Virus record (IMG/VR): IMGVR_UViG_3300009788_000106
Span: 1-64,000 of that record
From: a virus
Direction: 5' to 3' (one strand)
Length of the DNA: 64,000 nucleotides
The translations under genes were made by a program, and so were the position numbers. The notes below the pieces were generated by a model, which was given only the letters and a program-made list of their open reading frames with translations, had not been told where the DNA came from and did no database searches. Of this stretch, positions 1 through 64,000 are shown in pieces; within the stretch, counting starts at the first letter, position 1, and each line of letters begins with the position of its first letter.

Positions 1-464
1 CCAGCTACCTGCAGGAATCCACCCGCTACTGCAACTATGGCGGCACCGGTCTCACGTTCATCGAACCGCCTTGGGTGAACATCCATGACCCACTCGCGCC
101 GGGCCTGTTCACCCGCAATGATTTCAAAGTTGACTGCCGTACACAGGAAGCCGTGTACTTGCGCTGGCTGAACTGGGGCTGGAAGCCTCAGCAGGCCCGG
201 TACTTCCTGCCCAATGGGATCAAGACCGAGATCGCCGCCACAATGAATCTCGGGGGCTGGCACAACTTTTTCGACAAGCGGGCCGACGCTGCAGCACACC
301 CACAGATGAGGCAATTGGCCGTCCCACTGCTCCGGTACTTCAAGGAGCGGCTCCCAATGTTCTATGAGGACATCGAGCTTCCCCTGTTGCCATACCCGGA
401 GGCAGAACTGATCGAGAACTTTGGGTATGGCACGGTCCCGGTGACTGTGGTGTACAAGGACTAA
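1..464 (+). CDS. hypothetical protein, 5'-truncated at window edge; shares a W-GWKP motif with the downstream radical SAM protein
   Basis: Frame 3 is open from position 3 to the stop at 462-464, and the listed ORF 75..464 has no in-frame stop upstream. Contains motif WLNWGWKPQQARYF, similar to VERWGWKPSTRRF in the 706..1554 product. Confidence 0.45.
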   Translation, partial: SYLQESTRYCNYGGTGLTFIEPPWVNIHDPLAPGLFTRNDFKVDCRTQEAVYLRWLNWGWKPQQARYFLPNGIKTEIAATMNLGGWHNFFDKRADAAAHPQMRQLAVPLLRYFKERLPMFYEDIELPLLPYPEAELIENFGYGTVPVTVVYKD

Positions 465-467
465 ACT

Positions 468-704
468 ATGAACAACGCAAGCAGCACGACCATTAGCTTC
501 ATGCCGGCAAACATCACCCGGCGAATGATGCACGGCCTCAGCGCTAACTCCGACTTGGACCCATCGGTCGAGGGATACCGGCGTGGACTTGAAGAACCCA
601 AAGTCTATAAAGAAAGCAGAGCGGCAAAGAAGCTGCGTCTTGCCTATGAGGAGTGCGAACGCCTCAATAAGGAATGGGCCGAGCAGCAAGCCGCGGGAGG
701 GTAG
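468..704 (+). CDS. hypothetical small protein (78 aa)
   Basis: ATG ORF tightly packed between flanking genes; its stop (702-704) lies within the RBS of the next gene. No recognisable motifs. Confidence 0.35.
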   Translation: MNNASSTTISFMPANITRRMMHGLSANSDLDPSVEGYRRGLEEPKVYKESRAAKKLRLAYEECERLNKEWAEQQAAGG

Positions 705-705
705 T

Positions 706-1554
706 ATGAGCAATTCAACGTGGCGGTGGCCTGTGGTACCCATCGGGGGCCCTCAGAGCCTCGACTTGACCGGCAGCGACGTGATCCTGTCTCGTGGTCT
801 GCCAACATTCAGAACGTGCGACACTAACCGGTCTCGCATTGCTTGCCGGTTCCCAGAGTACTTCGTTGAACGCTGGGGCTGGAAGCCGTCCACCCGTCGG
901 TTCGTTGCCCAGCTTTACGGGTGCCACCTTGATTGCGCCTACTGTTCGATCCATCTTGAAGGCGTATGGGGGCGGCACACCGGCTACAGTACCGCTGGGC
1001 TGATAACTGAGTTCACCTGCATCCAGGACTTCAACTGGGCGCACCAGGACACCATTGACACGCTGGACACCTTCCACCTGAGCGGTGGTGCACCCGAACT
1101 GTACATGGGAATGTGGCCTGCCCTGATCGAAAGCCTCAAGGAGAACGCCAGGGAACAAACCGCGTTCCACTCGGACCTGACCCTATCGGCGCACCGGTAC
1201 CAGTCAAACACGTTGAACCAACTGCAAACCCTCAAGCGGAACTGCATGTTTGCCGTGAACGTCAAGGGCTGGTCCCCAGATGAGTACTTCCGCCTGACCC
1301 GCAAGAAACAGTTTAACCCGGCCCTCATGCTTGACAACTTAGAGGCGCTGCTTGGATGGGGCATCCCACTGTACATCACATACACCGGTATGGCCGAGGA
1401 CTCCATCGACCGGTTCGAGCAGGCCGCTGCGAAGCGCGTAGAGGGCTGGGGTGAGCACATTAACCGCTGGCGCATACCCATCCACGCATACAACGCCATG
1501 AACGTCACCAGCACCGCCCAATGGGGCACAGAGTTCGTGCCAGGCAGCGGGTAA
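706..1554 (+). CDS. radical SAM domain protein (GC-x3-C-x-YC cluster, SplB/COG1533-like spacing)
   Basis: ATG at 706 is preceded by GGGAGGG. The product contains YGCHLDCAYCSI, the CxxxCxxC radical-SAM 4Fe-4S motif, about 75 residues from the N-terminus. Confidence 0.6.
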   Translation: MSNSTWRWPVVPIGGPQSLDLTGSDVILSRGLPTFRTCDTNRSRIACRFPEYFVERWGWKPSTRRFVAQLYGCHLDCAYCSIHLEGVWGRHTGYSTAGLITEFTCIQDFNWAHQDTIDTLDTFHLSGGAPELYMGMWPALIESLKENAREQTAFHSDLTLSAHRYQSNTLNQLQTLKRNCMFAVNVKGWSPDEYFRLTRKKQFNPALMLDNLEALLGWGIPLYITYTGMAEDSIDRFEQAAAKRVEGWGEHINRWRIPIHAYNAMNVTSTAQWGTEFVPGSG

Positions 1555-1665
1555 CACCCGCCCCAACTCCCGGCACGGGTCGGGGAGCGGAGGAGACGTC
1601 ACCTAGCACGCAGCAAAATGCCCCGGTCCAGCCAACCGGGGCATTGCTGTTTTTGAATTTGCGGA

Positions 1666-1687
1666 GGCGGGGGCTTGCGCCCCCCGC
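1666..1687. terminator. GC-rich 9-bp perfect hairpin between convergent genes (GGCGGGGGC-ttgc-GCCCCCGCC)
   Basis: Perfect inverted repeat seen directly. It lacks a canonical downstream U-tract on either strand, so it may be a factor-dependent or bidirectional stop. Confidence 0.3.
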
Positions 1688-1699
1688 CAACTCCCAGGT

Positions 1700-3772
1700 C
1701 TACTTCCAGATCCCACCAGCCAGTTCAACGGCTTCCTGCCCGAGCTGGGTCCGGTACTTGGTGACCAGCCGCTGACACGCTACTGCCATGGGACCGGTTA
1801 AGGAAACCTTCGAGGCCATCTCATGCCCGAACACTACATCCCAGCGGTTGAACCCGGCTCCGTCCAACTCCCTGGCACCGTCACACATGCCCGCTAGCCG
1901 CCTCATCGCATTGTGCACTGCGTCGATCTGGGCCGGCGTAATGGTGAGGCGGGCCAATTCCTTTTTCTCGTCCTTGGTGAGTTCCGCCTTCTGCCGGAGT
2001 ACTTCCGCCCGCTTCTCCGGTCCTAGCACCGTGGTGAGCTTGCTAGGCACGTTTACCGGTACCGCTACGGTCTCCCGCGGAGTACCTTGGATGTCTAGGA
2101 TGCGGTCCTGCACGTTTTGCTTCGAGACTAGGATGTGGGCCATGCGGCACTGTACTGAACCCTCGACTACGAAGTGCTCAACGAAAACCGAGTCGGTCTG
2201 GCCGATGCGGTGGCACCTGTCCTCACACTGAGTGACGTTGCCCGGTACCCAATCCAGTTCGGCAAAGACAACGTGGCTTGCGGCGGTAAGGGTTAGCCCG
2301 GTACCCGCGGCGATGATGTTGCCCACGAACAAGGTGACTGCCGGGTCATTCTGGAACCGGTCAACCGACATGTGCTTGTTCGCTGAGGTAGTCCCTCCGA
2401 TTACCAGGACTGCCCGGTCGGAGAACTTGGCATAGATGGCCTTGGCAATGTCGCGGTGGTGGCAGAAGCAAACCACCTTGTGACCCGGAGTGCTGAGCAC
2501 ATTCTCAAGGTGCTCAAGGACCGACGGTAGCATCCGCTGGGCAACTGCGTGCCGCGTCTTGGACATGGTCTCGAAGGCCAGTTCCATGAGGTTCTCCAGT
2601 TTGGCCACAGCCGTTTTGTACTCTTCCTCATGTGTGTCCGGGTCCAAGTCCTTCAGTTCGCTGTTCACCGCGGCCACCTTGGCAAAGGCTTCTTCCGCCC
2701 CGGCTTCATCGTCGCCCAGCAGATCCGAGATCAGTTCCTTGGGAAGCTCGACCACTTTGCGGAGCTTGGCCGGCAGTTCCTTGAGCACGTCAATCTTCAG
2801 GCGCCGGATCATCACCGTCTCCCGCAGATACCGTTGCAGTTCGGCCTCATTGCTGCTGCCGTCAAACTTCCACCCATACTGAGTCTTGATGGCTCCGCAG
2901 TACCGGTTAACGAATCTCCACCAATTCTTGAAGATACCCAAGGACCAGAGGATGCCGAAGGCCTCGACTGGTTTGTTCGGGATCGGGGTTCCGGTAAGGT
3001 ACACGCGCTTGCGGGTGTTGAGACCGGAGATGGGTTCCTTGCCAATGGCAAAGTCCTTGCGGCTGCTGTCCCAGCGGCCCCACCAGCCCAGTACTGCCTG
3101 CGACCGCTTGGCCTCAGGACTCTTCAGGAAGTGGGCTTCGTCACACACGACCATGTCCCACTGAACCGACCGGAGCCAGCCAGCGTGCCGGTCTGCCAGT
3201 TCGTAGTTCATGATGACCACGTCGGTGCTCGGCAGGCTGTCACCATTGGTAATGCCGATGGTAAGGTTGACCACCAGCCAGCGTACCAGTTCCTGCAGCC
3301 AGTTGAGCTTGAGATGCGCCGGGCACATAATGAGGATCTTGCGGAGGGTTTTGTCGAAGTTGATTGCCCCGGCGACTTGGATGGTCTTGCCCAGCCCCAT
3401 CTCATCGGCCAGCAGAGTGCAGGCCCGGCTTACGATCCACCAAATCCCGGCAAGCTGGAAGGGGAAGTACTTGAAACCTTTGGGCGCGTCAACCTTGATG
3501 CTAGCGTCGGTGGCCCGGCTCGCCTCGGTTGCGGCGTTCTTGGCTTCGATCTTTTTGTTGTGGGTCTCGACCGCCTTGGCAGGGTCCTTGGTAAGGTTTG
3601 CTGCCTTGGCACTGTCATCGGTCCACCAGACTTTCCGTCCGGGGTTGCCCGGGAACCGTTTCCATGTGAAGCCGGCCGCTTTCGGATATGCCCGGAAGTC
3701 ATAGCCGCCTTGAAAAACATAGATGTCCTTGCCGCCGACTGCCTCTTTGATTACTGACCATGTTTGTTCCAT
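1700..3772 (-). CDS. SNF2/RAD54-family DNA-dependent ATPase/helicase
   Basis: Motifs LGKTIQ (Walker A-like), VVCDEAHFLK (DEAH), LTGTPIPN and a C-terminal helicase domain. The ATG at 3772 sits 5 nt after a -10 element, so the transcript is leaderless (the ORF track extends to a GTG at 3787). Confidence 0.85.
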   Translation of the reverse strand: MEQTWSVIKEAVGGKDIYVFQGGYDFRAYPKAAGFTWKRFPGNPGRKVWWTDDSAKAANLTKDPAKAVETHNKKIEAKNAATEASRATDASIKVDAPKGFKYFPFQLAGIWWIVSRACTLLADEMGLGKTIQVAGAINFDKTLRKILIMCPAHLKLNWLQELVRWLVVNLTIGITNGDSLPSTDVVIMNYELADRHAGWLRSVQWDMVVCDEAHFLKSPEAKRSQAVLGWWGRWDSSRKDFAIGKEPISGLNTRKRVYLTGTPIPNKPVEAFGILWSLGIFKNWWRFVNRYCGAIKTQYGWKFDGSSNEAELQRYLRETVMIRRLKIDVLKELPAKLRKVVELPKELISDLLGDDEAGAEEAFAKVAAVNSELKDLDPDTHEEEYKTAVAKLENLMELAFETMSKTRHAVAQRMLPSVLEHLENVLSTPGHKVVCFCHHRDIAKAIYAKFSDRAVLVIGGTTSANKHMSVDRFQNDPAVTLFVGNIIAAGTGLTLTAASHVVFAELDWVPGNVTQCEDRCHRIGQTDSVFVEHFVVEGSVQCRMAHILVSKQNVQDRILDIQGTPRETVAVPVNVPSKLTTVLGPEKRAEVLRQKAELTKDEKKELARLTITPAQIDAVHNAMRRLAGMCDGARELDGAGFNRWDVVFGHEMASKVSLTGPMAVACQRLVTKYRTQLGQEAVELAGGIWK

Positions 3773-3777
3773 GACTA

Positions 3778-3806
3778 AAAATACCACGGTTTTGCCTGGC
3801 CGTCAA
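3778..3806 (-). promoter_or_regulatory. class I promoter: TTGACG-N17(GCCAGGCAAAACCGTGG)-TATTTT, then tagtc-ATG (leaderless)
   Basis: On the minus strand: TTGACGGCCAGGCAAAACCGTGGTATTTTtagtcATG. One member of a family of about 10 near-identical copies. Confidence 0.5.
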
Positions 3807-3812
3807 GTGTTT

Positions 3813-3845
3813 AGGCAAAAAAATACCCACCGCCTGCGCAGTGGG
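3813..3845 (-). terminator. intrinsic terminator for the 3860..4132 gene (hairpin CCCACcgcctgcgcaGTGGG plus U-tract on the minus strand)
   Basis: Stem CCCAC/GTGGG at 3826-3845; the following plus-strand AAAAAAATA (3813-3822) reads as a U-tract on the minus-strand RNA. Confidence 0.4.
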
Positions 3846-3859
3846 TTGTGGGGTCCTGC

Positions 3860-4132
3860 CTAGCGCAGGACTGGCTGCCGGTACCAGCCCGGCCCCGAAA
3901 GGGTCTCAGTCTCTCTGGCTTCCCGTGCGTGCCAGCAGGTCCACTCGGCTACGATCCGCCAGCCGCCCCAATCGTACTTTGCCTTGGCAGCCATGAGTTC
4001 CTCCGGCGTGCGGACGAAGTACACATAAATCTTCCAGCGGTTCGTCTCCAGGATTGAGCCGGGGTTTGCGGCTTGGACTTTCTTTGCCTCTGCCTTGGCT
4101 TGCTTGTTGGTTTGGGGTTTGCGCCGTTCCAT
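3860..4132 (-). CDS. hypothetical protein (90 aa), leaderless
   Basis: ATG at 4132-4130 lies 5 nt downstream of the -10 element CACTAT of a class I promoter. The ORF track extends to an upstream GTG. Confidence 0.45.
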   Translation of the reverse strand: MERRKPQTNKQAKAEAKKVQAANPGSILETNRWKIYVYFVRTPEELMAAKAKYDWGGWRIVAEWTCWHAREARETETLSGPGWYRQPVLR

Positions 4133-4137
4133 GACCC

Positions 4138-4166
4138 ATAGTGACACGGTTTTGCCTGGCTGTCAA
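4138..4166 (-). promoter_or_regulatory. class I promoter: TTGACA-N17(GCCAGGCAAAACCGTGT)-CACTAT, then gggtc-ATG
   Basis: Reverse complement of 4138-4166 read directly from the sequence. Confidence 0.5.
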
Positions 4167-4190
4167 CAGAAAAAGACATGCCGGCGATTT

Positions 4191-4212
4191 CTAGTTGACT
4201 TTAGTCAACTAG
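4191..4212. promoter_or_regulatory. perfect 9-bp inverted repeat CTAGTTGAC-ttta-GTCAACTAG upstream of the terminase gene
   Basis: Palindrome seen directly. It contains two opposed TTGAC hexamers and is followed 8 nt later by cgTACCATGTAcc, a class-II-like element. Confidence 0.4.
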
Positions 4213-4296
4213 CTGTGCGTACCATGTACCAGTAGCGAGATTCACGGTAACGCGCTTCCAGTGGGAGCACCTGGCAACTCTGATGGTGCCCTATCT

Positions 4297-5688
4297 ATGG
4301 AAATGCGCAGACAACAGTACGACGCCGGTGTTATGGCCGGGTATGAATCCCAACTGCAAGCGCAGGAGGATGCCGGCGTTAACTGGGCGGCGAACCTCAT
4401 TCCCCGAATGTCCAAGTACTGCCCGCACATCGCCACCGAACGCCAGACCTGTGCGCTGCTCCTGAATGATTATCTGGAGCTATTCTTCGGTGGGGCGGCT
4501 GGCGGTGGCAAGTCCGACTACCTGCTGATGGCAGCACTCCAGTACATCGACGTGCCAGGTTACAACGCACTGATCCTCCGCCGCACGTTTAGCCAATTGA
4601 ACATGGCCGACTCGATCCTACACCGTGCGCACCAGTGGCTGCAGGCAACCGATGCTCAGTGGGAAGGCAAACACAATCGGTATGTATTCCCAGCCGGGTC
4701 CTCGATCCAGTTTGGGTACCTGCAACACGAGAACGACAAGTATCAGTACGATTCTGCTGCCTTCCAGTTCATTGGGTTTGACGAGCTGTCCCAGTTCCTT
4801 GAGTCCCAGTACACATTCCTGTTCGGTCGCCTCCGCAAACCCGTCGGCTTCCCGGTACCACTACGCATGCGCGGAGCCTCGAACCCTGGCGGCGTGGGCC
4901 ACCTATGGTCCAAGAAACGGTTTATCGAGAAGAGCACCGTTCGCGGCAAGAGCATTTTTATCCCGTCGCTGCTAGAGGACAACCCTCATATCGATCAGGT
5001 GGCGTACGAGGAATCTCTATCGATGCTCGACCCCATCACGCGGGCGCAGAGACGCTGGGGCGACTGGAACGCCAGTCTCGAAGGTGCCCTGTTCAAGTTC
5101 GAATGGTTCCAAAACTACTGCGACATCGCGGCCGTTCCCTTTGAGTGCAGCCGCATGCGCTTCTGGGATCTTGCCGGCACGGAGGCCAAGAAGAAGTCCA
5201 CGAACCCTGACTGGACTGTCGGCGTTCGTGTGGCCATGGCGCCGAACGGTATTTGGTACATCGAGGACGTGCGCCGCGACCGCCTGTCTCCCCTCCGGGT
5301 TGAAGAACTGGTCTCGGCTACAGCCAAGCTGGACGGGCGGAATTGTCGTATCAGGATGGAGCAGGAACCCGGCGCCTCAGGCAAAACGGTTATCGCCCAG
5401 TACCTGCGGCAATTGGTAGGGTATGACTTTGCGGGTATCTGCGCCAGCGGCCCGAAGTATGTACGCTGGAGGCCCTTTGCGGCGCAGGCCGAAGGTGGCA
5501 ACGTCACACTAGTGAATGGACCTTGGAACCACGAATGGCTGCAGGAGATCTGTTCGGTTACACAGACCATGGAGCACGAACACGACGATCAGGCGGATGC
5601 CACGTCGGGTGCGTTCAACACATTGGCACTTGAGCCGGCCGTCGAATACGGCGTGTCCCGGCTAGGTGGCGGAAGGCGACAACGATGA
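4297..5688 (+). CDS. terL: terminase large subunit
   Basis: Walker A region LFFGGAAGGGKSDYLL, with ATPase and nuclease-domain architecture typical of TerL. The start is uncertain (ATG at 4297 or 4303; the ORF track begins at a GTG at 4261). Confidence 0.8.
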   Translation: MEMRRQQYDAGVMAGYESQLQAQEDAGVNWAANLIPRMSKYCPHIATERQTCALLLNDYLELFFGGAAGGGKSDYLLMAALQYIDVPGYNALILRRTFSQLNMADSILHRAHQWLQATDAQWEGKHNRYVFPAGSSIQFGYLQHENDKYQYDSAAFQFIGFDELSQFLESQYTFLFGRLRKPVGFPVPLRMRGASNPGGVGHLWSKKRFIEKSTVRGKSIFIPSLLEDNPHIDQVAYEESLSMLDPITRAQRRWGDWNASLEGALFKFEWFQNYCDIAAVPFECSRMRFWDLAGTEAKKKSTNPDWTVGVRVAMAPNGIWYIEDVRRDRLSPLRVEELVSATAKLDGRNCRIRMEQEPGASGKTVIAQYLRQLVGYDFAGICASGPKYVRWRPFAAQAEGGNVTLVNGPWNHEWLQEICSVTQTMEHEHDDQADATSGAFNTLALEPAVEYGVSRLGGGRRQR

Positions 5689-6302
5689 AATTTCAAAGAG
5701 CGGAGCGACCCATTGAAGTGAAGAAGGACGGTGACAGCTACGTCCCGGCAGGCAGGTGCCAGGTGCAGGAGGTACTATACGAAGGCCAAAACATAATGCC
5801 TTTGGTGCTGAGCATTGTTAAGCAGATCCCCATTCCACCAGACATTCGGGTGGACCACGATGCAGTCGTGGCGGAGGCCCTGTTTGGACTGAGCAAAGCA
5901 ATCCCCCTGTTTGATGGCACCCGTGGAGCCAAGTTTAGCACGTTCGCCTTCACCCGGATTCGTGGTGCCATCCTGGACATGATCCAAAGGGAACGCAAGT
6001 ACACGACCCGGTTTCAGCTTGAGCACCCTGCCGACTTCGATCTTCAAGAAAGCACAACGGACTTGGAAGCCGAGATCGATAAGCGCACACTGTTCCTCAA
6101 AGTGTCCAAGGTCCTCGAAGAGCGTGTACCGGTTCTAGAGGCGACTGTGATCATTCGGTCGTTCCTTGAAGGCCGCTCCGATGAGGAGATTGGGGCCGAA
6201 CTTGGGATGGACGAGTTCGACGTCCCCGATATCCGGTCACGGGGTTTGGCCATGGTCCGGGAACACTTCCCGGGCTGTCTCGCGATTATTAACAGGCAGT
6301 AA
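5685..6302 (+). CDS. sigma-70 family RNA polymerase sigma factor (regions 2 and 4)
   Basis: Region 2: DAVVAEALFGLSKAIPLFDGTRGAKFSTFAFTRIRGAILDMI. Region 4-like C-terminus: SDEEIGAELGMDEFDVPDIRSRGLAMVREH. The ATG overlaps the terL stop (ATGA). Confidence 0.7.
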   Translation: MKFQRAERPIEVKKDGDSYVPAGRCQVQEVLYEGQNIMPLVLSIVKQIPIPPDIRVDHDAVVAEALFGLSKAIPLFDGTRGAKFSTFAFTRIRGAILDMIQRERKYTTRFQLEHPADFDLQESTTDLEAEIDKRTLFLKVSKVLEERVPVLEATVIIRSFLEGRSDEEIGAELGMDEFDVPDIRSRGLAMVREHFPGCLAIINRQ

Positions 6303-6316
6303 GGGAGACTGCGCTT

Positions 6317-7672
6317 ATGAACTTTGTTACAGGTATCCAGAACTTTTTTGGCATGAAGGGCTCAGGCCCGCAAGCACTAGGGCACGTCTCCCTGATGTTC
6401 CAGTCAGGCACTAGCGGTGGTCTGTTTGGTGGCAAAGGGAACTTCACGTACAAGCAGGCGGTGACCGAAGGCTACAAGCAGCTGGTCTGGGTCTACCGCT
6501 GTAACCGGTCCATCGGTGAGGCGGTGGCGTCCGTCCCGTGGAAGGCCTACAAGAAAGCGGCCGATGGCACGGAGACACCACTGCCGGGTCACCCGCTCGA
6601 ACTGCTGATGGAGAAGCCAAACCCGTTCTACAGCCGCAAGGAATTCTTCGAGAACTGGGCAACGAACCTTGGCTTGGCAGGCGAGTGCTTCTGGGAAATC
6701 GTGTACGTCGGCCGGCCGGCTGTACCTTTCCAGTTGTTCCCCCTGCGCCCGGATTGGATGACGGTGAAGCCACACCCGACCAACTATATCGACCGGTACG
6801 AACTCGACACGGGGCAGGGCAAACCGATCAAGTACAAACCGGTCAACATCATCCACATGAAGTACATGGACCCGCTGAATGAGTACCGCGGGCAATCGCC
6901 TTTGACCGCAGCGGCCAGGACAGTGCAGACCGAGAACGCAGCCGTCAAGTGGAACAAAGCAATCCTTGACAATTCAGCGGTGCCCGGTGGATTCCTCAAG
7001 GTGCCAGCGCAGGTCCTTCAACAGCAACAGAAGTCCGAGATCGAGGACAGCCTTGAAGATGGGTTCTCCGGTGACAACGTGCACCGCCCGATGGTCCTAT
7101 GGGGCGGCATGGAATGGCACCAGATGGGGATGAACCAAAAGGAAATGGAATTCCTTGCGCAGCGCAACGTGAACAAGTATGAGATCTGCGCCATCTACGG
7201 GGTGCCACCTCAGATCGTTGGTGCGCAGGAGGACCCGACGTACAGCAACTACTCTGTTGCCCGCCTGTCGTTCTGGGAGGACAGCATCATGGGACTGCTG
7301 GATTGGCTACAGTCCAGAGTCAATACCAGACTTGCCCCGTTCTGGGGTGACGACATTGTCATGCGTTACGATCTGTCGGAAGTCCCGGCAATGCGCCAGG
7401 CCTTCGGGGAGAAGATGGAGCAGGCGGAACGTCTGGTGAAAATGGGATACCCGATCAATGCCGTGAACGAACGGCTACACCTTGGTCTCCCGAATGTGGA
7501 ATGGGGTGACGTGGCTTGGATGCCCGCTACCCTTCAGCCTATCAGTACCGCTGAGGCACCAGCCCCTGCCGACATAGTCCCGGTAGCCGATGACGACGAT
7601 GAGCCAGTCGAGGAGCCGGAAGTCGATGATGATGAAGGTGTCGATGACCCGGTCGAGGACGGCGACGCCTAA
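6317..7672 (+). CDS. portal protein
   Basis: 451 aa in the portal position, with an acidic C-terminal tail (DDDDEPVEEPEVDDDEGVDDPVEDGDA) and an RBS GGGAG upstream. Confidence 0.75.
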   Translation: MNFVTGIQNFFGMKGSGPQALGHVSLMFQSGTSGGLFGGKGNFTYKQAVTEGYKQLVWVYRCNRSIGEAVASVPWKAYKKAADGTETPLPGHPLELLMEKPNPFYSRKEFFENWATNLGLAGECFWEIVYVGRPAVPFQLFPLRPDWMTVKPHPTNYIDRYELDTGQGKPIKYKPVNIIHMKYMDPLNEYRGQSPLTAAARTVQTENAAVKWNKAILDNSAVPGGFLKVPAQVLQQQQKSEIEDSLEDGFSGDNVHRPMVLWGGMEWHQMGMNQKEMEFLAQRNVNKYEICAIYGVPPQIVGAQEDPTYSNYSVARLSFWEDSIMGLLDWLQSRVNTRLAPFWGDDIVMRYDLSEVPAMRQAFGEKMEQAERLVKMGYPINAVNERLHLGLPNVEWGDVAWMPATLQPISTAEAPAPADIVPVADDDDEPVEEPEVDDDEGVDDPVEDGDA

Positions 7673-7680
7673 GGAACCCC

Positions 7681-7764
7681 TATGACTTACTTGAAGCACA
7701 TTCAACCAAGGTGGTACGCTGTTCTAATCGTTCTGGTCGTAGCGAACCTCTGGTTGCGATTCTA
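7681..7764 (+). CDS. possible 27-aa hydrophobic micro-protein (MTYLKHIQPRWYAVLIVLVVANLWLRF)
   Basis: Short ORF in the 140-nt portal/morphogenesis intergenic region with an AAGGAAC-like RBS and a single predicted TM helix. Speculative. Confidence 0.2.
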
Positions 7765-7820
7765 ACGGTTCGGGGCGGGTAACTCCATCCCGAACCCTAC
7801 CTGTCCGTGTGGGAGCGTCT

Positions 7821-9668
7821 ATGAGCAAGCAAAGCCTAAGTGGCAAGCCCCGGTCGGTGGCCGAGTACGTTCGCGGCGCGTTTGCGCCCTTGGCCTACCT
7901 TCACCCTCCGTTGAACGAGCTGTACCCACTGGATGAGGACGACTATGACCCGCACGTGGCAAGTGTGCTAATGGAGTTCAAGGCCATCGAGAAGCAGCGA
8001 CGGGCCTTCGAGGCCACCTTCATTCGCCGCATGATTCCAATTCTGGCACGGGCAAGGTCTGCCGCCCTGGCTGACTATCGTGCCGGGTCAACCCCATTAC
8101 ACATTGGCCGGGCGGCCGAGCGAGAACTGAAGAAGCTTGCCTCGGTGATTCGGAGTCTGTACGATACCGTCGGACTCCACTTTGCCAAGCGGGCGCGTGC
8201 GCAGGTCAAAGACGAGTTCGATGCCGTCGAACTGAACGACATGCCCGAGTTGGTCCAGTACAACAAAACCACCACCGCCGCCAAGGTCACCGCCATTTCA
8301 ACGGCCACGCGAGACGGGATTCGGAGGTCACTGGACCGGGCCCTCCGGGATGGTACCTCATCGGACATTGTTGCCCGGGACCTAAAGGACAGCTACAAGT
8401 TCTCAAGCCGCAGGGCCAAGCTCATCGTACAGACCGAGATCGTGGCGGCCAGTAACGCTGGCACGCATTTCAGTCTCAACAAATTCCTGCGGGCCGACAA
8501 CATGACGAAGGCGTGGCTGCACGCCGGTGACCTCCGGGTCCGGCACTCGCACATCATTGCCGGCACCACGCAGAAGAAGGTTGACTTCGACAAGCCCTTT
8601 GAAGTGGGCGGCGCGAAGCTCATGTTTCCCGGTGACAGTTCACTAGGTGCACCGCCACGGGAGACCATCTCCTGCCGGTGTACCGTGACGTACAAGCGCA
8701 AGTCCTCCCGGCGCCCCTTGTCTCAGATCCAGACGGACCCGACGATTGGAGACGTGGCACGTGTGGTCAGTGTCGTGAAGCCCAAACCAAAGCCCAAGCC
8801 GAAGCCCAAGCCCAAGCCCACAGGCTACGCAACCGAGGCGGAACGGAATGCCGCCTTCAAGAAGCTCAAAAAGGATTACGCCAAGTTCAAGAAGTCACTG
8901 GCTGCCCGGAAGAAGGCGCTAAATGTAAAGTTGGTCCAAACCCATAAGGACTTGATAAAGGTCGGCGACGATCTGGTGAAGGCGCAGCGCGCACTGCTCC
9001 GGGACCCCGCCAAGATCCGGGCCCTTGAGAGCCAGTTTCGCAAACTCCAGTTTGATGCAGGGCGCTGGTCAAGGTCCTTGCGCAAGCTGGACACTGCGGA
9101 GCGTGGGTTCTTTGCCAAGAACTTTTCGCAGGGCGTTAACAAGCTGGTCCTCGAAGCCTCCTCCTCAGCACAAGGCGGGATGATTGGTTCCAAGACCGTC
9201 AAGGAAGCACAGACGTGGTTGCGCAAAATTGCAGGCAAACAGTTCAAGCACGCCCCACGTGGTACAGTGCAGGTGAAAACAATCGGGCAGGGACGTCGGG
9301 CGTACGAACTGGATGGGCGGGTTTTTATTGCCCCGGAGGATCGTACTGAAATCCTTATCCATGAGCTTGGTCACACCTTCGAGTCCCGGAACAAGGGAGC
9401 CCGAGACGCAGCAAACGCATTCCTAAAGAAGCGCACCGTCGGCGACCGGAAGGTACGGCTGTACCCGGACAATCCAGACCTTGCCGATGAGTTCTACAAG
9501 GAAGACGAGTGGGTAGGGAAGGGGCACAGCAAATACGCAGGCAAGATCTACAGTCACAAAGGCACTGAGATTACGTCCATGGGGCTTCAGCGGCTGTACA
9601 AAAAGCCGGGCAATTTCCTGGAACAAGATGAAGAGTTCGTGCGGTACCTGTGGGACCTGTTCAACTAG
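7821..9668 (+). CDS. head morphogenesis protein (Mu F / SPP1 gp7-like) with a C-terminal extension containing a (KP)7 repeat
   Basis: Mu-F family hallmarks: AASNAGTHF, DLRVRHSH, MFPGD, ISCRCTV. KPKPKPKPKPKPKP lies at 8778-8819. The ATG at 7821 follows GGGAG. Confidence 0.7.
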   Translation: MSKQSLSGKPRSVAEYVRGAFAPLAYLHPPLNELYPLDEDDYDPHVASVLMEFKAIEKQRRAFEATFIRRMIPILARARSAALADYRAGSTPLHIGRAAERELKKLASVIRSLYDTVGLHFAKRARAQVKDEFDAVELNDMPELVQYNKTTTAAKVTAISTATRDGIRRSLDRALRDGTSSDIVARDLKDSYKFSSRRAKLIVQTEIVAASNAGTHFSLNKFLRADNMTKAWLHAGDLRVRHSHIIAGTTQKKVDFDKPFEVGGAKLMFPGDSSLGAPPRETISCRCTVTYKRKSSRRPLSQIQTDPTIGDVARVVSVVKPKPKPKPKPKPKPTGYATEAERNAAFKKLKKDYAKFKKSLAARKKALNVKLVQTHKDLIKVGDDLVKAQRALLRDPAKIRALESQFRKLQFDAGRWSRSLRKLDTAERGFFAKNFSQGVNKLVLEASSSAQGGMIGSKTVKEAQTWLRKIAGKQFKHAPRGTVQVKTIGQGRRAYELDGRVFIAPEDRTEILIHELGHTFESRNKGARDAANAFLKKRTVGDRKVRLYPDNPDLADEFYKEDEWVGKGHSKYAGKIYSHKGTEITSMGLQRLYKKPGNFLEQDEEFVRYLWDLFN

Positions 9669-9930
9669 TACTTGCGCCCCGAGCGGTGGCCGGGGTCGTT
9701 CGGTTCCGTGACCGTTAGCACGGCCATGGGGCTGACCCATTCCGCAGCAAACTCCCACAGTGCTTGTTCCTGATCTGGATGGTGCTCGACTATCTCCGCC
9801 ACGGCGTCCATGATGGACGCCATCGGCTTCATCACAGCACTGATGAACTTGTTGCGTGTGGTGAACTCCTTGCCCTTTAACCTCAGTACCCAAGTCCCAC
9901 CGCCATATTGTACCGTGCCTTTGATCATGC
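9665..9930 (-). CDS. hypothetical protein (88 aa) encoded antisense inside the head-gene module
   Basis: ATG preceded by GGGAGAAAAAGC. The protein-like sequence MIKGTVQYGGGTWVLRLKGKEFTTRNKFISAVMKPMASIMDAVAEIVEHHPDQEQALWEF... shares a CTAG overlapping stop with the convergent morphogenesis gene. Confidence 0.4.
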
Positions 9931-10021
9931 TTTTTCTCCCTGTCCCTACGGTACAGCAGCTTGGCAACCCTGTCAAGCCCCTGCCGCCACACCGATAATT
10001 AAACCAGAAGGAGACCGCAGC

Positions 10022-10747
10022 ATGTTCAGAAAACTTATTGCACCGGAAATGGCAAAACTGAAAATCGTCAAGGACGAGGACAACCCGGACTCAGGCGGTG
10101 GCTTCATCGAGGGATACGCCAGCGTTTTCGGCAACCTTGACCATGGCCGGGACATTGTCGAGAAGGGCGCCTTCCGCAAGACTCTGAAGGAGCGAATGCC
10201 GAAGGGGCAAGTTCTCCTGTTCGACTCCCATCGTATCTATGACGGCACGTCTGCCGTGATTGGGAAAGTCGAGGAGGCGAAGGAGGACGACCACGGCCTA
10301 TGGTTCAAGGCCCGGTTCTCTGCGGTCCAGCTTGCGCAGGACATTCGCACCAAGGTTCAGGAAGGCATCCTGGACGCCCTGTCGTTCGGCTTCGATGTGG
10401 TCAAGTACTCCATCGACGAGAACGAGAAGGTGCGCTCCCTGAAGGAGTTGAAGCTGTACGAAATCTCGGTCGTGCCGTGGGGCATGAATCCGAAGGCGCT
10501 GATAGCGGCAGTCAAGGGGCTTAACACGGAGGAGGAAACCCCGTGGTACGAGACCGAACAGTACAAGTCCCTCTTCGTTGAGCCTACTCCCGAAGGTGAA
10601 GGCGAAGGGGAAGGCGCCGGTGCTGGGGAACCTGTGGTCGAGGAACCGACTGCCGCTGAACTGGAGTTGTTTGCCTCAATGAAGGCCGCGGCTCAAGGTA
10701 TGGAATTCGACAAGATGCTTGCGTCGATGAAGGCGCTAACACGGTAA
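10022..10747 (+). CDS. HK97-family prohead protease (peptidase U35) with a Gly/Glu-rich C-terminal segment
   Basis: GYASVFGNLDHGRDIVEKGAFRKTL and GQVLLFDSHR motifs; RBS AAGGAGA; C-terminal EGEGEGEGAGAGE. Confidence 0.8.
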   Translation: MFRKLIAPEMAKLKIVKDEDNPDSGGGFIEGYASVFGNLDHGRDIVEKGAFRKTLKERMPKGQVLLFDSHRIYDGTSAVIGKVEEAKEDDHGLWFKARFSAVQLAQDIRTKVQEGILDALSFGFDVVKYSIDENEKVRSLKELKLYEISVVPWGMNPKALIAAVKGLNTEEETPWYETEQYKSLFVEPTPEGEGEGEGAGAGEPVVEEPTAAELELFASMKAAAQGMEFDKMLASMKALTR

Positions 10748-10986
10748 CAAGTTCTGCTGCGGTTGCCACATCGCCGGGGTCTGGGGGTCACTCAGTCCTC
10801 GGCATTTTTTTGCCTGGCAAACCTTCTTGCGATAAGTAACAGTGAGAGGCGTTACCCGCACTTCAATGTCTCACTCGCCCACGTTGGTTAGAGCCGAGAC
10901 GAAGCCGCCCGATGCAGTCCTCTTAGAAGCAGCAACATTATCGGGTGGTTTCCTTTAACCCACTCACAACTGAAAAGGAGAAGCCA

Positions 10987-12246
10987 ATGACGGAAGAACA
11001 GATCCGCGAGATGAATGAGACCTTCGTCGCCTTCAAGGCGTCTAACGACTCGCTTCAAGCGGAAGTCAAAAAGTACGGTACCAGCAACGGCGAATACAAG
11101 GAGCACGTGGAGAAGTTGAACACGGCCCTTGAAGGCATGGAAGAGAAGATCACTGCCGAAGCCGCCGCCCGCGAAGCCGCCGAGACTGGCGCCACGGAGC
11201 TGAAAGATCGAATCAACGAACTCGAAGCCAAGCTGGAACGCAAGGGCGGCCAGATTGTCTCCGGTGACGAAGCCGTTGCCGAACTGGCCGAACGGAAGAG
11301 TCTGTTTTTCAAGGCCCTGAAGTCCGGTGTCGATCCTGAGCAGGCCGTCGGCATGGGTATCCTGACCGCCGAGCAGTTCAAGTCGATGACCCTGGCTGAC
11401 AATGAGACCGGTGGCTACCTTGCCCCGGCAGAGTATGTGGCCGAGATCCTTACCACGGTGACCGAGTGGTCGCAGATTCGTGGTATCGCCCGCCTGCGCA
11501 CCACCAGCCGCACTGCGGTTCAGGTGCCGAAAAAGACTCAGTCCGCTGCCGCCGCGTGGGTTTCGGAAATCGACACCCGCACTGAGACCCAGAATCCCAA
11601 GTGGGGTCTGGACACTCTGGTTGCGCACGAGATGTACGCCCTCGCCAAGGTGAGCAAGCAGGACCTCGAAGACACCATCTTCGACATTGAAGGGTTCCTG
11701 CGGGAAGAGTTTGCCGAGCAGTTTGGCGTGACCGAAGGTACCGCGTTCGTGGTCGGCAACGCCGACGGCCAGCCCGAAGGGTTCATGACCAATACGGAGA
11801 TTGGCAACGTGGTTTCCGAGGACGCCACGCTGATCACCGGCGATGGTCTGATCAACCTGTACTACGAGTTGAAGGAAGCCTACCTGGCGAATAGCCAGTG
11901 GGTCCTGAACCGAGCCACTCTCAAGGAGATTCGGAAGCTCAAGGACGGGAACAATCAGTATCTCTGGGCACCTGGCATCAAGTCCGACGCCCGGCCCGCT
12001 TCCATCCTGGACCGCCCGTACACCACCGCCCCGGACATGCCGGACATTGGTGCCGGTCTCTACCCGGTTGCCTTTGGCGACTTCCGGCGTGGTTACACCA
12101 TTCTGGATCGTGTTGCCATGGAACTCATGCGTGACCCGTTCTCGTCCAAGTCGACCGGTATGGTCGAAATCTCGGCGCGGCGTCGTGTTGGTGGCAAGGT
12201 CATGATTCCCGAGGCCTTGAAGAAGTTGAAGATCTCGGCTAGCTAG
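10987..12246 (+). CDS. major capsid protein, HK97 fold, with an N-terminal coiled-coil delta/scaffold domain
   Basis: Sits immediately downstream of the protease. An N-terminal charged coiled coil of about 110 aa is followed by a region of about 300 aa typical of HK97-like MCPs. RBS GGAG. Confidence 0.75.
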   Translation: MTEEQIREMNETFVAFKASNDSLQAEVKKYGTSNGEYKEHVEKLNTALEGMEEKITAEAAAREAAETGATELKDRINELEAKLERKGGQIVSGDEAVAELAERKSLFFKALKSGVDPEQAVGMGILTAEQFKSMTLADNETGGYLAPAEYVAEILTTVTEWSQIRGIARLRTTSRTAVQVPKKTQSAAAAWVSEIDTRTETQNPKWGLDTLVAHEMYALAKVSKQDLEDTIFDIEGFLREEFAEQFGVTEGTAFVVGNADGQPEGFMTNTEIGNVVSEDATLITGDGLINLYYELKEAYLANSQWVLNRATLKEIRKLKDGNNQYLWAPGIKSDARPASILDRPYTTAPDMPDIGAGLYPVAFGDFRRGYTILDRVAMELMRDPFSSKSTGMVEISARRRVGGKVMIPEALKKLKISAS

Positions 12247-12282
12247 GCTGCCTGATCATCCATAGGAAAGGAGAACAAAACA

Positions 12283-12708
12283 ATGTCGTTTTTCACTCGT
12301 GATCTCATGTCTCTGTTCAATGCGGTTGAAGCCCTGGCGCAGGTGCAACTCACAGCCACGGCTAACGGTGTGGTCGTGGACACCCATGATTACAACACGG
12401 TGGCCTTCCTGGTTCAGCTTGGTGACATCGCAACTGCGGATGCTTCGCACTACTTCACCATCACTGCTGAAGAAGGTGATGCAGCCAACTTGTCGGACGC
12501 GGTTGCTATCCCGACTGCCCGTCGGCTTGGTCCTGCTCTGGTAATCAACCTGACGTCTCAGGCCAACAGCGTCCTGGAGACTGGTTATGCCAAGGGCACC
12601 AAGCGCTATATGCGGCTGGTGTTCACGGAGACCGGTACCGCTGACGCTGACGTGTCCGCCTTGGCTCTGCTCGGTGGCAATGATACTAGCTGGTCGCCGC
12701 GGTCGTAA
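12283..12708 (+). CDS. hypothetical virion-associated protein (141 aa)
   Basis: Position between MCP and connector, with RBS AAAGGAGAA. No motif recognised. Confidence 0.4.
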   Translation: MSFFTRDLMSLFNAVEALAQVQLTATANGVVVDTHDYNTVAFLVQLGDIATADASHYFTITAEEGDAANLSDAVAIPTARRLGPALVINLTSQANSVLETGYAKGTKRYMRLVFTETGTADADVSALALLGGNDTSWSPRS

Positions 12709-12801
12709 GCTGACACAGTTCGTCCAGTTCGTAACGTTGACGGAAGGGCTCCACGGGTCGATCGCCCTTGGAGCCTTTCTTACTTTGTAAGGGAGGGCAG
12801 T

Positions 12802-13458
12802 ATGGCAAGATTGAAGGAAGGTTTCCAACTACTACGCACAGTCGATTCCGTGGCTGAACCAATCACCGCCACTGAGTTCAAGACCCATGCCAAGATCACG
12901 CAAACGTCCAGTGCCCTCGATGCCCAGATTGCCAGGTTGCTACCAGCGGCAAGGCGGCAAATCGAGAAGTTCATTAACAAGACCATCATTCAGCAAACGT
13001 GGACCCAGACCCATGACAACGTCGGGGCAAAGATCAGGCTGCGGCAAGGCCCGGTACCCGCGCTTGGGATTACCACTGTCAAGACGATCAACAGCTTCAC
13101 CCTTGGTGTTGACTGGGACACCTTGGATGCCGACAATTACTTCCTTGCCGGCAAGTGGCTTGTGCCCCGTGACACCTGGCCGGTACACCGTGGGTTCCAG
13201 AGTTTCGAGATCACCTACACCACAGGCTACGTTGCTTTGGCTGTAGGAGCCGACCAGTCAACGATAGATGAGGCGGTGGCCTCCGTGTCGGAAGATCTGA
13301 AGGAAGCCTGCCTTGAGCTTGCTACGCACTACCTAGGCGACCCTCTGGGCGAAGGCGCAGAGCAGAAGTACCAAGCCACGGTAGAGAAGCTGGGACCAAT
13401 CCCTGCCGGCATCCAAGGCATGCTGCAAGGCTACATCGATTGGAGCCTGAAAGGATGA
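12802..13458 (+). CDS. head-tail connector (gp6-like) protein
   Basis: The N-terminal segment ITATEFKTHAKITQTSSALDAQIARLLPAARRQIE resembles Phage_connect_1 family N-termini. Gene order supports the call. Confidence 0.55.
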   Translation: MARLKEGFQLLRTVDSVAEPITATEFKTHAKITQTSSALDAQIARLLPAARRQIEKFINKTIIQQTWTQTHDNVGAKIRLRQGPVPALGITTVKTINSFTLGVDWDTLDADNYFLAGKWLVPRDTWPVHRGFQSFEITYTTGYVALAVGADQSTIDEAVASVSEDLKEACLELATHYLGDPLGEGAEQKYQATVEKLGPIPAGIQGMLQGYIDWSLKG

Positions 13459-13820
13459 GGCGACGTAAAAGCAGGAACTCAGATCTGGGACAGTACACCC
13501 AATTCGTCACCTTCCAGTCCATGACCCTTACGCCTGATGGCGGAGGCGGCAACTCCAGAGTCGAGGCAGATGAGTCGACGGCGTGGTGCCGCATTATGCC
13601 GAAGGCTGCCGTCTCCGAATTCATACATGGCCAGCTTAAGGCGAACACCACTCACGTGATTGAGCTGCGGTACCAAACTGGTTTCAAGGCTTCGTGGCGT
13701 GTCAAGTTCGAAACCTCCGAAGGCATCCGGTACTTTGCCATCGAGGGCGTGCGTGACATAGACGAGGAGAACCGGAAGATCGTACTGTTCTGCCAGGAAG
13801 AGCTCGATAAAGAAGACTGA
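13455..13820 (+). CDS. head closure / head-tail joining protein
   Basis: Size, position and residue pattern (W..I.P......E......H.IELRY, FCQEE) resemble SPP1 gp16/Phage_H_T_join proteins. Confidence 0.5.
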   Translation: MRRRKSRNSDLGQYTQFVTFQSMTLTPDGGGGNSRVEADESTAWCRIMPKAAVSEFIHGQLKANTTHVIELRYQTGFKASWRVKFETSEGIRYFAIEGVRDIDEENRKIVLFCQEELDKED

Positions 13821-13826
13821 GGATAA

Positions 13827-14285
13827 ATGGCCAAAAGCAAAGTGAAGGTGACACTCGTCGGCAAGGAGGTACTCCGCCAGAAGATCCGCCTACTGGACTT
13901 CCACGCGAAGGCCGAAGTACGCGATGCCGTCAACGAGTCGGCCCTCAATATTCAGCGCCAGGCAAAAGAGCTATGCCCTGTCCGTAAGAAGGGCAAAATC
14001 CTCGGCGGTCGCCTGCGGTCCTCAATCAAACTTGAGTTCTTGAACAACGGGATGACCGGGGAAGTTGGAACGAATGTGGACTATGCACAATTCGTGGAAT
14101 TTGGTACGGGCAGGCGTGGCAGCAGCAGCCAGCACCCACCACTTCCATCGGGGTACGTGCATGGTAGCCGGGCGGGCATGTTGGCCCAGCCCTTCCTATA
14201 CCCTGCGTGGGACCGGGAGCGAAACCCGTTCAACCGCAAAATACGCAGGGCAATGAAAGCAGCGGCACGGAGGTCAACGTCATGA
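13827..14285 (+). CDS. HK97 gp10-like tail component
   Basis: VDYAQFVEFGTG and PFLYPAW motifs characteristic of HK97_gp10 family proteins. Confidence 0.6.
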   Translation: MAKSKVKVTLVGKEVLRQKIRLLDFHAKAEVRDAVNESALNIQRQAKELCPVRKKGKILGGRLRSSIKLEFLNNGMTGEVGTNVDYAQFVEFGTGRRGSSSQHPPLPSGYVHGSRAGMLAQPFLYPAWDRERNPFNRKIRRAMKAAARRSTS

Positions 14286-14695
14286 GTGGTTCTTCATTAT
14301 GGGATTTGCAAGTAGGCATTTTCAGCATCCTTGAAGGGGACGTGGCACTTGGTTTGCTTACGAATGGCGTGTACGACGGGGAAGTTCCCCCTGAGGATGA
14401 AGTACGAACTCCATACGTTCGGCTTGGGGAATGGAACGAGGTAGCTGACAACCTGCACACGCGGCTCGGCCGCGAGGTTACAGTCACCATCCATGTCTAC
14501 TCCGACTACCGCGGCTTCAAAGAAGCCAAGTTGATCGGCAACAGGGTTATCCAGCTTTTGGAGCACCAGCCGATCAGCGGGACAGATTGGAGAATCATAG
14601 TATGTCAATTCGAGAGCGCACAAACGATCATGGACCCGGAGCGGATCAGGCACAACGTCCTGGTCTTCAGACTCAAAACAGGACCGATAGTGTAG
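14282..14695 (+). CDS. tail completion/terminator-like protein (DUF3168-like)
   Basis: ATG overlaps the upstream stop (TCATGA). Size and position are typical; family assignment is tentative. Confidence 0.45.
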   Translation: MSGSSLWDLQVGIFSILEGDVALGLLTNGVYDGEVPPEDEVRTPYVRLGEWNEVADNLHTRLGREVTVTIHVYSDYRGFKEAKLIGNRVIQLLEHQPISGTDWRIIVCQFESAQTIMDPERIRHNVLVFRLKTGPIV

Positions 14696-14964
14696 AGGTC
14701 CAGCAGTTCATTGCCAGGGCCGAGGGCGCCCCTATCCAAAAGGGCCGGGACTTCACATACAACCCGAAGGGCTGGCACGGCCGGAAGCAGTGGCACTGCC
14801 GCCACTGCGCCTTTGATACCCTTGATGGGGTTACACTCATGAAGCAGCATGTGTACGCACAGCACCTTCTCCCAGTGGCAGCACAGCTGGCCCAGACCCG
14901 TCCCATCGAGGCGGAGTTGTATGATCCCAGCGGGCAGCAAATCTTCGAGGTCCCAGGCCAATGA
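14602..14964 (+). CDS. hypothetical protein with a C2H2-like zinc-finger motif paralogous to the N-terminus of the downstream glycosyltransferase
   Basis: WHCRHCAFDTLDGVTLMKQHVYAQH matches CSACPFDIPDLLSMKQHISYMH in the next gene. The start is uncertain because the frame overlaps the upstream gene by about 95 nt. Confidence 0.3.
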   Translation: MSIRERTNDHGPGADQAQRPGLQTQNRTDSVEVQQFIARAEGAPIQKGRDFTYNPKGWHGRKQWHCRHCAFDTLDGVTLMKQHVYAQHLLPVAAQLAQTRPIEAELYDPSGQQIFEVPGQ

Positions 14965-16604
14965 GACCTCCCCAATTCATAACCAAGGTAGTTCGCAATA
15001 TACCGTGGTACTTCTGTTCGGCGTGTCCTTTTGACATACCGGACCTGCTGTCCATGAAACAGCACATTTCCTACATGCACAGCCCGGCCGACTGGAAGAA
15101 GCGGCACCCGCTGGTCGCGTGCATACTGGTGACGTCGGAGAAGCGCAAGGAGTTCTGGCCGGAGGCTGTGGCCGACTTCATGGCGCAGGACTGGCCACAC
15201 AAGGAGCTGGTGGTCGTCACGGAAAGCGTTGACGGTTTCCGCAGTTACTTGCCAGACGACACCAATGCTGTCCGGCTCATTAAGTGTGACCCGGACACGA
15301 CCATCGGCGAACGGCGCAACATGGCTGTACGTGCCAGCAAGGCAATTCACTTCGCTATCTGGGATGACGACGACCGCCAGGCACCATACGCCCTGTCCGA
15401 GAAACTAAAGCTGTTCAAGGGAGCGACACATGTCGTTGCTTGTTCAGAGCCTTGGTACTACGACGTGGATGAGGACCGCAGCTACCACTTCAAACACGGG
15501 GACCGCACCATCCTGGTCGGTGGCACAATGCTGTTCCATCGTGACGCCTGGCGCAACTACCCATTCCCGGATCGGTCACGGGCCGAAGACCAAATGTTCA
15601 TTAGGCGTATTGGCATGCACCGGCGTGCCACCTGTACACCTGAGCTAACCGTCGTGGGTATCCACAGCCGTAACACCTCCCGCAAGACTAGGACTGACGA
15701 CTGGGAACGTATGGGGGATAACATTGCTGCCGAGTTCTACTGCAAGGGCAGGCGCCGCGTGGCCCTGGCAAGCCTGTCGTGGGAGATGGGGCAAGTCACC
15801 ATTGACGGGATCGAAGCTCTGGTCCTTGAGGCGGCAAGACTCCAGAAGTTCAGGCGGGTTATCCCTGAGGTCATCATCGTGGACAATGGTTCAACCGACG
15901 GCACCCAGAAACTTATTGCCCTTCACCTTGACCGCTGGCGGAAGACCTGCCCGGTCCACATCATTTTCAACACCGAGAACAAGGGTAACTCGATCGCCCG
16001 AAACCAGATGCTTGACTTGGCGGTGGGGCTTGGCATGGATCACATCCTGTTCACCGACTGTGACCTCGAAGTCATCCCTCACTCAGTAGGCGGAATGGTA
16101 GACCACTTAGAGCAGCACCCAGAAGTCGGGTGCATCGGCATGTGGTCCGGTGGACATGCCAAGCAACGGCGACTCACTACCAAGCGCCTGCTAAGTCTGG
16201 AGGAGTTCCCAATCTTCAAGGATAGCAAGCAGGACGTCGCGTGGACACAGTATGGCTTGTTCCGCATGCAGCCCTTCGCCGACGGTATACGCTTCGAGAC
16301 AGGCGGTCCCTTTGGTGGCCCTGGCTGGGGACTGGAGGACAACGACATGCGCTACCAGCTTGAGTGCGCTGGCTGGCGTACAAACCACATGGAAGGCGCA
16401 ACGTACCTTCACCGCGCCCGCAGTTCCTCAGTCCGCATTCTAGAGAGCCAAGGGTTCAACCATAAACAAGCGTTTGAGGACCGCACCGAATTCCAGCGGC
16501 GCAAGTGGGCGGGTGTCGACGTGCCGATAATTAACAACAGATGGAAGCAGCAGAAAAAAGGTGGCCGGGTCACCGAACAGACTGAGAGGAGTTCAACAGC
16601 ATGA
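14961..16604 (+). CDS. bifunctional glycosyltransferase: N-terminal zinc finger plus two GT2 (GT-A fold) domains
   Basis: Domain 1: ILVTSEKRKEFW...AIWDDDD (DxD). Domain 2: VIIVDNGSTDGT...ILFTDCDLE. It lies inside the tail structural operon. Confidence 0.7.
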   Translation: MRPPQFITKVVRNIPWYFCSACPFDIPDLLSMKQHISYMHSPADWKKRHPLVACILVTSEKRKEFWPEAVADFMAQDWPHKELVVVTESVDGFRSYLPDDTNAVRLIKCDPDTTIGERRNMAVRASKAIHFAIWDDDDRQAPYALSEKLKLFKGATHVVACSEPWYYDVDEDRSYHFKHGDRTILVGGTMLFHRDAWRNYPFPDRSRAEDQMFIRRIGMHRRATCTPELTVVGIHSRNTSRKTRTDDWERMGDNIAAEFYCKGRRRVALASLSWEMGQVTIDGIEALVLEAARLQKFRRVIPEVIIVDNGSTDGTQKLIALHLDRWRKTCPVHIIFNTENKGNSIARNQMLDLAVGLGMDHILFTDCDLEVIPHSVGGMVDHLEQHPEVGCIGMWSGGHAKQRRLTTKRLLSLEEFPIFKDSKQDVAWTQYGLFRMQPFADGIRFETGGPFGGPGWGLEDNDMRYQLECAGWRTNHMEGATYLHRARSSSVRILESQGFNHKQAFEDRTEFQRRKWAGVDVPIINNRWKQQKKGGRVTEQTERSSTA

Positions 16605-17041
16605 GTACCTTAGCAATTAGCGCGTTTCAAACCTATCTCAAAGTCGGTGACGGTGAGTCTCCCGAAGTCTACACGACCATCGCCGAACTTCGCAATGTGT
16701 CCGGCCCCAGCATCTCGGCCGATGCCTTGGACGTCACCGTGCATAACACCGCGACGCCCTGGCGCAAGTTCATCAGTGGCCTGCTTGATGGCGGCGAGGT
16801 GAGTCTGGACATCAACTTCGTCCCGACCAATGCCACGCACACGGCTGCGACCGCTGGCGGCCTTGTCAAGACCATGACCGACCGGAGCGAACTGAACTAC
16901 AAAATCGTGTTCCCGGACACCGGCACAACCGAATGGATTTTCCCTGGGATCATCACTGCGTTCGAGCCGAGCTCTGATCCGGCCGACGTGCTACAGGCAT
17001 CCGTCACCATCAAGGTGTCTGGGCCTCCGACGCTAGCCTAA
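16601..17041 (+). CDS. major tail protein (tube)
   Basis: YLKVGDGESPEVYTTIAELRNVSGP...DVTVHN, typical of the N-terminus of siphovirus major tail proteins. Followed by a strong terminator. Confidence 0.7.
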   Translation: MSTLAISAFQTYLKVGDGESPEVYTTIAELRNVSGPSISADALDVTVHNTATPWRKFISGLLDGGEVSLDINFVPTNATHTAATAGGLVKTMTDRSELNYKIVFPDTGTTEWIFPGIITAFEPSSDPADVLQASVTIKVSGPPTLA

Positions 17042-17082
17042 AGCTGGCCAGTGTAACCGACGTCCTACGCGGTCTGTCCAGT

Positions 17083-17134
17083 GGGGAGGGTCAATGGGTA
17101 CCTTCCCCGCCCGGCGTGTAGGGCGTTTTGTTTG
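17083..17134 (+). terminator. tandem hairpins plus U-tract downstream of the major tail protein gene
   Basis: GGGGAGGGTcaatgggtACCTTCCCC, then GCCCggcgtgtaGGGC followed by GTTTTGTTTG. Confidence 0.45.
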
Positions 17135-17162
17135 ACCCTGAAAAAACGAGAGGTAAGACAGT

Positions 17163-17540
17163 ATGAACGAGATCGTGAATCCCGTTGTTTCGATCCAGTT
17201 GGATCGACCCCGCAACCTTCGCATTACCTTCAACACCTTGGTTGAGATTGAACAGGAAACCGGCAAGAGCATTATGGACCGGGCAACCTGGCTAGAGCTC
17301 GGTGTCAGGGACCTTCGCATTATCCTGTGGGCTGCACTCAAACACGAAGACCCCTCCCTGACGATTGACGACGTGGGCCGAATGCTCGGGCCGCAAAACA
17401 TGGAGGACGTGGCAAACGCCATCGGCAAGGCCTTCGAGGTAAGCATGGCAAGGAGTGAGCAGGGCCCTTTAGCCCCGAAGGAGGAGAAGGAACCGACCAG
17501 CAAAGCAGCGGAATTGAAGGCAGTCGCGGCCGCTGGTTAA
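17163..17540 (+). CDS. tail assembly chaperone (gpG-like)
   Basis: LRITFNTLVEIEQETGKSI is typical of tail assembly chaperones; it sits immediately upstream of the tape measure gene. Confidence 0.65.
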   Translation: MNEIVNPVVSIQLDRPRNLRITFNTLVEIEQETGKSIMDRATWLELGVRDLRIILWAALKHEDPSLTIDDVGRMLGPQNMEDVANAIGKAFEVSMARSEQGPLAPKEEKEPTSKAAELKAVAAAG

Positions 17541-17893
17541 GTCTGTGGTCCATTGCTCGCATCCACCTTGGCTACAATTCGGATGCCGAGTTCTGGGACT
17601 CTGTACCCCGCACGTTCTACGACCGGTTCGACGTGTGGCAACAGTCGGAGAAGAATAAGGATGCACGAGCCGGTCAAATTGCGGCAGCAGTAGCAAACTC
17701 GGTTCGAGACGGTAAGAAGCAGAAGAAGCCGATTGAACCCTGGGACTTTTTCCCCAGTTTGAAACCGAAGCCCAAGGCAACCGACAAGCCCCACTGGCAG
17801 GGGATGTTGGACTTGGTTAAGCAAATGAATGCCAGACTTGGTGGCCGTGTAATACCTAAGAGGGAGAAGCACAATGGGGATGAAACTTGCTGA
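17163..17893 (+). CDS. tail assembly chaperone G-T fusion via a programmed -1 frameshift at CCCTTTA (17465-17471)
   Basis: The -1 frame is open from 17459 to 17893. The heptamer C_CCT_TTA is in register with the G frame. The T-extension contains FWDSVPRTFYDRFDVW and ends overlapping the TMP start. Confidence 0.5.
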
Positions 17894-20800
17894 TCTGTTC
17901 GTCCGAATTGGGGCTGATATTAGCGGATTCTCGCGTGGCCTCCAGAAGGCGCAGAAGTCACTAGCAACAGTAGGGGCCGACATGCAACGGGCCGGTATGG
18001 CCATGTCGCTTGCTATCACTGTACCTATGGTAGCCGCGGCCGCTGCCGGCCTAAAGCTTGCTGGTGACTTCGAAGCTGGGATGAACAAGGTTGCCGCAGT
18101 GTCTGGGGCAACTGGTGCTGAGTTTGAAGCCCTTGAAAAACAAGCTCGGGACCTTGGCAAGACCACCAAGTTCACCGCAGGGGAAGCCGCTGACGCGATG
18201 GGTTTCCTTGCCATGGCCGGCATGGAAACTACCGACATCATGGGGTCCATGACGGATACCTTGAACTTAGCAGCCGCAGCAAACATTGGGCTGGCTGAAT
18301 CAGCCGACGTCATTACCAACATTCTCAAAGGCTACGGTTTGGAAGTCGAGGACTTGGCCGCCGCCACTGATACCCTTGCTACCATCATGTCCTCGGCAAA
18401 TACGGACCTGACCCAGCTTGGTACAGCGTTCAAGTTTGTCGGCCCCGTTGCTGCAGGTGTTGGCCTACGCTTCAATGAGATGGCAGCCGCGATCGGTCTA
18501 CTTGGTAACGCCGGCATCCAAGGTTCCATGGCAGGTACCAGTCTCCGCAAGATCATCACGAGCCTACTTGGTCCCTCAAAAGAGGGTGCCAATATCATGA
18601 AGAAGTACGGTATCAACGTGCTCGACGCCGCTGGTAACATGCTGCCAATGGCGGCCATCACTGAACAGTTCGCCGCGGGGTTTGAAAAGGTAGGCAGCAG
18701 CGCCGAGCACTCAGCTGATATGATGGAGTTGATTGGTCTGCGTGGTGGGCCAGCAATGATTTCAATCATTGATCAAGGCGCAGATGCAATGCGCAACCTT
18801 GAAGAGAAGGCTGATAAAGCCGCGGGGTCTGTTGGGCGTATGGCCGAGACCATGATGAAGGGTCTCAAGGGCAGCATGACCAAGATGAGGTCGGCGTTAC
18901 AGGATGCCGGTATTTCCTTGGGTCAGATCCTCGCCCCGCATATGGAGCGGTTGGTCAAGCTGACTACTAAACTGGCAAACAAGTTCTCCGAACTGGCTAC
19001 CAAGTTCAAGGAGTTGCCGGCGCCTATCCAAGCGACTGCACTCGCCTTTGCAGCCTTCGTCACAGCACTGGGACCGGTCCTCATGGTGACCGGAATACTC
19101 CTTCAGCAGGTCGCATCATTCAAATTGCTAGTACCAGCGCTTGCCAAGGTGGGCGGAGGGTTCACGAAGTTTGGTGGCGTGCTGGCAAAGCTGGCCATGA
19201 CGATCAAGGGTATTGGGTTCGCTGCCATGTGGGCGTCCATTAAAGCTGGCGTGGTGGCCGTTATCTCCACTCTGACAGCCTTGTCGGGTGGAACGCTGGC
19301 CATTGTTATTGCCGCGATTGTGGCGCTCGGGGCGGCCTTGTTCGTGGTCATCAAACACTGGCACAACGTGAAGGACGTGATTGAGTCCTTCGGCCGGGAC
19401 CTAGCCAGAATGTTCCTAAAAGTGGTCGGTGTCATTGCCGACTTCGGTAAGAACGTAGCGCAGGTATTCACTGCTATCGGCAACTGGATCGTGAAGTGGG
19501 TCGTTCGGATCTTCGGCCAGGAGTTCTTCGACCGCATCAAGAAAATCTGGGGCGGCATTGTCAACTTCTTCAAAAGCGCGTGGGCCAAGATTACCAAGTT
19601 TTTCGAAGGAGGGTTCGGCAAGATCGTTGCGATGGCAGGTAATCTGGCCCGCAAGCTGGGGCTTGAGGAAACCGCGGACGCCTTCGCCCGCTGGAAACTT
19701 GAACTGGACCTGGCGGCCGAGGGGGCCCACGACTTCATTGGACCGCTGGTACACATGGGTCCTCTCGCGCAGGACGTTGTAAAGCAAGTCAAGCTACTCC
19801 CATTCGCCATCCATGAGGCAACCGAAGAGGCAACCGAGTTCGCACGTGCCATGTTTGAGGCCGGCACCGAAACCGAACGGGTGCTTGACGAAATCCCGAA
19901 GACCTTTGATGAATTGATTGAAGCTGTCAAGAAGGCAGAGCGCAAGCTCCTACCCTTCTGGCAAAGTGCATCCGACATGGCTGAGGGGCACCGCCAGGCC
20001 GTCGAGGAGCAGCTAAAGGTATACGACAAGCTTGGCGTCACGGCCGGCCCAGCAATCGACGCTCTGCGCCGGGAGCTGGTGCGGCTGGACGGAGTCATGG
20101 CCCAGATCACGCAGCACAGTTTGGACGATGAGTTCAAGGCGCTACAGGTGGCCGTGCAGTCTGGAGTTGTCAAGAGCATCAAGGAGCTCTCTACCGAATT
20201 GGAAGTGGCGGGCGGTCTCCTCGACACCCTAGCTCAGGAGTCGCTCACGGCCGTCACTGAAGGCATGGTCGCGGCCGACAAGGCAATGAAGGCTTACGGC
20301 GTCACCAGTGTCCATGAGATCGAGAAAATGATTGCGGCTCATGAGGACAACCGGGAAGCCATACTGAAGACTTGGGAAGATGGCACCGATAGCGCCGGTG
20401 ACTACTGGCGTGTGGTCATCAAGTCCTTGGAGAAACAGATTGACCTGACACGGCAACTCGGGCACGATACCAAGGGGCTGGAGAAGGAGTTAGACGCAGC
20501 CGGGGATGCTCTAAAGGAAACGGGTGTTGGCTGGGACAAGGTATCAAAGAAGGCGGGTGAAGCCGGCTTCGTTATGAAGCAGGTGTCAACCATCGTCACT
20601 GACCTGTCGAAGGGTATTGCCGACGCCATCCTTGAGGGCAAGAACTTCGGGGAAGTTGTCGTGAACGTGTTTGAGCAGGCGGGCAAAGCCGTCCTCCGGT
20701 TCGCAATTGAAACCATTGCCAAGACCCTGATGAATTCCTTGCTGAATGCACAAGGCGCTGTAGCGGGCCTTAGCAAGGCGTTCGACGGCCTGATGAAAGG

Positions 20801-22277
20801 CATTGACAAGCTCGTCGGCGGGGGCGCAGCCGGGGCCGCTGGTGGTGGTGGCGGAGCCATGGGCGCGCTGGCAATGGGTCCTCTCGGTATGTTGGGTACG
20901 CTGGGCACCATGGTTTCCAGCATCATCGGAAATTTCCAGAACGCCAAGATGGAAAAGACCATGAACGCCATCGAGGAGAACACGCGGTTCATTAAGATCT
21001 GGACCGGGGAGCAGGAGTTCTCCATCAGGAACAACACGGCCAAGACCCGCGAAGGTATTGGGTACCTGAACGCCAGCGCCGACACCATCAAAACGACCCT
21101 TCGGGAAATTGCCGAGACCCTTAACAACGGCATCTTTGTACAGGACTCCGAACTGGAGAAGACGGTTCGGGAAGCGAAGGAGGAAGCCAAGGTAACCGCC
21201 GAAGTCGCCACGTCCGAAATGACCGACGTGACCAAGGAAGTTGTCGCGGCCACAAACACTGTCGCCGAAGCCACGTACCAGACCCAGCGGAGCATCGACA
21301 CCCAGACGGACCATATCGATTACGGGTTTGATGAACTCAAGTCTGTACAGGAACGCGGGGCCGAGATCCTGCAGGAGCTGGGAAGCAATGTGGACAATTG
21401 GGGCAGCGTGATGGATGAGGTCGCCTCCGGGATGATTACCGTGGCAAACGCGGTGAGCACCCAGACCCGGAGTCTCAATGCGCTCATGGGCGGCGGCAAC
21501 ATTACACCGACCACGCACCTGCCTGACGCCGCCATTCAGGCAAAGCAGTTGTACTATCTCAGGTTCCTAGAGAACTTGGATGTACCGCTGTCAAATGCCT
21601 TGGCGTTCATGGAACGGTCACTGGTGAGTGTGGGCCAGCAGTTCAGCCAGTTCGAGCCGCTGGACAAGAAGAACGTGGATGAGTACGAAAGCCTACAAAA
21701 GGAACTGGTCACCCTTCAGAAGAAGGAGCGTAAGACCCAGAAGGAGCAACTGCGAATTCTCGAGATTGAGGACAAGCTGCTGAAGCTGGAAGCACGGAAC
21801 CTAGACAACCGCGAGGACCTGCGTAACGACGAGGTTACCTCAGCAAACCAGTATGGCCGCGACCTTGGCACTGCTGCGACCGCGGTGACCTCCGGGTCGA
21901 ATAGATTGCGCCAGGCCGGTACAGCAGCCGGGGTGGCCATTAACGACTCGTTCGGTAGCGTGACCAAGGCTGTCCAAGCCGGGGTCTCCAAGCTGGCGTC
22001 CGGGGCCGTGGCAACTGTCGGCAAAATCACGTCTGTGTACGCAGGTGGTTTGCAGGATGTTGCTCGGTCACCCTTCGTGCCAGCGCCTCCGGGCGGCGGT
22101 GGTGGACAACAGGCGGGCATTACGAATACTGGAATCTGGGGAATGAATGCGGCTCCTCAGTTCTACACCAAGCCGCCGCAAGTGGTCAATCTTTTCGTGG
22201 ACGTGAACAATGCGGACGCAAAGAAAGTAGCGGATGAAATGGTCGGCACCTGGCGCAGCGCCGGTGTGGACATCTAA
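17874..22277 (+). CDS. tape measure protein (1467 aa)
   Basis: Very long, Ala/Gly-rich, with TM-like segments and coiled-coil regions, downstream of G/T. Confidence 0.85.
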   Translation: MGMKLADLFVRIGADISGFSRGLQKAQKSLATVGADMQRAGMAMSLAITVPMVAAAAAGLKLAGDFEAGMNKVAAVSGATGAEFEALEKQARDLGKTTKFTAGEAADAMGFLAMAGMETTDIMGSMTDTLNLAAAANIGLAESADVITNILKGYGLEVEDLAAATDTLATIMSSANTDLTQLGTAFKFVGPVAAGVGLRFNEMAAAIGLLGNAGIQGSMAGTSLRKIITSLLGPSKEGANIMKKYGINVLDAAGNMLPMAAITEQFAAGFEKVGSSAEHSADMMELIGLRGGPAMISIIDQGADAMRNLEEKADKAAGSVGRMAETMMKGLKGSMTKMRSALQDAGISLGQILAPHMERLVKLTTKLANKFSELATKFKELPAPIQATALAFAAFVTALGPVLMVTGILLQQVASFKLLVPALAKVGGGFTKFGGVLAKLAMTIKGIGFAAMWASIKAGVVAVISTLTALSGGTLAIVIAAIVALGAALFVVIKHWHNVKDVIESFGRDLARMFLKVVGVIADFGKNVAQVFTAIGNWIVKWVVRIFGQEFFDRIKKIWGGIVNFFKSAWAKITKFFEGGFGKIVAMAGNLARKLGLEETADAFARWKLELDLAAEGAHDFIGPLVHMGPLAQDVVKQVKLLPFAIHEATEEATEFARAMFEAGTETERVLDEIPKTFDELIEAVKKAERKLLPFWQSASDMAEGHRQAVEEQLKVYDKLGVTAGPAIDALRRELVRLDGVMAQITQHSLDDEFKALQVAVQSGVVKSIKELSTELEVAGGLLDTLAQESLTAVTEGMVAADKAMKAYGVTSVHEIEKMIAAHEDNREAILKTWEDGTDSAGDYWRVVIKSLEKQIDLTRQLGHDTKGLEKELDAAGDALKETGVGWDKVSKKAGEAGFVMKQVSTIVTDLSKGIADAILEGKNFGEVVVNVFEQAGKAVLRFAIETIAKTLMNSLLNAQGAVAGLSKAFDGLMKGIDKLVGGGAAGAAGGGGGAMGALAMGPLGMLGTLGTMVSSIIGNFQNAKMEKTMNAIEENTRFIKIWTGEQEFSIRNNTAKTREGIGYLNASADTIKTTLREIAETLNNGIFVQDSELEKTVREAKEEAKVTAEVATSEMTDVTKEVVAATNTVAEATYQTQRSIDTQTDHIDYGFDELKSVQERGAEILQELGSNVDNWGSVMDEVASGMITVANAVSTQTRSLNALMGGGNITPTTHLPDAAIQAKQLYYLRFLENLDVPLSNALAFMERSLVSVGQQFSQFEPLDKKNVDEYESLQKELVTLQKKERKTQKEQLRILEIEDKLLKLEARNLDNREDLRNDEVTSANQYGRDLGTAATAVTSGSNRLRQAGTAAGVAINDSFGSVTKAVQAGVSKLASGAVATVGKITSVYAGGLQDVARSPFVPAPPGGGGGQQAGITNTGIWGMNAAPQFYTKPPQVVNLFVDVNNADAKKVADEMVGTWRSAGVDI

Positions 22278-22301
22278 CGATAACTAACACTGGAGGACAA
22301 C

Positions 22302-22712
22302 ATGAGTTCATTTCTGTACGACAAAGGGCGGAACGCCTTTCTTGAAGGTGACCTTGCATGGGACACTGATGACATCCGATGCATTTTTGTGGATTCGGCG
22401 GACTACACCGTTGACCAGAATGCCGACGACTTCCTTGATGACATCCCGGCCGGCGCTCGCGTGGCGGTAAGTGCCGCTTCCCTGGCAAACAAGACATCGG
22501 TGGATGGCATTGCTGATGCTGATGACCTCACGATCAACTCCGTGAGTGGTGACCAGTTCGAGGCCCTCGTGCTTTACTTGCACACTGGCGCCGAAGGCAC
22601 CAGCCAGCTGATCGCATACATTGACGATTACACTGGCCTGCCGACCACGCCGAACGGTGGCAACATTACCGTGTCCTGGCCGAACGGTAGCAACAAGATC
22701 TTCAAGCTCTAA
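22302..22712 (+). CDS. hypothetical minor tail protein (136 aa)
   Basis: Position immediately after TMP; RBS GGAGGA. Confidence 0.35.
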   Translation: MSSFLYDKGRNAFLEGDLAWDTDDIRCIFVDSADYTVDQNADDFLDDIPAGARVAVSAASLANKTSVDGIADADDLTINSVSGDQFEALVLYLHTGAEGTSQLIAYIDDYTGLPTTPNGGNITVSWPNGSNKIFKL

Positions 22713-22723
22713 GGGAGGGTGTT

Positions 22724-23803
22724 ATGGCGGTCATTCTATTCACAGGTTTCGACCTGACGGACGACGCTGACCAGTTCCCGTTCCTGACCTCGAACTCAGG
22801 TCTCAGCACCGTGGCTACGACGCTGACGAGGTACAACTATGGGAGGTGCTTGTCCATCAGCACTGCGACGCCCGGGAACATTGATCTCGGGTCTGCCTAC
22901 GACGAGGTGATCGTTGAATTCGATATGCGTTTCGACACCATCGAGACCGGGGCTGGCACACCGGCCGGGGCCATGATTCAGTTTATGGATGAGGACGGCA
23001 ATGGCATCGGCGCCATTTGCCAGTCGAGCAGTTCGGGCGCCAATGTGAACATCCAATGGCGTGATTGGGGTGGCACTATTCGTGGCAGCGCCTCCACAGG
23101 GTATCCTCTCCCTCAAAGCACTTGGTTCCATATTGGCATTCGTGTCAAGGTCCACGCGACGCTAGGTGAGATCGAGGTTTGGACTGATGCCAGTGGTTCG
23201 CAGGTAAAAATCCTGGACGTCACCGGCGTGGACACCGAGTACATCGGTGGCAAGACGATTCAGTATGTGAATGGCCGGCGCGCCCTGTTCTCGGGTAGCT
23301 TCCGTCTGGACAACTTTATTGCCATGGACTTGACTGGGGCCAAGGACAACACGTTCAAGGGGCCGTCCCGAGTGTACTTCGGCAACCCCGCCAGCGATGG
23401 GGACCTCACTGACTTCGCACCAAATGCCAGTACTAACGTATCTCAGGTGGACGAAAACCCGCCAGACGAGGACAGCACTTTCAATGAGTCTTCGACTTCC
23501 GGGCATAAGGATTGCTTTAACTTCCCGACATGGACCGGTGTGATCGATGGCGGGTTAGACATTGCGGCTGTTGCTGTGACCGCGCTTGCCCGGAAGACCG
23601 ATGCCTCAGCTATCAGCCTCGCGGCTATGGGCAGGAAATCCGCAGTGAGCTATGAAGGGACGGCCGTGCCGCTCAAGGACAGCTTCACAGTCCGGGCTGA
23701 CTCAGACTTCCCGCTTGAGATTTGGACCGAGGACCCGGCAACGGCTTCCGACTGGGACCTCGCCGCACTGAACGCATTTCAGTGGGGATACGCAATTCCA
23801 TAA
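22724..23803 (+). CDS. minor tail protein (possible distal tail protein)
   Basis: Gene order after TMP; RBS GGGAGGG; 359 aa. Confidence 0.4.
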   Translation: MAVILFTGFDLTDDADQFPFLTSNSGLSTVATTLTRYNYGRCLSISTATPGNIDLGSAYDEVIVEFDMRFDTIETGAGTPAGAMIQFMDEDGNGIGAICQSSSSGANVNIQWRDWGGTIRGSASTGYPLPQSTWFHIGIRVKVHATLGEIEVWTDASGSQVKILDVTGVDTEYIGGKTIQYVNGRRALFSGSFRLDNFIAMDLTGAKDNTFKGPSRVYFGNPASDGDLTDFAPNASTNVSQVDENPPDEDSTFNESSTSGHKDCFNFPTWTGVIDGGLDIAAVAVTALARKTDASAISLAAMGRKSAVSYEGTAVPLKDSFTVRADSDFPLEIWTEDPATASDWDLAALNAFQWGYAIP

Positions 23804-23814
23804 TTGGAGGCTAA

Positions 23815-26493
23815 ATGGCTGGAAGAGTTACAACTGTTGGTGTAGAAGTCTTCGTAACAGGTGGCGTCCCGGGGGCGCGGGTTACCACTGTCGGCGTCGA
23901 GGCCTTCGTACCCGGTGGAACACCGGGAGCCCGAGTCACGGCCGTCGGCGTCGAGGTCTTCCAGCCCCTTACTCCGAGCACTCCGCCCGAACAAGACATC
24001 GACGCTTCGGCCCAGAATGGTATTGCCTCCGGTGAAGCCTTGGGGACCGCTGGTTATGTCTATGAGTACCTCATTGAAGGTGTGACCGGTATCGCCTCCG
24101 AGGAGGCCTTCGACATTGGCACCATTACCCTTGATCTACTAATCGACGGGTCTGCCCTGGCCGGCATCGCCAGCGGTGAGGACTTCCCCCTTGGTTCCTT
24201 GACCGGCCCGATCACAGGCGTGGCCGGCATTGTCTCTGCTGAGGCCTTCGAGTCCGCAGGGTCCATTAGCAACAACACGATCATCGGCGTAGGGTTCTCC
24301 ATTGCCAGTCTAGAAGCCTTCGGCGCTGGGGATCTGTCCTTCGAGGGCGGTCCCATTGAAGGCGTAACGGGTATCCCCTCGGCAGAAGCCTTCCCGCTTG
24401 GCATCGTGGCTGGCCCGATTGTAGGCGTGGCTGGTATTGCCAGTGCTGAGACGATGGGGGATGGTGCGGTCGCTGCCGTGGGTACACTGATCACGGGCGT
24501 GAGTGGTATTGCGAGTCTTGAGTTCTTCAGCCCGAACGGCACGCTTCAAGGCGGTCCCATTGGCCTGCTAGGTATTGCCTCCGGTGAAGTGTTTGGGCCT
24601 GGCACTGTACTGCGTGTTGACGATGAGTTCCTTGAGAACTCGAACTACCTTGTCTACGTGGATGGAGACCCGATTAACGACTACCTTCGGGAGTCCTCTG
24701 TCTCCGGCGACTTCCAGCTAAACTTCAACGGCACTTGCTCATTCATGACAGTTGACGAGACCGGCGCGTGGGAGCCCGAAGTGGGGCAGGAAATTGTCAT
24801 CATGCGGTATGTGGCCGCAACCGACTCATGGGACCGGGCCTTCGGTGGCTCAGTACAGAACGTACAGATCACACGGAATCCCGGAAGCACGACCACGTTC
24901 CACCAAGTCTCGGGCGTGGACTATGGACACTTCGCCGGGCGGCGCGTGCTGAAGAAAAAGTTTAACAAGGATGAGTATGGGACGCTCACCAGCATCCTGC
25001 AATTCATTAACGACACCATCCTTGTAGATGAGGGCATCACGTGGGTTAACCGTGGAGACCCTGGCACGACCATTGACACCATCGAGTTCAACTACATCTA
25101 CTTGAACCAAGTGTTTGACCAGCTAAAGGAAATCACCGGCTGGGACTGGGCAACGGACAGGTGGCGCAACTTCTACATGTATAACCGACCGGCCGAAACG
25201 ATTGCGGCCCCGTTCCAGATCCGGGACGACACGACCGGGCAGTATGCAGAAATCCATCGTGACGCGCGTGTCACCCGGGATCGCGGCCTATACAGAAACG
25301 TTCAGCATGTCAAGGCAAACATCCCGACGCTGGGTGATCCCGACGGTGCTGGTAGTGGTTCTGGTTACTACTGGTCCACAGCAGGTGGCGTGGTGACAGA
25401 GACCTATGATGTGGGCCTGAACGATGGCCTGCGGTACTTCGATGGCAAACTACTTGAGGACCACAGGTACGACGGGCTGGTAAACAATATCATTTCATTC
25501 TCAATCAACGGCTCGCCCGCAACCGTATGGCCGGTCAACATCGATGGCACGTGGGGCAACGCCCCTGGCGGCTGGGACTTCAAGGCCATTTGGCCGCGGG
25601 AGATTTCCTACATTTGGGATATTGCCGGGCGCTGGGACGAAGCACCACAGGCAGGCGACTCTGTTACTATCACATTCAGTTCCGAAGCTGGTGGCACGGC
25701 ACCGCCTGTAATCTCGACTGATGTAACCGACCCGGCAGTGATAGGCGAGATCACCGTGCGGGCCGAGATCGAACCGGGCTCGGGTATCTACGAGAACGTT
25801 TATGACGCTGGCACCATTGACGACCCGGCACTACTAGAGACCATTGCTACGGAACTTCTGTCCCAGTTCGGGGAGATGGGGCTGGAAGTTGAGATCGAAA
25901 CGCACAGGGACGGCCTATGGCCGGGGCAAACCCTGCGTGTGGACTTGCCCGGACAGGGCGTTGACGAAGAGGACTTGATCATTGAGCAGGTGTCATTCCA
26001 AGAGGAGCAGAAGACCAAGTTGCTTTACAGGGTCAAGGCGTCCAACAAGATCCAGCAGCGGGATGCTCAGGCAGCAATTGCCCGGCTGATCCGTCGGATC
26101 AACAAGGCGCCGAAGGTGACCGGCAACTCGTTCTTGTTTGAGCTCGCCCCATCACAGCAAGGGTTCGTGAACCAAGGTATTCAGGTCGGGACCGATGTGG
26201 TACCGCACGCGCAAACGTTCCAGAACTTCACGTGCTCACAAATCATCGTTATGCCGAAGAACCCACCGACCGGGTCCTCTGCCACGTTCAATCTCAAGGC
26301 GGACGGTGCGACCATCCTGTCTGGTGGCGAACTGGAAATCCCGGCAGGGTCTGGCGAGTTCACCACGGCTGCATTAAGTGTACCGGCACTAACGATTCCG
26401 GCCGGTGCAACCTTGACAGTAGACGTGCTCACCGTGGGTTCCACTTCGCCGGGTTCGGACATTTCGATTCAACTGGTAGGGTTCTTCGGATGA
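23815..26493 (+). CDS. tail fibre / central tail protein with N-terminal 3x repeat and about 10 tandem G-[IV]-x-G-I-[AV]-S-x-E-[AT]-[FLM] repeats
   Basis: VTTVGVEVFV(T/P)GG(V/T)PGAR occurs 3 times at the N-terminus. Repeats GIASGEALG, GIASEEAFD, GIASGEDFP, GIVSAEAFE, SIASLEAFG, GIPSAEAFP, GIASAETMG, GIASLEFFS, GIASGEVFG follow. 892 aa. Confidence 0.5.
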   Translation: MAGRVTTVGVEVFVTGGVPGARVTTVGVEAFVPGGTPGARVTAVGVEVFQPLTPSTPPEQDIDASAQNGIASGEALGTAGYVYEYLIEGVTGIASEEAFDIGTITLDLLIDGSALAGIASGEDFPLGSLTGPITGVAGIVSAEAFESAGSISNNTIIGVGFSIASLEAFGAGDLSFEGGPIEGVTGIPSAEAFPLGIVAGPIVGVAGIASAETMGDGAVAAVGTLITGVSGIASLEFFSPNGTLQGGPIGLLGIASGEVFGPGTVLRVDDEFLENSNYLVYVDGDPINDYLRESSVSGDFQLNFNGTCSFMTVDETGAWEPEVGQEIVIMRYVAATDSWDRAFGGSVQNVQITRNPGSTTTFHQVSGVDYGHFAGRRVLKKKFNKDEYGTLTSILQFINDTILVDEGITWVNRGDPGTTIDTIEFNYIYLNQVFDQLKEITGWDWATDRWRNFYMYNRPAETIAAPFQIRDDTTGQYAEIHRDARVTRDRGLYRNVQHVKANIPTLGDPDGAGSGSGYYWSTAGGVVTETYDVGLNDGLRYFDGKLLEDHRYDGLVNNIISFSINGSPATVWPVNIDGTWGNAPGGWDFKAIWPREISYIWDIAGRWDEAPQAGDSVTITFSSEAGGTAPPVISTDVTDPAVIGEITVRAEIEPGSGIYENVYDAGTIDDPALLETIATELLSQFGEMGLEVEIETHRDGLWPGQTLRVDLPGQGVDEEDLIIEQVSFQEEQKTKLLYRVKASNKIQQRDAQAAIARLIRRINKAPKVTGNSFLFELAPSQQGFVNQGIQVGTDVVPHAQTFQNFTCSQIIVMPKNPPTGSSATFNLKADGATILSGGELEIPAGSGEFTTAALSVPALTIPAGATLTVDVLTVGSTSPGSDISIQLVGFFG
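24000..24620 (+). repeat. about 10 tandem, imperfect 27-33-nt coding repeats (GIASGEAFG units) in the tail fibre gene
   Basis: Repeated ggtattgcctccggtgaagc-like units; peptide repeats listed under the CDS. Confidence 0.5.
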
Positions 26494-27719
26494 CGTATGA
26501 TATGCTTGACGCCGGCACTATGTCGGGGCGCAGGGTGAACCTCTATCACTACACCGACGGGGGCGCCATTGGCGTTACACTGGAACAGTCCAGCAGCCCA
26601 CACACGAACGAGTGTACCTATCCTCGCGGGTTCAACACACGGGCGCACATGAACACAGGGTTCGGCAACAACTCGGTTCTAAGACCATTCAGAGAAGGCC
26701 CGGCAGGCAACCCAATTGGTATCTCTCAGTCTGAGTTTCGGGTGTCCTGTTACATGAAATGGTTTACGAACGTCACTTCGGATGGCTTCGTTGGAGACTC
26801 CGACTGCTTCCTAATCGGATCTGAGGAACCCGGTGACAATACCTTCCAGCCGGATATCAAGGTAGCAAGCTGGGGCGACAGACTTGGTGAGGAGAAAAAC
26901 AACCTTCAAATCTGGTCATCGGATGATGACAACGAGGGAAGTTTCCAGGGCACCTTCCTGGCCGGGTCTGCCAATGGCATTCTGGTCGAGGATGAATGGT
27001 ACCACATGGAATTCGTCGTCAGTGGTGGCACGCTCACGGTATACCAGGACGGCGTGAACGTCGTGAGTGCTGCCTGTGGTGGTGGTGCCATGTGCGGCTT
27101 TGGTTGGCAGCGGTTCGGGTTCAAGGGTTATGAGTTTCGCGAAGTTGCCATCCAGATCGGCAGCGGCCATGGCAGACTAGCTGATCACAAGGTTACTGCC
27201 AACTACCCACTCGCGGACTTCGGCCCGAACGAGTGGGAACTGCAGTCCAGTGGCCTTCCACCAGACAGCAACGCTGATGCGCTCCGGCAGATCGGGACGT
27301 CGTGGTTGACTGGAGACTCAGGCATAGAACTGTACAGCATTGAATGGTGCCCCTATGTTAAGGACATTCTTGCCGTCTCGCCACGGGTGTCGTGCAAGTC
27401 GAACGACTCCGTCAACCCGTTAACCACTGGTGCGATCAAGCTCATCGCCTACCATGTACCATCCACGACGTACTACTTCAGCGCACCGTGGACGGTACCC
27501 GCCTACAACGACATTGCCAGCGCCGAGGGGCGGCACTTCTGGAACGTCTGGTCCCAGAACCCAAACACCAGCGCCCCATGGTCGGCAGAGGAGTTCTACG
27601 ACTGGCGATTCGGGTTTCAGAACACAGGTGGGATTGACCTGTATGTATCGGAGTTTAGTGTAGAAGTACTTGGTGCGGCAAGTCTCGGATACGCACCAAA
27701 CCACACGCAAGTCATCTAG
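26490..27719 (+). CDS. putative receptor-binding tail protein with a concanavalin-A/LamG-like lectin domain
   Basis: EDEWYHMEFVVSGGTLTVYQDGVNVVSA is typical of LamG/ConA-like beta-sandwich domains. The ATG overlaps the upstream stop. Confidence 0.45.
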   Translation: MTYDMLDAGTMSGRRVNLYHYTDGGAIGVTLEQSSSPHTNECTYPRGFNTRAHMNTGFGNNSVLRPFREGPAGNPIGISQSEFRVSCYMKWFTNVTSDGFVGDSDCFLIGSEEPGDNTFQPDIKVASWGDRLGEEKNNLQIWSSDDDNEGSFQGTFLAGSANGILVEDEWYHMEFVVSGGTLTVYQDGVNVVSAACGGGAMCGFGWQRFGFKGYEFREVAIQIGSGHGRLADHKVTANYPLADFGPNEWELQSSGLPPDSNADALRQIGTSWLTGDSGIELYSIEWCPYVKDILAVSPRVSCKSNDSVNPLTTGAIKLIAYHVPSTTYYFSAPWTVPAYNDIASAEGRHFWNVWSQNPNTSAPWSAEEFYDWRFGFQNTGGIDLYVSEFSVEVLGAASLGYAPNHTQVI

Positions 27720-27774
27720 GGCGGGCAAGCGATAATCAACCCTTACTGGATGAAATAGCTAAGGGAGACCCGCA

Positions 27775-28128
27775 ATGGACGGAAAACAAGAACGGGACTG
27801 GTTCAAGGAGTACGTCGAGCGGGAGCTATCCCGCCTTGCCAAGGCGGTCGAGGGGATGCGGGTAGACCTGGCAGCCTTGTCAGTTAAGGTGGCGTCATCC
27901 ACCGAACTCGAAAGGGACCTTCGCGTCGTCGAATTGGACCTGAAAACTGTCGCCAAACAAGCACACGAACCCAAAAGCTGTAATCAAGACCTTGCCCCGC
28001 TCTGGACGAAGGTTAACCACAATGCTGAACGGCTGGCGGCTCTGAAGGCCTCGGCTGTAATGTTCGGGGCCATTGCGGCTGCCGCGTTAAATCTCATCAT
28101 GGCCCTGTTCGGGCTTATCAAAAAGTAG
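27775..28128 (+). CDS. membrane protein with N-terminal coiled coil and a single C-terminal TM helix (holin/spanin-like candidate)
   Basis: C-terminal AVMFGAIAAAALNLIMALFGLIKK; RBS AAGGGAGA. Confidence 0.35.
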   Translation: MDGKQERDWFKEYVERELSRLAKAVEGMRVDLAALSVKVASSTELERDLRVVELDLKTVAKQAHEPKSCNQDLAPLWTKVNHNAERLAALKASAVMFGAIAAAALNLIMALFGLIKK

Positions 28129-28141
28129 TGAAGGAGAAGCC

Positions 28142-28795
28142 ATGGCAAAAATGAGTACAAACATGCGGCAGGCGTTCTACGGCATGGGCCGGGGGGACGT
28201 GATTGCATTTGGTGGTCGCTGTATAACAAGCCGCGGCATCCAGTTGTTCACCACGTCTGAGGTCTCACATGTGGGGATGGTCTACGCCGGTGCGGCAGAG
28301 GACAATCCATACATCATTGAGTCCACCAGCTTAGGGGCGGGGCGTGCCGGAGTAAAGGTCCGGTCCCTTGAGAAGGCCGTTCTCGATTACCCTGGCCGGG
28401 TCTGGTGGTTGCCACTATGTGATCAGGCCGACATGCAAATGAACTGGGAGGCCTGGGAACAGTGGACCGAAGCCCAAGTCGGCAAGGCGTACGACTTCAA
28501 GCAGGTCCTGCTCGGCGTCCCGCTCAGTAGGATTCCCTTAATTGGCAAGTGGCTGGTGGGGCAGGACGACTTCCGCCAGGTGTTTTGCTCAGAACTGGTT
28601 GCCGGGTCGTTCGAGGCAGGAGGGCTTCTCCCATTCAGTACCGACGCTTCACACACCACGCCTGAGGAAGTGTGCGAGTTCCGCCTGTACAAATCCGCGG
28701 TCCAACTTCGCGGTAAACCAAAGAACATATCCAACTTCAGCACAAGACAGATCTTTCATCCCGAGCTAGACAACCTGCCGGGGCAGCCTGTATAA
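28142..28795 (+). CDS. permuted papain-like amidase, peptidase C92 (YiiX/YaeF-like)
   Basis: GDVIAFGG...SHVGMVY...IIES near the N-terminus and VFCSELVAGSFEAGGLL near the C-terminus (His before Cys, the permuted order). Confidence 0.5.
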   Translation: MAKMSTNMRQAFYGMGRGDVIAFGGRCITSRGIQLFTTSEVSHVGMVYAGAAEDNPYIIESTSLGAGRAGVKVRSLEKAVLDYPGRVWWLPLCDQADMQMNWEAWEQWTEAQVGKAYDFKQVLLGVPLSRIPLIGKWLVGQDDFRQVFCSELVAGSFEAGGLLPFSTDASHTTPEEVCEFRLYKSAVQLRGKPKNISNFSTRQIFHPELDNLPGQPV

Positions 28796-28900
28796 CGGTT
28801 TGCCTGCGCAGAAACTAGGGCTGGTGCGACTTCTGGCTCCTCCGGGACCTCCGGGACCACTGAGTCGCACTGATGGCCTTACAGCACCGAAAGGAGACCA

Positions 28901-29464
28901 GTGTCGCAGCCGACACTACTGACTATGTTTGACGACAACGCCATACCAGCAAGGATTGAAGAGCTAGCACAGGTGCACACTCACCCGGACGCCACGGCGC
29001 ACCAGCTAAAACTACTGGCGACGGGGATGCTAAACTTCCCATGGACAGGGCGTGAGACCCTGGTTGAACTCGGTACCGGGCAAGGGTTGACCGCGGTGTT
29101 CCTCGGGCGCGTGGCGAACCTTGTAGGCGTACCATTGCGTATTGTATCTGTAGATGAGCTCACACAACCCTACATGCGACACCTTTGCAATCCTAAGGAC
29201 CCATACACCCAAAATGTCCAGATGTGGGCTCTCACCGAAGTGTGCTTCCTTTGCCAGGGTCACCCAATGAAAGTCACAGTACCCGGCAGAATCGGAATGG
29301 TTATAGTGGACCGCAACTACCGGGACAGTATTGGCCGCTGGGTAGGCAGACTAACAAGGTCTGGTTGCCTGGCCGCGTACTCACCTTCATTAGGCTTCCC
29401 GGGAGAAAACACCATGGTGCCAGCCGGCATGATGGGGCAACTCAGAACATGGACGAAAGGATAA
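28901..29464 (+). CDS. class I SAM-dependent methyltransferase-like protein
   Basis: LVELGTGQGLTAVFLG (motif I-like) and GMVIVDRNY (motif IV-like). GTG start after AAAGGAGA. Confidence 0.35.
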   Translation: MSQPTLLTMFDDNAIPARIEELAQVHTHPDATAHQLKLLATGMLNFPWTGRETLVELGTGQGLTAVFLGRVANLVGVPLRIVSVDELTQPYMRHLCNPKDPYTQNVQMWALTEVCFLCQGHPMKVTVPGRIGMVIVDRNYRDSIGRWVGRLTRSGCLAAYSPSLGFPGENTMVPAGMMGQLRTWTKG

Positions 29465-29467
29465 CAG

Positions 29468-30688
29468 ATGATCAACTTCACATACGAGTTAGTCCAGCTT
29501 GCCAAGGGAAAGATCCGCGGTGAAGGCAAGACATGGACTCCTGGTAAGAAAAACACCGTCGGCGCCCCATGGGTCAGGGACCACTGCGACGTCACCCGGT
29601 ACAGCGCCGACAAGATTTTGGCAGCACTCCGGGACCCGTCCAAGATGCCGGAGAAACCCAAAAAGAAGAACCCGCTGACCGATCTGGAACAGCAGGTCAA
29701 AGAGTTCCTCACCCGGCGCAAGGACAAGGCTGTGGACGTCAATGATATCAGCACCGCAGTTGACCGGTCCGAAGCCTCAGTAGCCGACGCCATCAAGGCT
29801 CTGGCTTCCCACGGGTTCAACGCCAAGATTGTGCGGGGCAGGAAGGCCACCTTGGCATCCGAACCGGCACGAGGGGCCGTGACGCCGATCGTGCACAACC
29901 TCACCGACTACCAAGGCCGCAGGCGCAAGGTGGGCATTTGCTCTGACTGGCACATGTGTAACAAGAACCAGCGGCTCGACGTTCTCAACACGCTGTATGA
30001 TATCTATGAGGACAACGGCATCACCGAAGTGTACGTGGCCGGCAACTGGATCGATGGCGAATGCCGGTTCAACAAGACCGAGCTGTTCGTCGGTGGTATG
30101 GACAACCAGCTAGACTACTGGATTGAGAAGACCCCGCAGAAAAAAGGCATCACCACATACTTCGTCGCCGGCGATGACCATGAGGGCTGGTACCAGCAAC
30201 GCGAAGGCGTGGAGATCGGCAAGTATGGCGAACTCAGGGCGCGTGCTCAGGGTCGCGAGGACATGATCTACATTGGGTACGTCGAGGCCGACATCGAGTT
30301 GAAGGCGGAGGACGGTTCGAGGGTCATGAAGGTGATGCATCCCGGAGGCGGGACCGCGTACGCCATTTCCTACAAGGCCCAGAAAAACGTCGAGGCATTG
30401 CAAGGTGGCGAGAAGCCGTCCATCCTGATTCAAGGCCACTATCACAAGATGAATGTGTGCTACCCGCGCAACGTGTGGGTCCTGGATGCTGGCACCTGTT
30501 GCGACCAGACCATCTGGATGCGCAAGAAGGGGCTTGAGGCGCACGTCGGTGGTGCCATCATCGAGTTCACACAGGCGCCGACCGGTGAGATCATCGAGTT
30601 CGTGCCACGGTACTTCCCGTTCTTCGACAAGGGATTCTACATTGGCAAGCAGCAGTACGCGCTCCAGAGATTGCCGGCGGTTCGATAA
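29468..30688 (+). CDS. calcineurin-like metallophosphoesterase with an N-terminal extension of about 130 aa
   Basis: VGICSDWH, GDDHE, IQGHYHK and related metallophosphatase motifs. Confidence 0.6.
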   Translation: MINFTYELVQLAKGKIRGEGKTWTPGKKNTVGAPWVRDHCDVTRYSADKILAALRDPSKMPEKPKKKNPLTDLEQQVKEFLTRRKDKAVDVNDISTAVDRSEASVADAIKALASHGFNAKIVRGRKATLASEPARGAVTPIVHNLTDYQGRRRKVGICSDWHMCNKNQRLDVLNTLYDIYEDNGITEVYVAGNWIDGECRFNKTELFVGGMDNQLDYWIEKTPQKKGITTYFVAGDDHEGWYQQREGVEIGKYGELRARAQGREDMIYIGYVEADIELKAEDGSRVMKVMHPGGGTAYAISYKAQKNVEALQGGEKPSILIQGHYHKMNVCYPRNVWVLDAGTCCDQTIWMRKKGLEAHVGGAIIEFTQAPTGEIIEFVPRYFPFFDKGFYIGKQQYALQRLPAVR

Positions 30689-30689
30689 C

Positions 30690-31226
30690 GTGCCGGACGT
30701 CGTAAACAAGTTGGTGGACTTCATCCTCAGCATCCTTCGCCTGTTCCAAGCGTGGACAGTGGTGGATCAGTTTGAGGGCGGGGTCCGCCTCCGCCTTGGC
30801 AAGTACAGTGGAGACCTCGAACCGGGCTTCCACCTGATGATCCCGGGATACATCGATCAGGCCCTCACGGCCTCGACTGTCCCGGGCACCTATGGCATGG
30901 AGGAACAGTCCCTCACAACCAAGGACGGTGTAGACATCATATTGTCAGCAGCCGTCCTGTACTGCATCCAGGACCCTGGCAAGTTCTTGCTCACCGTCGA
31001 GGACCTGGGAACGGTATTCCTACCACTGAAGGCCGAGATCAGTAGGCTGGTCCGGGGGAACACATGGGCCCACATTCAGGCCATGGACCTGTCGGATTAC
31101 TTGACGGAGTTTGCCTTGCAGTTTGAGCACGAGCACGGGGTTGAAGTGCTAGACGTGATTTTGGTGGACACGGTCTCGGCCATGTCGCTGAGGTTGTTTA
31201 GCGCCGCAAGCCTTCAGTCCGAGTAA
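30690..31226 (+). CDS. SPFH/band-7 (stomatin/prohibitin-like) domain protein
   Basis: GVRLRLGKYSGDLEPGFHLMIPGYIDQ...TKDGVDIILSAAVLYCIQDP is characteristic of SPFH domains. GTG start at 30690 immediately after the upstream stop. Confidence 0.55.
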   Translation: MPDVVNKLVDFILSILRLFQAWTVVDQFEGGVRLRLGKYSGDLEPGFHLMIPGYIDQALTASTVPGTYGMEEQSLTTKDGVDIILSAAVLYCIQDPGKFLLTVEDLGTVFLPLKAEISRLVRGNTWAHIQAMDLSDYLTEFALQFEHEHGVEVLDVILVDTVSAMSLRLFSAASLQSE

Positions 31227-31318
31227 CGAACTTCCCGCATTGCCCGGAGGATGGCTCCCAGAATGAAGAGTCCTCCTCCGATCTTTCCCACCAGCGCGAT
31301 TAGTGTAATTGGGTCCAT
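31214..31318 (-). CDS. possible 34-aa hydrophobic peptide (MDPITLIALVGKIGGGLFILGAILRAMREVRYSD)
   Basis: ATG preceded by GGAGTAATC; convergent with, and overlapping, the 3' end of the SPFH gene. Below the ORF-track size cutoff. Confidence 0.3.
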   Translation of the reverse strand: MDPITLIALVGKIGGGLFILGAILRAMREVRYSD

Positions 31319-31337
31319 GATTACTCCTACGGTCGGA

Positions 31338-31372
31338 AGGCGGCAAACCTTTAGGCCGCCTGCTACTTTTCT
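31338..31372 (+). terminator. hairpin AGGCGGCaaacctttaGGCCGCCT followed by TTTTCTTC at the end of the rightward structural operon
   Basis: Inverted repeat plus a plus-strand T-tract at the point where gene orientation flips. Confidence 0.35.
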
Positions 31373-31899
31373 TCAATCTTTCCCAAAACGATCTGCGCCG
31401 ACCGCCCGTTCATGATCGCCTTGAGAGCGGTGGACAAGTCATCGCAGAAGCTGCTGGCCGTGGCTCCGGGCGGGAACTGGGCGGTGATCTCCACTTCACA
31501 CTTGAACGTGCGGAGGCCTGCCGGTTTCAAGTTTGGCTTGTTCCGTTGCCACACCCCGAGAGACTCACTGCTGTAGAACTGGCTGGACGCGGGCATAGCT
31601 GGCTCTGTAGGGGCCTCCGGCCTGGCAACCCTCCCAGACATCAAACCGGACGCACTCATGCCACCTGAGGCCCCTAGCCCGCCTAGTGTGGAGTTGTGCA
31701 TGGCAAGTTGCTCCTTCTGCCTTGCCTTCAGGAAAACAACGGAGCAGGAACTCGCGGCCAGGTCCTCGGTCAGGTCCTGCTCGCCCCGGCAGTACTCCTT
31801 GCCATTGGGGTCCAGAATGACCCCGAGGTGGTTGCCGGTCTTGGTGGACACACGCCGCCTGTACACAAACCCGGGAGGTAGTACGTTTTGAATGTTCAC
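31363..31899 (-). CDS. hypothetical protein (178 aa)
   Basis: ORF on the minus strand in the leftward island; no motif recognised. Confidence 0.45.
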   Translation of the reverse strand: MNIQNVLPPGFVYRRRVSTKTGNHLGVILDPNGKEYCRGEQDLTEDLAASSCSVVFLKARQKEQLAMHNSTLGGLGASGGMSASGLMSGRVARPEAPTEPAMPASSQFYSSESLGVWQRNKPNLKPAGLRTFKCEVEITAQFPPGATASSFCDDLSTALKAIMNGRSAQIVLGKIEEK

Positions 31900-31900
31900 C

Positions 31901-32071
31901 CTACAGACCCCGCTCGCTCGGAGTCCAGTCGCCCTCGACCAAAGTCCAGTTAAGAATCTTGAGGTCCCAAGGCATCAGGATTGTACCCCAGCGTTTCTGG
32001 ATGGCTTCGCGGTCGGCCTTGGAAAGCTCCAGCCATGTGCGTGTGATCACGGTGATGAAAGTGTTAAGCAT
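31901..32071 (-). CDS. hypothetical small protein (56 aa)
   Basis: ATG preceded by GGGAGAATGGGAA. Not in the ORF track (below 60 aa). Product MLNTFITVITRTWLELSKADREAIQKRWGTILMPWDLKILNWTLVEGDWTPSERGL. Confidence 0.3.
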   Translation of the reverse strand: MLNTFITVITRTWLELSKADREAIQKRWGTILMPWDLKILNWTLVEGDWTPSERGL

Positions 32072-32099
32072 TTCCCATTCTCCCTTGGTTGCCGGGTAA

Positions 32100-32276
32100 C
32101 TACTTGCTGGCCTGGCCGAGTTTGAAGGCTGCCTGAAGGGCTGCTTCCAAGTTCCAAACCGTCTGGTTGCTGTGGTCCAGCCGATCCGAGTTGCGGGTTT
32201 TGAGGTTCGGCAGTCCGAAGTGGCGGGTGGCGATCTTGTTGATCTGGGTTTTTGTTAGGCCTTTGTTGCTGTCCAT
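32100..32276 (-). CDS. hypothetical small protein (58 aa), leaderless
   Basis: ATG lies 5 nt after the -10 TAGTAT of a class I promoter. Product MDSNKGLTKTQINKIATRHFGLPNLKTRNSDRLDHSNQTVWNLEAALQAAFKLGQASK. Confidence 0.35.
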   Translation of the reverse strand: MDSNKGLTKTQINKIATRHFGLPNLKTRNSDRLDHSNQTVWNLEAALQAAFKLGQASK

Positions 32277-32281
32277 ACCTA

Positions 32282-32310
32282 ATACTACTGCGGTTTTGCC
32301 TGGCCGTCAA
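32282..32310 (-). promoter_or_regulatory. class I promoter TTGACG-N17(GCCAGGCAAAACCGCAG)-TAGTAT, then taggt-ATG
   Basis: Direct reading of the reverse complement. Confidence 0.5.
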
Positions 32311-32371
32311 TAGTTAATTTACCGAAAAGGCAAAATAGTTTGGGACCGGTTGCCCGGCCCCTTGGGATGGT

Positions 32372-32656
32372 CTACCTACTGTTGATCAGATCGAACAAGG
32401 TGGCCGCAGTCCGCACCGCCTTATTGTGTACGTCGACCTGAGCACTGATGGCCCTGGCCCGGCCCTCGAAACCGAATGTGTAGATGGGGTCCTGGTCGTC
32501 GGGGACCGGATCGGAGATGGCGTCGGCCATGCTGTTTAAGTCGAGGGCCAGCTGCTTCATTGCCATCTCAAGTTGGCCGCGGGTCACATTGGCCTTGTCT
32601 CGGCTTCTCTGCCGTGACTCTAGTACTCTCTGGTGTAGTGTGCGGTTGTTTGGCAT
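32372..32656 (-). CDS. hypothetical protein (94 aa), leaderless
   Basis: ATG at 32656 lies 5 nt after the -10-like CACCAT of a class I promoter. Confidence 0.45.
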   Translation of the reverse strand: MPNNRTLHQRVLESRQRSRDKANVTRGQLEMAMKQLALDLNSMADAISDPVPDDQDPIYTFGFEGRARAISAQVDVHNKAVRTAATLFDLINSR

Positions 32657-32661
32657 GTCTC

Positions 32662-32691
32662 ATGGTGCCACGGTTTTGCCTCGGTTGTCAA
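32662..32691 (-). promoter_or_regulatory. class I promoter TTGACA-N18(ACCGAGGCAAAACCGTGG)-CACCAT, then gagac-ATG
   Basis: Direct reading of the reverse complement. Upstream on the minus strand is a hairpin plus U-tract terminator (32692-32740) serving the preceding gene. Confidence 0.45.
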
Positions 32692-32748
32692 GCACCAAGG
32701 CAAAAAAATAGGGGCCGGTGTTCCGACCCCCCATGGTTCACCAGTGGG

Positions 32749-32970
32749 TTACTGGTTCGCCTTGTACTCCAATACGTCGTCCCAGGCGGCGTTTACGGTG
32801 TCAAACTGATCCCAGTACTCAATACCGTCGGAGTGTTCCGCCTCGGCAATGTACTCACGTACAATCTGGGTCATACCATACCGTCGCCCCAAAAGTTGTA
32901 ACTTACCTTTCAGTACCTCCCGGTCAATCCGGTTGTCCATTTCATTTGAGTTGTTAATGTTTTGTACCAT
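32749..32970 (-). CDS. hypothetical protein (73 aa)
   Basis: ATG at 32970. A degenerate class-I-like element (CGGCAAAACCGTGG-TATCCT-taatt-ATG) lies upstream. Confidence 0.4.
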   Translation of the reverse strand: MVQNINNSNEMDNRIDREVLKGKLQLLGRRYGMTQIVREYIAEAEHSDGIEYWDQFDTVNAAWDDVLEYKANQ

Positions 32971-33118
32971 AATTAAGGATACCACGGTTTTGCCGATTTG
33001 TACCTTTTATTTTGCCGAAAACGCAAAATAGTTTGGCCCTAAAAATGTAGCCTTCCCCGACGGCAAACCGGTCAAACCTGCGTACTATGGAACATAGCAC
33101 GCAAGGTGGTGGAAACCT

Positions 33119-34663
33119 ATGAAAACACGAAAGCAAAAGACGAAGGAGCCGACCAGTCAAATCCCGATTGTGACCACGATCCACAACCGATTCGTGACCT
33201 TTGAATGGGACTCATTCGAGGCGGAGGAGCTCCGTCCCTATTTCAGTTATCTAGTTCCAGGCTATTGGTGGATGCCAAAGTTCAAGTCCGGGGTCTGGGA
33301 TGGGAAGATCAGTATGCTAAAACGGAACACTGTTGCGACCGGTGTGTTCCTCAAAATGCTTCCCCAAATGCAGAAGGACGGTATCCCGTTCGACATGACC
33401 GATGAGCGGTCCTCGGTGGCCTTCAAGCATGAGGACCCCAGCCGTATCAAAATCCCTGGCAAAGAGTTGCGCCGGTACCAGCTAGACTGTATTGCCGAGA
33501 TGTGCTTGCAAAGCGACACGGGTGGCCTAATCCTCAATGCGACGGGTACCGGCAAGACCTTGACCGCGGCGGCCTACCTCAGCTTGCTCGAAGGGAGCGC
33601 GGTGTTCGTGGTGGATGAACTCACTCTGCTGGAGCAGGCGAAGGAGGAGTTCGAGGAAGTGTTGGGTGAGGAAGTGGGTACGGTCGGCAAGTCCGTTTTC
33701 GATCCCAAGCGGATCACGGTTGCCACGATCCAAACCCTGCACCTTCACCGGGAGAAGGCGGCCTACAAGGCGTGGACCAAGGACCTGCAGGTAATGATTA
33801 TTGACGAAATCCATGTTGGGTTGAACAACCGGCAGGCAGCAACCATCCTGGCCATCCAGCCTCCGGTCGTGTTTGGTTTGACGGCCACACTGGAAATAGA
33901 GAAGGAGGACATTGCGATGCGGGCGGCCGCCATAGCAGGCCCGGTCATATTCCGGTACGAGTACCAGGACGGGGTCCAGGAACGCCACCTAACGCCTGCC
34001 GTGGTGATTGGGGCCGACATGGTGCGAACCCACTTGCCGTCCACCGAACTGGACTACCATGGCTTGTACCGCAAGTACATTGTGTCCAGCCGAAGTCGCA
34101 ATGACTTTTTGGAGGAGTTGCTGCGGGAGGGACTGGACCGGGGCAAGTACATCATCCTACTGGTCGAGCGGGTCAAGCACTTGGAGAAGCTGTCTGCGCG
34201 CATGGAGGACGTACCACACCGGGTCGTGTACGGCGAAAAGAAGGTGGCGGATCGCATTGCCGCTAAGAAGGATTTTGAGTCTGGGAAGGTGCGTTTACTG
34301 TTGGTCAACAAGGTCTTCAAGAAGGGCGTGAACCTCAAGCGAACCGACGTTATCATTGACGCCGCTGGCATGTACGGGGCCAATGATGCGGTCCAGAAGC
34401 TGGGACGTGGGGTCCGGTTGTGCGACGCCAAGTCCGGCCTAATCTACTTCGACGTCGGGGACCGGCGTCCGGCTGGTGAGAGCCTGAAGTCTAACCGGTT
34501 CCTGAAGGCCACTGAGAACCGTCGGCAAGCCCTGAGGAAATTAGGTGTGACGATGAAAGTGCGCCGGGCCTCGACTGGTGCTGCCGAGTTGTACGATCTG
34601 GCCGAACGGCAACTGAAACGGGTCCTTTCGACCGGCAAACTGAACCCGCAAAACATTCTGTAA
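33119..34663 (+). CDS. superfamily 2 DEAD/DEAH-box DNA helicase
   Basis: LNATGTGKT (Walker A), MIIDEIH (DExH), LTAT (motif III) and a C-terminal RecA-like domain with an arginine finger. Confidence 0.8.
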   Translation: MKTRKQKTKEPTSQIPIVTTIHNRFVTFEWDSFEAEELRPYFSYLVPGYWWMPKFKSGVWDGKISMLKRNTVATGVFLKMLPQMQKDGIPFDMTDERSSVAFKHEDPSRIKIPGKELRRYQLDCIAEMCLQSDTGGLILNATGTGKTLTAAAYLSLLEGSAVFVVDELTLLEQAKEEFEEVLGEEVGTVGKSVFDPKRITVATIQTLHLHREKAAYKAWTKDLQVMIIDEIHVGLNNRQAATILAIQPPVVFGLTATLEIEKEDIAMRAAAIAGPVIFRYEYQDGVQERHLTPAVVIGADMVRTHLPSTELDYHGLYRKYIVSSRSRNDFLEELLREGLDRGKYIILLVERVKHLEKLSARMEDVPHRVVYGEKKVADRIAAKKDFESGKVRLLLVNKVFKKGVNLKRTDVIIDAAGMYGANDAVQKLGRGVRLCDAKSGLIYFDVGDRRPAGESLKSNRFLKATENRRQALRKLGVTMKVRRASTGAAELYDLAERQLKRVLSTGKLNPQNIL

Positions 34664-34969
34664 TATTCGGCATTTGCCGGGTTAAGATTGCATTGAAGGG
34701 GAAAAGGGGTGAAGGCCCCCTAAGGGGCCGGGGGTTATAGGTTTAATAGGTATAGTATAGGGGACTGGGAATACTCGTTATAGCCCTACCATCCCACACT
34801 GCCAAAGAACGGCAGTATGGGAATGGCAGGTCAAGGCCACACGCGGGCGCGCGTGGCACGGCAAGCTCTTCTCACTGGCAAGACACTGAGACCTGTGGGA
34901 CTGAGGGTCGCCCGCCCATCCCAGCCAGACTGAGACCACCGCCACCGCCCATCACCAGTGCCGACCGGG

Positions 34970-34991
34970 TTTTGTTTTTGCCCCGTACCAT
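34970..34991 (+). promoter_or_regulatory. class II motif TTTTGTTTTTGCCCCGTACCAT
   Basis: One of 5 copies of TTTGCCCCGTAC(C/T)AT, all on the plus strand upstream of genes. Confidence 0.35.
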
Positions 34992-35079
34992 GTTCGTGAA
35001 GGACAAGAAAACCAAACTTGACAGCACAAATTCAACGCGGTAGCTTAGGGAAGTCACCTCACGGGAAAGGGGAACAGGA

Positions 35080-35652
35080 TTGGAGCTCTCAGAGAACAGT
35101 CACGTCACAGAGTCAGTCCGGCGCATGAGGCGCAAGGCCATCAACGGTTTCGAGACACTGGCCCACGCATGGCAGCTGAAGATTGAACGGAGCCTCACGG
35201 AAGTCATCCGGGACTTGGACAGCACCACCAGCCAAAAGCCCTTTCGGTTCTTTGCCATGAGCGACGACAACATGGCCCGGCTACTGAACCTCAGGACCCT
35301 ACTGATTGACCAGCACCTAAACCTTGGAGACATCTTGCGGGTCATTCTGTTGAAGTACCGAAAACCAGATAGCGGCAATACACGCCTTGGCCTACGGGTT
35401 GCTAACCTCACTGGACCTGCAGCCCTCAAGGTGGCCATCGCCGCACTAGACACGGGAGACTCGAACGCATGGAAAGTACAAGAACGCCAAAACCAAGTCT
35501 CGGCACTGGTGTCCTTCGGCACACTGGAGTACAACGACCCGACCCAAATCACGGAGGATTACTTCGAGAACTTGGACCGGCTCAAGGCCAAGATGGAACA
35601 GCTATCGACCCGCCTGAGCAGGAGACCTTACCGCTGGAATCCTTGGCTCTAA
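35080..35652 (+). CDS. hypothetical protein (190 aa)
   Basis: TTG start after GGGAAAGGGGAACAGGA. A sigma-70-like TTGACA-N17-TAGCTT lies at 35017-35045 upstream. Confidence 0.45.
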   Translation: MELSENSHVTESVRRMRRKAINGFETLAHAWQLKIERSLTEVIRDLDSTTSQKPFRFFAMSDDNMARLLNLRTLLIDQHLNLGDILRVILLKYRKPDSGNTRLGLRVANLTGPAALKVAIAALDTGDSNAWKVQERQNQVSALVSFGTLEYNDPTQITEDYFENLDRLKAKMEQLSTRLSRRPYRWNPWL

Positions 35653-35691
35653 TGCTCTTGGGGTTACAGTTCCGACAGCTTCAGAGGGAGC

Positions 35692-37092
35692 TTGCAAACC
35701 GTTTTAGGGAGTCCGGTATTGGCTGATAACTCATACTTCGAAGACCCTGAGTTCATGCGCCTGCTGACGAACATGGTGCTAACCGACCGGGCCTTTCTCA
35801 CCAAGTTTGGAGACGTCCTGGGACCGGATGACTTCAAGCCCCGGGATGGCACACGTGACGGGAGTGACGTATGGGCCGCTGCGACCAAGGGGCTTGAGTA
35901 CTGGAAAGAGTTTAGGGAACCGGCGAACACTGAAATCACCGGACTGCTCCGCCAGCACGCCAAGGAAGCCCGCTTAGGTCTACCCCGCAGGAAGGGCTTG
36001 ATCAGGACTGCCAAGGGCATACTAAAGCTCACACCGACGTATAGCTCAATATGTGCTAAGGTGGGTGAGTTCAAGCAGCAGGTGGCCATGGCCGGTGCGG
36101 TCGAGGAACTACTGGACCTTCAAGGCTCGGACGCCCTTACGACTGAACGCTGGCTGGAGATTGCAAAGGACGCCGTGATGATCGACCGGGGCGCCCGCAA
36201 GGCGGTCTCATTCTTTGACGACGACCGACTGGAGGAAAGAATCCTGCGCCGGTCCTCAGCAGGGCCAAACAAGAACCCGGCGCTACTCATGGACCCCTAT
36301 GACATGGAGACCGACACATTTGGCAGGGGCGGCATTGGGCTGGTCCTTGCGCCCTATGGTAAGGGGAAGTCGGCATTCCTCCTATGGATCGCACTGGTGT
36401 CCGTTATTCAGAATCTAAACGTGTTGTACTTCACCCTTGAAGACCCGCTCGAAATCTTCGAGGACCGTATGGACTCCCTCGTCAGTTCCCTGCCTTCACG
36501 GAAGCTGGCCAAGATGCCGAACCGAATGCGCAACCAGTGGCGCAAATTCCAACGCTGGATTCGGGGTCACCTGCGTGTGGTGGATGGGACAACGGATTGG
36601 TGGACCATGCAAATGATCGAGGACATGGTCGTGCAGGAGAAGGACGAAGGGTTCACGCCGGATATGATCATTGTGGACTACGACGCCAAGATCAAACCGC
36701 CCCGCAAGCGCACTGAAGTCCGGCAGGAGTTCGAGGAATTGTACAAGCACATCGAGGTCCTAGCCAGCAAGTATGGCGTCTACTTCTGGACCGCAGCGCA
36801 GGCGAACCGGGAGGCCACTGACTTGAAAAAAGTCACAGGCAAACACGCCGCCGAGGATCAGTTCAAGATGAGGGCCGCGCACCTTTGTCTCGGCATTGGC
36901 AATGGTGAGTGGGGACCGGACTCATTGACCGTGACCGTTGCCAAAAAGAAGCAGGGAGGCCGCAGCGGCTGGAGCTTCAACATCATGACGGACTTTGACC
37001 GGGGCATGTTCTACGACCGGGATGCCACACTCCAAGCCCAGCGACAGACCAAGGAAAGCGAGTACGCCGAGGAAGAGGACGTGGACGTATGA
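35692..37092 (+). CDS. DnaB-like replicative helicase
   Basis: RecA-fold C-terminal domain with Walker A LAPYGKGKSAFLLWIA and Walker B IIVDYDAKI. TTG start after GGGAG. Confidence 0.65.
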   Translation: MQTVLGSPVLADNSYFEDPEFMRLLTNMVLTDRAFLTKFGDVLGPDDFKPRDGTRDGSDVWAAATKGLEYWKEFREPANTEITGLLRQHAKEARLGLPRRKGLIRTAKGILKLTPTYSSICAKVGEFKQQVAMAGAVEELLDLQGSDALTTERWLEIAKDAVMIDRGARKAVSFFDDDRLEERILRRSSAGPNKNPALLMDPYDMETDTFGRGGIGLVLAPYGKGKSAFLLWIALVSVIQNLNVLYFTLEDPLEIFEDRMDSLVSSLPSRKLAKMPNRMRNQWRKFQRWIRGHLRVVDGTTDWWTMQMIEDMVVQEKDEGFTPDMIIVDYDAKIKPPRKRTEVRQEFEELYKHIEVLASKYGVYFWTAAQANREATDLKKVTGKHAAEDQFKMRAAHLCLGIGNGEWGPDSLTVTVAKKKQGGRSGWSFNIMTDFDRGMFYDRDATLQAQRQTKESEYAEEEDVDV

Positions 37093-38009
37093 ACTTTTTG
37101 CAAGCTCTGTCCAGCAAAGGTATTCGGTTCACTCGCCGGGACAAGCCGAACGAGATTTGGATGCAGTGCCCCTTTTGTGGGGACACGGAGTACCGGCTGG
37201 GACTCAACTACCGCAAGGGTCTGGGCCAGTGCTTCAGAGGCAGTTGCTCATGGCGTTCGGCGAATGGGACTCTATCTAAAATCCTCAGGCGACTGGACAT
37301 GGGGGACGTTCAACTGGCGGGGCTGCCTGAGGAAGAGAAGGCCACTGTACGCGCCCCTGAGTTGCCAGAGGACTACACCCTACTACACGACGTCACGGAG
37401 GATGATGACTTGCTGTGGGAGGCGAAGTGCTACCTCACGGACCGAGGCGTTACCATCAACCAGATCCGCAAGTACTACCTTGGTGCAAGCCTGTCCGGCT
37501 GGTACTCCTACCGCATAATCATCCCGGTCATCTTCAAGGGCGAGTTTATGGGCATCGTTGCCCGGGACTGGACCGGGGCCGGCGAACCCAAGTACCTCAA
37601 TAGCACCGGCATGAAGTCCATCTGGGGTCTCAGGAAGGCCGACCCTGACAAGCAAGTGATCCTGGCTGAAGGCTGCTTCAAGGCCATGGCCATCAAGCTC
37701 CACTTGAAGCGACCAGCGGCGGCAATTCTCGGGTCCTCGATCACGGATGGGATCATCGACCAGTTGCGGGTGCTAGGCCACCGCGACATAATTCTCTGGC
37801 CGGACCCGGATAAAGCTGGTATAGTGGGGATGTTGAAAGTCGCGGCACGGCTCGCCGAGGACCAGTTCTCCGTCACCGTGCCATACCCTTTGCCACCAGC
37901 GCAAGCTGATGAGATGACCGCCACGCAACTGAAGGAGACCGAACGTAACTTCCGGCCCCTCACATGGCGTCTGGCGCAACGACTGAAAATTGAGGTATCA
38001 CAATGCTAA
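37089..38009 (+). CDS. DNA primase (zinc-ribbon plus Toprim)
   Basis: CPFCGDTEYRLGLNYRKGLGQCFRGSC zinc ribbon; Toprim elements ILAEGCFKAMAI and ILWPDPDKAG. Confidence 0.7.
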   Translation: MNFLQALSSKGIRFTRRDKPNEIWMQCPFCGDTEYRLGLNYRKGLGQCFRGSCSWRSANGTLSKILRRLDMGDVQLAGLPEEEKATVRAPELPEDYTLLHDVTEDDDLLWEAKCYLTDRGVTINQIRKYYLGASLSGWYSYRIIIPVIFKGEFMGIVARDWTGAGEPKYLNSTGMKSIWGLRKADPDKQVILAEGCFKAMAIKLHLKRPAAAILGSSITDGIIDQLRVLGHRDIILWPDPDKAGIVGMLKVAARLAEDQFSVTVPYPLPPAQADEMTATQLKETERNFRPLTWRLAQRLKIEVSQC

Positions 38010-39028
38010 AAAGGCCGGTGGTCTTGGTAGACGGCAAAAACTTTCTGTTCCGCGCACACTTCCCCAATGCGCAGTTGAAGTCCAAAGCGGGGTTCCCCAC
38101 TTCGGTGCTCCATGCGTTCCCGACCATGCTAACAACGATCCCCAACACAATCCCGGACCCAGACATTGTGATTGTTTGGGAGGGGCTGATGGTGCCAGGC
38201 AAACGGTTCGAGGCTTGGCCACAAAAGGAACGCACCTGGCGTCGGGACTTCTGTTACTCATACAAGGCGAACCGGCACTCAGAACCCAGCGACTCAATTC
38301 TGGACTGCTTCAAACAGATCCCCGAGCTAGTACGCCTGCTACACATTCTCGGGTTCAAGCAGGTGGCCATACCCCGCCTCGAAGCTGATGACGTAATCGG
38401 CATCATTGCCACCTCCCTGTCAACGGATAAGCGGTGCTCAAATGTGTACTGCTTGTCAAACGACCGGGACATGTTCCAATTGCCGGACGGGAAGAAGGTG
38501 TACTGCTTGGTGCCAAAGAACGGCAAGCTAAATGTACTGGACCCGGACGGTGTCAAGGACTCCATCGGTGTCCTGCCAGGGAAGGTGCCCTGGCTCAAAG
38601 CCCTGGCGGGCGACCCCTCGGACAACATCAAAGGGATGGCAGGTATTGGGCCAGTCAAGGCAAAGCAACTGCTTATCGCAGGAGTTAACCCATCCTTGGA
38701 GAACTGGCTGGAGCATCCGCTTGAGGTACGCAGCCAGGCATTCGCACCAAAGGTGTCTAACGCCTGGGACGCGATCAGGCGGGACTACCAACTCACCGTC
38801 ATCCCCCGGACGCCAGATTACCCACTGTTGCCAGAGGGTTCGGAGGCCTACGCGCATGAGGTCATCGACAACGTTCGCCGGTTCCGCAAGCGGCGGATGA
38901 CACAAACCCGGCGTCACTCTCGGCGGCAACGGTTTCAGGAATTCTGCGAGCAGTACGACCTCGACCACGTTAGTTCGCTTCAGTCCGCCTTGTTCAAGGG
39001 CGTCCACATACTAGAGGAGATCAACTGA
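38003..39028 (+). CDS. 5'-3' exonuclease / flap endonuclease (53EXO, PIN-like)
   Basis: VVLVDGKNFLFRAHF near the N-terminus, acidic clusters, and a helix-hairpin-helix-like KALAGDPSDNIKGMAGIGPVKA. Confidence 0.7.
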   Translation: MLKRPVVLVDGKNFLFRAHFPNAQLKSKAGFPTSVLHAFPTMLTTIPNTIPDPDIVIVWEGLMVPGKRFEAWPQKERTWRRDFCYSYKANRHSEPSDSILDCFKQIPELVRLLHILGFKQVAIPRLEADDVIGIIATSLSTDKRCSNVYCLSNDRDMFQLPDGKKVYCLVPKNGKLNVLDPDGVKDSIGVLPGKVPWLKALAGDPSDNIKGMAGIGPVKAKQLLIAGVNPSLENWLEHPLEVRSQAFAPKVSNAWDAIRRDYQLTVIPRTPDYPLLPEGSEAYAHEVIDNVRRFRKRRMTQTRRHSRRQRFQEFCEQYDLDHVSSLQSALFKGVHILEEIN

Positions 39029-39601
39029 ATGGCAACGGCACAACCGATCATTGAAATCAACAAAGTCACCATGGACCGGCTGGCCGGTATGGTCTACAAG
39101 ATATGTGGGGAGGCGTACCAGCAAATGCCGGAGTGCCACAAACGCTGGATCGACCTGGGAGACTTGGTCTCTGAGGCCTGGATCAAGGTGTACCGCAAAT
39201 GGCACCTGCATGACCCGACCCGCGGCAAGGACTCCACTTTCGTGTTCACCGTGGTCCGCAACACAATGCGTGATAGGCTGAAGCAGCTGCGGGTATACAC
39301 ACGGTTTTGTCACGTCGTCAGTCTTGAGGAAGACTCCATCAAAGAACCCGAACGGATTGACGCTGGCTCGGCAGAACAGTCGGAGGCAGAGGATCGTGTC
39401 GGTAAGTTCCTGGGACTGGCTTCCCCAGCCCTTCGCACATTCATGCAAGTCCATTTCTTCCAGCGGCAACCTGGCCGGCCAAACTTTAACAAGTTCCTGC
39501 CGGAGGTCCTCCGCCTCCGTCGGCTAACCGGCTGTTCGGTCCAGGACTTCATGCTGTGCGCAGGCGGAGAGGTGAACGGGGCAAATGCCAAAAGAGTATA
39601 G
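39029..39601 (+). CDS. ECF-like sigma factor (region 2 clearly present)
   Basis: DLVSEAWIKVYRKWHLHDPTRGKDSTFVFTVVRNTMRDRLKQ matches sigma-70 regions 2.1-2.4. Region 4 is less clear. Confidence 0.5.
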   Translation: MATAQPIIEINKVTMDRLAGMVYKICGEAYQQMPECHKRWIDLGDLVSEAWIKVYRKWHLHDPTRGKDSTFVFTVVRNTMRDRLKQLRVYTRFCHVVSLEEDSIKEPERIDAGSAEQSEAEDRVGKFLGLASPALRTFMQVHFFQRQPGRPNFNKFLPEVLRLRRLTGCSVQDFMLCAGGEVNGANAKRV

Positions 39602-40169
39602 CATAGCGAAGACCCTTCTGTGCTTGTCGTGTGCGCGCAAGTTCTCTTTGCTTGACGTGTCCTCCTACCTGTACTTCCCAAAGACTCACACGTGCTTCGA
39701 GTGTTACATCAGGCTTCAGTTGAGACCCGTGGCCGAGTCGTGCTTCGGCCACCAGCCCAGCGACTCAGGTTACACATATGACCCGCAGTGCCCGGAGTGT
39801 TCCATGTTTTGCAGGGACCGGTTCATATGTCCACAGTTCATATCAGGGGAGGCCATCATGGCAAAGGAACTAGCAATGGAGCACAGACAACTGATCCTTG
39901 ATCGGTTCAAGGCCGGCCGCCTCAGATCCGGCGAGGAGAAACGCAAGGCTAAGTGGGCGGAAACACCCTTTGCCAAAGGGTCAATCCTGGAGGCCGTGTT
40001 CAAGAAGTGTGTGGCTGGCACCACATACACCAAGCTCGGGAAGTACTTGGGTGCAATAGGAGTCGCAAACCCGAAGCAGTACCTAACAGCAATGCGCCGG
40101 CAGGACGCGCATGGTCTCAAATGGGAGTTCAAAGATGACGAACAAGGCAACATCGAAATCAACTACTAA
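39585..40169 (+). CDS. Cys-rich hypothetical protein (putative zinc-binding)
   Basis: Multiple CxxC pairs in the N-terminal half (CLSCARK, CFECY, CPECSMFC). Confidence 0.4.
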   Translation: MPKEYSIAKTLLCLSCARKFSLLDVSSYLYFPKTHTCFECYIRLQLRPVAESCFGHQPSDSGYTYDPQCPECSMFCRDRFICPQFISGEAIMAKELAMEHRQLILDRFKAGRLRSGEEKRKAKWAETPFAKGSILEAVFKKCVAGTTYTKLGKYLGAIGVANPKQYLTAMRRQDAHGLKWEFKDDEQGNIEINY

Positions 40170-41133
40170 CGGCAGCGACTGGAAAGGTCCACAGCCCGAC
40201 GACACGTACCCGGTCATTTACTTCTCCGGCTTCCGGCACTACGCCGATGAGGGTATCAGGGAGAAGGAAATTTTCGAGCAAACCAAATGGGATGCCCGGT
40301 GCTTGTCCTACGCCTACTGTGGTGAGGGCTCCGACCTGTACATGAAGATCGCGGCTGAGACCCTCGCCTACTGCCAGGAGAATGACATTCGCATCCTGCT
40401 GGACTCAGGTGCCTTCTCATTCCGGGATACCCTTGCCAGCGACGACCTCGACTTGGTGGACCGGTTCGCAACCACTTACGCCAAGTGGATCAAGACCCGG
40501 CGCCAGGCCTTCGACTTCTACGTCAACCTCGACTACGTGCGCAACGCCTCCGCCTGCTGGAAGATGCAAATGCTTCTGGAGCGTAAAGGCCTCAGGCCGG
40601 TCCCGGTGTTCCATGGTGACAGTTCGATGGACTGGATGCGGAAGTACATCGACCGGGGGCACAAGTTGATTGGCCTTGGTACGCTTGGGTCCGGCTGGTC
40701 CACAGGCGTGAAGTACAAGTTCTACGACCGGTGTTTCAACCTGGCAGAACAGCATGGCGTCTACCTTCATGGCTTCGCCGTCACCGGTTCCAGTATGTTC
40801 CGGTTCCCATGGCACTCGGTGGACTCGGCAAGCTGGCTGAAGGCCGCTGTCTTCGGTGCCATCATCCTTTGCGATCCGTTCAGGGAGCAGGTTACAACAT
40901 GGAAGATTAGCGACCAGCCCACCAAGCGATCCGGCCACCAGCCGGGCGTAATCCAACGGCTGGAAGGTACCGCCCGGGAAGCTGTGATTGAGAAGCTGGA
41001 GGCGCAAGGCTACACATGGGACAGGCTGACTACCTCATCGTGGGAGCGTTCCCGGTTCAACATTCAGCAGTTCCGAGACGCCGTGGCAACGCGCGCCCGC
41101 CCGGTTTACAAAGGCACATGTGACTTGATTTGA
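40135..41133 (+). CDS. dpdA: DpdA-like 7-deazaguanine DNA transglycosylase (queuine tRNA-ribosyltransferase superfamily)
   Basis: ILLDSGAFSF motif and TIM-barrel-like length, immediately upstream of folE. Alternative ATG at 40111. Confidence 0.55.
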   Translation: MTNKATSKSTTNGSDWKGPQPDDTYPVIYFSGFRHYADEGIREKEIFEQTKWDARCLSYAYCGEGSDLYMKIAAETLAYCQENDIRILLDSGAFSFRDTLASDDLDLVDRFATTYAKWIKTRRQAFDFYVNLDYVRNASACWKMQMLLERKGLRPVPVFHGDSSMDWMRKYIDRGHKLIGLGTLGSGWSTGVKYKFYDRCFNLAEQHGVYLHGFAVTGSSMFRFPWHSVDSASWLKAAVFGAIILCDPFREQVTTWKISDQPTKRSGHQPGVIQRLEGTAREAVIEKLEAQGYTWDRLTTSSWERSRFNIQQFRDAVATRARPVYKGTCDLI

Positions 41134-41149
41134 CTTTGCCCCGTACTAT
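41121..41149 (+). promoter_or_regulatory. class II motif TGACTTGATTTGACTTTGCCCCGTACTAT
   Basis: Sequence read directly, 16 nt upstream of the folE ATG. Confidence 0.35.
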
Positions 41150-41165
41150 ACACCAAGGAGATCAA

Positions 41166-41747
41166 ATGGACGACGAGAGATTCACATGGAAGACTCAGTT
41201 ACGCTGTGCGCTGGCAAACATGATCGCGGCCACAAACCTATCCGCAGTGGTGGACCCTTCGCACCTTAAGGACACACCGGACCGGCTTGTCCGCATGTAT
41301 GACGAGATTTTTTGGGGCACCCGCAAGGACCCCGCAGCCGCACTAAACACTTCGTTTGCTGGGGACACCCATGACCAAATGATCATCGTTCAGGATGTGG
41401 AATTCACCAGTTGGTGTTCACATCACTTCTTGCCCTTTTCAGGCAAGTGGCACTTTGCCTATATACCAGGCGACTCCATCGTAGGGCTCTCCAAGATCCC
41501 ACGAATGATCGAAATACTGGCAGCCAGGCCCCAAGTCCAGGAAGGGCTCGCAGAGGACATAGTCGGAACATTCCAACAGACTGTACAGCCACTTGGTTGC
41601 GCAGTCGTCCTCGAAGCTACACACACATGCATGCAGGCCCGTGGCGTTCGCAAGAACGGTACCATGCGAACCACGGCCCTGCGCGGTGTGTTCCGTGACC
41701 CTCGGTCGTCCCACGTCAAGGCCGAATTTTTCACTGCAATCAAGTAA
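41166..41747 (+). CDS. folE: GTP cyclohydrolase I
   Basis: SWCSHHFLPFSGKWHFAYIP, the FolE active-site signature; RBS AAGGAGA. Confidence 0.8.
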   Translation: MDDERFTWKTQLRCALANMIAATNLSAVVDPSHLKDTPDRLVRMYDEIFWGTRKDPAAALNTSFAGDTHDQMIIVQDVEFTSWCSHHFLPFSGKWHFAYIPGDSIVGLSKIPRMIEILAARPQVQEGLAEDIVGTFQQTVQPLGCAVVLEATHTCMQARGVRKNGTMRTTALRGVFRDPRSSHVKAEFFTAIK

Positions 41748-41757
41748 GGGAGAACAC

Positions 41758-42816
41758 ATGAAAATCAAAGTCGATGCCATGAAGGCGGCACTGAAGGTCT
41801 TGAACCTTGTGCCAGTACAATCCGCAGTCAGGTCAACTGAGTTCATTCGGTTCGCCTGTGACGGTTCCAAGGTGAACTTACAGTTGGCCGGCAACGTCCA
41901 TGGCACCGCCGATGTGGTGGTCGAGGACCCCAGCGATCCGTTCGTTGTCTTTGTGGACCGCAAACAGCTATTCTCCTTCGTTGCCCCGGCGAAGCGGGAA
42001 CTGATCATCGAGTTCGACGAGACCTTGAACATTCGGAATGGCAGGCGCCGTGCCAAGATGGTCTCCAGTGAGCCTCTAAAGGGCTACAGCAACGTCGAAC
42101 CCTTGGAAGGGGAAAAGGGACTCAAGATGTCCGACGGGCTCACCAAGGCTCTGAAACTGGCACAGAAGTACGCCACGGAGGAGGCCACACGCCCCGAACT
42201 CAACTCGATCCACATTTCCAAAAAGCACGGCAAGGTGCTGAGCGCCGATGGCCAAGTGCTGTTCGCGGCCGACGTGGAGGGACTAACCCTTCAAACCAGC
42301 CTACCTGTGACCCTGCCGGAACTGATTAGCGACGGGGCCCAGATTAAGGTGAGCAAGCAAGGCGCCCGCATCATTTTCAAGGAGGGACGTATCCTCAGGA
42401 CCTTCAACGAACTGTGGAAAAAGTTTCCTGCCGAAAAGATGGTCGCCTCTATGGCAACCCTGTTGGAGTCCGTGGAAGTGGGTACGGTGTCGGCCCTCGG
42501 TGCCAGCCAGGCAATTGAACGGCTGGTCAGCTACGTGTCATCCCGAACCGGCGAGACTGTTACGGCTACGGTGTCCGGCAGCGCCGGTAGACCCTTGCTG
42601 TCCTTGGTGGTGAAGGAGACCTATGGGACCTTCACCGAGAAGATCAAGCTGGCCGAACCGCCCGACGGGGATATCTCATTCGTGTGTACTCCGCAAACGC
42701 TACTACCCTTCCTGCAGGCATGCACGGAACCGATCACCATTCAAGTCGCCGAGGCCGGACACCTTATCCTAACCTCAGGCGCCTTCACGCTGATCGCCTC
42801 CGCTCCTCAGGAATAG
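41758..42816 (+). CDS. DNA polymerase sliding clamp (beta-clamp-like)
   Basis: 353 aa between folE and polA with a three-domain-like repetition; paired with a clamp loader at 48690. Motif-level support is weak. Confidence 0.45.
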   Translation: MKIKVDAMKAALKVLNLVPVQSAVRSTEFIRFACDGSKVNLQLAGNVHGTADVVVEDPSDPFVVFVDRKQLFSFVAPAKRELIIEFDETLNIRNGRRRAKMVSSEPLKGYSNVEPLEGEKGLKMSDGLTKALKLAQKYATEEATRPELNSIHISKKHGKVLSADGQVLFAADVEGLTLQTSLPVTLPELISDGAQIKVSKQGARIIFKEGRILRTFNELWKKFPAEKMVASMATLLESVEVGTVSALGASQAIERLVSYVSSRTGETVTATVSGSAGRPLLSLVVKETYGTFTEKIKLAEPPDGDISFVCTPQTLLPFLQACTEPITIQVAEAGHLILTSGAFTLIASAPQE

Positions 42817-42817
42817 C

Positions 42818-45499
42818 ATGGTACAGTTTCTTGACCTTCTCGACGGAGGCAAAAAAGAGCTAGGCAAACAAGGGCGGCAGGTCTCCCAAAAGTGGAAGAC
42901 CGGAGGCGGTTGTATCGCCTGCCCATTGGACAGCGCAGACAGACCCAAAATCATCGGTACTGATCGTATCGAGGGTAGACCCGGAATGGTCTGGTCGCTG
43001 ACGCCAGGACGGCCAGAAGTAGAAGAGGGACTAGAACTGGTCGGCCCCAATGGGCGTATGCTATGGGAAGAGATCGAGGCCGCAGGCGGGTCGCGAGACT
43101 TGTTTGACACTCACCACATAGTATGCTGCCGCCCCACAACCCGAGTCGGGGCCACGGTCAAGAACAGGAACCCAAAGGATGTAGAACTTGAAGCGTGCTC
43201 CCACCACACGCGGCGGGCTGTTGGTGCGTCTGGCGGCGCTGCTTCAGTCTACCTGCTGCTTGGGGACAAGGTGGCCGATGCCGTGCTCGGCAAGCAACGC
43301 AAGAAGACAAAGCCGGTACAGTGGTCTAACAAGTACCAAGCTACAATGTTCTCTATTGATCACCCCGCCACGTTCACCCGTGGCGGATATCCTGAGTGGC
43401 GGTTAGAGGAGTGGCGTGAAAAGCTGAAGGCCGCGGTCTGGCTGGCAAAGCATCCCGGTCGCTGGGCGTTCCTGGAGACTGCAGACTTCAAGTATGTGTC
43501 CAAGGTCTCTAGCACGGCAAAGCTGATGGCCAAGCTCAGGCGGTTCGCAGCCAAGGGCCACCGCATTGCTGTTGATATAGAGGACTCGCCTAAGTATGGC
43601 CTGTTGAACGTGGGGTTCTCGTGGGCGCGGGGCAAGGCCCGAACCGTCATCCTATACCATCCAGAGAACCCGAACCCACAGGAGGCCGATGGCTGCTTGT
43701 CGCTGATCAAGGACTTCCTAGAGGACCCCGAGATCGAAAAGTCCTTCCACTGGGGAAGCTCCGACGTCAAGGGCCTCCGTGCCGAAGGCATCAAGGTCCG
43801 CGGGTACACCGGGGACACACACTACAGCAACTTCCTGCGCCGGACATACATGAAGTCGAACGGCCTCGAAGCGATCAGTGACAAGCTGTACCCGCTCTAT
43901 GCCGGGTACAAAGAATACATCAAGCCATACCTCAAGTCACCGATCGACTACGGTGACATCCCGCTGCAGCAGATCGCAAAGTACAACTGCGCCGACGCGG
44001 CCCTGACCTATGAGATCGACGCCGACACCACGCCCCATGTGAACCAGGACTTGTTGAAGGTATACGTCTGGGCCGGCATGACTTTGGATGGCATGCAATC
44101 ACGTGGGCCATGCTTGGATGAACGGTATATGAAGGCCGTGCGCAGGATCGTGCCACCAGCCATTGAGAAGAGCTTAAACGAACTGAGGTTGTTTGCCGAC
44201 AAACCGGCCTTCCGCTGTACGACTGAGGAAGTGGATGATCTACTATTCCGCAAGCTGAAACTAAAGAGGCCTGATGACAGCAAGGGCACGGACAAGAAGG
44301 TCCTCGAACGTATGCAACACGAGACGCCGCACCGGGCTGTGGACCTTGTCCTTGACTGGCGTATGTACAGCAAGATGCAGTCCACCTACATCGACGGGTA
44401 CGCAGAGTCCGCCCGGATACATGGCGGGCAACTCCGAACCAAGTGGGCGCTCGCTGGTGCCGTTACAGGCCGGCTCAGGAGTGGTGGCGGCAAACGGAAT
44501 CCCGGGTTTGTCAACATGCAGAACCTGCACGGCAAGCCCTTCCTTAAGAACTTGCTGGTGAGCGACCCCGACTGGTACCGGGTGCTCGACTGGAAGGGCG
44601 GTGCCATCCCAGAGGAGATCAAGGACCTTGACCTATTCATGGCATACGATTACAGCCAGGTCGAGATCAGGTTTCTTGCCATGGTCGCTCAGGACGAGCT
44701 GCTCATTAAACAGTTCATGCATGCGGCAACACAGGACGAGGGCGACCCAGCCAGTGACATACACTGCATTGTAGGCCACAGCATTAACCCGGAGTGGAGT
44801 CTAGAGTTCATCAAGTCCGACAAGGACACCCGCACGTTCATCAAGAACTGTCACTTCGGCTTGGTCTACGGGCTGTCCGAAGGTGGCCTGTACAACTACC
44901 TCAAAGTCAAAGGCATTAAGAAGACCGAGGAAGAGTCACGCGAGTTCCATCGCGGGTACTTCCGCACGTATAAGGGCGTCGGGCGGTACATCAAGTACAT
45001 GCGCAAGTTCGCCCTCGAACACGGGTACGTCGACACCATCTTTGGATTCCGCAGAGCCATTGGGGATGCCGCCGATGAGGAGCGCAACACGAACCCAGAG
45101 AACCAAGCAGTCAATTCGCCTATCCAAGGGGCCGCGCACCAGATGATCCTAAACGCAATGGCCCTACTACACCGCAAGCCAAAGACGTTCAACTTGCTGC
45201 GCAACCCCATTATGGAAGTCCATGATGCGCTGGTGTTCCGCACCAAGGTCCGGGACATGCAGGAGTGTTTCAAGCAGGGCAAGTACCTCATGGAGACCGC
45301 GGTCCCAGAGTTCACCCATAAGACCTTCGGGCGTAAGTTGGAAGTGCCCCTTGCGGCAGAGGCAGAGGCCGGCTTCCGATATGCCACTATGGTCGGGGAC
45401 TACCGTGGCACCAGCACTGACAAGTTCCTGCGGGACTGGCTCAAGTACAACATGAAGGTGGATGCCGACGTGCGTGACGAGTTCGGGCTTGCAGCTTGA
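42818..45499 (+). CDS. polA: family A DNA polymerase with an N-terminal uracil-DNA-glycosylase family-4-like domain
   Basis: Pol motifs DYSQVEIRFLA (A), RTFIKNCHFGLVYG (B) and VHDALVF (C). N-terminal GCIACPLD...GRPGMVW...VGPNGRMLWE...HHIVCCRP...SIDHPATFTRGG resembles UDG family 4. Confidence 0.8.
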   Translation: MVQFLDLLDGGKKELGKQGRQVSQKWKTGGGCIACPLDSADRPKIIGTDRIEGRPGMVWSLTPGRPEVEEGLELVGPNGRMLWEEIEAAGGSRDLFDTHHIVCCRPTTRVGATVKNRNPKDVELEACSHHTRRAVGASGGAASVYLLLGDKVADAVLGKQRKKTKPVQWSNKYQATMFSIDHPATFTRGGYPEWRLEEWREKLKAAVWLAKHPGRWAFLETADFKYVSKVSSTAKLMAKLRRFAAKGHRIAVDIEDSPKYGLLNVGFSWARGKARTVILYHPENPNPQEADGCLSLIKDFLEDPEIEKSFHWGSSDVKGLRAEGIKVRGYTGDTHYSNFLRRTYMKSNGLEAISDKLYPLYAGYKEYIKPYLKSPIDYGDIPLQQIAKYNCADAALTYEIDADTTPHVNQDLLKVYVWAGMTLDGMQSRGPCLDERYMKAVRRIVPPAIEKSLNELRLFADKPAFRCTTEEVDDLLFRKLKLKRPDDSKGTDKKVLERMQHETPHRAVDLVLDWRMYSKMQSTYIDGYAESARIHGGQLRTKWALAGAVTGRLRSGGGKRNPGFVNMQNLHGKPFLKNLLVSDPDWYRVLDWKGGAIPEEIKDLDLFMAYDYSQVEIRFLAMVAQDELLIKQFMHAATQDEGDPASDIHCIVGHSINPEWSLEFIKSDKDTRTFIKNCHFGLVYGLSEGGLYNYLKVKGIKKTEEESREFHRGYFRTYKGVGRYIKYMRKFALEHGYVDTIFGFRRAIGDAADEERNTNPENQAVNSPIQGAAHQMILNAMALLHRKPKTFNLLRNPIMEVHDALVFRTKVRDMQECFKQGKYLMETAVPEFTHKTFGRKLEVPLAAEAEAGFRYATMVGDYRGTSTDKFLRDWLKYNMKVDADVRDEFGLAA

Positions 45500-45515
45500 T
45501 TATGCCCCGTATAAT
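45495..45515 (+). promoter_or_regulatory. class II motif CTTGATTATGCCCCGTATAAT overlapping the polA stop
   Basis: Sequence read directly. Confidence 0.35.
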
Positions 45516-45531
45516 ACACTGAGGAAACCGA

Positions 45532-46041
45532 ATGGGACTGGACCAAATACTTGCCAAAGACGTTGACGTGGAAGCCTTGCTGAACGCACTGGAATTCTCC
45601 GATGGAGAAGTTGTCTACGCCAGTGCGCAGCAACCCGGTCTTCACGCGATGGCTTCAAGGTACCGGGTCCAGACCATGAGGGCCAGCAAGGACGCCGCTC
45701 TGAAACTAGAGCGCATTGAGGCACGGGCTTCAAAACGGATTAGGAGTGAACTCCGGGGCAGCACTGATAGAGTCACCGAAGCAGAAGTCAGGGCGCGTGT
45801 CGTCCTTGCCAAAGCGGTGATCAAGCAGGCAATCGACCTGGCCGACGCACAGGCCGAGGAGGAGGCTGCACGGCTTCTCCTTGAGTCTTTCCGGCACCGC
45901 AAGGACATGCTCCAAGTGGTTAGCCAAATGATCCGTGCCGAGGAATTTGTATTGCGCGGCCAGAGTCACACCGCGCTGGATGAGATCCGCAAACATGCCA
46001 AGGACAAATACCCTGGCGCAACACTGTCAAAAGGAGATTAA
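45532..46041 (+). CDS. hypothetical protein (169 aa)
   Basis: ORF with RBS GAGGAAA. Confidence 0.45.
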   Translation: MGLDQILAKDVDVEALLNALEFSDGEVVYASAQQPGLHAMASRYRVQTMRASKDAALKLERIEARASKRIRSELRGSTDRVTEAEVRARVVLAKAVIKQAIDLADAQAEEEAARLLLESFRHRKDMLQVVSQMIRAEEFVLRGQSHTALDEIRKHAKDKYPGATLSKGD

Positions 46042-46046
46042 CGAGT

Positions 46047-47246
46047 ATGGCGACAAAAAAACGCAAGACGAAACAGCCGGCGTGGAAGGAAGACGCCCGG
46101 CGCAAGGTTAAGGAACGGTCACAAGGTGGCCGGTTCAAGCTGGTCGAGGGCGACAACATCATTCGCATTCTACCGAACAAGCAGGGCACCAACGAAGCCC
46201 CGTTCCTTGAGTTCCAAGCTCATGGCGACGTCGGCAAGGACAGGAAGTTCCTCACATGTGGCAAGTCCCATGGCGGCAAGTCCTGCTACATTTGCAAAAA
46301 GATCAGCTCTCTCGAACGCAGCGGTAAGGGGGCCAATGTCAAGAAGGCCGCAGCCATGGCAATCAAAGAACAGATGGTCCTACAAGTGGCCGTCGTGGAT
46401 GAGGACACCGGGCGCTGGCGTGGTCCCTACACTTGGTACCTGTCGCTTGGGGGCTCGAAGGCTCTGTCTTCAGCCGTCCTTCGTCTGATCACCACGAAAC
46501 GCCGCAACTACGACCACCCGGTCGAGGGCTTCAACCTTGCGATCAACCGCACCGGCGCCGGCCTCGACACTCGGTATGGTCCGCCCGAACCGGACATGGA
46601 TTCCAGTGAAGTCCCCGAAGACATCCTGGACAAGCTCAAGGAACTCGAAGAAGTGGCCGGCAAGTACGATGCCTCTGCCTGCGAATCCGCCTACACTGGT
46701 CGCGAGATTGCGGCTGATGATGATGAGGATGAGGACGCCGACGAGGAGGACTCGGTCGATGAGGATGAGGAGGATGGCGACGACTCCGATGACTCCGATG
46801 AGGACGAGGAAGAGGAGGAAGCCCCGCCGCCCAAGAAGACCAAAAAGAAGGCGCCGGTAAAGCGCAAGGCCAAGCCTGCACCCGTCGAGGATGAGGAGGA
46901 CGAGGACGAGGATGACGACGATGAGGATGAGGCTCCTCCGCCGCCAAAGAAAAAGCCCCGCAAGAAGGCCAAGCCGGCTCCCGTCGAGGACGAGGATGAA
47001 GACGAGGACGAGGACGAGGATGAGGACGAGGACGAGGACGAGGATGACCCGCCTCCGCCACCAAAGAAAAAGACCCGCAAGCGCAAGCCGGCTCCCGTCG
47101 AGGAAGACGAGGACGAGGACGAGGACGACGACGACCCCGATGATGACGATGAGGACGACGACCCCGATGATGACGATGAGGACGAGGAAGACGACCCGCC
47201 TCCGCCACCGCCTAAGAAGCGCAGGAAGGTGAAGCGCAAGAGTTAG
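46047..47246 (+). CDS. putative zinc-binding ssDNA-binding protein (gp32-like) with a long acidic repeat tail punctuated by KKxKPAPVE modules
   Basis: CGKSHGGKSCYICKK Cys/His cluster in an N-terminal domain of about 200 aa. The C-terminus is about 200 aa of D/E runs with 4 copies of PPPKK..K(K/R)KAKPAPVE. The gene sits between polA and a RecA-like gene. Confidence 0.4.
   Translation: MATKKRKTKQPAWKEDARRKVKERSQGGRFKLVEGDNIIRILPNKQGTNEAPFLEFQAHGDVGKDRKFLTCGKSHGGKSCYICKKISSLERSGKGANVKKAAAMAIKEQMVLQVAVVDEDTGRWRGPYTWYLSLGGSKALSSAVLRLITTKRRNYDHPVEGFNLAINRTGAGLDTRYGPPEPDMDSSEVPEDILDKLKELEEVAGKYDASACESAYTGREIAADDDEDEDADEEDSVDEDEEDGDDSDDSDEDEEEEEAPPPKKTKKKAPVKRKAKPAPVEDEEDEDEDDDDEDEAPPPPKKKPRKKAKPAPVEDEDEDEDEDEDEDEDEDEDDPPPPPKKKTRKRKPAPVEEDEDEDEDDDDPDDDDEDDDPDDDDEDEEDDPPPPPPKKRRKVKRKS
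46690..47235 (+). repeat. low-complexity GAG/GAC (Asp/Glu) coding repeats with periodic K-rich modules
   Basis: Runs of gaggacgag interrupted by 4 copies of cc(g/t)cc(g/a)cc(a/c)aagaa..aagcc(t/g)gc(a/t)cccgtcgag. Confidence 0.6.
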
Positions 47247-47319
47247 CCAGTCCATGCTCACTCCTGGCAGGGGAGGGTCCTTCGGGGTCCTCCCCATCTC
47301 CCTTTAAGGACGGTAAACA

Positions 47320-48234
47320 ATGGCAAAACGCAAACCAACACTAGCATCCATACGGCAACGGCTGAAGCACGCCCCGCAAGACTGGCAACCTCGGTCCTAT
47401 ATTGACTTGGGTGAGCACTTGAATCCTGTGATGGGGCACGCCGACAAAGGGCTCCCCTATGGCTGTATCTGTGAAGTGTCCGGCAAGCCTTCTTGTGGCA
47501 AGTCCGTGTTCTGCGGAGACATAGCCGCGGCCTGCCAGGTACAGGACGGGGCCGATATCATTTGGCTGGACTGTGAAGACAGCTTTGAGCAACCGGCAAC
47601 CGAAGACGAAGGCTACTGGTTCCAGAAGCGCGGGCTGACTTGCCACGAAGGGGCCAAGAACTTCTACCTGATCAAACCCTACATTGGCAAGTTTGGGTCC
47701 ACTGAACGGTTGTCCTGCGCTCAGGACATGACTAAAGAGGCAGAGTCCCTGCTAGAGGCCCTGCACAACTACGACCCGAAGGGTAAGCGTGTCCTTGTCC
47801 TTGACAGTGTTGCTAACCTCATGCCAGCGGCCATGGGCGCGGCTGGGTTCGACCAGTCAATGAACACTGAGCAATCGCTACCGAAGTTCCTCGCGCTGCT
47901 CATGCGGCGCTGGGTGCCACTATTCAGGCAGTACAACACTGTCGGCCTATTCGTTAACCAGCTTCGTGAGAACCCCGGCCAAATGTTCGGGGACAAGACG
48001 TACACACCGGGCGGCAATGCCTTCAAGTTCGGCGCCCACGTCCGGGTTCGGATGCGTAAAATTATGTTGTTACCCTCCGCTAAGGTCAAGGGCAAAATAC
48101 TTGGCATTGGCGGCAGGATCAGGAATGACAAGAACAAGGCGGGTGGACTCGAACGGAGCGAGTGCGATTACAAGATCCTATTTCGTGGCGACTCCAAGTT
48201 CCTACCGGCAGGCACCATCAAGTACAAGAAGTGA
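47320..48234 (+). CDS. RecA-family recombinase/ATPase
   Basis: VSGKPSCGKSVFCGDIAAA (Walker A) and RVLVLDSVANLMPAAM (Walker B / RecA-like). Confidence 0.55.
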   Translation: MAKRKPTLASIRQRLKHAPQDWQPRSYIDLGEHLNPVMGHADKGLPYGCICEVSGKPSCGKSVFCGDIAAACQVQDGADIIWLDCEDSFEQPATEDEGYWFQKRGLTCHEGAKNFYLIKPYIGKFGSTERLSCAQDMTKEAESLLEALHNYDPKGKRVLVLDSVANLMPAAMGAAGFDQSMNTEQSLPKFLALLMRRWVPLFRQYNTVGLFVNQLRENPGQMFGDKTYTPGGNAFKFGAHVRVRMRKIMLLPSAKVKGKILGIGGRIRNDKNKAGGLERSECDYKILFRGDSKFLPAGTIKYKK

Positions 48235-48245
48235 AGGGAGACAAC

Positions 48246-48674
48246 ATGGCGAAGAAGAAGCAAGAGACAGTGGAAGAGACCGCACCGGTCCAGGACCCGA
48301 CCGAGGAAGCCCCGGTCGCAGTGGCAGAAGCAAAGGCATCACCGCGTGCTTGGGCGAGATCCGATGGCAGAGTATTGCCCGGTCACTCAGACCGCAGCAA
48401 ACGACAACTGGCAGGCCATGAGGAAGGCTTACTACAGGAGACCCGCAGAGACCCCGAAGTGGAGATGAACGTCGAGCAATTCCTAACCATGGCCATCATG
48501 GAACTTTGCGCCGGCGACACCACCACAACCAAGGTGAACGACGAACTCCAGTTGCTCTTCCCGGAGTCCATGAACGGCCGCCAGCAGGACCAGCTACTAG
48601 GGCGCATTAAGGCCTACTTGACCCGCATGAGCAAGTCGGCCAGTGACCTTGCCAAAGCAGTACGAATCAAGTAA
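48246..48674 (+). CDS. hypothetical protein (142 aa)
   Basis: ATG after AGGGAGA. Confidence 0.4.
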   Translation: MAKKKQETVEETAPVQDPTEEAPVAVAEAKASPRAWARSDGRVLPGHSDRSKRQLAGHEEGLLQETRRDPEVEMNVEQFLTMAIMELCAGDTTTTKVNDELQLLFPESMNGRQQDQLLGRIKAYLTRMSKSASDLAKAVRIK

Positions 48675-48689
48675 AGGGAGGTACCAGAA

Positions 48690-49694
48690 ATGCAGGAAGT
48701 TCTTGCAAAGGCAGCACGACCAAAGCGGTTATCCAGACTACTAGGGCAGAAGTCCCTAGTAGGGGCCATACGGAAACGGATTGACAGCGGACGCATTCCG
48801 AAGGCATGGTTGTTCTCCGGGGAGACAGGCGCCGGGAAGACTACCATCGCCCGCATCATCGCATTGTCCTTTCAAATGGTCACGGGTGACTTCGGCGAAC
48901 CCGGACCTGACATGTGGTCTGAGTACGAGGGGTTCGACATTCGGGAGATCAACGCATCGGACATTAACGGCGTGGACGACATGCGCCAGCTTGCCCGGGA
49001 CGCTGCCTTCATGCCCCAGCCAGGTTCCCTCAAGAAAATCATCATCTTGGATGAGGCACACCGCCTCACCGCAGCGGCCCAGAACTGCCTGCTGAAACCG
49101 TTCGAGGACACGGCAAAGGACACCGTCTGGATTGTATGTACCACCGAACCCGGCAAGATCATCAAGACTCTTCGGGGCCGGTGCGCTCAGTTCGAAATGA
49201 AGGGCTTAAGGTCTGGTGGTATCAAGATGCTGCTCAAGCGGGCGGCAAAGGCCGTGGCCTACTCGGGTGAGTTAGACACGCTGGTGGATGTCCTGGATGA
49301 GCAGGGCGTGTCCAGCCCGCGGGTCATCCTCGGCATTTTCGAGCACTTCATTGCTGGCGGGGACGCAAATCAAGCTGTACTAGTCGGCGGCAATGAGGTT
49401 GACGGGTACGCATTCTCAAAGCTGGTCTGGGCGCGTGAGTGGGCCGAAGTTGCCCCGGTACTGAAGGAGGCCACTGCGGAGCAAATGCGGAACCTGAGGT
49501 TCTCAGTGGTGGGTTACCTGCGTGCCATACTGCTAAGCACGAACAACAACGCAAAGACTCGCGTGATGGCCGCTGGCGCGATCGACCGGCTCAGTGTGTT
49601 CCCGCCGCCTGAGGACGGCATGTTCCGGGCGTGGTTCCCATCGCAGGTGTACCAGAGCATCCGGTTCATGGCTGGTACGGCGGCCAAAAAGTGA
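48690..49694 (+). CDS. AAA+ clamp loader subunit (DnaX/RFC-like)
   Basis: GETGAGKTTIARIIA (Walker A), IIILDEAHRLT (Walker B), TLRGRCAQF (sensor / SRC-like). Confidence 0.7.
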   Translation: MQEVLAKAARPKRLSRLLGQKSLVGAIRKRIDSGRIPKAWLFSGETGAGKTTIARIIALSFQMVTGDFGEPGPDMWSEYEGFDIREINASDINGVDDMRQLARDAAFMPQPGSLKKIIILDEAHRLTAAAQNCLLKPFEDTAKDTVWIVCTTEPGKIIKTLRGRCAQFEMKGLRSGGIKMLLKRAAKAVAYSGELDTLVDVLDEQGVSSPRVILGIFEHFIAGGDANQAVLVGGNEVDGYAFSKLVWAREWAEVAPVLKEATAEQMRNLRFSVVGYLRAILLSTNNNAKTRVMAAGAIDRLSVFPPPEDGMFRAWFPSQVYQSIRFMAGTAAKK

Positions 49695-52456
49695 AGCCCG
49701 GTCTCCTGTTCACTGGAGACTGGCAAATGTCCTGGAGCAACCTGGCTCAAGTCGAGCAGGCGGTCAAGGACATTCTAACCATTCACCAGACCAAGCGGAA
49801 GCTAGAGGCGGTAGTTCACCTTGGTGACGTCAAGCACATTCTGAACCCTGTGGACCAGCGCGTGTCAAACAAGGCCATCGAGATCGTCAAACGGTTCAAG
49901 GGCCTCGGCATCCGGTTCCTAGTTCTCCTTGGCAATCACGACCGGCTCAGCATGTCCGATGAGTCTCAGGACTGGTTCCCTACCCTGGCAGCAGCCGGGG
50001 CCGAGACCTTCACAGACCCCGACGTCATCCACATCTCTGAGAACGACGTTCGGTTGTTTATGTTGCCATTCCGTCGTGACAAAGCTGCACTCAAGGTGAC
50101 CGCTGCTGAGTTCGGTTCCCTGGCCGACCCGTCAAATGGCATCCTGTGCTTTCATGAGGACGTGTCTGGTGCCAAGTACGATCGACAACGGGGCATCGAG
50201 TCCGGACTGTCACGCAAGGCCCTACACATGGACAAGTACATGTTTGCCGTCGGTGGGCACGTACACTTCCGCCAGAAGATCGGGCCGAACGGCTGGTACG
50301 CTGGCAGCCCCTTTGCGATGGATTGGGGCGAGTGCAACCAGCGCAAGGGATACTTGCTGTACTCTGAAGGGCGTATGTACCGCCTTAGCAGCAGCCTTCC
50401 GGGCTGGTACGACCCAAGTGTCGCCGGGTTCGACAAAGTGGCACCAGCGTCGTTCAAAGGCGCACGGGTCCGTATCAGGGTCAACTACCGCAAGGAGGAC
50501 CCCAACTATCAGCAGAAGCTGGACACCGCCCAGCGGTCGGCCTCGGAGAAGTACCCGGATGCCGAGATCGTTCTCGACCCGCGGCAACTCAAAACCGAGG
50601 TCGAGTCCATTGCAGCCGAAGGGGATGACGGGGACATCATTAAAGCGTTTCTGAAGGCAAACACTCCTAAGCCCTTGCGCGGCCAGGAAGGGGCCCTGCT
50701 GGCCTACTTGACTAACCGACTGGAGTTGACTGGTAAGTCACTGCGCAGGCAAGGTGCCATAGACATCACTCGCGTGGTGGGCCGGAACGCCATGTCGTTC
50801 GAGACCGTGGAAGTGCCAATGCAACCCGGCATCACAGTGGTCACCGGCAAGAACCTCGACTGGGATGGCCGGTCCAACGGGTCCGGGAAGACCTCCTTGC
50901 TCCACTTGATCCCGATTGCGCTAGAGGGGAAGACCCTGAAGGGGCAGAAGCACGATGGATGGGTTCGTGAAGGCAGCACCGGGCCGGCCACGGTAGGCCT
51001 CGAAATGAGGTTGCCCGACGGGTCAACCTTCGAAGTATATAGGCAGCGCCGCCCCACGCGGTTGACTGTGATGCACAATGGTCAGGACATTTCGACCGGC
51101 ATGGGGCAAGCCGACACCCAAAAACGAATCCAGGAACTAACCGGCATGACTTGGGACATCTTGACGAATGCGGTATTTATCGACCAGCTACAGGTGAACG
51201 CTCTGCTACATGGGACGCCCACCGACCGCAAGAAGCTGCTTGCTCAGTTCCTAAACATTGAACGGTTCGAGGACGCGCAACAGGTTATCCGCAATGAGAT
51301 CCGCTCCGCGCAACGGTTCATGGAAGAATGGGATGAAGAAGTCGAAGCATCCCAGGTGGAGATAAGGCGTTACAGGGAGTTCATTAAGGACTTGGTGCTA
51401 CCAGACACCAAGGCGCTGCGCACGCAACTGGCGGGCCTCAAACGGGCGGCAAAGACCCAACAGGAGAACGTCGACCAGTGGCAACAGTACCTTGACGACT
51501 TGCCACCACAGCCGAACCCGGATGACGTGCGAAACTACACGACATCAGTCGGTCGTGTGGCTGGCAGGATTTTTGCCCTTGAGGACCAGATCTCTGAAGC
51601 TGAGGGCCAGCCCGACAAGTGCCCGACGTGTGGACAGAAGCTAAACCAAGTCAAGGTCCCACCACAGGCAAAGGCAAAGGCCGAACTCAAGAAGTGGAGA
51701 GTGACGCACAAGCAACTAAAGGGCGAGCTTGCCAAGGCGCAGCAGGAGAAGGAGGAGTGGGCCGACGACAGGCGGGAGGCCCTGATCAATCTCACAGCGG
51801 CACGGGCAAGGCTCCGAACCACCAAAGCCGAGCAGGCAGCGCCCCTGGCCCTACTGGCAGCAGCAGAGCAGGTTGAGACCAAGCGATCCAAGTACCAGAG
51901 CCTCAAGCGGGTGAACATGGCAAACCTTAAAATCTTCAAGCAAGGCGTCGTGGACATGGGACTAGAGGTCGAGTTCCTCAAGTTCGCGGCAGAGGCCTTT
52001 TCGCGGAACGGTGTGCCGGCATTCATCATGGCCGAGCTATGCCCCCGCCTCACCGCAGCTGCTGACTACTATTCGGACCTGTTCTCCGACGGGGAAATCA
52101 CGGCCACCTTTGCCATGGACAAGTCCGACATCGACGTCCAGATTATCAACCAACATGGCGGCCCCAAGATCGAGGACCAGTCTCGCGGCGAGACCAAAAT
52201 GGCTTCCCTGATCCTGTCCTTCGCCCTGCGGGACGTGACTAACCCGTGCAACATTCTGATCGCTGACGAACCCGGCGACGGGCTGGACGAAGTGAACGCC
52301 CGCCAGTTTGCCCGAGGCCTCAAGAAAGTCAAGCAAAGGTTCCCGGTCATACTGGTATGTACTCATGACCCACACATCCTTGCCGAGTTGTCCGGTGAAC
52401 GGCAAGCGACAATTATTAAGCAGAACGGAGTATCAGAGGTCACATATGGCAGCTAA
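49691..52456 (+). CDS. fused SbcD(Mre11)-SbcC(Rad50) nuclease/ATPase in one polypeptide
   Basis: N-terminal metallophosphatase motifs (LLFTGDWQ, HLGDVKH, LLGNHDR, GGHVH), then ABC ATPase Walker A GRSNGSGKTSL, coiled coil with zinc hook CPTCGQ, and C-terminal ILIADEPGDGLDE (Walker B / D-loop). GTG at 49691 overlaps the upstream stop. Confidence 0.65.
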   Translation: MKPGLLFTGDWQMSWSNLAQVEQAVKDILTIHQTKRKLEAVVHLGDVKHILNPVDQRVSNKAIEIVKRFKGLGIRFLVLLGNHDRLSMSDESQDWFPTLAAAGAETFTDPDVIHISENDVRLFMLPFRRDKAALKVTAAEFGSLADPSNGILCFHEDVSGAKYDRQRGIESGLSRKALHMDKYMFAVGGHVHFRQKIGPNGWYAGSPFAMDWGECNQRKGYLLYSEGRMYRLSSSLPGWYDPSVAGFDKVAPASFKGARVRIRVNYRKEDPNYQQKLDTAQRSASEKYPDAEIVLDPRQLKTEVESIAAEGDDGDIIKAFLKANTPKPLRGQEGALLAYLTNRLELTGKSLRRQGAIDITRVVGRNAMSFETVEVPMQPGITVVTGKNLDWDGRSNGSGKTSLLHLIPIALEGKTLKGQKHDGWVREGSTGPATVGLEMRLPDGSTFEVYRQRRPTRLTVMHNGQDISTGMGQADTQKRIQELTGMTWDILTNAVFIDQLQVNALLHGTPTDRKKLLAQFLNIERFEDAQQVIRNEIRSAQRFMEEWDEEVEASQVEIRRYREFIKDLVLPDTKALRTQLAGLKRAAKTQQENVDQWQQYLDDLPPQPNPDDVRNYTTSVGRVAGRIFALEDQISEAEGQPDKCPTCGQKLNQVKVPPQAKAKAELKKWRVTHKQLKGELAKAQQEKEEWADDRREALINLTAARARLRTTKAEQAAPLALLAAAEQVETKRSKYQSLKRVNMANLKIFKQGVVDMGLEVEFLKFAAEAFSRNGVPAFIMAELCPRLTAAADYYSDLFSDGEITATFAMDKSDIDVQIINQHGGPKIEDQSRGETKMASLILSFALRDVTNPCNILIADEPGDGLDEVNARQFARGLKKVKQRFPVILVCTHDPHILAELSGERQATIIKQNGVSEVTYGS

Positions 52457-52892
52457 GCGAATCGTAATTGTAGGAAGCCGACACCGGGGCTGGAAGGACA
52501 ACGTCTCGGTGCGGTACCAGACAGGGTCTGAGGAAGACCGCAAGTTCGTCACGGAACTACTAAAGGACCGGCGCCTTGCGTGCCCCGATGGGATTCTAAT
52601 TCTGTCCATTGGTTGCGACGCCGGTTTCGGACACATGGTCCGTGCCATCGCACAGGAGCTTGGCATCCCCTTCGTTGAGTACTTCGCCAAGTTCTCCGGC
52701 ACGATCGACAAACTGCAGTACGAATACATCCACCTTGGCCGACATGCGGCCCTTGCCGACACCGGGCAAGAGTTCCATGTGTTCATTACACAGTCCCGAT
52801 TCAGCAACATCGAGGACCTTGTCGTGCGGTTACAGACCAGTGGGGCTGATGTTAAGGTTTACAACGAGGCGTGTCAGGAGATCGATGCCTGA
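52446..52892 (+). CDS. DUF2493/SLOG-like Rossmann-fold protein
   Basis: RIVIVGSRHRGW...GCDAGFGHMVRAIAQELGIP pattern resembles phage DUF2493 proteins; tentative. Confidence 0.35.
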   Translation: MAAKRIVIVGSRHRGWKDNVSVRYQTGSEEDRKFVTELLKDRRLACPDGILILSIGCDAGFGHMVRAIAQELGIPFVEYFAKFSGTIDKLQYEYIHLGRHAALADTGQEFHVFITQSRFSNIEDLVVRLQTSGADVKVYNEACQEIDA

Positions 52893-53151
52893 GACTGAAC
52901 AGGAAGAGATAGCCCGCCTCCGCAAGCGAACCAGCAGCCCAAGCCAGATCGAGGCGCGCAGGCGTGGTGGCCTAGCCCTCGACAAAATCCATGGCAAGGC
53001 TCATAGACGGAAGTTCACCCGGCGCGGTGGACAGACAGTGGTGCTAAAATATGGGAATGAGTACATGCGGCAACTCGGGCGTAAAGGCGGCTTGGCCACA
53101 CAGGCGAAGCTCAGGAAAGAGGCAGCCAGTGGCAAAGAATCCGAAGGGTAG
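52885..53151 (+). CDS. KGG-repeat (stress-protein-like) small basic protein
   Basis: RRRGGLA...RRGGQTV...RKGGLATQAKLRKEAASGKESEG repeats of the KGG motif type. Confidence 0.45.
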   Translation: MPETEQEEIARLRKRTSSPSQIEARRRGGLALDKIHGKAHRRKFTRRGGQTVVLKYGNEYMRQLGRKGGLATQAKLRKEAASGKESEG

Positions 53152-53686
53152 CACATTCGAGAACCAGACAGCCAAAGACGTGATTGCGGCCTTGGCACCC
53201 CAGAACGCCCAGCGGGACGAGATCTTTCGTACACCGCTTTCGGGCGGTCACCCATATGCCCCGTCGGGCGACCTCATTGTTGCCGACCGCCTCCGCCCGT
53301 GGTTCCCCTTCACAGTGGAGTGCAAGAACTGGAAGTCGTGGAAGGCCGGTAGCTTCTGGAATCCGCGGAAGCAGGACATCAGTTGGTTGAACCAGACCAT
53401 GCGCGAGTGCGAGGATGGCCCGGATGGTAACCGGCCCCTACTGGTATGCAAGGGCAACTTGACGGGGTCGTTCGCAATCATCCCCAAGCGAGCATTTGAC
53501 TCGCTCCAGTGGGCAACGCCATTCGTGCCACGGTTTTTGTTCAAGGTAGGCGGCAGAGTCTGGGTCCAGATCGCATGGGAGGACTTCCTCATCGCCCTTG
53601 GTCAACGCGCCACGGCCAACAAGCCATTCTCGCTGGACTGCTACAAGTTTGAGCGCAAGCCACGCAAACGCCGCCTCCGCTTCTAA
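53129..53686 (+). CDS. Hjc-like PD-(D/E)xK nuclease (putative Holliday junction resolvase)
   Basis: KGSTFENQTAKDVIAAL...SGDLIVAD...FTVECKNWK matches the Hjc pattern. GTG start is inferred. Confidence 0.4.
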   Translation: MAKNPKGSTFENQTAKDVIAALAPQNAQRDEIFRTPLSGGHPYAPSGDLIVADRLRPWFPFTVECKNWKSWKAGSFWNPRKQDISWLNQTMRECEDGPDGNRPLLVCKGNLTGSFAIIPKRAFDSLQWATPFVPRFLFKVGGRVWVQIAWEDFLIALGQRATANKPFSLDCYKFERKPRKRRLRF

Positions 53687-53703
53687 GTTTTGCCCCGTAC
53701 CAT
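53686..53703 (+). promoter_or_regulatory. class II motif AGTTTTGCCCCGTACCAT, 5 nt upstream of the queD ATG
   Basis: Sequence read directly. Confidence 0.35.
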
Positions 53704-53708
53704 AGGGC

Positions 53709-54317
53709 ATGAGAATTACGAAAGACTTCAAATTTGAGGCGTCGCATGTTGTTCCGGGGCATCCTGGCAAGTGCCAGAGATTGCACGGCCATTCGTACGT
53801 CCTGCACATCACAGTCCATGGCACTGTACACCCGGCCACCGGGTTCATCGTGGACTTTGGGGACATCAAAGCCATGGTCCAGCCACTGATCGATACCCTC
53901 GACCACCGGCACCTAAACTTCTTCATTGCGAATCCCACCGCCGAGAACATTGCGGCATGGTTCGGCCAGCGCCTATCCCGTATCGTGGATCGCTACGCCA
54001 TCACCGGGCTGGAAGTCACAGTGCTTGAGACGGCCACGTCCAGCGCCACATGGGACTCCCGGCTGGAAGTCGATGCCAAGCACGGGCAGAACCCTTCAAT
54101 CTACGGCACGGGCATTCCAGTGGCCCATGATGGCCTGTCGCCCCAAGCCCAAATCGGCCCGGTCATCATCCCAGCGGCAGAGTACGAATCCTACATGACC
54201 ACCTTCCGGCTAGCCCGCCGAGCCTGCGCCCGGAGGATCAACCTAATCCGCGAGCACGGGCGGGAGTTGCTGCCGGCAAAGTACATGAACCAACTCGGTA
54301 CAGTGAAGGAGCAATAG
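53709..54317 (+). CDS. queD: 6-carboxy-5,6,7,8-tetrahydropterin synthase
   Basis: CQRLHGHSY (Cx3HGH) plus catalytic His/Glu pattern typical of the QueD/PTPS fold. Confidence 0.8.
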   Translation: MRITKDFKFEASHVVPGHPGKCQRLHGHSYVLHITVHGTVHPATGFIVDFGDIKAMVQPLIDTLDHRHLNFFIANPTAENIAAWFGQRLSRIVDRYAITGLEVTVLETATSSATWDSRLEVDAKHGQNPSIYGTGIPVAHDGLSPQAQIGPVIIPAAEYESYMTTFRLARRACARRINLIREHGRELLPAKYMNQLGTVKEQ

Positions 54318-55082
54318 GTGAAATTTCCCATCGCAGAACAGTTCATCTCACTACAAGGCGAAGGCCGGTATACCGGTACACTCATGCAGTTCATCCGCCT
54401 GGCTGGCTGCAACGTCGGCCGACGCACCGGAGTTCGGAGTCCGGCTCTGGCACAGTCATTGGCCCTGCCGGTCTTTCAGCACCATAAGGTGTGCGAGTCC
54501 GCCATCGGGCAAGAGTTCATGTGCGACACGGACTACGGTGCCAAGTTTGACTTGACAGCCCTACAAATGGCAGACCTGATCCGCAAGTCCGGTACCAAGC
54601 ACGTCTGCCTAACAGGCGGTGAACCTCTGCTACACGATGTCCTCATGGTCTCGGCGCTGTGCCAGGAGTTACAGGTCCAGCTTCACATTGAGACGTCTGG
54701 GACCAAGGTAATCCCCGACGAGCTCAGTGCTGACCACGTCGCCTGCTCGCCGAAGGCCGGGTTCCTATTTGAGAATTGGGGGCACGTGGATGAGTACAAG
54801 TTCGTCATCGGCCCCGATGCCGGGACCCCGAGTGACATTGTAGGTAAGCTAACTGGGTTCTTCGCTTTGGGTATTGCCGCCCGGCAGCAGGACGACCCAG
54901 ATCAAGACCAGTTTGCGCCGACTGAGACCCCGGCGAACCCGTTTGCCGATGTGTACGTCCAGCCAGTGAACGGGGTGCGCACAGTGGACGCCTCAAGCAT
55001 GGCAACCTGCCTGGCCGTGGTCCGGCTGCGGCCTCATTGGGCTGTGTCCTTCCAGACTCACAAACTACTTAATCTGCCCTAA
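54318..55082 (+). CDS. queE: 7-carboxy-7-deazaguanine synthase with atypical Cys spacing (C-x27-C-x9-C)
   Basis: N-terminal ISLQGEGRYTGTLMQFIRLAGCN and CDTDYG are QueE hallmarks. A 27-residue insert sits between the first and second cluster cysteines. Confidence 0.65.
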   Translation: MKFPIAEQFISLQGEGRYTGTLMQFIRLAGCNVGRRTGVRSPALAQSLALPVFQHHKVCESAIGQEFMCDTDYGAKFDLTALQMADLIRKSGTKHVCLTGGEPLLHDVLMVSALCQELQVQLHIETSGTKVIPDELSADHVACSPKAGFLFENWGHVDEYKFVIGPDAGTPSDIVGKLTGFFALGIAARQQDDPDQDQFAPTETPANPFADVYVQPVNGVRTVDASSMATCLAVVRLRPHWAVSFQTHKLLNLP

Positions 55083-55096
55083 TCGCAAATGAGTGC

Positions 55097-55125
55097 TTGA
55101 CGTCTCGGCAAAACCGTGTCACTAT
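55097..55125 (+). promoter_or_regulatory. class I promoter TTGACG-N17(TCTCGGCAAAACCGTGT)-CACTAT
   Basis: Sequence read directly, upstream of the vWA gene. Confidence 0.45.
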
Positions 55126-55181
55126 TGGATTGTCACCCGGCAAAACACGGGCAGGCAAAAGGAAAAAGGAAAACACAAACC

Positions 55182-56222
55182 ATGGCACAAGACATTTTTG
55201 ATCTGGACACCTTCGACGCGACTCAGGGCGTCAACAACGACACCGACACCGAGCTGGCCACCACGGTCGGCAGCACCATGGCGGACCTGCATGACAAGAC
55301 CAAGAAGCTGCTGTTTGCCATCGATTGCTCTGGCAGCATGTACGGTGAGATGTACTCTAACGCGCAGCTCCTGGCATCCAACTGGGCGCCGGGTGAGTCG
55401 CTGATCGACGAGAAGATTGCCAGGGCAAACGCCTACATTCAGGCTGCCAGCCAGGGCCACATTGCGCCCGAACCGGCCCCGCGGTATGACGCATGGGACA
55501 ACCTGATCCCGGCACCGAAACCCGAGTTCGATGACGAGTCGGCCTTGTACTGGGCGGGCCTGAAACCGCTGGACTTTGATGCCAGGGTCAACCGCATCAT
55601 CGCCGAGGCCGCATACATGGACGTGGACGGGCTGATCCAGACAAACCAGTGGACCACGACGGGCGTCGTCCGGATTCAGGGTGAAGGCAAATGCAAGATG
55701 GACATTGTGAAGGGGGAAGTGCTCGGGCAGATCGAGGCCCGGTTCTCCAAGCACGCGGACGCTGATGTCGCCGCGGTGGCCTTTGATAACCGTTCCAAGG
55801 ACCTTTACGCCTACTCGCTCAAGTCGCTTCAGCACCGGGTGCCGAACATGGACGCGGGCATGGGCGGAGGCACCAACATTGCCGGTGCCATCTTCACCTG
55901 CCTCCGCATGATCAAGAAGTCCCCTTCGGCCACCAACAACCACCACATCGTCATCGTGTCGGATGGTATGGACAACTCTGTTTCCCACAGCGCCGCCCAG
56001 ATCAAAAAAGAGTTCGAGGACAAGGGCGTCACGATGGACTTCATCCACATCACCGGCCTCGACCAGGACACATACGGGCAGCGGGAAGTGGTCGAACTGA
56101 AGCAGCTCTCCGGTCTCACGGGCGGCGAGTATGTCCGGGTCCGCACCACCGACCAGTTCAAGTCCAAGTTCATCGCCGCGGCAACCCGGCTGGCCCTGCC
56201 GGCTCCCGCATCCGACCAGTAG
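55182..56222 (+). CDS. von Willebrand factor A domain protein
   Basis: MIDAS LLFAIDCSGSM and IVIVSDGMDN. Confidence 0.6.
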   Translation: MAQDIFDLDTFDATQGVNNDTDTELATTVGSTMADLHDKTKKLLFAIDCSGSMYGEMYSNAQLLASNWAPGESLIDEKIARANAYIQAASQGHIAPEPAPRYDAWDNLIPAPKPEFDDESALYWAGLKPLDFDARVNRIIAEAAYMDVDGLIQTNQWTTTGVVRIQGEGKCKMDIVKGEVLGQIEARFSKHADADVAAVAFDNRSKDLYAYSLKSLQHRVPNMDAGMGGGTNIAGAIFTCLRMIKKSPSATNNHHIVIVSDGMDNSVSHSAAQIKKEFEDKGVTMDFIHITGLDQDTYGQREVVELKQLSGLTGGEYVRVRTTDQFKSKFIAAATRLALPAPASDQ

Positions 56223-56235
56223 AAACAACCTGCAG

Positions 56236-56261
56236 GGAGGGGCAAACCACAGCCCCTCCCA
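56236..56261 (+). terminator. hairpin GGGAGGGGcaaaccacaGCCCCTCCC
   Basis: Perfect 8-bp stem directly after the vWA stop; one of a family of GGGAGG...CCTCCC hairpins. No U-tract. Confidence 0.35.
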
Positions 56262-56280
56262 AGCTCAGGCAAAATAGTAG

Positions 56281-56309
56281 TTGACATTTGCCGGTTTGCC
56301 TGGCACTAT
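56281..56309 (+). promoter_or_regulatory. class I promoter TTGACA-N17(TTTGCCGGTTTGCCTGG)-CACTAT
   Basis: Identical over about 45 nt to the copy at 60233. Confidence 0.5.
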
Positions 56310-56325
56310 TGGTTAGAGGTTAAAA

Positions 56326-57399
56326 ATGAAAAAGTCGCAAATCAGAAAGCTCATCCCGAAGGTACCGGACCTAAGACGGGCGCACAAGGCACTCATCACC
56401 GCCGACGTGACCGACAGGGTCATCGCCCTCCGCACGGTCATGGATTGGTTTGATGTGTATACCACCTTGGTTCGATCTCAGGTCATCGCCGCAGGCGGGC
56501 AACGCAAACTGGACCTGGCAGCTAAGATCAAACCTCTGGCAGCGCGGCACGACACTCCGGCATTCGAGGCCGAGACCGCACTGATTCAGGCTATCCGCAT
56601 GTTGGAGTCGGCGCTGGCACCAGCGGTCCCTACCCTCAAGCTACCTCGGATCAATGACGCATGGGCCGAGTACGAATCAAAGAAGATTGCGCTGGAGCAC
56701 AAGGCAGCGAAGGCCATAGTAAAGTTTGCTGCTCTCAAGGCCGGGCTGGACCAGTTCTTCAAACCCTTGGGACTAACCTTTAAGTTTAGCAAGGACCTTC
56801 CCAAGCCCCGGCAGTTCGACGCCACTGGCCGCGTCCTGTACTCCTTCGACTACGCTGGCACCTTGGTGCAAGAGCTCAAGGCCAATGGCTTGGACTCGGT
56901 CCTCATGGGCCAAGCCCCGGCAATCCTCAAGGCGGCTTCGCTTTCAGTCAGCAACGGCAAGCTCTTAATCTCAATGGCCAAGCTCATGGACTTGTTACCG
57001 GGCCTGCTGGTTTCCATCTACGGGCTGGGGGCAAGTAGCAAGAGCACGTCAACGCCCGCTACGGCGCCTCCGGCAACGCCTAAGGCCACACCGACACCGA
57101 ACCCGACCCCAACGACGCCGAAGCCCCCGAAGGCCACACCAGCCCCGCCGATAGGTGGACTGAGTCCTGAGGCTGCCAAGTACTTCCGGGCTGGCACGCA
57201 ACAGCTTTTGTTCGACCGCCTCATCAAGGTAGCAGGCGGGCGCATTTCCATGGCCGACTTGTACGACGGCCTGAGCGCGGGCGACCCCCGCCGCATGATC
57301 CTCAGCATCCACCAGAAGGGCGTGAAGCTCGGACTGTGGGAGGCAAACCGCTACGGCAAAATGGTACACTTTGATTGGACAGGAGGACCGCACGTATGA
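56326..57399 (+). CDS. hypothetical protein with a Pro/Thr-rich linker
   Basis: ORF with RBS GAGGT; a TPATAPPATPKATPTPNPTPTTPKPPKATPAPP linker separates two domains. Confidence 0.45.
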   Translation: MKKSQIRKLIPKVPDLRRAHKALITADVTDRVIALRTVMDWFDVYTTLVRSQVIAAGGQRKLDLAAKIKPLAARHDTPAFEAETALIQAIRMLESALAPAVPTLKLPRINDAWAEYESKKIALEHKAAKAIVKFAALKAGLDQFFKPLGLTFKFSKDLPKPRQFDATGRVLYSFDYAGTLVQELKANGLDSVLMGQAPAILKAASLSVSNGKLLISMAKLMDLLPGLLVSIYGLGASSKSTSTPATAPPATPKATPTPNPTPTTPKPPKATPAPPIGGLSPEAAKYFRAGTQQLLFDRLIKVAGGRISMADLYDGLSAGDPRRMILSIHQKGVKLGLWEANRYGKMVHFDWTGGPHV

Positions 57400-58301
57400 A
57401 AATGTCCGCTGCCGAAATTGCCAAGCTACCCAAAGGTGTCTTGGCAACCGAGAGGTGTGACAGTCAAAGATGCGGCAAGCCGCTGATTGGCCTGCTCATC
57501 TGGCGTTCAAAGGACAGGGCTCACGCCTACTGTTCAAACGCCTGTTTTGAAGAATCCGAACCAGCAAGATCGAGCGGTGGCGAACCCACCAAAAAAGGAG
57601 ACAAAACCATGATTAGCAAAGGCAAGAAACGCAACAAGAAGGCCGCCGCCGCACCCGAGGTGGATGAGGAAGAGGACATGATGGAAGAGGAGGAAATGGA
57701 GGACGAGGACGAGACCCCAGCACCGAAGCAGAAGGCCAAAAAGAAACGCAAGTCGAAGCCGGCCCCGGTCGAGGAGGACGAGGACGAGGACCCGGAGGAC
57801 GAGGAGGACGAGGACGAGGACGAGGAGGACGACCCGGAGGACGACCCGGAGGACGACCCGGAGGACGACCCGGAGGACGACCCGGAGGACGACCCGGAGG
57901 ACGGCGACGACTCCGATGAGGAGGACCCGGAGGATGAGGAGGACCCGGAGGAAGAGACCGTGCCGGTCAAGGTCAAGAAGCCACGGGGCAACCGGGTCAA
58001 ACCTGGCAACCCGACCAAGAAGGTCACCGCCAAGGAACGCAAGGCGAACCTCAAGGCCATGAAGGGCAAGACCAGTCCGTTCCGCGCCGGGACTCGGTGT
58101 GACATGCTGTTTCGGAAGCTGGCCTCGGGCAAACGGTTCAAAAGCATGGATACCCTTGTCAAGGGGATCGACCCGCCGCCCGGAGATCCGCAGCGTATGG
58201 TCAGTATGATCCGCGCCAAGGGTCTTGAGAATGGCCTGTACACCATCGTGAACGACGCTGGTTCCTGGCAGATGACCGAGAACCACTTGGCAACTGACTA
58301 G
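57396..58301 (+). CDS. Cys-cluster protein with a highly acidic repeat core (6x DDPE) and a basic C-terminal domain
   Basis: N-terminus CDSQRCGKP...HAYCSNAC; a KKRKSKPAPVEEDEDED module as in the 46047 product; 12-nt repeat gacgacccggag x6 at about 57829-57900. Confidence 0.45.
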   Translation: MKMSAAEIAKLPKGVLATERCDSQRCGKPLIGLLIWRSKDRAHAYCSNACFEESEPARSSGGEPTKKGDKTMISKGKKRNKKAAAAPEVDEEEDMMEEEEMEDEDETPAPKQKAKKKRKSKPAPVEEDEDEDPEDEEDEDEDEEDDPEDDPEDDPEDDPEDDPEDDPEDGDDSDEEDPEDEEDPEEETVPVKVKKPRGNRVKPGNPTKKVTAKERKANLKAMKGKTSPFRAGTRCDMLFRKLASGKRFKSMDTLVKGIDPPPGDPQRMVSMIRAKGLENGLYTIVNDAGSWQMTENHLATD

Positions 58302-58315
58302 CCAGCCACGCAAGG

Positions 58316-58338
58316 GAGGGTCACCATGGCCCTCCCTG
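58316..58338 (+). terminator. hairpin GGGAGGGtcaccatggCCCTCCC
   Basis: Perfect 7-bp stem 14 nt after the stop; same family as 56236 and 60268. Confidence 0.35.
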
Positions 58339-58454
58339 AGGAGTACTCATGGACACTTATGACAAGCTGCTAATTCGGAACTGGCGTTTACGTTGCGCCC
58401 TACTGATCGGCATTTGCTTGCGCTTGGTGAGCATGGTACTGGAAGGGATCGCAA

Positions 58455-58922
58455 ATGCTTCCTAGAGGCAAACCGGACTTCAAACACCCGCAGCGGATCA
58501 AGTTGCCGCCCCGGCAAGGATGGGTCCAGACTGGTCTACTCATTTTCCTGAGCGGCAACCAGCTTGTCTCAATCGCAGATGAGGTCCTCGAACGTTGCCT
58601 CGGCGAACCACTGGACGGGCGTAAAGTTTGCCTCAAGATCCACTGGAAGCCGCGGCGGATCGCTCTGGTCCTGTGGCCATGGTTCAAGGAGCTTACGGAC
58701 CCTTCTGAGCCAGACACGTTCCACTTATGGCGTCGGTCGCACAGGATGACAAAGCACAGCATGTACTTCAAGGCTCCACACTTGCGGGAGCTACTTGGGA
58801 TTGACAACACGAAGCCAGCAGTGGGCTATCCGCTGCACGCCCTGGCCGGGCGCATCCATGTGAACATCAGGACGCCCATTACGCCGGTGTACAAGAACGG
58901 GAAGGGGAGAATGCAACAATGA
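58455..58922 (+). CDS. hypothetical protein (155 aa)
   Basis: Plus-strand ORF preferred over the overlapping minus-strand ORF on composition grounds. Confidence 0.35.
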   Translation: MLPRGKPDFKHPQRIKLPPRQGWVQTGLLIFLSGNQLVSIADEVLERCLGEPLDGRKVCLKIHWKPRRIALVLWPWFKELTDPSEPDTFHLWRRSHRMTKHSMYFKAPHLRELLGIDNTKPAVGYPLHALAGRIHVNIRTPITPVYKNGKGRMQQ

Positions 58923-59566
58923 CGGAAGGGCAAGTGAGAGAATGGCTATCAAGCATGGTGGACTCCGGGCAATGGACCGGGCATACCGATTGGTGGCAAC
59001 ACGAGCGACTCAAGGTGAGTGTGCACGAAATAGATGGCAAGATCCTACTCATGCGCGGCGATGGCCTACATGTACCAGTGCCACGCAAGTACTCCATCAG
59101 CGGGATCGAAAAGGCCCTGAGGTACTGCCCGCTGTGCAAGGCACATGACGTGGACACATACCAGTTCGGGGAATCCAAGCGGCAGGCCTGTATCCCTTGC
59201 CGGTTTGATGGGATAGCCGAAATACTGGTCGGTGAAGAAGTCAAAGACCGAATCGGCACCCGCGTACAACTGAGGCACGCTGTTGGAGAATTCAAATTCA
59301 TAGGCAAGGGCAAGGTTTACCGGGTCATGGCCACGATGGCAGCTTATGGCAGATTCAATTTGGAGTGCGTAAGGACCGGTGCCAGGCTCACCGCGGATCT
59401 CCACGGCACCGACGGCTCCCGGTATGACTTCCACAAGACCCTCGACTCAGGCAGCCAGCCAGCCATGTACGAACCGCCTGTTCCCGATGTGGACTGGAAG
59501 GACAAGTGGCGGCAAGTCTGGAAAGAGAAACGGGTAATGCACGATGGGACGGAGCTATCATGCTAG
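58919..59566 (+). CDS. hypothetical protein with CxxC...CxxC zinc-ribbon-like motif
   Basis: YCPLCKAHD...ACIPCRFDG. Confidence 0.4.
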   Translation: MTEGQVREWLSSMVDSGQWTGHTDWWQHERLKVSVHEIDGKILLMRGDGLHVPVPRKYSISGIEKALRYCPLCKAHDVDTYQFGESKRQACIPCRFDGIAEILVGEEVKDRIGTRVQLRHAVGEFKFIGKGKVYRVMATMAAYGRFNLECVRTGARLTADLHGTDGSRYDFHKTLDSGSQPAMYEPPVPDVDWKDKWRQVWKEKRVMHDGTELSC

Positions 59567-59775
59567 GCGTGGTCACTGGTATCGCTGTGGTGCTGCTGGT
59601 GCTCTTGCTGATCGCCGCATGGGCACTGAAGCAACACTGGGCCTTCAAACGCCGTATGGACCTTGTACTGCATGTTATCAACGGGTACCCGCCTCTGCCG
59701 GACCCGCTGCCGGACGTGCCAAAGCGGACGAGGGACCAATGGTCAAAGCAAAGAAAGGAACAGCATGCCGATTAA
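59560..59775 (+). CDS. small membrane protein (one TM helix)
   Basis: MLGVVTGIAVVLLVLLLIAAWAL; ATG overlaps the upstream stop. Confidence 0.4.
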   Translation: MLGVVTGIAVVLLVLLLIAAWALKQHWAFKRRMDLVLHVINGYPPLPDPLPDVPKRTRDQWSKQRKEQHAD

Positions 59776-60229
59776 GCAACTACTCACGATTGAAGTTGAG
59801 ACCCCGGATGGCTACCCTCAGGAGTCTCTAACCGCAGACATTGAAGGCCACCTTAAACGCCAGGTCCAACAGCTATGCGAGTTCCAAGCAAGGCGTATCG
59901 GTATGTGTGGGGTCGTGGCCGACTCCGAGACCCCGCCGACATTCCGGCTGGTGGTCGAGGAGCAGTGTGCCTTGGTGCCAGTGACCCGCACGCAGGAACT
60001 CATAAGCCGCTGGGCCATTGACGAGCTGAAGGCAACCGGCACACCGGAGACCCTGCCACTGGTCGAGAATAGCCTACTCATGATGCCGCTTCGCTGGGTG
60101 TGCCAGGCCAAGCTATTCATCGCCCTGATCGAGACGTACCCGGTGCTGAAGAAGCAGCCGGACTGGGTGCGCACGGCAATGACCCTGGCGGGGAAGGTTC
60201 AAACACAGTTCGGTCTCACGGCAAAATAG
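59765..60229 (+). CDS. hypothetical protein (154 aa)
   Basis: ATG at 59765 within the ORF 59663..60229. Confidence 0.4.
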   Translation: MPIKQLLTIEVETPDGYPQESLTADIEGHLKRQVQQLCEFQARRIGMCGVVADSETPPTFRLVVEEQCALVPVTRTQELISRWAIDELKATGTPETLPLVENSLLMMPLRWVCQAKLFIALIETYPVLKKQPDWVRTAMTLAGKVQTQFGLTAK

Positions 60230-60232
60230 TAG

Positions 60233-60261
60233 TTGACATTTGCCGGTTTGCCTGGCACTAT
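60233..60261 (+). promoter_or_regulatory. class I promoter TTGACA-N17(TTTGCCGGTTTGCCTGG)-CACTAT, followed by hairpin GGGAGGcaaaaacaaCCTCCC (60268-60288)
   Basis: Sequence read directly; duplicate of the 56281 copy, including the upstream GGCAAAATAGTAG. Confidence 0.5.
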
Positions 60262-60315
60262 TGGTTTGGGAGGCAAAAACAACCTCCCAGCCGCAAGGCA
60301 AGAAAGGTTAATATC

Positions 60316-60468
60316 ATGAATCCGAAAGACAGACGGAACCAGAAGCGGGCGCGCGTTGCCAAGCACCTTCGGCGTAAGGCGGACAAGTTCCGCTACAAGG
60401 GCGCATCCGACCGGACCGTTGACCGGCTGAACCACGAGCGCCGGGCTACGCACACTCAGGAGGCCTAG
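60316..60468 (+). CDS. small basic protein (50 aa)
   Basis: MNPKDRRNQKRARVAKHLRRKADKFRYKG..., downstream of a class I promoter and hairpin. Confidence 0.3.
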   Translation: MNPKDRRNQKRARVAKHLRRKADKFRYKGASDRTVDRLNHERRATHTQEA

Positions 60469-60469
60469 C

Positions 60470-61372
60470 GTGCCGAAGGTTTGCTACACTACCAAGGCGT
60501 TCAACCCGGTCCACACCGCGGCGATCCAGAACGCAAACGCAATACTTCATGAGTACCAGCAGCAGGGCTTCACCCTGACCCTGCGGCAGCTGTACTACCA
60601 GTTCGTCGCACGGGGCATCCTGGCCAACGACCAGAAGAACTACAAGTGGATCGGGGACGTCCTTGGGGACGCACGGCTGGCCGGGCTGGTTGACTGGCAC
60701 CACCTTGAGGACCGAACCCGCAACCTGCGTGGCAATCAGCACTGGGCTTCACCGGCTCAACTAGTGTCGCACACGGCAAGCTCATTCAAGATCGACAAGT
60801 GGGCGGACCAGCCGTATCGAGTCGAGGTCTGGATCGAGAAGGATGCCTTGCTCGGCGTGCTGGACTCGATCTGCCCTAAGCTGGACGTGGACTACTTCTC
60901 ATGCCGGGGCTACACCAGCCTATCTGAAATGTGGAAGGCCGGGCAACGGCTGAAGCGATCTGCCGAGCAAGGCAAGAAGGTGGTGGTGCTACACTTCGGT
61001 GACCACGACCCCAGCGGCATGGACATGTCCCGGGACATCCTGTCTCGGCTCAGGCTGTTCATGGATGAGACCGGCACGGAGATACGGGTTCTCCGCTGTG
61101 CCTTGAACATGGCCCAGATTGACCGGCTGAACCCTGTGCCGAACCCGGCAAAGCTCTCTGACAGCAGGGCCAAGCGATACATTGCCGAGTATGGCTCAAG
61201 CTCATGGGAACTGGATGCCTTGGACCCGCGGGAACTGGTCCGGTTGATCAAGGCCGGGGTCACCAAGTTCCGGGACGATGAGCGATGGTACGCGGCTCTT
61301 GCCAGGGAACAGGCCGGCAGGCACCAGCTCTCACGGGTCGCCGAGGCCATGGCCGCAGGACAATTTGAATAG
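60470..61372 (+). CDS. Topoisomerase VI subunit A / Spo11-like mini-A protein (winged-helix Tyr plus Toprim)
   Basis: LRQLYYQFVARG (5Y-CAP-like tyrosines); Toprim glutamate VEVWIEKDALLGVL; DxD motif VVLHFGDHDPSGMDM. Confidence 0.5.
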   Translation: MPKVCYTTKAFNPVHTAAIQNANAILHEYQQQGFTLTLRQLYYQFVARGILANDQKNYKWIGDVLGDARLAGLVDWHHLEDRTRNLRGNQHWASPAQLVSHTASSFKIDKWADQPYRVEVWIEKDALLGVLDSICPKLDVDYFSCRGYTSLSEMWKAGQRLKRSAEQGKKVVVLHFGDHDPSGMDMSRDILSRLRLFMDETGTEIRVLRCALNMAQIDRLNPVPNPAKLSDSRAKRYIAEYGSSSWELDALDPRELVRLIKAGVTKFRDDERWYAALAREQAGRHQLSRVAEAMAAGQFE

Positions 61373-61382
61373 GAGGCAACAC

Positions 61383-61763
61383 ATGGGATTAGACTCAGCA
61401 AAAGATCACGAAGGAACTGGCAAGAACTGTTCGCTGGACCACTGGTGCGGCGGGCCTGACGCCCTCCCTTGCATGCCGTGGTCAGAGGCACCAGAGGCAC
61501 CAAACGTGCCACAGGACGACGACGGCAACGAGTGGTCCGATGAGGACCGGCAACTCACTCTGCAGGACAAAGTGCGCATGGTGGCCTCCGACGGCTCACT
61601 GTTCGAGTTACCAATGGAGTCCTTCATAGCCAGTGTCAAGCGCCTGACCCTCGAACTGGACTTGGCAACCGTCGCCAGTCAGCTCGGTGTCGACCTCGGC
61701 GGCAATGACACGGCCTGCGCGTACACCGGCTGCGACTGTGCCAAGGACGACATTGGCATTTAA
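61383..61763 (+). CDS. hypothetical protein (126 aa)
   Basis: ATG after GGAGGCAACAC. Confidence 0.4.
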   Translation: MGLDSAKDHEGTGKNCSLDHWCGGPDALPCMPWSEAPEAPNVPQDDDGNEWSDEDRQLTLQDKVRMVASDGSLFELPMESFIASVKRLTLELDLATVASQLGVDLGGNDTACAYTGCDCAKDDIGI

Positions 61764-61787
61764 GGCAAATCAGGGGAGGTAACACCA

Positions 61788-62009
61788 GTGCCAATAGCAA
61801 GCGAATCAGCACTCAGGACTAAGGCCGGAGTCAGGCAACTACTGCAAGGCGTAAACCGGTCCACCAGACTCAAGATTGTTGCCGACGTCGTGGCAGACCT
61901 TGAATTCAGTCACGCGCATTTGTTGCACGACGAGCTAGTACGGATTGTGACCGGGCAGCACTACCCCGACTACTACCAGAAAGTACCCGACACAAGGTTT
62001 ATCGTGTGA
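61788..62009 (+). CDS. hypothetical protein (73 aa)
   Basis: GTG after GGGGAGGTAACACCA. Confidence 0.35.
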   Translation: MPIASESALRTKAGVRQLLQGVNRSTRLKIVADVVADLEFSHAHLLHDELVRIVTGQHYPDYYQKVPDTRFIV

Positions 62010-62024
62010 TCAGCAAATCAGGGC

Positions 62025-62053
62025 TTGACAGCCAGGCAAAACAGGAGTAACCT
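62025..62053 (+). promoter_or_regulatory. class I promoter TTGACA-N17(GCCAGGCAAAACAGGAG)-TAACCT, then tagtc-ATG (leaderless)
   Basis: Sequence read directly. Same tagtcATG junction as the minus-strand copy at 3772. Confidence 0.45.
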
Positions 62054-62058
62054 TAGTC

Positions 62059-62364
62059 ATGGTCAACAACAGCAACTTCACAATCGAAATCAAAGATGAT
62101 ACCGAACTCGGCATGGCCGTGGTTTTGGTGGACATAGACGAGGCCCCTGGCATCGACGCAACAAGCGAGGTCGTCGGCGTGGTGGGGACTCTGAATGAAG
62201 CCGAACAAGTGATCGGCGACGACTACTTGGCTCGCGTCACCGGTTGCAACGACACCCAGAAGGACGCACCGAGCCAGTATCGGGTGCAAGCAAGAGGCCG
62301 CGGCGGCGAGTACTTTGACCTGCTGACTTGGTCCAGCGAACGGTGCTACGCCGAGTGCATGTAA
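62059..62364 (+). CDS. hypothetical protein (101 aa), leaderless
   Basis: ATG 5 nt after the -10. Confidence 0.4.
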   Translation: MVNNSNFTIEIKDDTELGMAVVLVDIDEAPGIDATSEVVGVVGTLNEAEQVIGDDYLARVTGCNDTQKDAPSQYRVQARGRGGEYFDLLTWSSERCYAECM

Positions 62365-62373
62365 AGGAGATCG

Positions 62374-62688
62374 ATGCCGAAACAAGAACTGAAACTGAAG
62401 CACCCCGAGCGCCTATGGGTGCTGTCTGTTGAATACACCGAAGGTGGTGGCTCTGAGGTCTGGTGGCCAGTCAACAACCCGCCATGGAGACTGTACGAGG
62501 CAGGGGAAGAGTTCGAGATCACCTTTGCCCGCTCCGTTGACGGCAAGGTGGTGCTTATGGAACTGAGGGATGAGCAGGGCCGGCATGCGGGCTGGGACGT
62601 TGACAAGTGCCCCGCCGAACGCTCGGATTCGGACGACTTGTTTGAGCTTTGCCCCGTACCATGTAACAAACCGGAGACCACCGCATGA
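62374..62688 (+). CDS. hypothetical protein (104 aa)
   Basis: RBS AAAGGAGATCG. Its 3' end contains a class II motif (62647-62662). Confidence 0.4.
   Translation: MPKQELKLKHPERLWVLSVEYTEGGGSEVWWPVNNPPWRLYEAGEEFEITFARSVDGKVVLMELRDEQGRHAGWDVDKCPAERSDSDDLFELCPVPCNKPETTA
62647..62662 (+). promoter_or_regulatory. class II motif CTTTGCCCCGTACCAT
   Basis: Sequence read directly. Confidence 0.35.
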
Positions 62689-62915
62689 TCATCATTACGG
62701 AAGACGGCAGAGCACTACAAGGACGGATCAGCCAGACCCTGCTGAGGCCGGAGCAGGCGGCAAAGTCAAATGAGTTCCTGGACAAGTGGTTCGCATGGTA
62801 CGACCGCAAGACGGCCAGCCGGATCAGCAAGGACCCTGAGGTCCTCAAGGCCGCGGACAGGGCAGTCCGGCAAGAGCTTGAAGACTACGACAACGGGAGC
62901 ACAGACGATGTGTAA
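62685..62915 (+). CDS. hypothetical protein (76 aa)
   Basis: RBS GGAGACC. Confidence 0.4.
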   Translation: MIIITEDGRALQGRISQTLLRPEQAAKSNEFLDKWFAWYDRKTASRISKDPEVLKAADRAVRQELEDYDNGSTDDV

Positions 62916-63240
62916 CGAACCAAGGCTTCACCCAGACCGGCACAACACTGGTCATGCCCCTAGTCACGACCGTGGGCAGGACTCGACCGTTGACCGGATC
63001 TCGCACGCCATGCCGTTCGATCTCACACCGGACCCCAAGCCACCACTAACGTTCGAGGAGGCGAAGGCACTGCTTGCCAAGTGGGACAAGGAGTACAAGG
63101 ATGCCAAGGTGCTCATGGACCTGTGCAGACGCATGGCGGAGTTTGCCACGCAGCGACCGCGGGAAGGCCGCCTTACCAGTTACAGGGCCTTTACCGAACC
63201 GCTGAAGGCATTGCTGGACAAGCAAACGCCTGGCACCTAG
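62908..63240 (+). CDS. hypothetical protein (110 aa)
   Basis: ATG overlaps the upstream stop (ATGTGTAA). Confidence 0.35.
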   Translation: MCNEPRLHPDRHNTGHAPSHDRGQDSTVDRISHAMPFDLTPDPKPPLTFEEAKALLAKWDKEYKDAKVLMDLCRRMAEFATQRPREGRLTSYRAFTEPLKALLDKQTPGT

Positions 63241-63280
63241 CCGCTGGATTGCGTTTCCCGCAGGCACAACTCAAGGGGCA

Positions 63281-63465
63281 AAGGGGAAGAGAACCAAGGG
63301 AGAAGGGAAGGCAAAATGAGACGCTAACGGCGATAACCAACTCGGGCAAGACAGGTAGACGGGCGCTGCTCCAGACAATAGGGGCAAGGCGTCTAATACC
63401 TGTTAGGGGCAACACACCGGGGCAGAGGAGACAGAGGACTACAGAGTGACTAGGGAACCAGCAGG
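63281..63465. repeat. five dispersed copies of an AGGGGCAA-like 8-mer (with one degenerate copy) in a 260-nt non-coding region
   Basis: caAGGGGCAAAgg, atAGGGGCAAGg, ttAGGGGCAACa, ccGGGGCAGAgg, gcAGGGGCAAAg. Confidence 0.35.
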
Positions 63466-63502
63466 GGCAAAGCCCTAAACCAAGTAGAAGGAGTACACAG
63501 CC

Positions 63503-64000
63503 ATGATAAAGAAAGCCCAATCGCGGCAGAACCGGCAAAAGGGTAGTAAGGCAAAACCCAAAAAACGATCGGCAGGCGCTGCCTCGACGACCACCAAAAC
63601 ACGGACTACGAGGGTCGGCACGAAATCCAAGGCTTCTGCCGGCAAGCCCATTGCCAAGGCGGCAAAACCGATACATTCAAAGAAGGCAACGGCAAAGAAG
63701 AAGGCACCGGTAAAGTTGAGACCGGTACCGGCAAGGCCAAAGGCAAAGGCAACGGTAAAGAAGAAGGCAAAGAAGTCCAGTATCGGGCCGGTCTCAGCGG
63801 CAAGACTCAAGAAGGCAAATGCCGCCACCAAGGAGGCCACCAAGGGCTTACCGAAGATGCCAGTCGGCAAGAAGTCAGCGGCCGACCAGTTGGCAGAACA
63901 ACAGGCGGCAAACCTCAAACAGAGTGCCAAGCACCGGGACCATCAGGCAAAGCTGGTTGCTCAGGTCAAGGGCGAGTGCGAGGATGTGCCGGTCAAGCGG
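63503..64000 (+). CDS. lysine/alanine-rich histone-H1-like basic protein, 3'-truncated by the window end
   Basis: RBS AGAAGGAG. The frame is open to the window end; the product is rich in KKxAKK/AKPKA. Missing from the ORF track because no stop is reached. Confidence 0.5.
   Translation, partial: MIKKAQSRQNRQKGSKAKPKKRSAGAASTTTKTRTTRVGTKSKASAGKPIAKAAKPIHSKKATAKKKAPVKLRPVPARPKAKATVKKKAKKSSIGPVSAARLKKANAATKEATKGLPKMPVGKKSAADQLAEQQAANLKQSAKHRDHQAKLVAQVKGECEDVPVKR

Follow-up and report, generated by a model that had tools for sequence, protein, structure and literature searches.

Gene content of the window

The window, the whole stretch of 64,000 nucleotides of DNA analysed here, covers the greater part of an uncultured tailed phage's genome, in which an HK97-type capsid, a lambda-like tail tube, a MuF protein and a 7-deazaguanine pathway are encoded. 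Its gene set includes two sigma-70-family proteins together with three promoter-like motif classes that track functional modules (Table 1). The packaging and virion gene array begins with terL, for which the ATG at 4297 is a possible alternative start, and the portal protein is at most 36% identical to those of cultured phages. In the distant clade of relatives, conserved unassigned genes lie directly 5' of terL, and their products have no homologue in the window. A first-pass annotation had described one sigma factor gene next to terL (sigma 1) and a second in the 39-kb region (sigma 2); both open reading frames are present, precisely at the coordinates given there, both peptides that it quoted are found in the translations, and both products do belong to the sigma-70 family. 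Nucleotide and protein searches of an annotated phage collection gave no useful relative of either sigma factor, and no known Rfam family was found in the window.

Table 1. Genes and predicted promoter elements of the window
Feature	Position	Strand	Details
terL (large terminase)	4261..5688	+	Terminase_6C, E 2.5e-16; Terminase_6N
Sigma 1 gene	5685..6302	+	205 aa; sigma2 at ~nt 5796-5999, sigma4 at ~nt 6123-6269
Portal protein gene	6317..7672	+	Phage_portal, E 3.5e-73
Sigma 2 gene	39029..39601	+	190 aa; region 2 at ~nt 39125-39298, region 4.1-like helices at ~nt 39386-39460
Cys-rich partner gene	39585..40169	+	194 aa; 17-nt overlap with the end of the sigma 2 gene; 8 invariant Cys
Predicted class I promoter	3778..3806	-	TTGACG-17-TG-n-TATTTT, conserved spacer CCAGGCAAAACCGTG; 5 nt 5' of SNF2 helicase ATG
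Predicted class I promoter	4138..4166	-	Leaderless; would drive a 90-aa gene divergent from terL
Predicted class I promoter	32282..32310	-	TTGACG-17-TAGTAT; 5' of a small minus-strand gene
Two more predicted class I promoters	32662-32691, 32976-33003	-	5' of small minus-strand genes
Predicted class I promoter	55097..55125	+	
Predicted class I promoter	62025-62053	+	
Identical pair of predicted class I promoters	56281-56309, 60233-60261		Repeat family D16
Predicted terL promoter region	4192..4225	+	Palindrome and class II-like -10
Class II variant AAACCTGCGTACTAT	33074..33088	+	5' of UvsW-like helicase gene (33119)
Class II site TTTGCCCCGTACCAT	34977..34991	+	Kept in sister phage L011
Class II site TTTGCCCCGTACTAT	41135..41149	+	5' of FolE; kept in L005 and L011
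Class II variant TATGCCCCGTATAAT	45501..45515	+	Just past the PolA gene
Class II site	53689..53703	+	5 nt 5' of QueD/PTPS ATG (53709)
Class II site TTTGCCCCGTACCAT	62648..62662	+	
Class III site CGATAATTAAA	9993..10003	+	19 nt 5' of prohead protease ATG (10022); CGATAA at the syntenic position in 7/7 genomes
Class III site CGATAAGTAAC	10830..10840	+	5' of HK97-type capsid gene (10945); kept in L001
Class III site CGATAATTAAC	16525..16535	+	66 nt 5' of tail-tube gene (16601)
Class III site CGATAACTAAC	22278..22288	+	Directly past the tape-measure stop; 14 nt 5' of ATG 22302
Class III site CGATAATCAAC	27730..27740	+	35 nt 5' of the gene at 27775, neighbour of a weak amidase-like gene
Class III site CGATAACCAAC	63331..63341	+	Near the window end; no evident gene downstream of it in the window
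Weak class III-like site CGATTATTAAC (doubtful)	6283..6293	+	In the 3' end of the sigma 1 gene; 24 nt 5' of portal ATG

Sigma 1, a two-domain relative of the sigma-28 branch

Region 2 of sigma 1 is matched by Pfam Sigma70_r2 (E 3.4e-10, 40 bits against a cut-off of 24), and the HMM classification that the first-pass annotation had proposed as a check places the protein above the cut-off of the NCBIfam sigma-70 family model TIGR02937 (60.1 bits against 42.9), with regions 2 and 4 both covered (model positions 11-163 of 165). Region 4, which had been called as clear as region 2, falls below the cut-off when the Pfam region 4 models are taken alone (E 0.02); our call rests on the TIGR02937 coverage, on the helices 150-161, 166-173 and 180-194 of the AF2 model (pLDDT ~90), and on matches to PF04545/PF08281 in several members of the sigma 1 clade. 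The promoter-melting segment of region 2.3 (K-F-S-T-[FY]-A...R-I-x-G-A) is kept in the family alignment, the top PDB matches of the AF2 model are sigma factors exclusively, the PDB sequence match is WhiG (E 2e-10), and PHROG matches are to generic "RNA polymerase sigma factor" families only. A gap of ~50 aa is found where relatives have region 3, and the FliA/WhiG subfamily model TIGR02479 is matched at 47.9 bits, below its cut-off of 189.6. We rejected the assignment of sigma 1 to a generic or ECF-type sigma, the protein being closest to the FliA/WhiG (sigma-28) branch with region 3 absent. Judged by its sequence, sigma 1 is a genuine two-domain sigma factor (sigma2 and sigma4, no sigma3), and it is predicted to bind core RNA polymerase, with a putative role in directing promoter-specific initiation.

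In sequence and in structure alike, sigma 1 is matched best by the group 3 factors FliA, SigD and WhiG, with which it has in common the region 2 signature KFST[FY]A..RIRGA..D and the canonical region 4.2 HTH found in most members of the sigma 1 clade. They differ in that sigma 1 is devoid of region 3 and is phage-encoded within a virion gene array, and no anti-sigma factor of the FlgM or RsiG type was seen for it. The two-domain architecture resembles that of ECF sigmas, although the sequence is nearer to group 3. The clade itself consists of discrete phage proteins of 194-198 aa (E 1e-62 to 1e-35), all without region 3, and is followed by a gap in match scores down to FliA/WhiG at ~1e-16; PF04539 (region 3) is matched by no clade member and is present in all cellular FliA matches. 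These profiles indicate a phage-only clade, previously undescribed, that branches beside FliA/WhiG. A metagenome scan with the sigma 1 alignment returned no matches, and a scan of GTDB genomes gave weak cellular FliA matches only and no prophage.

The position wedged between terL and the portal gene, already pointed out in the first pass, proved to be a conserved trait of the lineage, as the order terL-sigma-portal is found in all seven genomes recovered. The ATG of sigma 1 overlaps the terL stop codon (ATGA), and the gene is predicted from this arrangement to be translationally coupled to terL. Such a place would be explained if the product were a packaging protein, either small-terminase-like or an HTH protein recognising the pac site. 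Neither the window nor its relatives show a recognisable small terminase (no candidate protein has a PHROG match), and both the coupling to terL and the HTH nature of region 4 fit a packaging role. We nevertheless regard this as very improbable: the full sigma-70 score with both domains lies above the cut-off, the promoter-melting segment is retained, structural matches are to sigma factors alone, and there is no sign in the product of the oligomerisation core that is typical of small terminases. The conserved genes preceding terL in the distant relatives could, moreover, encode the small terminase.

Sigma 2 and its Cys-rich partner

The sigma 2 gene starts directly past the stop of a 5'-3' exonuclease gene, inside the replication module. 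Sigma 2 matches Sigma70_r2 (E 7.4e-11, 42 bits), scores 32.5 bits against TIGR02937, below the cut-off of 42.9, and has no region 4 match. ECF sigmas are its top matches in NCBIfam and in the PDB, and the sigma 2 family aligns with canonical ECF sigmas in hhalign over residues 33-144 (probability 99.2%, E 2.5e-19); the profile-profile alignments reach no further than residue 144, just short of the ECF HTH. With sigma 1/FliA, region 2 alone is aligned. All family members are above the Sigma70_r2 cut-off and keep a region 2.3/2.4-like segment (STF..V..N...D), and none of the 31 matches any region 4 model at E<=0.1. The C terminus (39461-39598) is peculiar to the family and carries the HTH-like signature E..L.R.TGV...DFR.V, and no region 4.2 is detected in it; an AF2 model built on a two-sequence alignment (pLDDT 47) is too poor for judging the fold. 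The earlier description as ECF-like stands for region 2, the linker and region 4.1 only; a canonical -35 helix (4.2) is detectable neither in sigma 2 nor in its 30 relatives. The want of region 4 or of a -35 helix, which the first-pass annotation had named as counting against its reading, is seen in part in sigma 2 and not in sigma 1. By these alignments, region 2, the linker and region 4.1 (the flap-binding part) mark sigma 2 as an ECF derivative. Scans of a viral collection with smaller sigma 2 alignments recovered the sister phage only.

The Cys-rich partner adjoins the sigma 2 gene in three lineages, with synteny and partner kept down to 26-34% identity. It has no match in Pfam, NCBIfam, PHROG or the PDB, and the zinc anti-sigma motif H-x3-C-x2-C is absent by inspection. 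The arrangement of a small factor (~190 aa) followed by a partner gene, predicted to be co-transcribed, resembles that of many ECF sigmas, which are followed by their anti-sigma; the family differs from them in lacking region 4.2, in its own C-terminal signature and in a partner of no known family.

Sigma 2 could alternatively be no promoter-specificity factor and act as a sigma-derived RNA-polymerase binder, a decoy or shut-off protein whose regions 2 and 4.1 would sit on the beta' coiled-coil and the beta flap, maybe together with the Cys-rich partner. The core-binding regions are retained where the DNA-reading helix 4.2 is undetectable in 31 members, the conserved partner is always present, and phage proteins that displace the host sigma are known, as with gp79 (PMC12276001). 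We think this unlikely, as a pure core binder would have no need of the region 2.3/2.4-like segment that the family keeps, and the HTH-like C-terminal signature could be a divergent DNA reader.

Class I and class II motifs and the predicted terL promoter

Both of the conserved promoter-motif families reported in the first pass are real, and the promoter-like motif classes are distinct and partitioned by functional module. Class I (TTGAC, 17 nt, TGn-TAnnnT; many sites leaderless) is by its elements an ordinary strong host-type promoter, from which we infer early expression. Class II (consensus TTTGCCCCGTACYAT) is enriched, occurs on the + strand only and has no -35; it is found 5' of replication and DNA-modification genes and, in a variant form, 5' of terL, and its 15-nt block is invariant at five sites. 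The copy of TTTGCCCCGTACCAT at 34977 heads an operon of an unknown gene (35080), DnaB, primase, exonuclease and sigma 2, with TTGACA-N17-TAGCTT downstream of it at 35018-35046. At the QueD/PTPS site, the short distance to the ATG implies a leaderless transcript. A related sequence, CCCGTATCAT, is present at the syntenic FolE site of the distant relative L012. Upstream of terL, a perfect palindrome (TAGTTGAC-TTTA-GTCAACTA, 4192-4211) is followed by the class II-like -10 GCGTACCAT at 4217-4225; L001 keeps 80% of this region and its leader of ~70 nt, with TATAAT as the -10, and the promoter would drive both terL and sigma 1. Two further candidates were rejected: a sigma-54-type reading of the TGGCA-containing spacers, in which the GG-to-GC spacing is off by one, and GGCAAAAAAAT as a separate motif, which is the T-tail of minus-strand terminators.

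Class II marks replication genes, and its reader may be sigma 2 or the host sigma. Given that class I is host-type and that class II has a TAYNAT -10, host holoenzyme probably uses at least one of the two classes and possibly both. It is a real possibility, if somewhat short of probable, that the class II sites are host primary-sigma promoters at which a phage activator or sigma appropriation acts on the TTTGCCCCG block, on the model of the MotA/AsiA middle promoters of T4, with sigma 2 being no reader at all. The invariant part of the motif, CGTAYNAT, has the T, the A and the final A-T fixed and a variable middle (TACCAT, TACTAT, TATAAT, TACAAT), which is the pattern expected for -10 recognition by a group 1 sigma, and the terL variant of L001 is a perfect TATAAT. 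Strict class II occurs in this phage and its sister only and so shows no co-variation with the sigma 2 family across distance; it does not accompany the family to L012, where GCCCCGT is only mildly enriched and no class II motif is shared. At 16-17 nt 5' of CGTA in class II, no conserved ECF-style -35 was found. On the other hand, CGTA also serves as a typical -10 core of ECF promoters, as in the sigmaW- and sigmaM-type promoters of B. subtilis, and no candidate activator was identified. The invariance of the 15-nt block at five sites without a -35 suggests a dedicated reader, and sigma 2 lies inside a class II-driven module, as does the sigma gene of phage 7-11 (PMC4331800).

A third motif class upstream of virion genes

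The two motif families of the first pass had been put forward as the obvious targets of the sigma factors. For sigma 1 this did not hold up, its best candidate being a third family, missing from that annotation, with the motif CGATAA-N-YAAC (class III). Five exact copies occur in the window, where 0.05 are expected, on the + strand only; CGATAA alone is not enriched (15 matches against 12.5 expected), so that the enrichment is confined to the extended, strand-specific motif. Sites of class III stand 5' of the genes for the protease, the capsid and the tail tube and of other late genes, and the motif is absent at replication-module loci. A terminator-like hairpin (10781-10802) lies upstream of CGATAAGTAAC. 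The class III-like CGATTATTAAC has one mismatch, lies within a coding region and has only a loose counterpart in L001 (CGACTATTAAC); we consider its membership of the class doubtful.

The motif is preferred as the sigma 1 target because it matches the sigma-28 -10 core, CGATAA (PMC8325347), and is positioned before virion genes. In the gap 5' of the protease gene, CGATAA is present in seven of seven genomes (chance, 0.009-0.04 per genome); across the distant clade it is reliable in this gap only, the capsid and tail-tube gaps being mostly without it. The distant relatives add a -35-like element (GGGAAAG, GGGCAAG or GGTAGTAG) at the sigma-28 spacing from CGATAA (consensus and register, PMC8325347 and PMC12784957). 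With the published sigma-28 criterion (TAAA-N15-GCCGATAA, at most two mismatches), two intergenic CGATAA sites of L021 are matched, in a genome with four matches against 0.71 expected; sites of L018 are matched also, but the number of matches there is no higher than chance. None of the class III sites in the window matches the full sigma-28 consensus; they have no conserved -35 and differ from sigma-28 promoters in lacking the extended -10 "GC" and in a conserved downstream YAAC. Assigned by motif, class III is a candidate promoter class, of which sigma 1 is the best candidate reader.

The class III sites might instead be read by a host sigma-28-type factor, bind another late regulator or be RNA-level signals, leaving sigma 1 with other targets such as the host motility regulon. 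The CGATAA core is, after all, that of cellular sigma-28 (PMC8325347), the sites in the window have no -35, and there are phage sigmas with known effects on host programmes (PMC9429907). We hold this to be decidedly unlikely, in that the motif accompanies the sigma gene in all seven genomes, even where protein identity is as low as 27-35%, a distance at which shared descent would not be expected to preserve non-coding sequence. The sites are, furthermore, strictly on the + strand and directly 5' of virion genes, and the sigma 1 gene is embedded in the same virion array, where it is coupled translationally.

A proposed transcription programme

Taken jointly, we find it probable that sigma 1 serves the class III late genes, that sigma 2 acts earlier and that the host sigma reads class I. 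The host primary sigma would read class I for early expression, and firing of the terL promoter, with its palindromic operator and class II-like -10, would result in synthesis of sigma 1. Together with host core RNA polymerase, sigma 1 would then recognise the class III promoters through a single -10-proximal element with the sigma-28 -10 core; in the sigma-28 register, transcripts would start 2-3 nt past the motif, just 5' of the ribosome-binding sites. Firing of class III on the protease, capsid, tail-tube and other virion genes would provide a feed-forward boost of late expression. Sigma 2 most likely works earlier, as a class II factor or as a modulator of RNA polymerase, which is the weakest step of the scheme.

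Phage sigma factors are a classic means of timing control, and few families have been characterised (SPO1, T4, phiEco32). By sequence, sigma 1 and sigma 2 would be new families of this known kind of regulator, their mechanism being predicted throughout. Two uncharacterised metagenome families are thereby defined, a sigma-28-derived two-domain sigma and an ECF-derived protein without a canonical -35 reader. For sigma 1, the fixed position in the virion array and a predicted cognate promoter make up a full sigma, promoter and target hypothesis that is testable in vitro without phage culture, and the protein offers an example of a flagellar-type sigma cut down and put to a new use; sigma 2 could reveal ways in which region 4 of a sigma is exchanged or complemented. 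Early, middle and late annotation also follows from the motif-to-module map, for a phage lineage without a cultured member.

More speculatively, and with a fairly low probability, the phage may possess a three-tier cascade drawn from two cellular sigma lineages. Two proposals belong jointly to this tentative reading. In this lineage, a sigma-28 derivative devoid of region 3 would have become established between terL and portal as a late switch complete in itself, with the sigma supplied by the packaging operon and then firing -10-only CGATAA-N-YAAC promoters 5' of the genes for abundant virion proteins. Sigma 2 would have exchanged its -35 helix for a new C-terminal module and would need a zinc-binding partner, the two giving a two-piece class II reader. 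Such a pair would be analogous to gp55/gp33 of T4 or gp36/gp79 of phiEco32, with an independent origin. T4 gp55 is a region-2-only sigma that uses the co-activator gp33 at -10-only late promoters, and T4 late transcription requires the sliding clamp. For sigma 2 and the Cys-rich partner this is a possible analogy; no homology was seen, and nothing in the window shows a sliding-clamp requirement.

Cascades of phage sigma factors are represented by SPO1 (PMC13401047), where gp28 and then gp33/gp34 serve middle and then late genes; here too no homology was seen. Further points of comparison are phiEco32, whose sigma gp36 acts on single-element promoters with the partner protein gp79 (PMC12276001), and phage 7-11, whose sigma gene is reached by host-type and phage-type promoters (PMC4331800). 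The likeness, which is one of described function and not of demonstrated sequence relatedness, consists in a small phage sigma that sends host core RNA polymerase to middle or late promoters (predicted here from sequence), a single conserved element at ~-10 with no -35, a sigma gene under both host-type and phage-type promoters, and a partner of no known homology (PMC12276001, PMC4331800). In phiEco32, however, the motif is AATGTA as opposed to CGATAA-N-YAAC or TTTGCCCCGTACYAT, the gene positions differ, and there is one sigma factor where this phage has two.

Sigma 1 Resembles Sigma-28 Factors but Lacks Region 3

Both sigma open reading frames reported by the first-pass annotation are present in the window (57.6% G+C, densely coding, no tRNA genes), and both peptides quoted for them were found in the translations. 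On HMM classification, the check proposed in that annotation, both proteins match Sigma70_r2, with sigma 1 closest to the FliA/WhiG type and the sigma 2 family aligning with ECF sigmas. Regions 2 and 4 of sigma 1 (205 residues) had been called clear; the first was borne out by Sigma70_r2 (E 3.4e-10) and the second by the NCBIfam sigma-70 family model TIGR02937, which scores 60.1 bits (cut-off 42.9) and spans model positions 11-163 of 165, whereas the Pfam region 4 models taken alone stay below threshold (E 0.02). The closest NCBIfam models (TIGR02479, WhiG/FliA equivalogs) and PDB entries (WhiG 6pfv, E 2e-10; 7lq4, aligned across residues 36-193) point to the sigma-28 type. An AlphaFold2 model of mean pLDDT 72.5, confident at residues 40-115 and 125-205 and disordered at 1-34, had exclusively sigma factors (SigD, WhiG, SigA) as its best Foldseek matches in the PDB.

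When sigma 1 is aligned with FliA-like proteins, regions 2 and 4 are matched and a gap of ∼50 residues takes the place of region 3. When 5.8 billion proteins were searched with a profile, about a dozen, 194-198 residues long, formed a separate clade (E 1e-62 to 1e-35); none of them has a region 3 domain and several match Pfam region 4. Scores then drop sharply to cellular FliA/WhiG proteins (∼1e-16, 240-270 residues), all with region 3. The clade keeps K-F-S-T-[FY]-A...R-I-x-G-A of regions 2.2-2.3, and in most members region 4.2 is canonical (S-E-x-E-I-A-K-x-L-x-C-S-x-x-x-V-S-K); sigma 1 and the protein of the sister phage have a divergent recognition helix, F-D-V-P-D-I-R-S-R-G-L. These comparisons make sigma 1 very probably a true sigma factor, predicted to be a sigma-28 derivative that has lost region 3.

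The Position of the Sigma 1 Gene Is a Lineage Trait

The identities of the neighboring genes (large terminase and portal) confirmed the placement of the sigma 1 gene between terL and portal, its ATG overlapping the terL stop codon. We compared gene context in seven genomes, namely the window, its sister L001 (77% identity), L003 (35%) and L018-L021 (27-32%; contigs of 51-93 kb). The order terL, sigma, portal, MuF, prohead protease (S78), HK97 capsid was found in all seven, and the terL-portal position is a lineage trait. This lineage is without a cultured relative: 50,697 phage records held no relative at the nucleotide or protein level, the portal shares no more than 36% identity with those of cultured phages, and no prophage copy was found in 185,579 representative genomes.

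The distant clade (L003, L018-L021) differs upstream of terL, where genes for glycosyltransferases and methyltransferases form a block and two conserved proteins without assignment (220-249 and 152-159 residues) are encoded directly 5' of terL; in their place the window and L001 have divergent early genes. A small terminase could be identified in none of the seven. The 786-residue L021 terL has a faint LAGLIDADG match, a sign that an intein or a homing endonuclease may have inserted in this terminase. The MuF-like protein of the window, with a (KP)n linker and a C-terminal extension bearing an H-E-L-G-H metallopeptidase-like motif, is reminiscent of MuF fusion proteins of the polyvalent, possibly ejected, kind.

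A Third Motif Family Probably Links Sigma 1 to Late Genes

The first-pass annotation had named two promoter-motif families as candidate sigma targets. An unbiased 10-mer count upheld both as the only prominent non-coding families (classes I and II), but class I is host-type, and the candidate for sigma 1 is a third family, class III (CGATAA-N-YAAC), which came by inspection and was then tested. The window holds five exact matches against 0.05 expected, all on the plus strand, and 100 shuffles never gave more than one. The protease gene and, doubtfully, portal are preceded by near matches.

The sigma-28/WhiG -10 element is GCCGATAA at -15 to -8, with core CGATAA and a -35 of TAAA (PMC8325347, PMC12784957). 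If this register holds, class III transcripts would start 2-3 nt past the motif, just 5' of each ribosome-binding site. Both comparable sites in L001 are conserved, and CGATAA lies in the short gap 5' of the prohead protease gene in seven of seven genomes (chance 0.009-0.04 per genome). At the distant protease-gap sites, GGGAAAG, GGGAAAAG, GGGCAAG or GGTAGTAG ends 15-16 nt before CGATAA; sigma-28 promoters have this spacing, and the elements speak for a link between sigma 1 and class III. The published search rule (TAAA-N15-GCCGATAA, ≤2 mismatches) gives four matches in L021 against 0.71 expected, two of them intergenic, before the protease gene and a 228-residue gene; the L018 protease site also satisfies it, in a locus whose total is not above chance. 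Sigma 1 co-occurs with a sigma-28-like element 5' of late genes, and the motif is absent from loci covering replication modules only. The full sigma-28 consensus is found at none of the class III sites of the window, which have neither a conserved -35 nor a 'GC' before CGATAA, and CGATAA is mostly missing from the capsid and tail-tube gaps of the distant clade. The missing 'GC' would fit the loss of region 3 from sigma 1, and the missing -35 in the window clade would fit the diverged region 4.2 helix there.

The sigma-28-like element can be copied whole, as shown by a near-identical promoter block of ∼35 nt (TAGGGAAAGARCGACAGAGTCGAGTCGATAACTATG) that lies both before the 228-residue gene and before the protease gene of L021. 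In the protease-capsid gap, a terminator-like hairpin is followed by a class III site and a ∼100-nt leader with the inverted repeat AGTGAGAGGC...GTCTCACT. The sister phage keeps hairpin, site and leader; in distant relatives the gap contains another conserved element, GAGCCG...CACTCG. The last class III site is followed by ∼670 nt without an obvious plus-strand gene and, since the record is reported as 67,778 bases, its target may lie past the window end.

Positions of features (window coordinates unless a locus is named)
Feature	Position	Remarks
Sigma 1 gene	5685-6302 (+)	
Sigma 2 gene	39029-39601 (+)	
Cys-rich protein gene	39585-40169 (+)	194 residues
Class III elements CGATAA and YAAC		13-105 nt 5' of start codons of prohead protease, HK97 capsid, tail tube, gene after tape measure, gene beside putative amidase
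Last class III site	63331	region without obvious + gene, 63241-64000
Protease-capsid gap	10781-10944; L001 9230-9438	
Class III sites, examples	9993, 10830, 22278	
Class I site, example	3778-3806 (-)	
Class II sites	34977-34991, 53689-53703	
-10 hexamer 5 nt from ATG	3770-3806(-), 4130-4166(-), 32274-32310(-), 32654-32691(-), 32968-33003(-), 62025-62061(+), 53689-53711(+)	
47-nt duplicate	56268-56314, 60220-60266	100% identical
Predicted host-type promoter	35018-35046	TTGACA-N17-TAGCTT
Palindrome and leader at terL promoter	4192-4296; L001 2657-2761	
L021 promoter block	L021 14172-14203, 17495-17526	
L021 terL	L021 7634-9994	
MuF-like head protein	7821-9668	
FolE	41130-41747	
QueD/PTPS	53709-54317	
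Radical SAM	706-1554	weak
Gene without family	40111-41133	
ThyX-like in relatives	75-464	
Acidic-repeat proteins	46047-47246, 57375-58301	

Sigma 2 Defines an ECF-derived Family without Canonical Region 4.2

The ECF-type assignment of sigma 2 (190 residues) held for region 2 (Sigma70_r2, E 7.4e-11) and failed for a canonical region 4.2: TIGR02937 scores 32.5 bits, under its cut-off, and region 4 has no match. Among 1.84 billion representatives, searched exhaustively by profile, 109 relatives came up; the top ∼30 make up a separate family (165-190 residues), and the weaker matches are canonical ECF sigmas. All 31 family members scanned match Sigma70_r2, and none matches any region 4 model. In profile-profile comparison with ECF sigmas (probability 99.2%, E 2.5e-19), residues 33-144 align, covering region 2, the linker and the first region 4 helices (...R-V-G-K-F-L-G-L-A-S-P-A-L-R-T-F-M-Q-V-H-F-F), and the alignment ends exactly where the ECF helix-turn-helix starts. 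The last 45 residues bear a family-specific signature, E..L.R.TGV...DFR.V; the predicted structure was of unusable quality.

The order UvsW-like helicase, DnaB, primase, 5'-3' exonuclease, sigma 2, a 194-199-residue protein, FolE, PolA is kept in the sister phage and in L012, a distant relative at 26% identity. Over that distance the protein downstream of sigma 2, for which no known match was found, is 34% identical with eight invariant cysteines.

Class I and Class II Motifs Precede Other Gene Modules

Class I consists of TTGAC, a conserved spacer CCAGGCAAAACCGTG, a TGn extended -10 and TAnnnT, with a 12-mer in five exact copies, and is predicted to be a strong host-type promoter. Its sites precede the SNF2 helicase gene, small minus-strand genes at ∼32-33 kb and genes at 55-62 kb, the -10 frequently lying 5 nt from the ATG. 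Because this distance recurs at many predicted promoters, leaderless mRNAs are predicted, which may be a clue to the translation habits of the host. The 47-nt duplicate holds a TTGACA-17-CACTAT promoter and precedes two different genes.

Class II (TTTGCCCCGTACYAT) has seven matches against 1.8 expected at ≤3 mismatches, and its core CGTACYAT nine against 1.2. The five good sites, all on the plus strand, precede the DnaB-primase-exonuclease-sigma 2 operon, FolE, the gene after PolA, QueD and a gene at ∼62.7 kb; looser variants precede the UvsW-like helicase and terL. Class II has four copies in the sister phage L011, and the strict form occurs only in this phage and its sister. The 3' half of the sites is the host-like TAYNAT, and no conserved -35 is found at them. 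The reader could be sigma 2 with its Cys-rich partner or a host sigma with an activator; we consider recognition by sigma 2 a tentative and rather doubtful proposal.

Overlapping the terL promoter is a perfect palindrome, TAGTTGAC-TTTA-GTCAACTA, followed by a non-coding leader of ∼70 nt, 80% conserved in the sister phage, a region that matched no Rfam family. Possible readings of this region are a regulator-binding operator, a site related to pac or cos, and a structured leader.

Proposed Transcription Program

The three motif classes partition by gene module. In the model that we propose, host holoenzyme would use class I and the TTGACA-N17-TAGCTT promoter to express the early genes and the replication operon with sigma 2; class II sites would then raise expression of replication and DNA-modification genes, and a class II variant guarded by the perfect palindrome would switch on terL and sigma 1. 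Finally, sigma 1 would take core polymerase to class III promoters 5' of genes for abundant virion proteins. We consider this program, its mechanism read from sequence, somewhat more probable than not. Its closest functional precedent is phiEco32 gp36, a reader of single-element promoters that has gp79 as its partner (PMC12276001); host-type and phage-type promoters both serve the sigma gene of phage 7-11 (PMC4331800).

Phage sigma factors are an already known kind of regulator. What is new here is a predicted sigma-28 derivative lacking region 3, encoded at a fixed place between terL and portal and having a predicted cognate promoter; a family of ECF origin that has no canonical region 4.2 and is paired with a Cys-rich protein; and the mapping of motif classes onto gene modules. 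Our search of the accessible literature turned up no account of either family, which does not prove that none exists.

Other Gene Content

FolE, QueD, the weak radical SAM match and the ThyX-like protein suggest 7-deazaguanine (queuosine-precursor-type) DNA modification together with thymidylate synthesis, and the 340-residue protein adjoining FolE, which matches no family, could be a DNA transglycosylase. Two proteins carry long, highly acidic D/E-rich repeats among P-P-P-K-K-K stretches. Might they be DNA mimics or nucleoid-associated proteins? Their genes dominate the direct-repeat output of the window.

Follow-up and report, generated by a model that had tools for sequence, protein, structure and literature searches.

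Known 7-deazaguanine DNA modification systems

7-Deazaguanine DNA modifications are an established counter-defence of phages. The closest described systems to the locus discussed here are the DpdA1 systems of the Queuovirinae (Enterobacteria phage 9g, Escherichia phage CAjan/Seuratvirus) and of related Vibrio siphophages. In the Queuovirinae, the genes lie together in a compact cluster, queE-queC-queD-folE-dpdA, with QueC or Gat-QueC among its products. The DpdA of phage 9g incorporates preQ0 into DNA and makes it resistant to restriction (PMC6884629, PMC10516641).

Other systems do without QueC. [quoted passage not shown] Mycobacterium phage Bipper, a cultured and completely sequenced actinophage, encodes DpdA as well as FolE, QueD and QueE, with only QueC missing, and could therefore carry a CDG modification according to its authors (PMC6884629). 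In bacteria, DpdA is part of the Dpd restriction-modification system, as described for Salmonella Montevideo (PDB 7ui4; PMC10164549). This bacterial enzyme sits in a host defence island, is larger (~413 aa), has DpdA-specific insertions, and requires the DpdB ATPase.

Here, we compare these systems with a viral locus from the first 64,000 nucleotides of the IMG/VR record IMGVR_UViG_3300009788_000106 (hereafter, the window). Taking the evidence below together, we consider it probable (roughly 85%) that this phage encodes a DpdA-based 7-deazaguanine DNA modification, with no particular base implied. With the Queuovirinae it shares the DpdA family at profile level, the motifs DSGAF, PxxH, HxF, YPWxSxDS, and RxxxN, and phage-encoded FolE, QueD and QueE. 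Even the surroundings agree, as dpdA and folE adjoin clamp and polymerase genes in both, the window order (dpdA-folE-clamp-PolA, within a DNA replication module) mirroring the folE-dpdA-clamp-pol order of the Queuovirinae. On the other hand, the phages are unrelated, the DpdA proteins are only 26-29% identical, and the window holds two gene pairs 12 kb apart, with QueC not found. The DpdL-type systems resemble the window in being QueC-less and in their FolE, QueD, QueE and DpdA; three clade relatives of the window are of this type, whereas the window itself has no DpdL. The transglycosylase of phiST, moreover, is a DpdA3 and goes undetected by the window family profile (hhalign probability 0.7%). 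The bacterial enzyme is 16% identical to the viral protein of the window, which counts 332 aa. Bipper, finally, is alike in gene content: the same four genes are present and only QueC is missing.

A divergent DpdA

The dpdA gene (40135..41133, plus strand) is predicted to encode a DNA guanine/7-deazaguanine transglycosylase of the DpdA family, 332 aa long, or 340 aa from an alternative start at 40111. The ATG at 40135 is the better predicted start because a GGGAG Shine-Dalgarno sequence lies 7 nt upstream and because an 87%-identical homologue (P0002) starts at the equivalent residue. The first-pass annotation had described the product as a TGT-superfamily protein with the DpdA-type DSGAF motif, which is indeed present as LLDSGAFSF, and had proposed to drop the idea of DNA modification if the protein grouped with tRNA-modifying TGT or ArcTGT. 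It groups by sequence with the DNA-acting DpdA proteins, away from both: profile A1 aligns to Seuratvirus DpdA with a probability of 99.9% (hhalign, E 1e-31, 243 columns), against 0.2% for the family profile and E. coli Tgt. In addition, the protein matches phrog_887 (9e-30), and tblastn matched 160 phage records, some of them Seuratvirus genes that bear the annotation '7-deazaguanosine inserting enzyme DpdA'. The best matches in BFVD are phage proteins called 'queuine tRNA-ribosyltransferase' (DpdA), with the DpdA2 of Vibrio phage nt-1 at rank 32 (E 2e-5) and phiST at rank 41.

TGTs have a conserved Cys/His zinc-binding site, whereas neither alignment A1 nor A3 of the window DpdA family contains a conserved cysteine column or Cys cluster. 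Pfam TGT (PF01702) and the NCBIfam models gave no match to the protein at E 0.01 or better, and none of 70 homologues carries a precomputed Pfam domain. Standard annotation thus misses these systems, since Pfam and NCBIfam do not recognise this DpdA branch.

Profile A1 found no relative in the PDB, and the 53-sequence profile A3 reached a single PDB sequence, 7ui4, in a match that is weak alone (E 0.12). In this alignment, the family-invariant residues D90, F94, D133, H160 and D230 fall onto Asp95, Phe99, Asp130, His181 and Asp256, whose roles we take from PMC10164549. The window protein has the TGT-type TIM-barrel fold, the Phe gate, the His for base binding and all three invariant aspartates of the active site (general acid/base, base-binding and nucleophile).

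Its place within the family is less clear-cut. Among the proteins compared (Seuratvirus DpdA, phiST DpdA3 and nt-1 DpdA2), the window DpdA is clearly related to the first, which is of the DpdA1 type, and shows no detectable relationship to the DpdA3 of phiST. H160 and H212 are invariant in its family, and DpdA2 is said to lack such a His. At 26-29% identity, which is also all that it shares with the experimentally tested DpdAs, it could equally count as a new subfamily. We see it as a divergent new DpdA in an already known kind of system. The branch to which it belongs is large and almost exclusively viral, with at least 528 matches in IMG/VR and only 20 weak ones, all on MAG contigs, in 185,579 bacterial and archaeal genomes. 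Being scattered over many phyla, these MAG contigs were rejected as a guide to the host.

Separately, we considered whether DpdA residues could predict the inserted base, as DSGAF versus DSGAH and HGFG versus HGFA separate QueC-linked from DpdL-linked DpdAs. This was rejected: within the window's own clade, the QueC-linked L011 and the DpdL-linked L025 have identical residues, so that the signal is phylogenetic, not functional.

Pathway genes and proposed route

The folE gene (41166..41747, plus strand) encodes a GTP cyclohydrolase I of type IA with 193 aa. Its start is almost certainly the ATG at 41166 and not the TTG at 41130 of the mechanical ORF: an AAGGAG ribosome-binding site lies 5 nt before this ATG, and gene callers picked the same start on other contigs (193 aa). 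With this start, dpdA and folE are 32 nt apart and do not overlap. As had been claimed, a FolE with the signature SWCSHHFLPF...HFAYIP directly follows dpdA, and the gene is intact. It matches Pfam GTP_cyclohydroI (PF01227) at 1.4e-53 (181 bits) and scores above the cutoffs of NF006826 (175.2, cutoff 162) and NF006825 (174.7, cutoff 174) and slightly below that of the equivalog TIGR00063 (177, cutoff 181.6). Both zinc-ligand motifs, C..HH (WCSHH) and HTC, are present.

The other pair was likewise located as the first-pass annotation had it, 12 kb away, with both genes downstream. Here, queD (53709..54317, plus strand) encodes a 6-carboxytetrahydropterin (CPH4) synthase of 202 aa, which matches Pfam PTPS (2e-33, residues 3-115), exceeds the cutoff of the NCBIfam equivalog TIGR03367 (98, cutoff 89.25), and carries the CxxxHGH signature as CQRLHGH. 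A C-terminal extension of ~85 aa lies outside the family and is retained in the relative L100. The adjoining queE (54318..55082, plus strand) encodes a divergent radical-SAM CDG synthase. It matches phrog_2076 (1e-27), and its best five NCBIfam matches are all QueE equivalogs, all far under their cutoffs (77.7 vs 240). In alignment A2 with nine phage QueE proteins, G14-E15-G16, the cluster cysteines C31/C59/C69, TGGEP, E125-T126 of IETSG, Q246 and H248-K249 are kept, and a 27-aa insert separates cluster cysteines 1 and 2. The names that JGI gives to close QueE homologues include '7-carboxy-7-deazaguanine synthase'; in IMG/VR itself, no close QueE relatives were found.

FolE, QueD and QueE thus look catalytically intact from their sequences. 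Given the many homologues of each gene, dpdA, folE, queD and queE are evidently not chance ORFs.

Upstream of dpdA, and overlapping its start, lies a Cys-rich ORF (39585..40169, plus strand; 194 aa) with no Pfam, PHROG or NCBIfam match. A jackhmmer search found it in all members of the window's DpdA clade (L009-L011, L020-L031 and L073), where it usually comes just ahead of dpdA, and nowhere among the ~60 other DpdA loci; tblastn to L010 gave E 4e-27. It may possibly be part of the modification system.

Following homology and intact motifs, FolE would convert GTP to dihydroneopterin triphosphate (H2NTP) in the first step, QueD would turn this into CPH4, and QueE would yield CDG. The encoded pathway is short of the canonical preQ0 route. 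Judging from its fold, catalytic residues and characterised relatives, DpdA would then act on double-stranded phage DNA after its replication, remove guanine by way of a covalent intermediate between Asp and deoxyribose (D230 as the nucleophile, D90 as the general acid/base), and put in the free 7-deazaguanine base. DNA modified in this way would be expected to withstand host restriction enzymes.

The search for QueC and DpdL

The earlier statement that the window holds no QueC-like ORF was borne out by every search, also in the 4.1 kb beyond the window. The SGGxDS motif is absent from all six frames of the window, tblastn with three phage QueC seeds gave no match, and a QueC HMM built from 34 relatives reached a best E of 0.24 across 68,135 bp. 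The DpdL alternative had been missing from that earlier reading. In the window, the motif LxxxHRHxF was not found, and the sole match of a DpdL HMM (28 sequences) across 68,135 bp was QueD itself (E 0.18). These custom HMMs were applied, with --max, to all six-frame segments of at least 30 aa. Altogether, the 68,135 bp contain exactly one DpdA, FolE, QueD and QueE each, with no QueC and no DpdL, and no DpdB or DpdC homologue was seen.

The length of 68,135 bp is as far as the sequence could be reconstructed: contig L005 alone carried it past the window, as far as window coordinate 68,135. Sequence is missing at both ends of the genome, with ThyX truncated at base 1 and a tail-fibre-like gene truncated at the far end, so that a gene not found in the window may still belong to the phage. 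An exact search of IMG/VR with the end sequences gave no match. In the metagenomes, the ThyX fragment retrieved only relatives at 47% identity, and a protein search with it reached a best identity of 63%, the best contig among the matches being uninformative. Terminase, portal, tape-measure and replication genes are also encoded on the contig. There was no near DNA match to the phage, and its PolA is at most 28% identical to that of any cultured phage; by these comparisons, it has no cultured relative.

Further candidates were also rejected. A radical-SAM ORF (706-1554) was considered as a QueE paralogue, but it gave E 0.04 with the QueE HMM and just a weak PflA-like match. The neighbours of queD-queE, namely a VWA protein (55116-56222), a 357-aa ORF, a 308-aa ORF and a PDDEXK gene, were considered as a source of an alternative enzyme; they appear unlinked to the pathway, having neither counterparts in other DpdA loci nor informative family matches.

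Related loci in IMG/VR

Among 80 related IMG/VR loci, folE lies within 10 kb of dpdA in 68 and is adjacent to it in 30. QueC occurs in 28 of the 80 and DpdL in 27, and none has both. A further 12 have QueD/E and neither QueC nor DpdL within 10 kb, matching the pattern of the window; L058, with a compact queD-queE-folE-dpdA operon, is one of them. Elsewhere among the related loci, L048 and L051 carry a CN_hydrolase gene. The census thus shows QueC and DpdL as strictly alternative by gene content, next to a third class with neither, to which the window would belong. Close to the window, both alternatives are found: in the clade member L011, queC overlaps the start of dpdA, and L021, L022 and L025, among the closest relatives of the window DpdA, carry DpdL in the order dpdA-folE-dpdL or dpdA-dpdL-folE.

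Which base is inserted

Within the DpdA-based modification that we favour, the base itself can be read in several ways. The first is that preQ0 or a derivative is inserted; QueC would then come from the host or from phage sequence missing in the assembly, and the known phage genes would do no more than raise the flux to CDG. The characterised DpdA1 and bacterial DpdA enzymes use preQ0 as their substrate (PMC6884629, PMC10164549), QueC is present in about a third of the related loci, L011 of the same clade included, and host participation has been proposed for partial-pathway phages (PMC6884629). However, QueC was not found in 68 kb, and there is no obvious reason why a phage should encode three of four steps but rely on its host for the final, ATP-dependent one. 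We would put this reading somewhat below even odds.

The gene content of the 68,135 bp and of the 12 similar loci could also be taken at face value: CDG would be the end product, as the first-pass annotation had cautiously suggested, inserted directly by DpdA, and dCDG would be the principal genomic modification. Bipper offers a precedent, since QueC alone is missing there and its host genus is without the Q pathway (PMC6884629). A phage DpdA2, namely that of VH7D, does insert CDG in a delta-queC E. coli background, but ~40-fold less efficiently than preQ1 (PMC10516641). The only natural dCDG reported so far, moreover, comes from an archaeal virus, where it accounts for 0.04% of Gs (PMC10516641), and members of the window's own clade bear QueC (L011) or DpdL (L021, L022 and L025). 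Sequence is also missing at both ends of the genome, and what is missing borders on ThyX, a gene of nucleotide metabolism. We hold direct insertion of CDG to be a tentative possibility.

Extending this idea, the phage and those related DpdA loci with QueD/E and neither QueC nor DpdL (~15%) might all stop at CDG, with CDG as the cognate substrate of this DpdA branch and the main genomic modification, possibly aided by the clade-specific Cys-rich protein. This we consider rather unlikely; if true, a pathway dedicated to dCDG would be seen for the first time in a bacteriophage lineage.

More doubtful still is the insertion of dDG, for which a DpdL lying in the unassembled sequence would have to decarboxylate CDG. 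QueC-less phages with DpdA, FolE, QueD and QueE typically have DpdL (PMC10516641), and the QueD paralogue with LxxxHRHxF is found in a third of the related loci, never alongside QueC and with three carriers among the closest relatives of the window DpdA. Against this stand the negative motif and HMM searches in 68 kb and the fact that the slots taken by dpdL in the relatives (beside folE or dpdA) here hold the clamp gene and the Cys-rich ORF. We regard this outcome as improbable.

It is most improbable that there is no DNA modification at all, the protein being a tRNA-modifying phage TGT or FolE, QueD and QueE just boosting host queuosine or folate metabolism: FolE does also open the folate pathway, a ThyX gene is present, and databases name the relatives 'queuine tRNA-ribosyltransferase', but the family profile fails to pick up E. 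coli Tgt and has no Pfam TGT match, the protein has no conserved Cys cluster for a zinc site and is at 332 aa too short for extra C-terminal domains as in ArcTGT, the family is nearly absent from prokaryotic genomes, its nearest characterised relatives act on DNA (PMC6884629), and the gene lies within a DNA replication module in a window with no tRNA genes.

One more example of a DpdA-based phage modification is mainly of cataloguing value. The class of loci with neither QueC nor DpdL, on the other hand, provides concrete candidates for asking if phages can use dCDG as a primary modification of their DNA.

A motif shared by both gene pairs

A 15-nt motif, TTGCCCCGTACYAT, is possibly a phage promoter or operator; as a promoter, it might serve the sigma-like proteins of the phage. 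One copy, TTGCCCCGTACTATA (41136..41150, plus strand), lies in the dpdA-folE gap, 16 nt ahead of the folE ATG, and a second, TTGCCCCGTACCATA (53690..53704, plus strand), lies 5 nt ahead of the queD ATG. Its presence upstream of both genes suggests that the separated dpdA-folE and queD-queE halves may be regulated together. In the 64 kb, the motif has four matches (0.14 expected), all on the plus strand and all upstream of gene starts, and in the relatives L100 and L101 it is likewise found at this position ahead of queD.

A Divergent DpdA of Essentially Viral Distribution

The genes discussed here are best read as a predicted DpdA-based system for modifying DNA with 7-deazaguanine, acting after replication by base exchange, a reading to which we give a probability of roughly 85%. 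Its central gene, dpdA, extends from 40135 (alternative start 40111) to 41133 on the plus strand and encodes a 332-aa protein with an LLDSGAFSF stretch. The start at 40135, chosen in the first-pass annotation, is preferred since its ATG is preceded by a GGGAG ribosome-binding site and a homologue with 87% identity begins at the equivalent residue. As the product matched nothing in Pfam or NCBIfam, and no Pfam domain was found among its 70 database homologues, its assignment required independent support.

At the sequence level, the protein was assigned to phrog_887 in PHROGs (9e-30), and tblastn retrieved 160 phage records at 25-30% identity, among them Seuratvirus genes that carry the annotation DpdA (7-deazaguanosine-inserting enzyme). 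A profile of 31 family sequences aligned with the Seuratvirus DpdA over 243 columns (hhalign probability 99.9%, E 1e-31) but did not recognize Escherichia coli tRNA Tgt (0.2%); the DpdA3 of phiST (0.7%) likewise went unrecognized. The AlphaFold model is confident (pLDDT 88.5), and its top BFVD matches are phage DpdA-type proteins, with nt-1 DpdA2 at rank 32 and phiST DpdA3 at rank 41. A 53-sequence profile matched a single PDB entry, 7ui4, with a weak E-value (0.12) and in exact register: the family-invariant D90, F94, D133, H160, and D230 fall on Asp95, Phe99, Asp130, His181, and Asp256. In 7ui4 these serve as the general acid/base (Asp95), the gate (Phe99), the base-recognition residues (Asp130 and His181), and the nucleophile (Asp256) (PMC10164549). 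Given this sequence, structural, and catalytic-residue evidence, the protein does not group with tRNA-modifying TGT or ArcTGT, and the original identification stands: it is a divergent DpdA, apparently closest to the DpdA1 type. More than 528 relatives occur in IMG/VR, and 185,579 prokaryotic genomes yielded 20 weak matches, all on MAG contigs; the family is thus essentially viral.

A Cys-rich ORF of 194 aa without family match (39585-40169, plus strand) overlaps the dpdA start. With jackhmmer it was found in every member of this DpdA clade, in most of them just ahead of dpdA and in some divided into two pieces, and in none of about 60 other DpdA loci. It may encode a partner protein or simply mark the lineage.

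The Predicted Route from GTP to CDG

A mechanical ORF call placed the folE start at TTG 41130; this was rejected in favor of ATG 41166 (plus strand), which follows an AAGGAG, so that dpdA and folE are 32 nt apart. Judged by its sequence, the FolE assignment is unambiguous, with a Pfam match of 1.4e-53, scores that clear the cutoffs of two NCBIfam FolE subfamily models, and intact zinc-ligand motifs. The adjacent dpdA-folE pair reported earlier is confirmed, and its interpretation as part of a modification system supported. On the same strand, the product of queD (53709-54317) shows the CxxxHGH signature and scores above the cutoff of the QueD equivalog model in NCBIfam; past its T-fold domain it continues for about 85 aa at the C-terminus, an extension retained in the relative L100. 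The stop codon of queD is followed at once by queE (54318-55082), whose divergent product matches only QueE models, all below their cutoffs. This product retains the QueE motifs and the three cysteines of the iron-sulfur cluster; an insert of 27 aa separates the first of these cysteines from the second. With FolE, QueD, QueE, and DpdA all present, the phage is predicted to supply both the transglycosylase and the enzymes that lead from GTP to CDG, a divergent new example of an already known kind of system.

Downstream of queE, a VWA-domain protein is followed by two adjacent plus-strand ORFs (56326-57399 and 57375-58301) that have no family match and are 43% identical to each other over about 56 C-terminal residues. 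No other DpdA locus was found to contain any of these three.

The Phage and Its Genome

The window is a portion of an uncultured tailed phage with a GC content of about 57% and almost all genes on the plus strand. No near DNA match was found among 50,697 phage records, and no cultured phage has a PolA more than 28% identical to the one encoded here. Genes for the terminase, portal, and tail lie at about 4-27 kb; the replication module occupies 33-48 kb and recombination genes 47-53 kb, after which come small ORFs. The DNA polymerase A (42818-45499, plus strand) has a UDG-like domain at its N-terminus, as in the relatives L010 and L011, and SbcD and SbcC form a single fused protein of 941 aa (49631-52456, plus strand), a fusion also seen in the syntenic relative L102.

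An overlapping ENA contig (L005) adds 4.1 kb past the window's end, giving a reconstructed sequence of 68,135 bp. The genome is nevertheless incomplete: the ThyX gene (1-464) is cut off at base 1, the opposite end interrupts a tail-fibre-like gene, and attempts to extend either end gained no further sequence. An independently assembled ENA contig (L007) starts at the identical base, suggesting that assembly breaks reproducibly within thyX, for instance at an inserted element or where strains differ. Next to ThyX lies a radical-SAM protein of 282 aa (706-1554, plus strand; Pfam Radical_SAM, 29.6 bits) with no PHROG and only a weak PflA-activase-like match; it was rejected as a QueE paralogue.

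The Inserted Base

The reported absence of QueC from the window is borne out and extends over all 68,135 bp: no motif appeared in six frames, and nothing was found either when three phage QueC sequences, including one from the same DpdA clade, served as tblastn queries or when an unfiltered HMM of 34 QueC sequences was run on every six-frame segment. For comparison, we surveyed 80 IMG/VR loci in which a relative of this DpdA is encoded, with 10 kb to either side, classing genes by iteratively built HMMs. QueC was present in 28 of the 80 and a DpdL-type QueD paralogue in 27, never together (0/80), while 12 loci had QueD and/or QueE without either and 13 had no QueD/E within range. Among the 12 loci with QueD and/or QueE that lack both QueC and DpdL are compact operons (queD-queE-folE-dpdA in L058, for one), and it is in this class that our phage falls, as far as the 68,135 bp of its incomplete genome are visible. 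In two of these 12, a carbon-nitrogen hydrolase gene lies inside the cluster (L048, 8243-9277; L051, 5508-6740).

The leading candidate, though a tentative one, is preQ0, made with a host QueC or one encoded in the unseen part of the genome. A near relative of the window DpdA (L011) has a queC overlapping the dpdA start; around queD-queE, the gene order is kept, with no queC seen, in L100, which is closely related to that half, and in the more distant L102. Direct insertion of CDG, yielding dCDG, is possible and ranks a close second. This was the hedged suggestion of the first-pass annotation. Precedents exist but are thin: Bipper lacks QueC alone (PMC6884629), a DpdA2 inserts CDG in delta-queC E. 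coli about 40-fold less efficiently than preQ1, and in nature dCDG has been seen in an archaeal virus alone, where it makes up 0.04% of Gs (PMC10516641).

For phages that lack QueC, the published alternative is DpdL, a paralogue of QueD that has an LxxxHRHxF motif and is proposed to decarboxylate CDG to 7-deazaguanine (PMC10516641). Among the nearest relatives of the window DpdA, dpdL adjoins dpdA and folE in L021, L022, and L025; motif and HMM searches found it absent from the 68,135 bp, and dDG by way of a dpdL in the unseen part is unlikely. Some other base is improbable. Reading substrate preference from class-specific DpdA residues was rejected, being confounded by phylogeny.

Variation among Related Loci

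Gene content differs among the nearest DpdA relatives. The locus of L009, whose DpdA is 82% identical to that of the window, has dpdA-folE only; in L010 (44%), folE is accompanied by three dpdA paralogues in tandem. In L076, FolE2 replaces FolE. In several relatives dpdA occurs as two or three paralogues with 30-36% pairwise identity, in tandem in L010 (9151-12259), L012 (6299-8199), L013 (5970-7870), and L044 (8971-10891), and separated by queE and other genes in L020 (192-1346 and 3924-4901). They may confer broader sequence specificity or a higher modification density. We know of no earlier description of multiple dpdA paralogues in a phage locus.

A Motif Upstream of Both Pathway Halves

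The window contains four copies of a 15-nt motif, TTGCCCCGTACYAT(A/G), where 0.14 would be expected, always on the plus strand upstream of a gene start (34978-34992, 41136-41150, 53690-53704, and 62649-62663), with a variant at 45504-45515. One copy precedes the folE ATG by 16 nt and another the queD ATG by 5 nt. The motif is kept before queD in the relatives L100 and L101 and ends in a -10-like hexamer, TACYAT. Its role may be that of a phage-specific promoter or operator; as a promoter, it may tie both pathway halves together. The phage bearing it also encodes two sigma-70 region-2-like proteins on the plus strand, one adjoining the terminase gene (5685-6302) and one two genes upstream of dpdA (39029-39601), the latter with relatives across most of the phage clade.

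Follow-up and report, generated by a model that had tools for sequence, protein, structure and literature searches.

A conserved 13-bp element upstream of phage replication and 7-deazaguanine-modification genes: a probable promoter class without a -35 box

Background

Phage-specific promoter classes read by phage sigma factors are already well established. Among them, the late promoters of phage T4 (TATAAATA) are A+T-rich elements of 8 bp which are read by gp55 and need gp33 together with the sliding clamp as activator. Extended -10 sigma-70 promoters carry the sequence TGnTATAAT, sigma factors of the ECF type as a rule require a -35 element (AAC core, located 16-17 nt before a CGT-containing -10 element) and sigma-28 promoters (FliA/SigD/WhiG) read TAAA-N15-GCCGATAA. 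To our knowledge, group-4-like sigmas are thought to be strictly dependent on bipartite promoters.

The closest documented analogue of the system described below is that of phage phiEco32, in which the sigma factor gp36, a protein without region 4 homology, reads the single element tAATGTAtA and directs transcription starts 6-8 bp downstream, with no -35 box (PMC8948821). In addition, for Deinococcus-Thermus, a TANNNT sequence lying about 6-7 bp upstream of the open reading frame was identified experimentally as the -10 region of leaderless genes (PMC12340547).

We analysed a stretch of 64,000 nucleotides (positions 1 to 64,000 of IMG/VR record IMGVR_UViG_3300009788_000106), hereafter called the window, from a phage with 57.6% G+C. 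A siphovirus-like structural module (TerL, portal, capsid and tape measure) begins at about 4.3 kb, and a rightward replication and 7-deazaguanine-modification module extends from 33 kb onward. The latter includes genes for a UvsW-like helicase, a DnaB-like helicase, a primase, a 5'-3' exonuclease, a sigma-family protein, a DpdA-like protein and FolE, then for a sliding clamp, a UDG-PolA fusion, a gp32-like SSB, a RecA-like protein, a clamp loader and an SbcCD-like protein, and lastly for a PDDEXK nuclease, QueD, QueE and a vWA protein. No tRNA gene was found in the phage. A recurrent element of this module, named class II, has in common with the phiEco32 promoters one conserved element centred on the -10 region and no -35 box. 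We propose that class II is likely to be a single-element promoter which works without a -35 box and for which a phage factor is probably required, the leading candidate for this factor being an ECF-like sigma.

Results and discussion

Five copies of one element on the coding strand

An initial annotation made from the sequence had listed five plus-strand copies of this motif family, and all five were found again at the same places. The family is best written TGCCCCGTAYNAT, a 13-mer with five matches on the plus strand of the window (starting at 34979, 41137, 45503, 53691 and 62650) and none on the minus strand. About 0.1 copies would be expected by chance, and nothing else in the window comes close. 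The 15-mer originally reported, TTTGCCCCGTACYAT, occurs exactly at four positions (34977, 41135, 53689 and 62648). The comparison with shuffled sequence, which had been put forward as a check, also supports the family: with up to two mismatches the 15-mer has five matches against 0.11 expected from dinucleotide shuffles, and none of 100 shuffles reached five, these matches including an unrelated weak match at 4118 and not the copy at 45503, which reads TTATGCCCCGTATAAT and differs from the 15-mer at three positions. Finally, a weight matrix trained on nine sites was used to scan the 128 kb that both strands make up together; it gave 30.9-37.0 bits to the five copies and 16.8 bits to the next best site. 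No further copy was present in the 4.1 kb by which another contig extends past the end of the window.

All five copies are co-directional with the genes, and four of them end 5-22 nt before a start codon, at the gene positions initially given. Copy 1 (TTTGCCCCGTACCAT, 34977-34991, plus strand, hexamer 34986-34991, 36.8 bits) is intergenic and follows the gene of the UvsW-like helicase. It stands in tandem, 26 nt upstream, with a sigma-70-like promoter read from the sequence at 35018-35046 (plus strand, TTGACA-N17-TAGCTT), after which come the genes for p190, the DnaB-like helicase, the primase, the 5'-3' exonuclease, an ECF-like sigma and the DpdA-like protein. Copy 2 (TTTGCCCCGTACTAT, 41135-41149, plus strand, hexamer 41144-41149, 37.0 bits) begins 2 nt past the dpdA-like stop codon, with 16 nt between its end and the folE ATG at 41166. 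Copy 3 (TGCCCCGTATAAT, 45503-45515, plus strand, hexamer 45510-45515, 30.9 bits) begins 4 nt past the polA stop codon and stops 16 nt short of the ATG at 45532 (p169), a gene followed by those of the gp32-like SSB, the RecA-like protein, the clamp loader and the SbcCD-like protein. Copy 4 (TTTGCCCCGTACCAT, 53689-53703, plus strand, hexamer 53698-53703) is 5 nt from the queD ATG at 53709. Copy 5 (TTTGCCCCGTACCAT, 62648-62662, plus strand, hexamer 62657-62662, 33.4 bits) lies within the 3' end of the open reading frame 62374-62688 and ends 22 nt before an ATG at 62685. Since all five copies are found at gene starts, we did not retain the idea that they serve as DNA-modification targets or packaging sites. 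A short open reading frame starting from the ATG in TACCATG of copy 1 was also rejected, its length not being conserved in the related contig L044 described below.

A -10 hexamer at leaderless distance from start codons

The last six bases of the motif, TAYNAT, read TACCAT in three copies of the window and TACTAT and TATAAT in the two others, and TACCAT or TACAAT in L044; the hexamers of both have the A at position 2 and the T at position 6 of sigma-70-type -10 elements. The initial annotation had overlooked this property of the 3' half of the motif, which by itself makes a good -10 hexamer. At queD (TACCAT-agggc-ATG, without usable Shine-Dalgarno (SD) sequence) and at the L044 genes starting at 483 (TACCAT-agatc-ATG) and 11413 (TACAAT-aactca-ATG), both without SD, the ATG is 5-6 nt past the hexamer, which implies a leaderless mRNA. 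The queD start at 53709 is the true one, since the Pfam PTPS domain is aligned from residue 3 and independent gene calls agree. SD sequences are present in most genes of the window phage.

The same geometry is found at a second group of promoters, class I, whose layout is sigma-70-like (TTGACR-N17-TAnnnT or CACYAT, 5 nt, ATG). At six class I promoters the ATG lies exactly 5 nt past the hexamer. Five have a clear TTGACR-N17 -35 box, four of them on the minus strand (genes starting at 3772, 4132, 32276 and 32656) and one on the plus strand (gene starting at 62059), and the sixth, on the minus strand (gene starting at 32970), has a weaker one. Wherever independent gene calls exist, they use these ATGs. 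Between 30 and 64 kb neither canonical sigma-70 promoters nor plus-strand terminators are enriched.

Taking together the class I geometry and the experimental precedent of leaderless -10 regions, a start 6-7 nt after the class II hexamer is the most economical reading, with TAYNAT acting as the -10 hexamer. The queD transcript is predicted to be leaderless, starting at A53709, and leaders of about 10-17 nt are predicted for folE, the 45532 gene and the 62685 gene. For copy 2, the predicted start at about 41155-41156 would fall on the 5' edge of the AGGAG ribosome-binding site, and the transcript from copy 1 is predicted to have a longer leader. The leaderless promoters of Deinococcus-Thermus (PMC12340547) and Actinobacteria (PMC4633059) likewise have the -10 element 5-6 nt before the ATG and no SD; unlike class II, they are host housekeeping promoters without a long conserved extension.

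The same observations bear on the idea, raised at first annotation, that the motif might be an RNA processing or antitermination site. Indeed, the motif is on the coding strand near start codons, as translational operators are, and with no plus-strand terminators between units, read-through transcripts would carry it, so that it might act in long polycistronic transcripts as a processing, antitermination or translational-operator site. We regard this as highly improbable: the copies have no shared or unusually stable fold (folding z-scores from -0.40 to +0.75) and no Rfam match at the gathering threshold, the three genes with an ATG 5-6 nt past the motif and no SD need a 5' end at the ATG, and the 3' half is a canonical -10 hexamer with the same geometry as at promoters that have a clear -35 box.

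No -35 box and no match to several known promoter classes

The initial annotation had also excluded a standard sigma-70 -35/-10 arrangement, and this conclusion holds for a motif that is non-random, gene-proximal and co-directional. When ten sites were aligned, no column near -35 proved to be conserved, and the same alignment, completed by inspection, revealed no -35 box at the spacings of sigma-70, ECF or sigma-28 promoters. No TTGACA-like hexamer lies 16-18 nt before the -10 element, and a sigma-70 consensus scan reports none of the five class II sites.

A TTG(A/T)TT or TTGACT sequence had been described upstream of every copy. It is present, at variable distance, upstream of four of the five, and is absent at 53691; in L044 it is found at two of the four sites and missing at 465 and 670. 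Exact TTGAYT occurs only at 41130-41135 and 45496-45501 and at their orthologues, that is at the dpdA/folE and polA/p169 junctions, where its TGA serves as stop codon for the preceding gene (dpdA-like or polA), and in some copies it sits just 8 nt upstream of the hexamer. Being missing or degenerate in several copies, and doubling as a stop codon, this sequence is not a conserved part of the signal and provides no evidence for a short-spacer bipartite promoter. In L044, a partial duplication of the polA 3' end retains the TGA stop for an inserted small open reading frame.

Other known classes were considered in turn and rejected. (i) Extended -10 promoters, like class II, work without a -35 box through extra contacts just upstream of the -10 element; however, the TGn at -15/-14 is missing in class II, where CCG always precedes the hexamer and the conserved block is TGCCCCG, with its TG 5 nt further upstream, at about -19/-20. 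(ii) Class II does contain the CGT of ECF (group 4) promoters (CCCCGTA); at 16-17 nt upstream, however, neither an AAC-type nor any other conserved element was seen. (iii) Sigma-28/FliA promoters resemble class II loosely in that their -10 element is long and G+C-rich, with GCCG before an A/T-rich part; this likeness is partial (GCCCCGTAYNAT against GCCGATAA) and a lead only, and there is no TAAA at the required spacing. (iv) For sigma-54 (GG at -24, GC at -12), no GG was found 12 nt upstream of GC. (v) For T7-like promoters, which span about 20 bp and end at +1, no single-subunit RNA polymerase was found in the phage open reading frames scanned: Pfam and PHROGs searches detected no RNA polymerase domain in those of the window or of the 4.1 kb beyond.

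The comparison with phage-specific systems is closer. Two features of the single-element phage-sigma type (phiEco32 gp36/T4 gp55) were found here, namely the layout of the element and a divergent sigma encoded by the phage. As in phiEco32, a handful of copies lies upstream of non-early blocks, together with a small divergent sigma in which Pfam detects no region 4. The differences are that the class II sequence is unrelated to the phiEco32 element, that its conserved block is G+C-rich and reaches about -20, that several transcripts would be leaderless, and that this phage has two sigma genes, on which the dependence of class II is putative. The T4 late promoters are similar in consisting of a -10 element only and in being read by a small phage sigma-like protein; in contrast, class II precedes replication and modification genes, and nothing ties the motif to late genes.

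The lack of a -35 box could also mean that class II sites are ordinary host sigma-A promoters with a strong, -35-independent -10 element, for which no phage sigma would be needed. TAYNAT is a good sigma-A -10 hexamer and its distance to the ATG equals that of class I. Moreover, the base just before the hexamer is G in class II, at 35041 and in most class I promoters, which suggests a single -10 reader; since G plus TAYNAT looks like a class I -10 element, host sigma-A, alone or with an activator, could read class II sites, and this speaks against reading by a phage sigma. On the other side, the TGn at -15/-14 is missing, the TG being about 5 nt too far upstream, and the class I promoters of the same phage do have a clear TTGACR -35 box. 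We consider this explanation unlikely, although it would account for the invariant TGCCCCG by host-specific upstream contacts or by recent copying of a promoter cassette. In the single-element promoter proposed above, TGCCCCG (about -13 to -19/-20) would be a specificity extension replacing the missing -35 box.

Conservation in a sister lineage and in distant relatives

No close relative was found by DNA among GenBank phages. Protein matches in GenBank are distant (PolA at most 28% identity, capsid 41% to Rhizobium phage RHph_X2_25), and the replication module of RHph_X2_25 is not syntenic with the window. A sister lineage at about 75% nucleotide identity is represented by the IMG/VR contig L044 and three metagenome contigs (L173-L175). 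The initial annotation had named conservation in related phages as a check, and the motif is indeed present at three orthologous sites of the L044/L173 lineage: that of copy 1 at L044 670, where the motif is kept and its upstream flank is not, that of copy 2 at L044 6834 and L173 3078, and that of copy 3 at L044 11394 (TGCCCCGTACAAT). Over these three sites the 13-mer is identical at 37 of 39 positions, with changes only at hexamer positions 3-4, while the upstream flanks and the leaders diverge around it; given a background identity of 75%, the binomial probability of 37 or more matches out of 39 is estimated at about 1e-3. L044 does not retain the T-rich part (CTCTGCCCCG, TTCTGCCCCG), TGCCCCG alone being invariant. 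Seven invariant bases over about 25% nucleotide divergence are more than a generic -10 element needs, which is a further argument against ordinary host sigma-A promoters.

Two rearrangements accompany this conservation. After polA, the same ATG is preceded by a 16-nt leader containing an SD in the window and, in L044, lies just 6 nt downstream of the motif in a leaderless arrangement without SD. An inserted L044 gene (483-665, 60 aa) has its own class II copy, the fourth in that contig. The tandem sigma-70-like promoter of copy 1 is also kept in L044, as TTGACA-N17-TAGTTT.

More distant relatives (L176, L177, L178 and L180) are syntenic, with PolA 45-48% identical to that of the window. After polA they carry CGTATAAY (CGTATAAC or CGTATAAT) or CGTACTAT, followed 6 nt on by the ATG in two relatives. 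In the L176 lineage the repeat is one of its own, GGCGTATAAC, with GTCGTATAAC at the fourth site, giving four copies upstream of genes, and the L178/L184 lineage has a T-tract, GCCC (GCCT once), 3-4 nt, GTATATT or GTATCAT, 5-6 nt and the ATG. These post-polA elements indicate that the promoter position and the -10 core are old and that the G+C-rich extension is lineage-specific. The retention of only (C)GTAnnAY in the distant relatives is also what reading by host sigma-A would lead one to expect.

Among the phages compared, the exact motif occurs in two lineages only. Scanning for it returned 43 loci in a viral collection, with a single match each as expected by chance, except for one true relative, and at least 120 loci in a genome collection, whose single matches per locus are consistent with chance. 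Searches for orthologues of copies 4 and 5 based on QueD and p300 gave unrelated phages or nothing, and a metagenome scan using PolA gave no match.

Inside the window, a cgTACCATGT sequence had been noted after an inverted repeat upstream of the terminase gene. This element is real (4191-4227, plus strand): a perfect 9-bp inverted repeat (4191-4199/4204-4212), with TTGACT inside, is followed by CGTACCATGT, with the hexamer TACCAT at 4220-4225, and the terL ATG (4297) comes about 70 nt after the whole element. It shares its -10 part with class II, lacks TGCCCC and stays below the matrix threshold, at less than 12 bits; it is a possible related late promoter. CGTACTAT also occurs 30 nt before the ATG of the UvsW-like gene. 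Both elements may be looser class II members read by the same factor.

Finally, the conserved block could be the site of a phage DNA-binding regulator lying beside a plain -10 element, either a repressor or an activator replacing the -35 contact. The TTTGCC of class II would then correspond to a GGCAAAA/TTTTGCC box found repeatedly around class I promoters. For GGCAAAA, 35 occurrences were counted where 10.5 were expected, with clustering in promoter regions, the class I spacer GCCAGGCAAAACCGYGG is conserved, and TTTGCC-TGG-CACTAT, at 56268-56314 and 60220-60266, has the layout of class II TTTGCC-CCG-TACCAT. Nevertheless, the loss of the T-rich part in the L044 lineage (CTCTGCCCCG, TTCTGCCCCG) dissolves the shared box, no candidate regulator gene was identified in the phage, and -13 to -20 is an unusual place for an activator site, so we hold this explanation to be very unlikely.

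Two phage sigma genes and a candidate reader

As initially annotated, the phage encodes two sigma-family proteins that could read the class II motif. The first (5685-6302, plus strand, 205 aa) has a Sigma70_r2 match (E 3e-10) together with a weak one to region 4, and resembles WhiG/FliA structures of the PDB most closely; the order terL-sigma-portal is also found in L184 and L185. The second (39029-39601, plus strand, 190 aa) matches Pfam Sigma70_r2 (E 7e-11) over region 2 only, and its closest PDB matches are SigH and ECF sigmas, its AlphaFold model (pLDDT 47) being too poor for use. Its gene belongs to the operon of the 35018 promoter and lies shortly before the first internal class II copy; orthologues occupy the same place, after the 5'-3' exonuclease gene, in L173, L176, L178 and L180. 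If host sigma-A read class II, no obvious target motif would remain for either sigma gene.

On balance, the sequence evidence makes it quite likely that class II is a promoter in the broad sense. If so, the ECF-like sigma (39029-39601) is our tentative choice of reader, at somewhat below even chances; host sigma-A, with or without an activator, is a distinctly less probable one, and the FliA-like sigma (5685-6302) is improbable. An argument against the ECF-like sigma is that ECF sigmas normally require a -35 element and class II is without one.

The start sites, the timing and the sigma assignment that we infer can be arranged in the following scheme. Host sigma-A would first transcribe the operon from 35018-35046, the ECF-like sigma gene included. 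This sigma would then bring the host core polymerase to the class II sites, which would serve as middle promoters, the five copies splitting the replication and 7-deazaguanine-modification module into transcription units. With copy 1 upstream of the operon of the sigma itself, positive feedback could result. The boldest form of the scheme, in which the ECF-like sigma reads the 13-bp TGCCCCGTAYNAT without any -35 contact and launches leaderless or near-leaderless mRNAs as part of a two-sigma cascade, is speculative and in our opinion rather doubtful.

Conclusions

Through class II, an uncultivated phage lineage without a GenBank relative acquires a working transcription map, and the predicted starts at the five internal promoters are directly testable. 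For annotation, it supports start codons placed right after the hexamer and helps to recognise small inserted genes equipped with a promoter copy of their own. The advance would be incremental unless the sigma has an unusual recognition mode. An undescribed promoter consensus together with two uncharacterised phage sigmas forms a compact system for -35-less recognition and leaderless expression. If the boldest form of the scheme is true, an ECF-like sigma acting on a single 13-bp element would represent a new recognition mode, and the ECF-like sigma together with the FliA/WhiG-like sigma of the late operon would constitute a two-sigma cascade in a siphovirus-like phage of about 68 kb.

Class II motif: next-best match and the polA locus

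After the five copies of the class II motif, a promoter-like element, the best score of the corresponding weight matrix (16.8 bits) is obtained for GTTTGCGCCGTTCCATG at 4118-4132 on the plus strand. This match spans the position at which the leftward gene initiates (4132) and is probably due to chance. In the sister contig L044 (11166-11413), polA is separated from the class II promoter by an inserted small ORF, the last nine codons of which (VRDEFGMGA*) duplicate the polA C-terminus, so that roughly 35 nt located 5' of the motif have been retained along with the promoter.

Class I promoters, heptamer and sigma factors

The sigma-70-like class I promoters are found on the minus strand at 3772-3815, 4132-4175, 32276-32320, 32656-32700 and 32970-33016, and on the plus strand at 55090-55125 and 62020-62061. 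Their layout consists of TTGAC(A/G), a conserved 17-nt spacer (GCCAGGCAAAACCGYGG) and then TAnnnT or CACYAT. Conservation of the spacer may reflect an operator that overlaps the core promoter. In six cases, the ATG lies exactly 5 nt 3' of the -10 element, which implies that the six genes driven by these promoters are leaderless.

The heptamer GGCAAAA occurs at 35 sites in the window against 10.5 expected, a count that none of 100 shuffles reached. These sites (for example 3814, 32329, 32699, 33010, 55107/55139/55154 and 63534/63550) cluster in promoter regions, and inverted pairs (TTTTGCCT ... AGGCAAAA) often flank the -35 box. GGCAAAA may be the binding box of a putative regulator. Two identical 47-nt copies (ggcaaaatagtagTTGACAtttgccggtttgcctggCACTATtggtt), each located 5' of a gene (56268-56314 and 60220-60266), constitute a promoter whose spacer contains TTTGCC twice in direct orientation. 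A small hairpin could also be formed by TGCCGGTTTGCCTGGCA in this repeat.

The window carries two sigma-family genes that differ in type. One, FliA/WhiG-like (5685-6302), is lodged between terL and the portal gene; the other, ECF/SigH-like (39029-39601), belongs to the replication operon. Both positions are kept in relatives sharing only about 46-60% protein identity.

Genome extent and gene architectures

The window starts inside a ThyX gene (1-464). Contig L169, which extends past the window's end, contains at its positions 8310-10358 an ORF exceeding 683 aa without significant match in Pfam or PHROG. The genome size must therefore exceed 68 kb, of which only a part is covered here.

Long GAG/GAC/GAT-rich repeat runs, at 46700-47200 and 57690-57950, match each other by BLAST and encode Asp/Glu-rich tails, broken by Lys/Pro-rich stretches, in the gp32-like protein and in a 308-aa protein (57375-58301). 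In the DNA polymerase (42818-45499), a family A polymerase is fused to a domain of the uracil-DNA-glycosylase family (PF03167), an architecture common to all relatives found, whose identity is 45-48% or higher. Finally, a single 941-aa ORF (49631-52456), composed of an N-terminal Metallophos domain (SbcD/Mre11-like) and an SMC_N/AAA_23 domain (SbcC/Rad50-like), seems to represent a fusion of nuclease and ATPase, which relatives retain.
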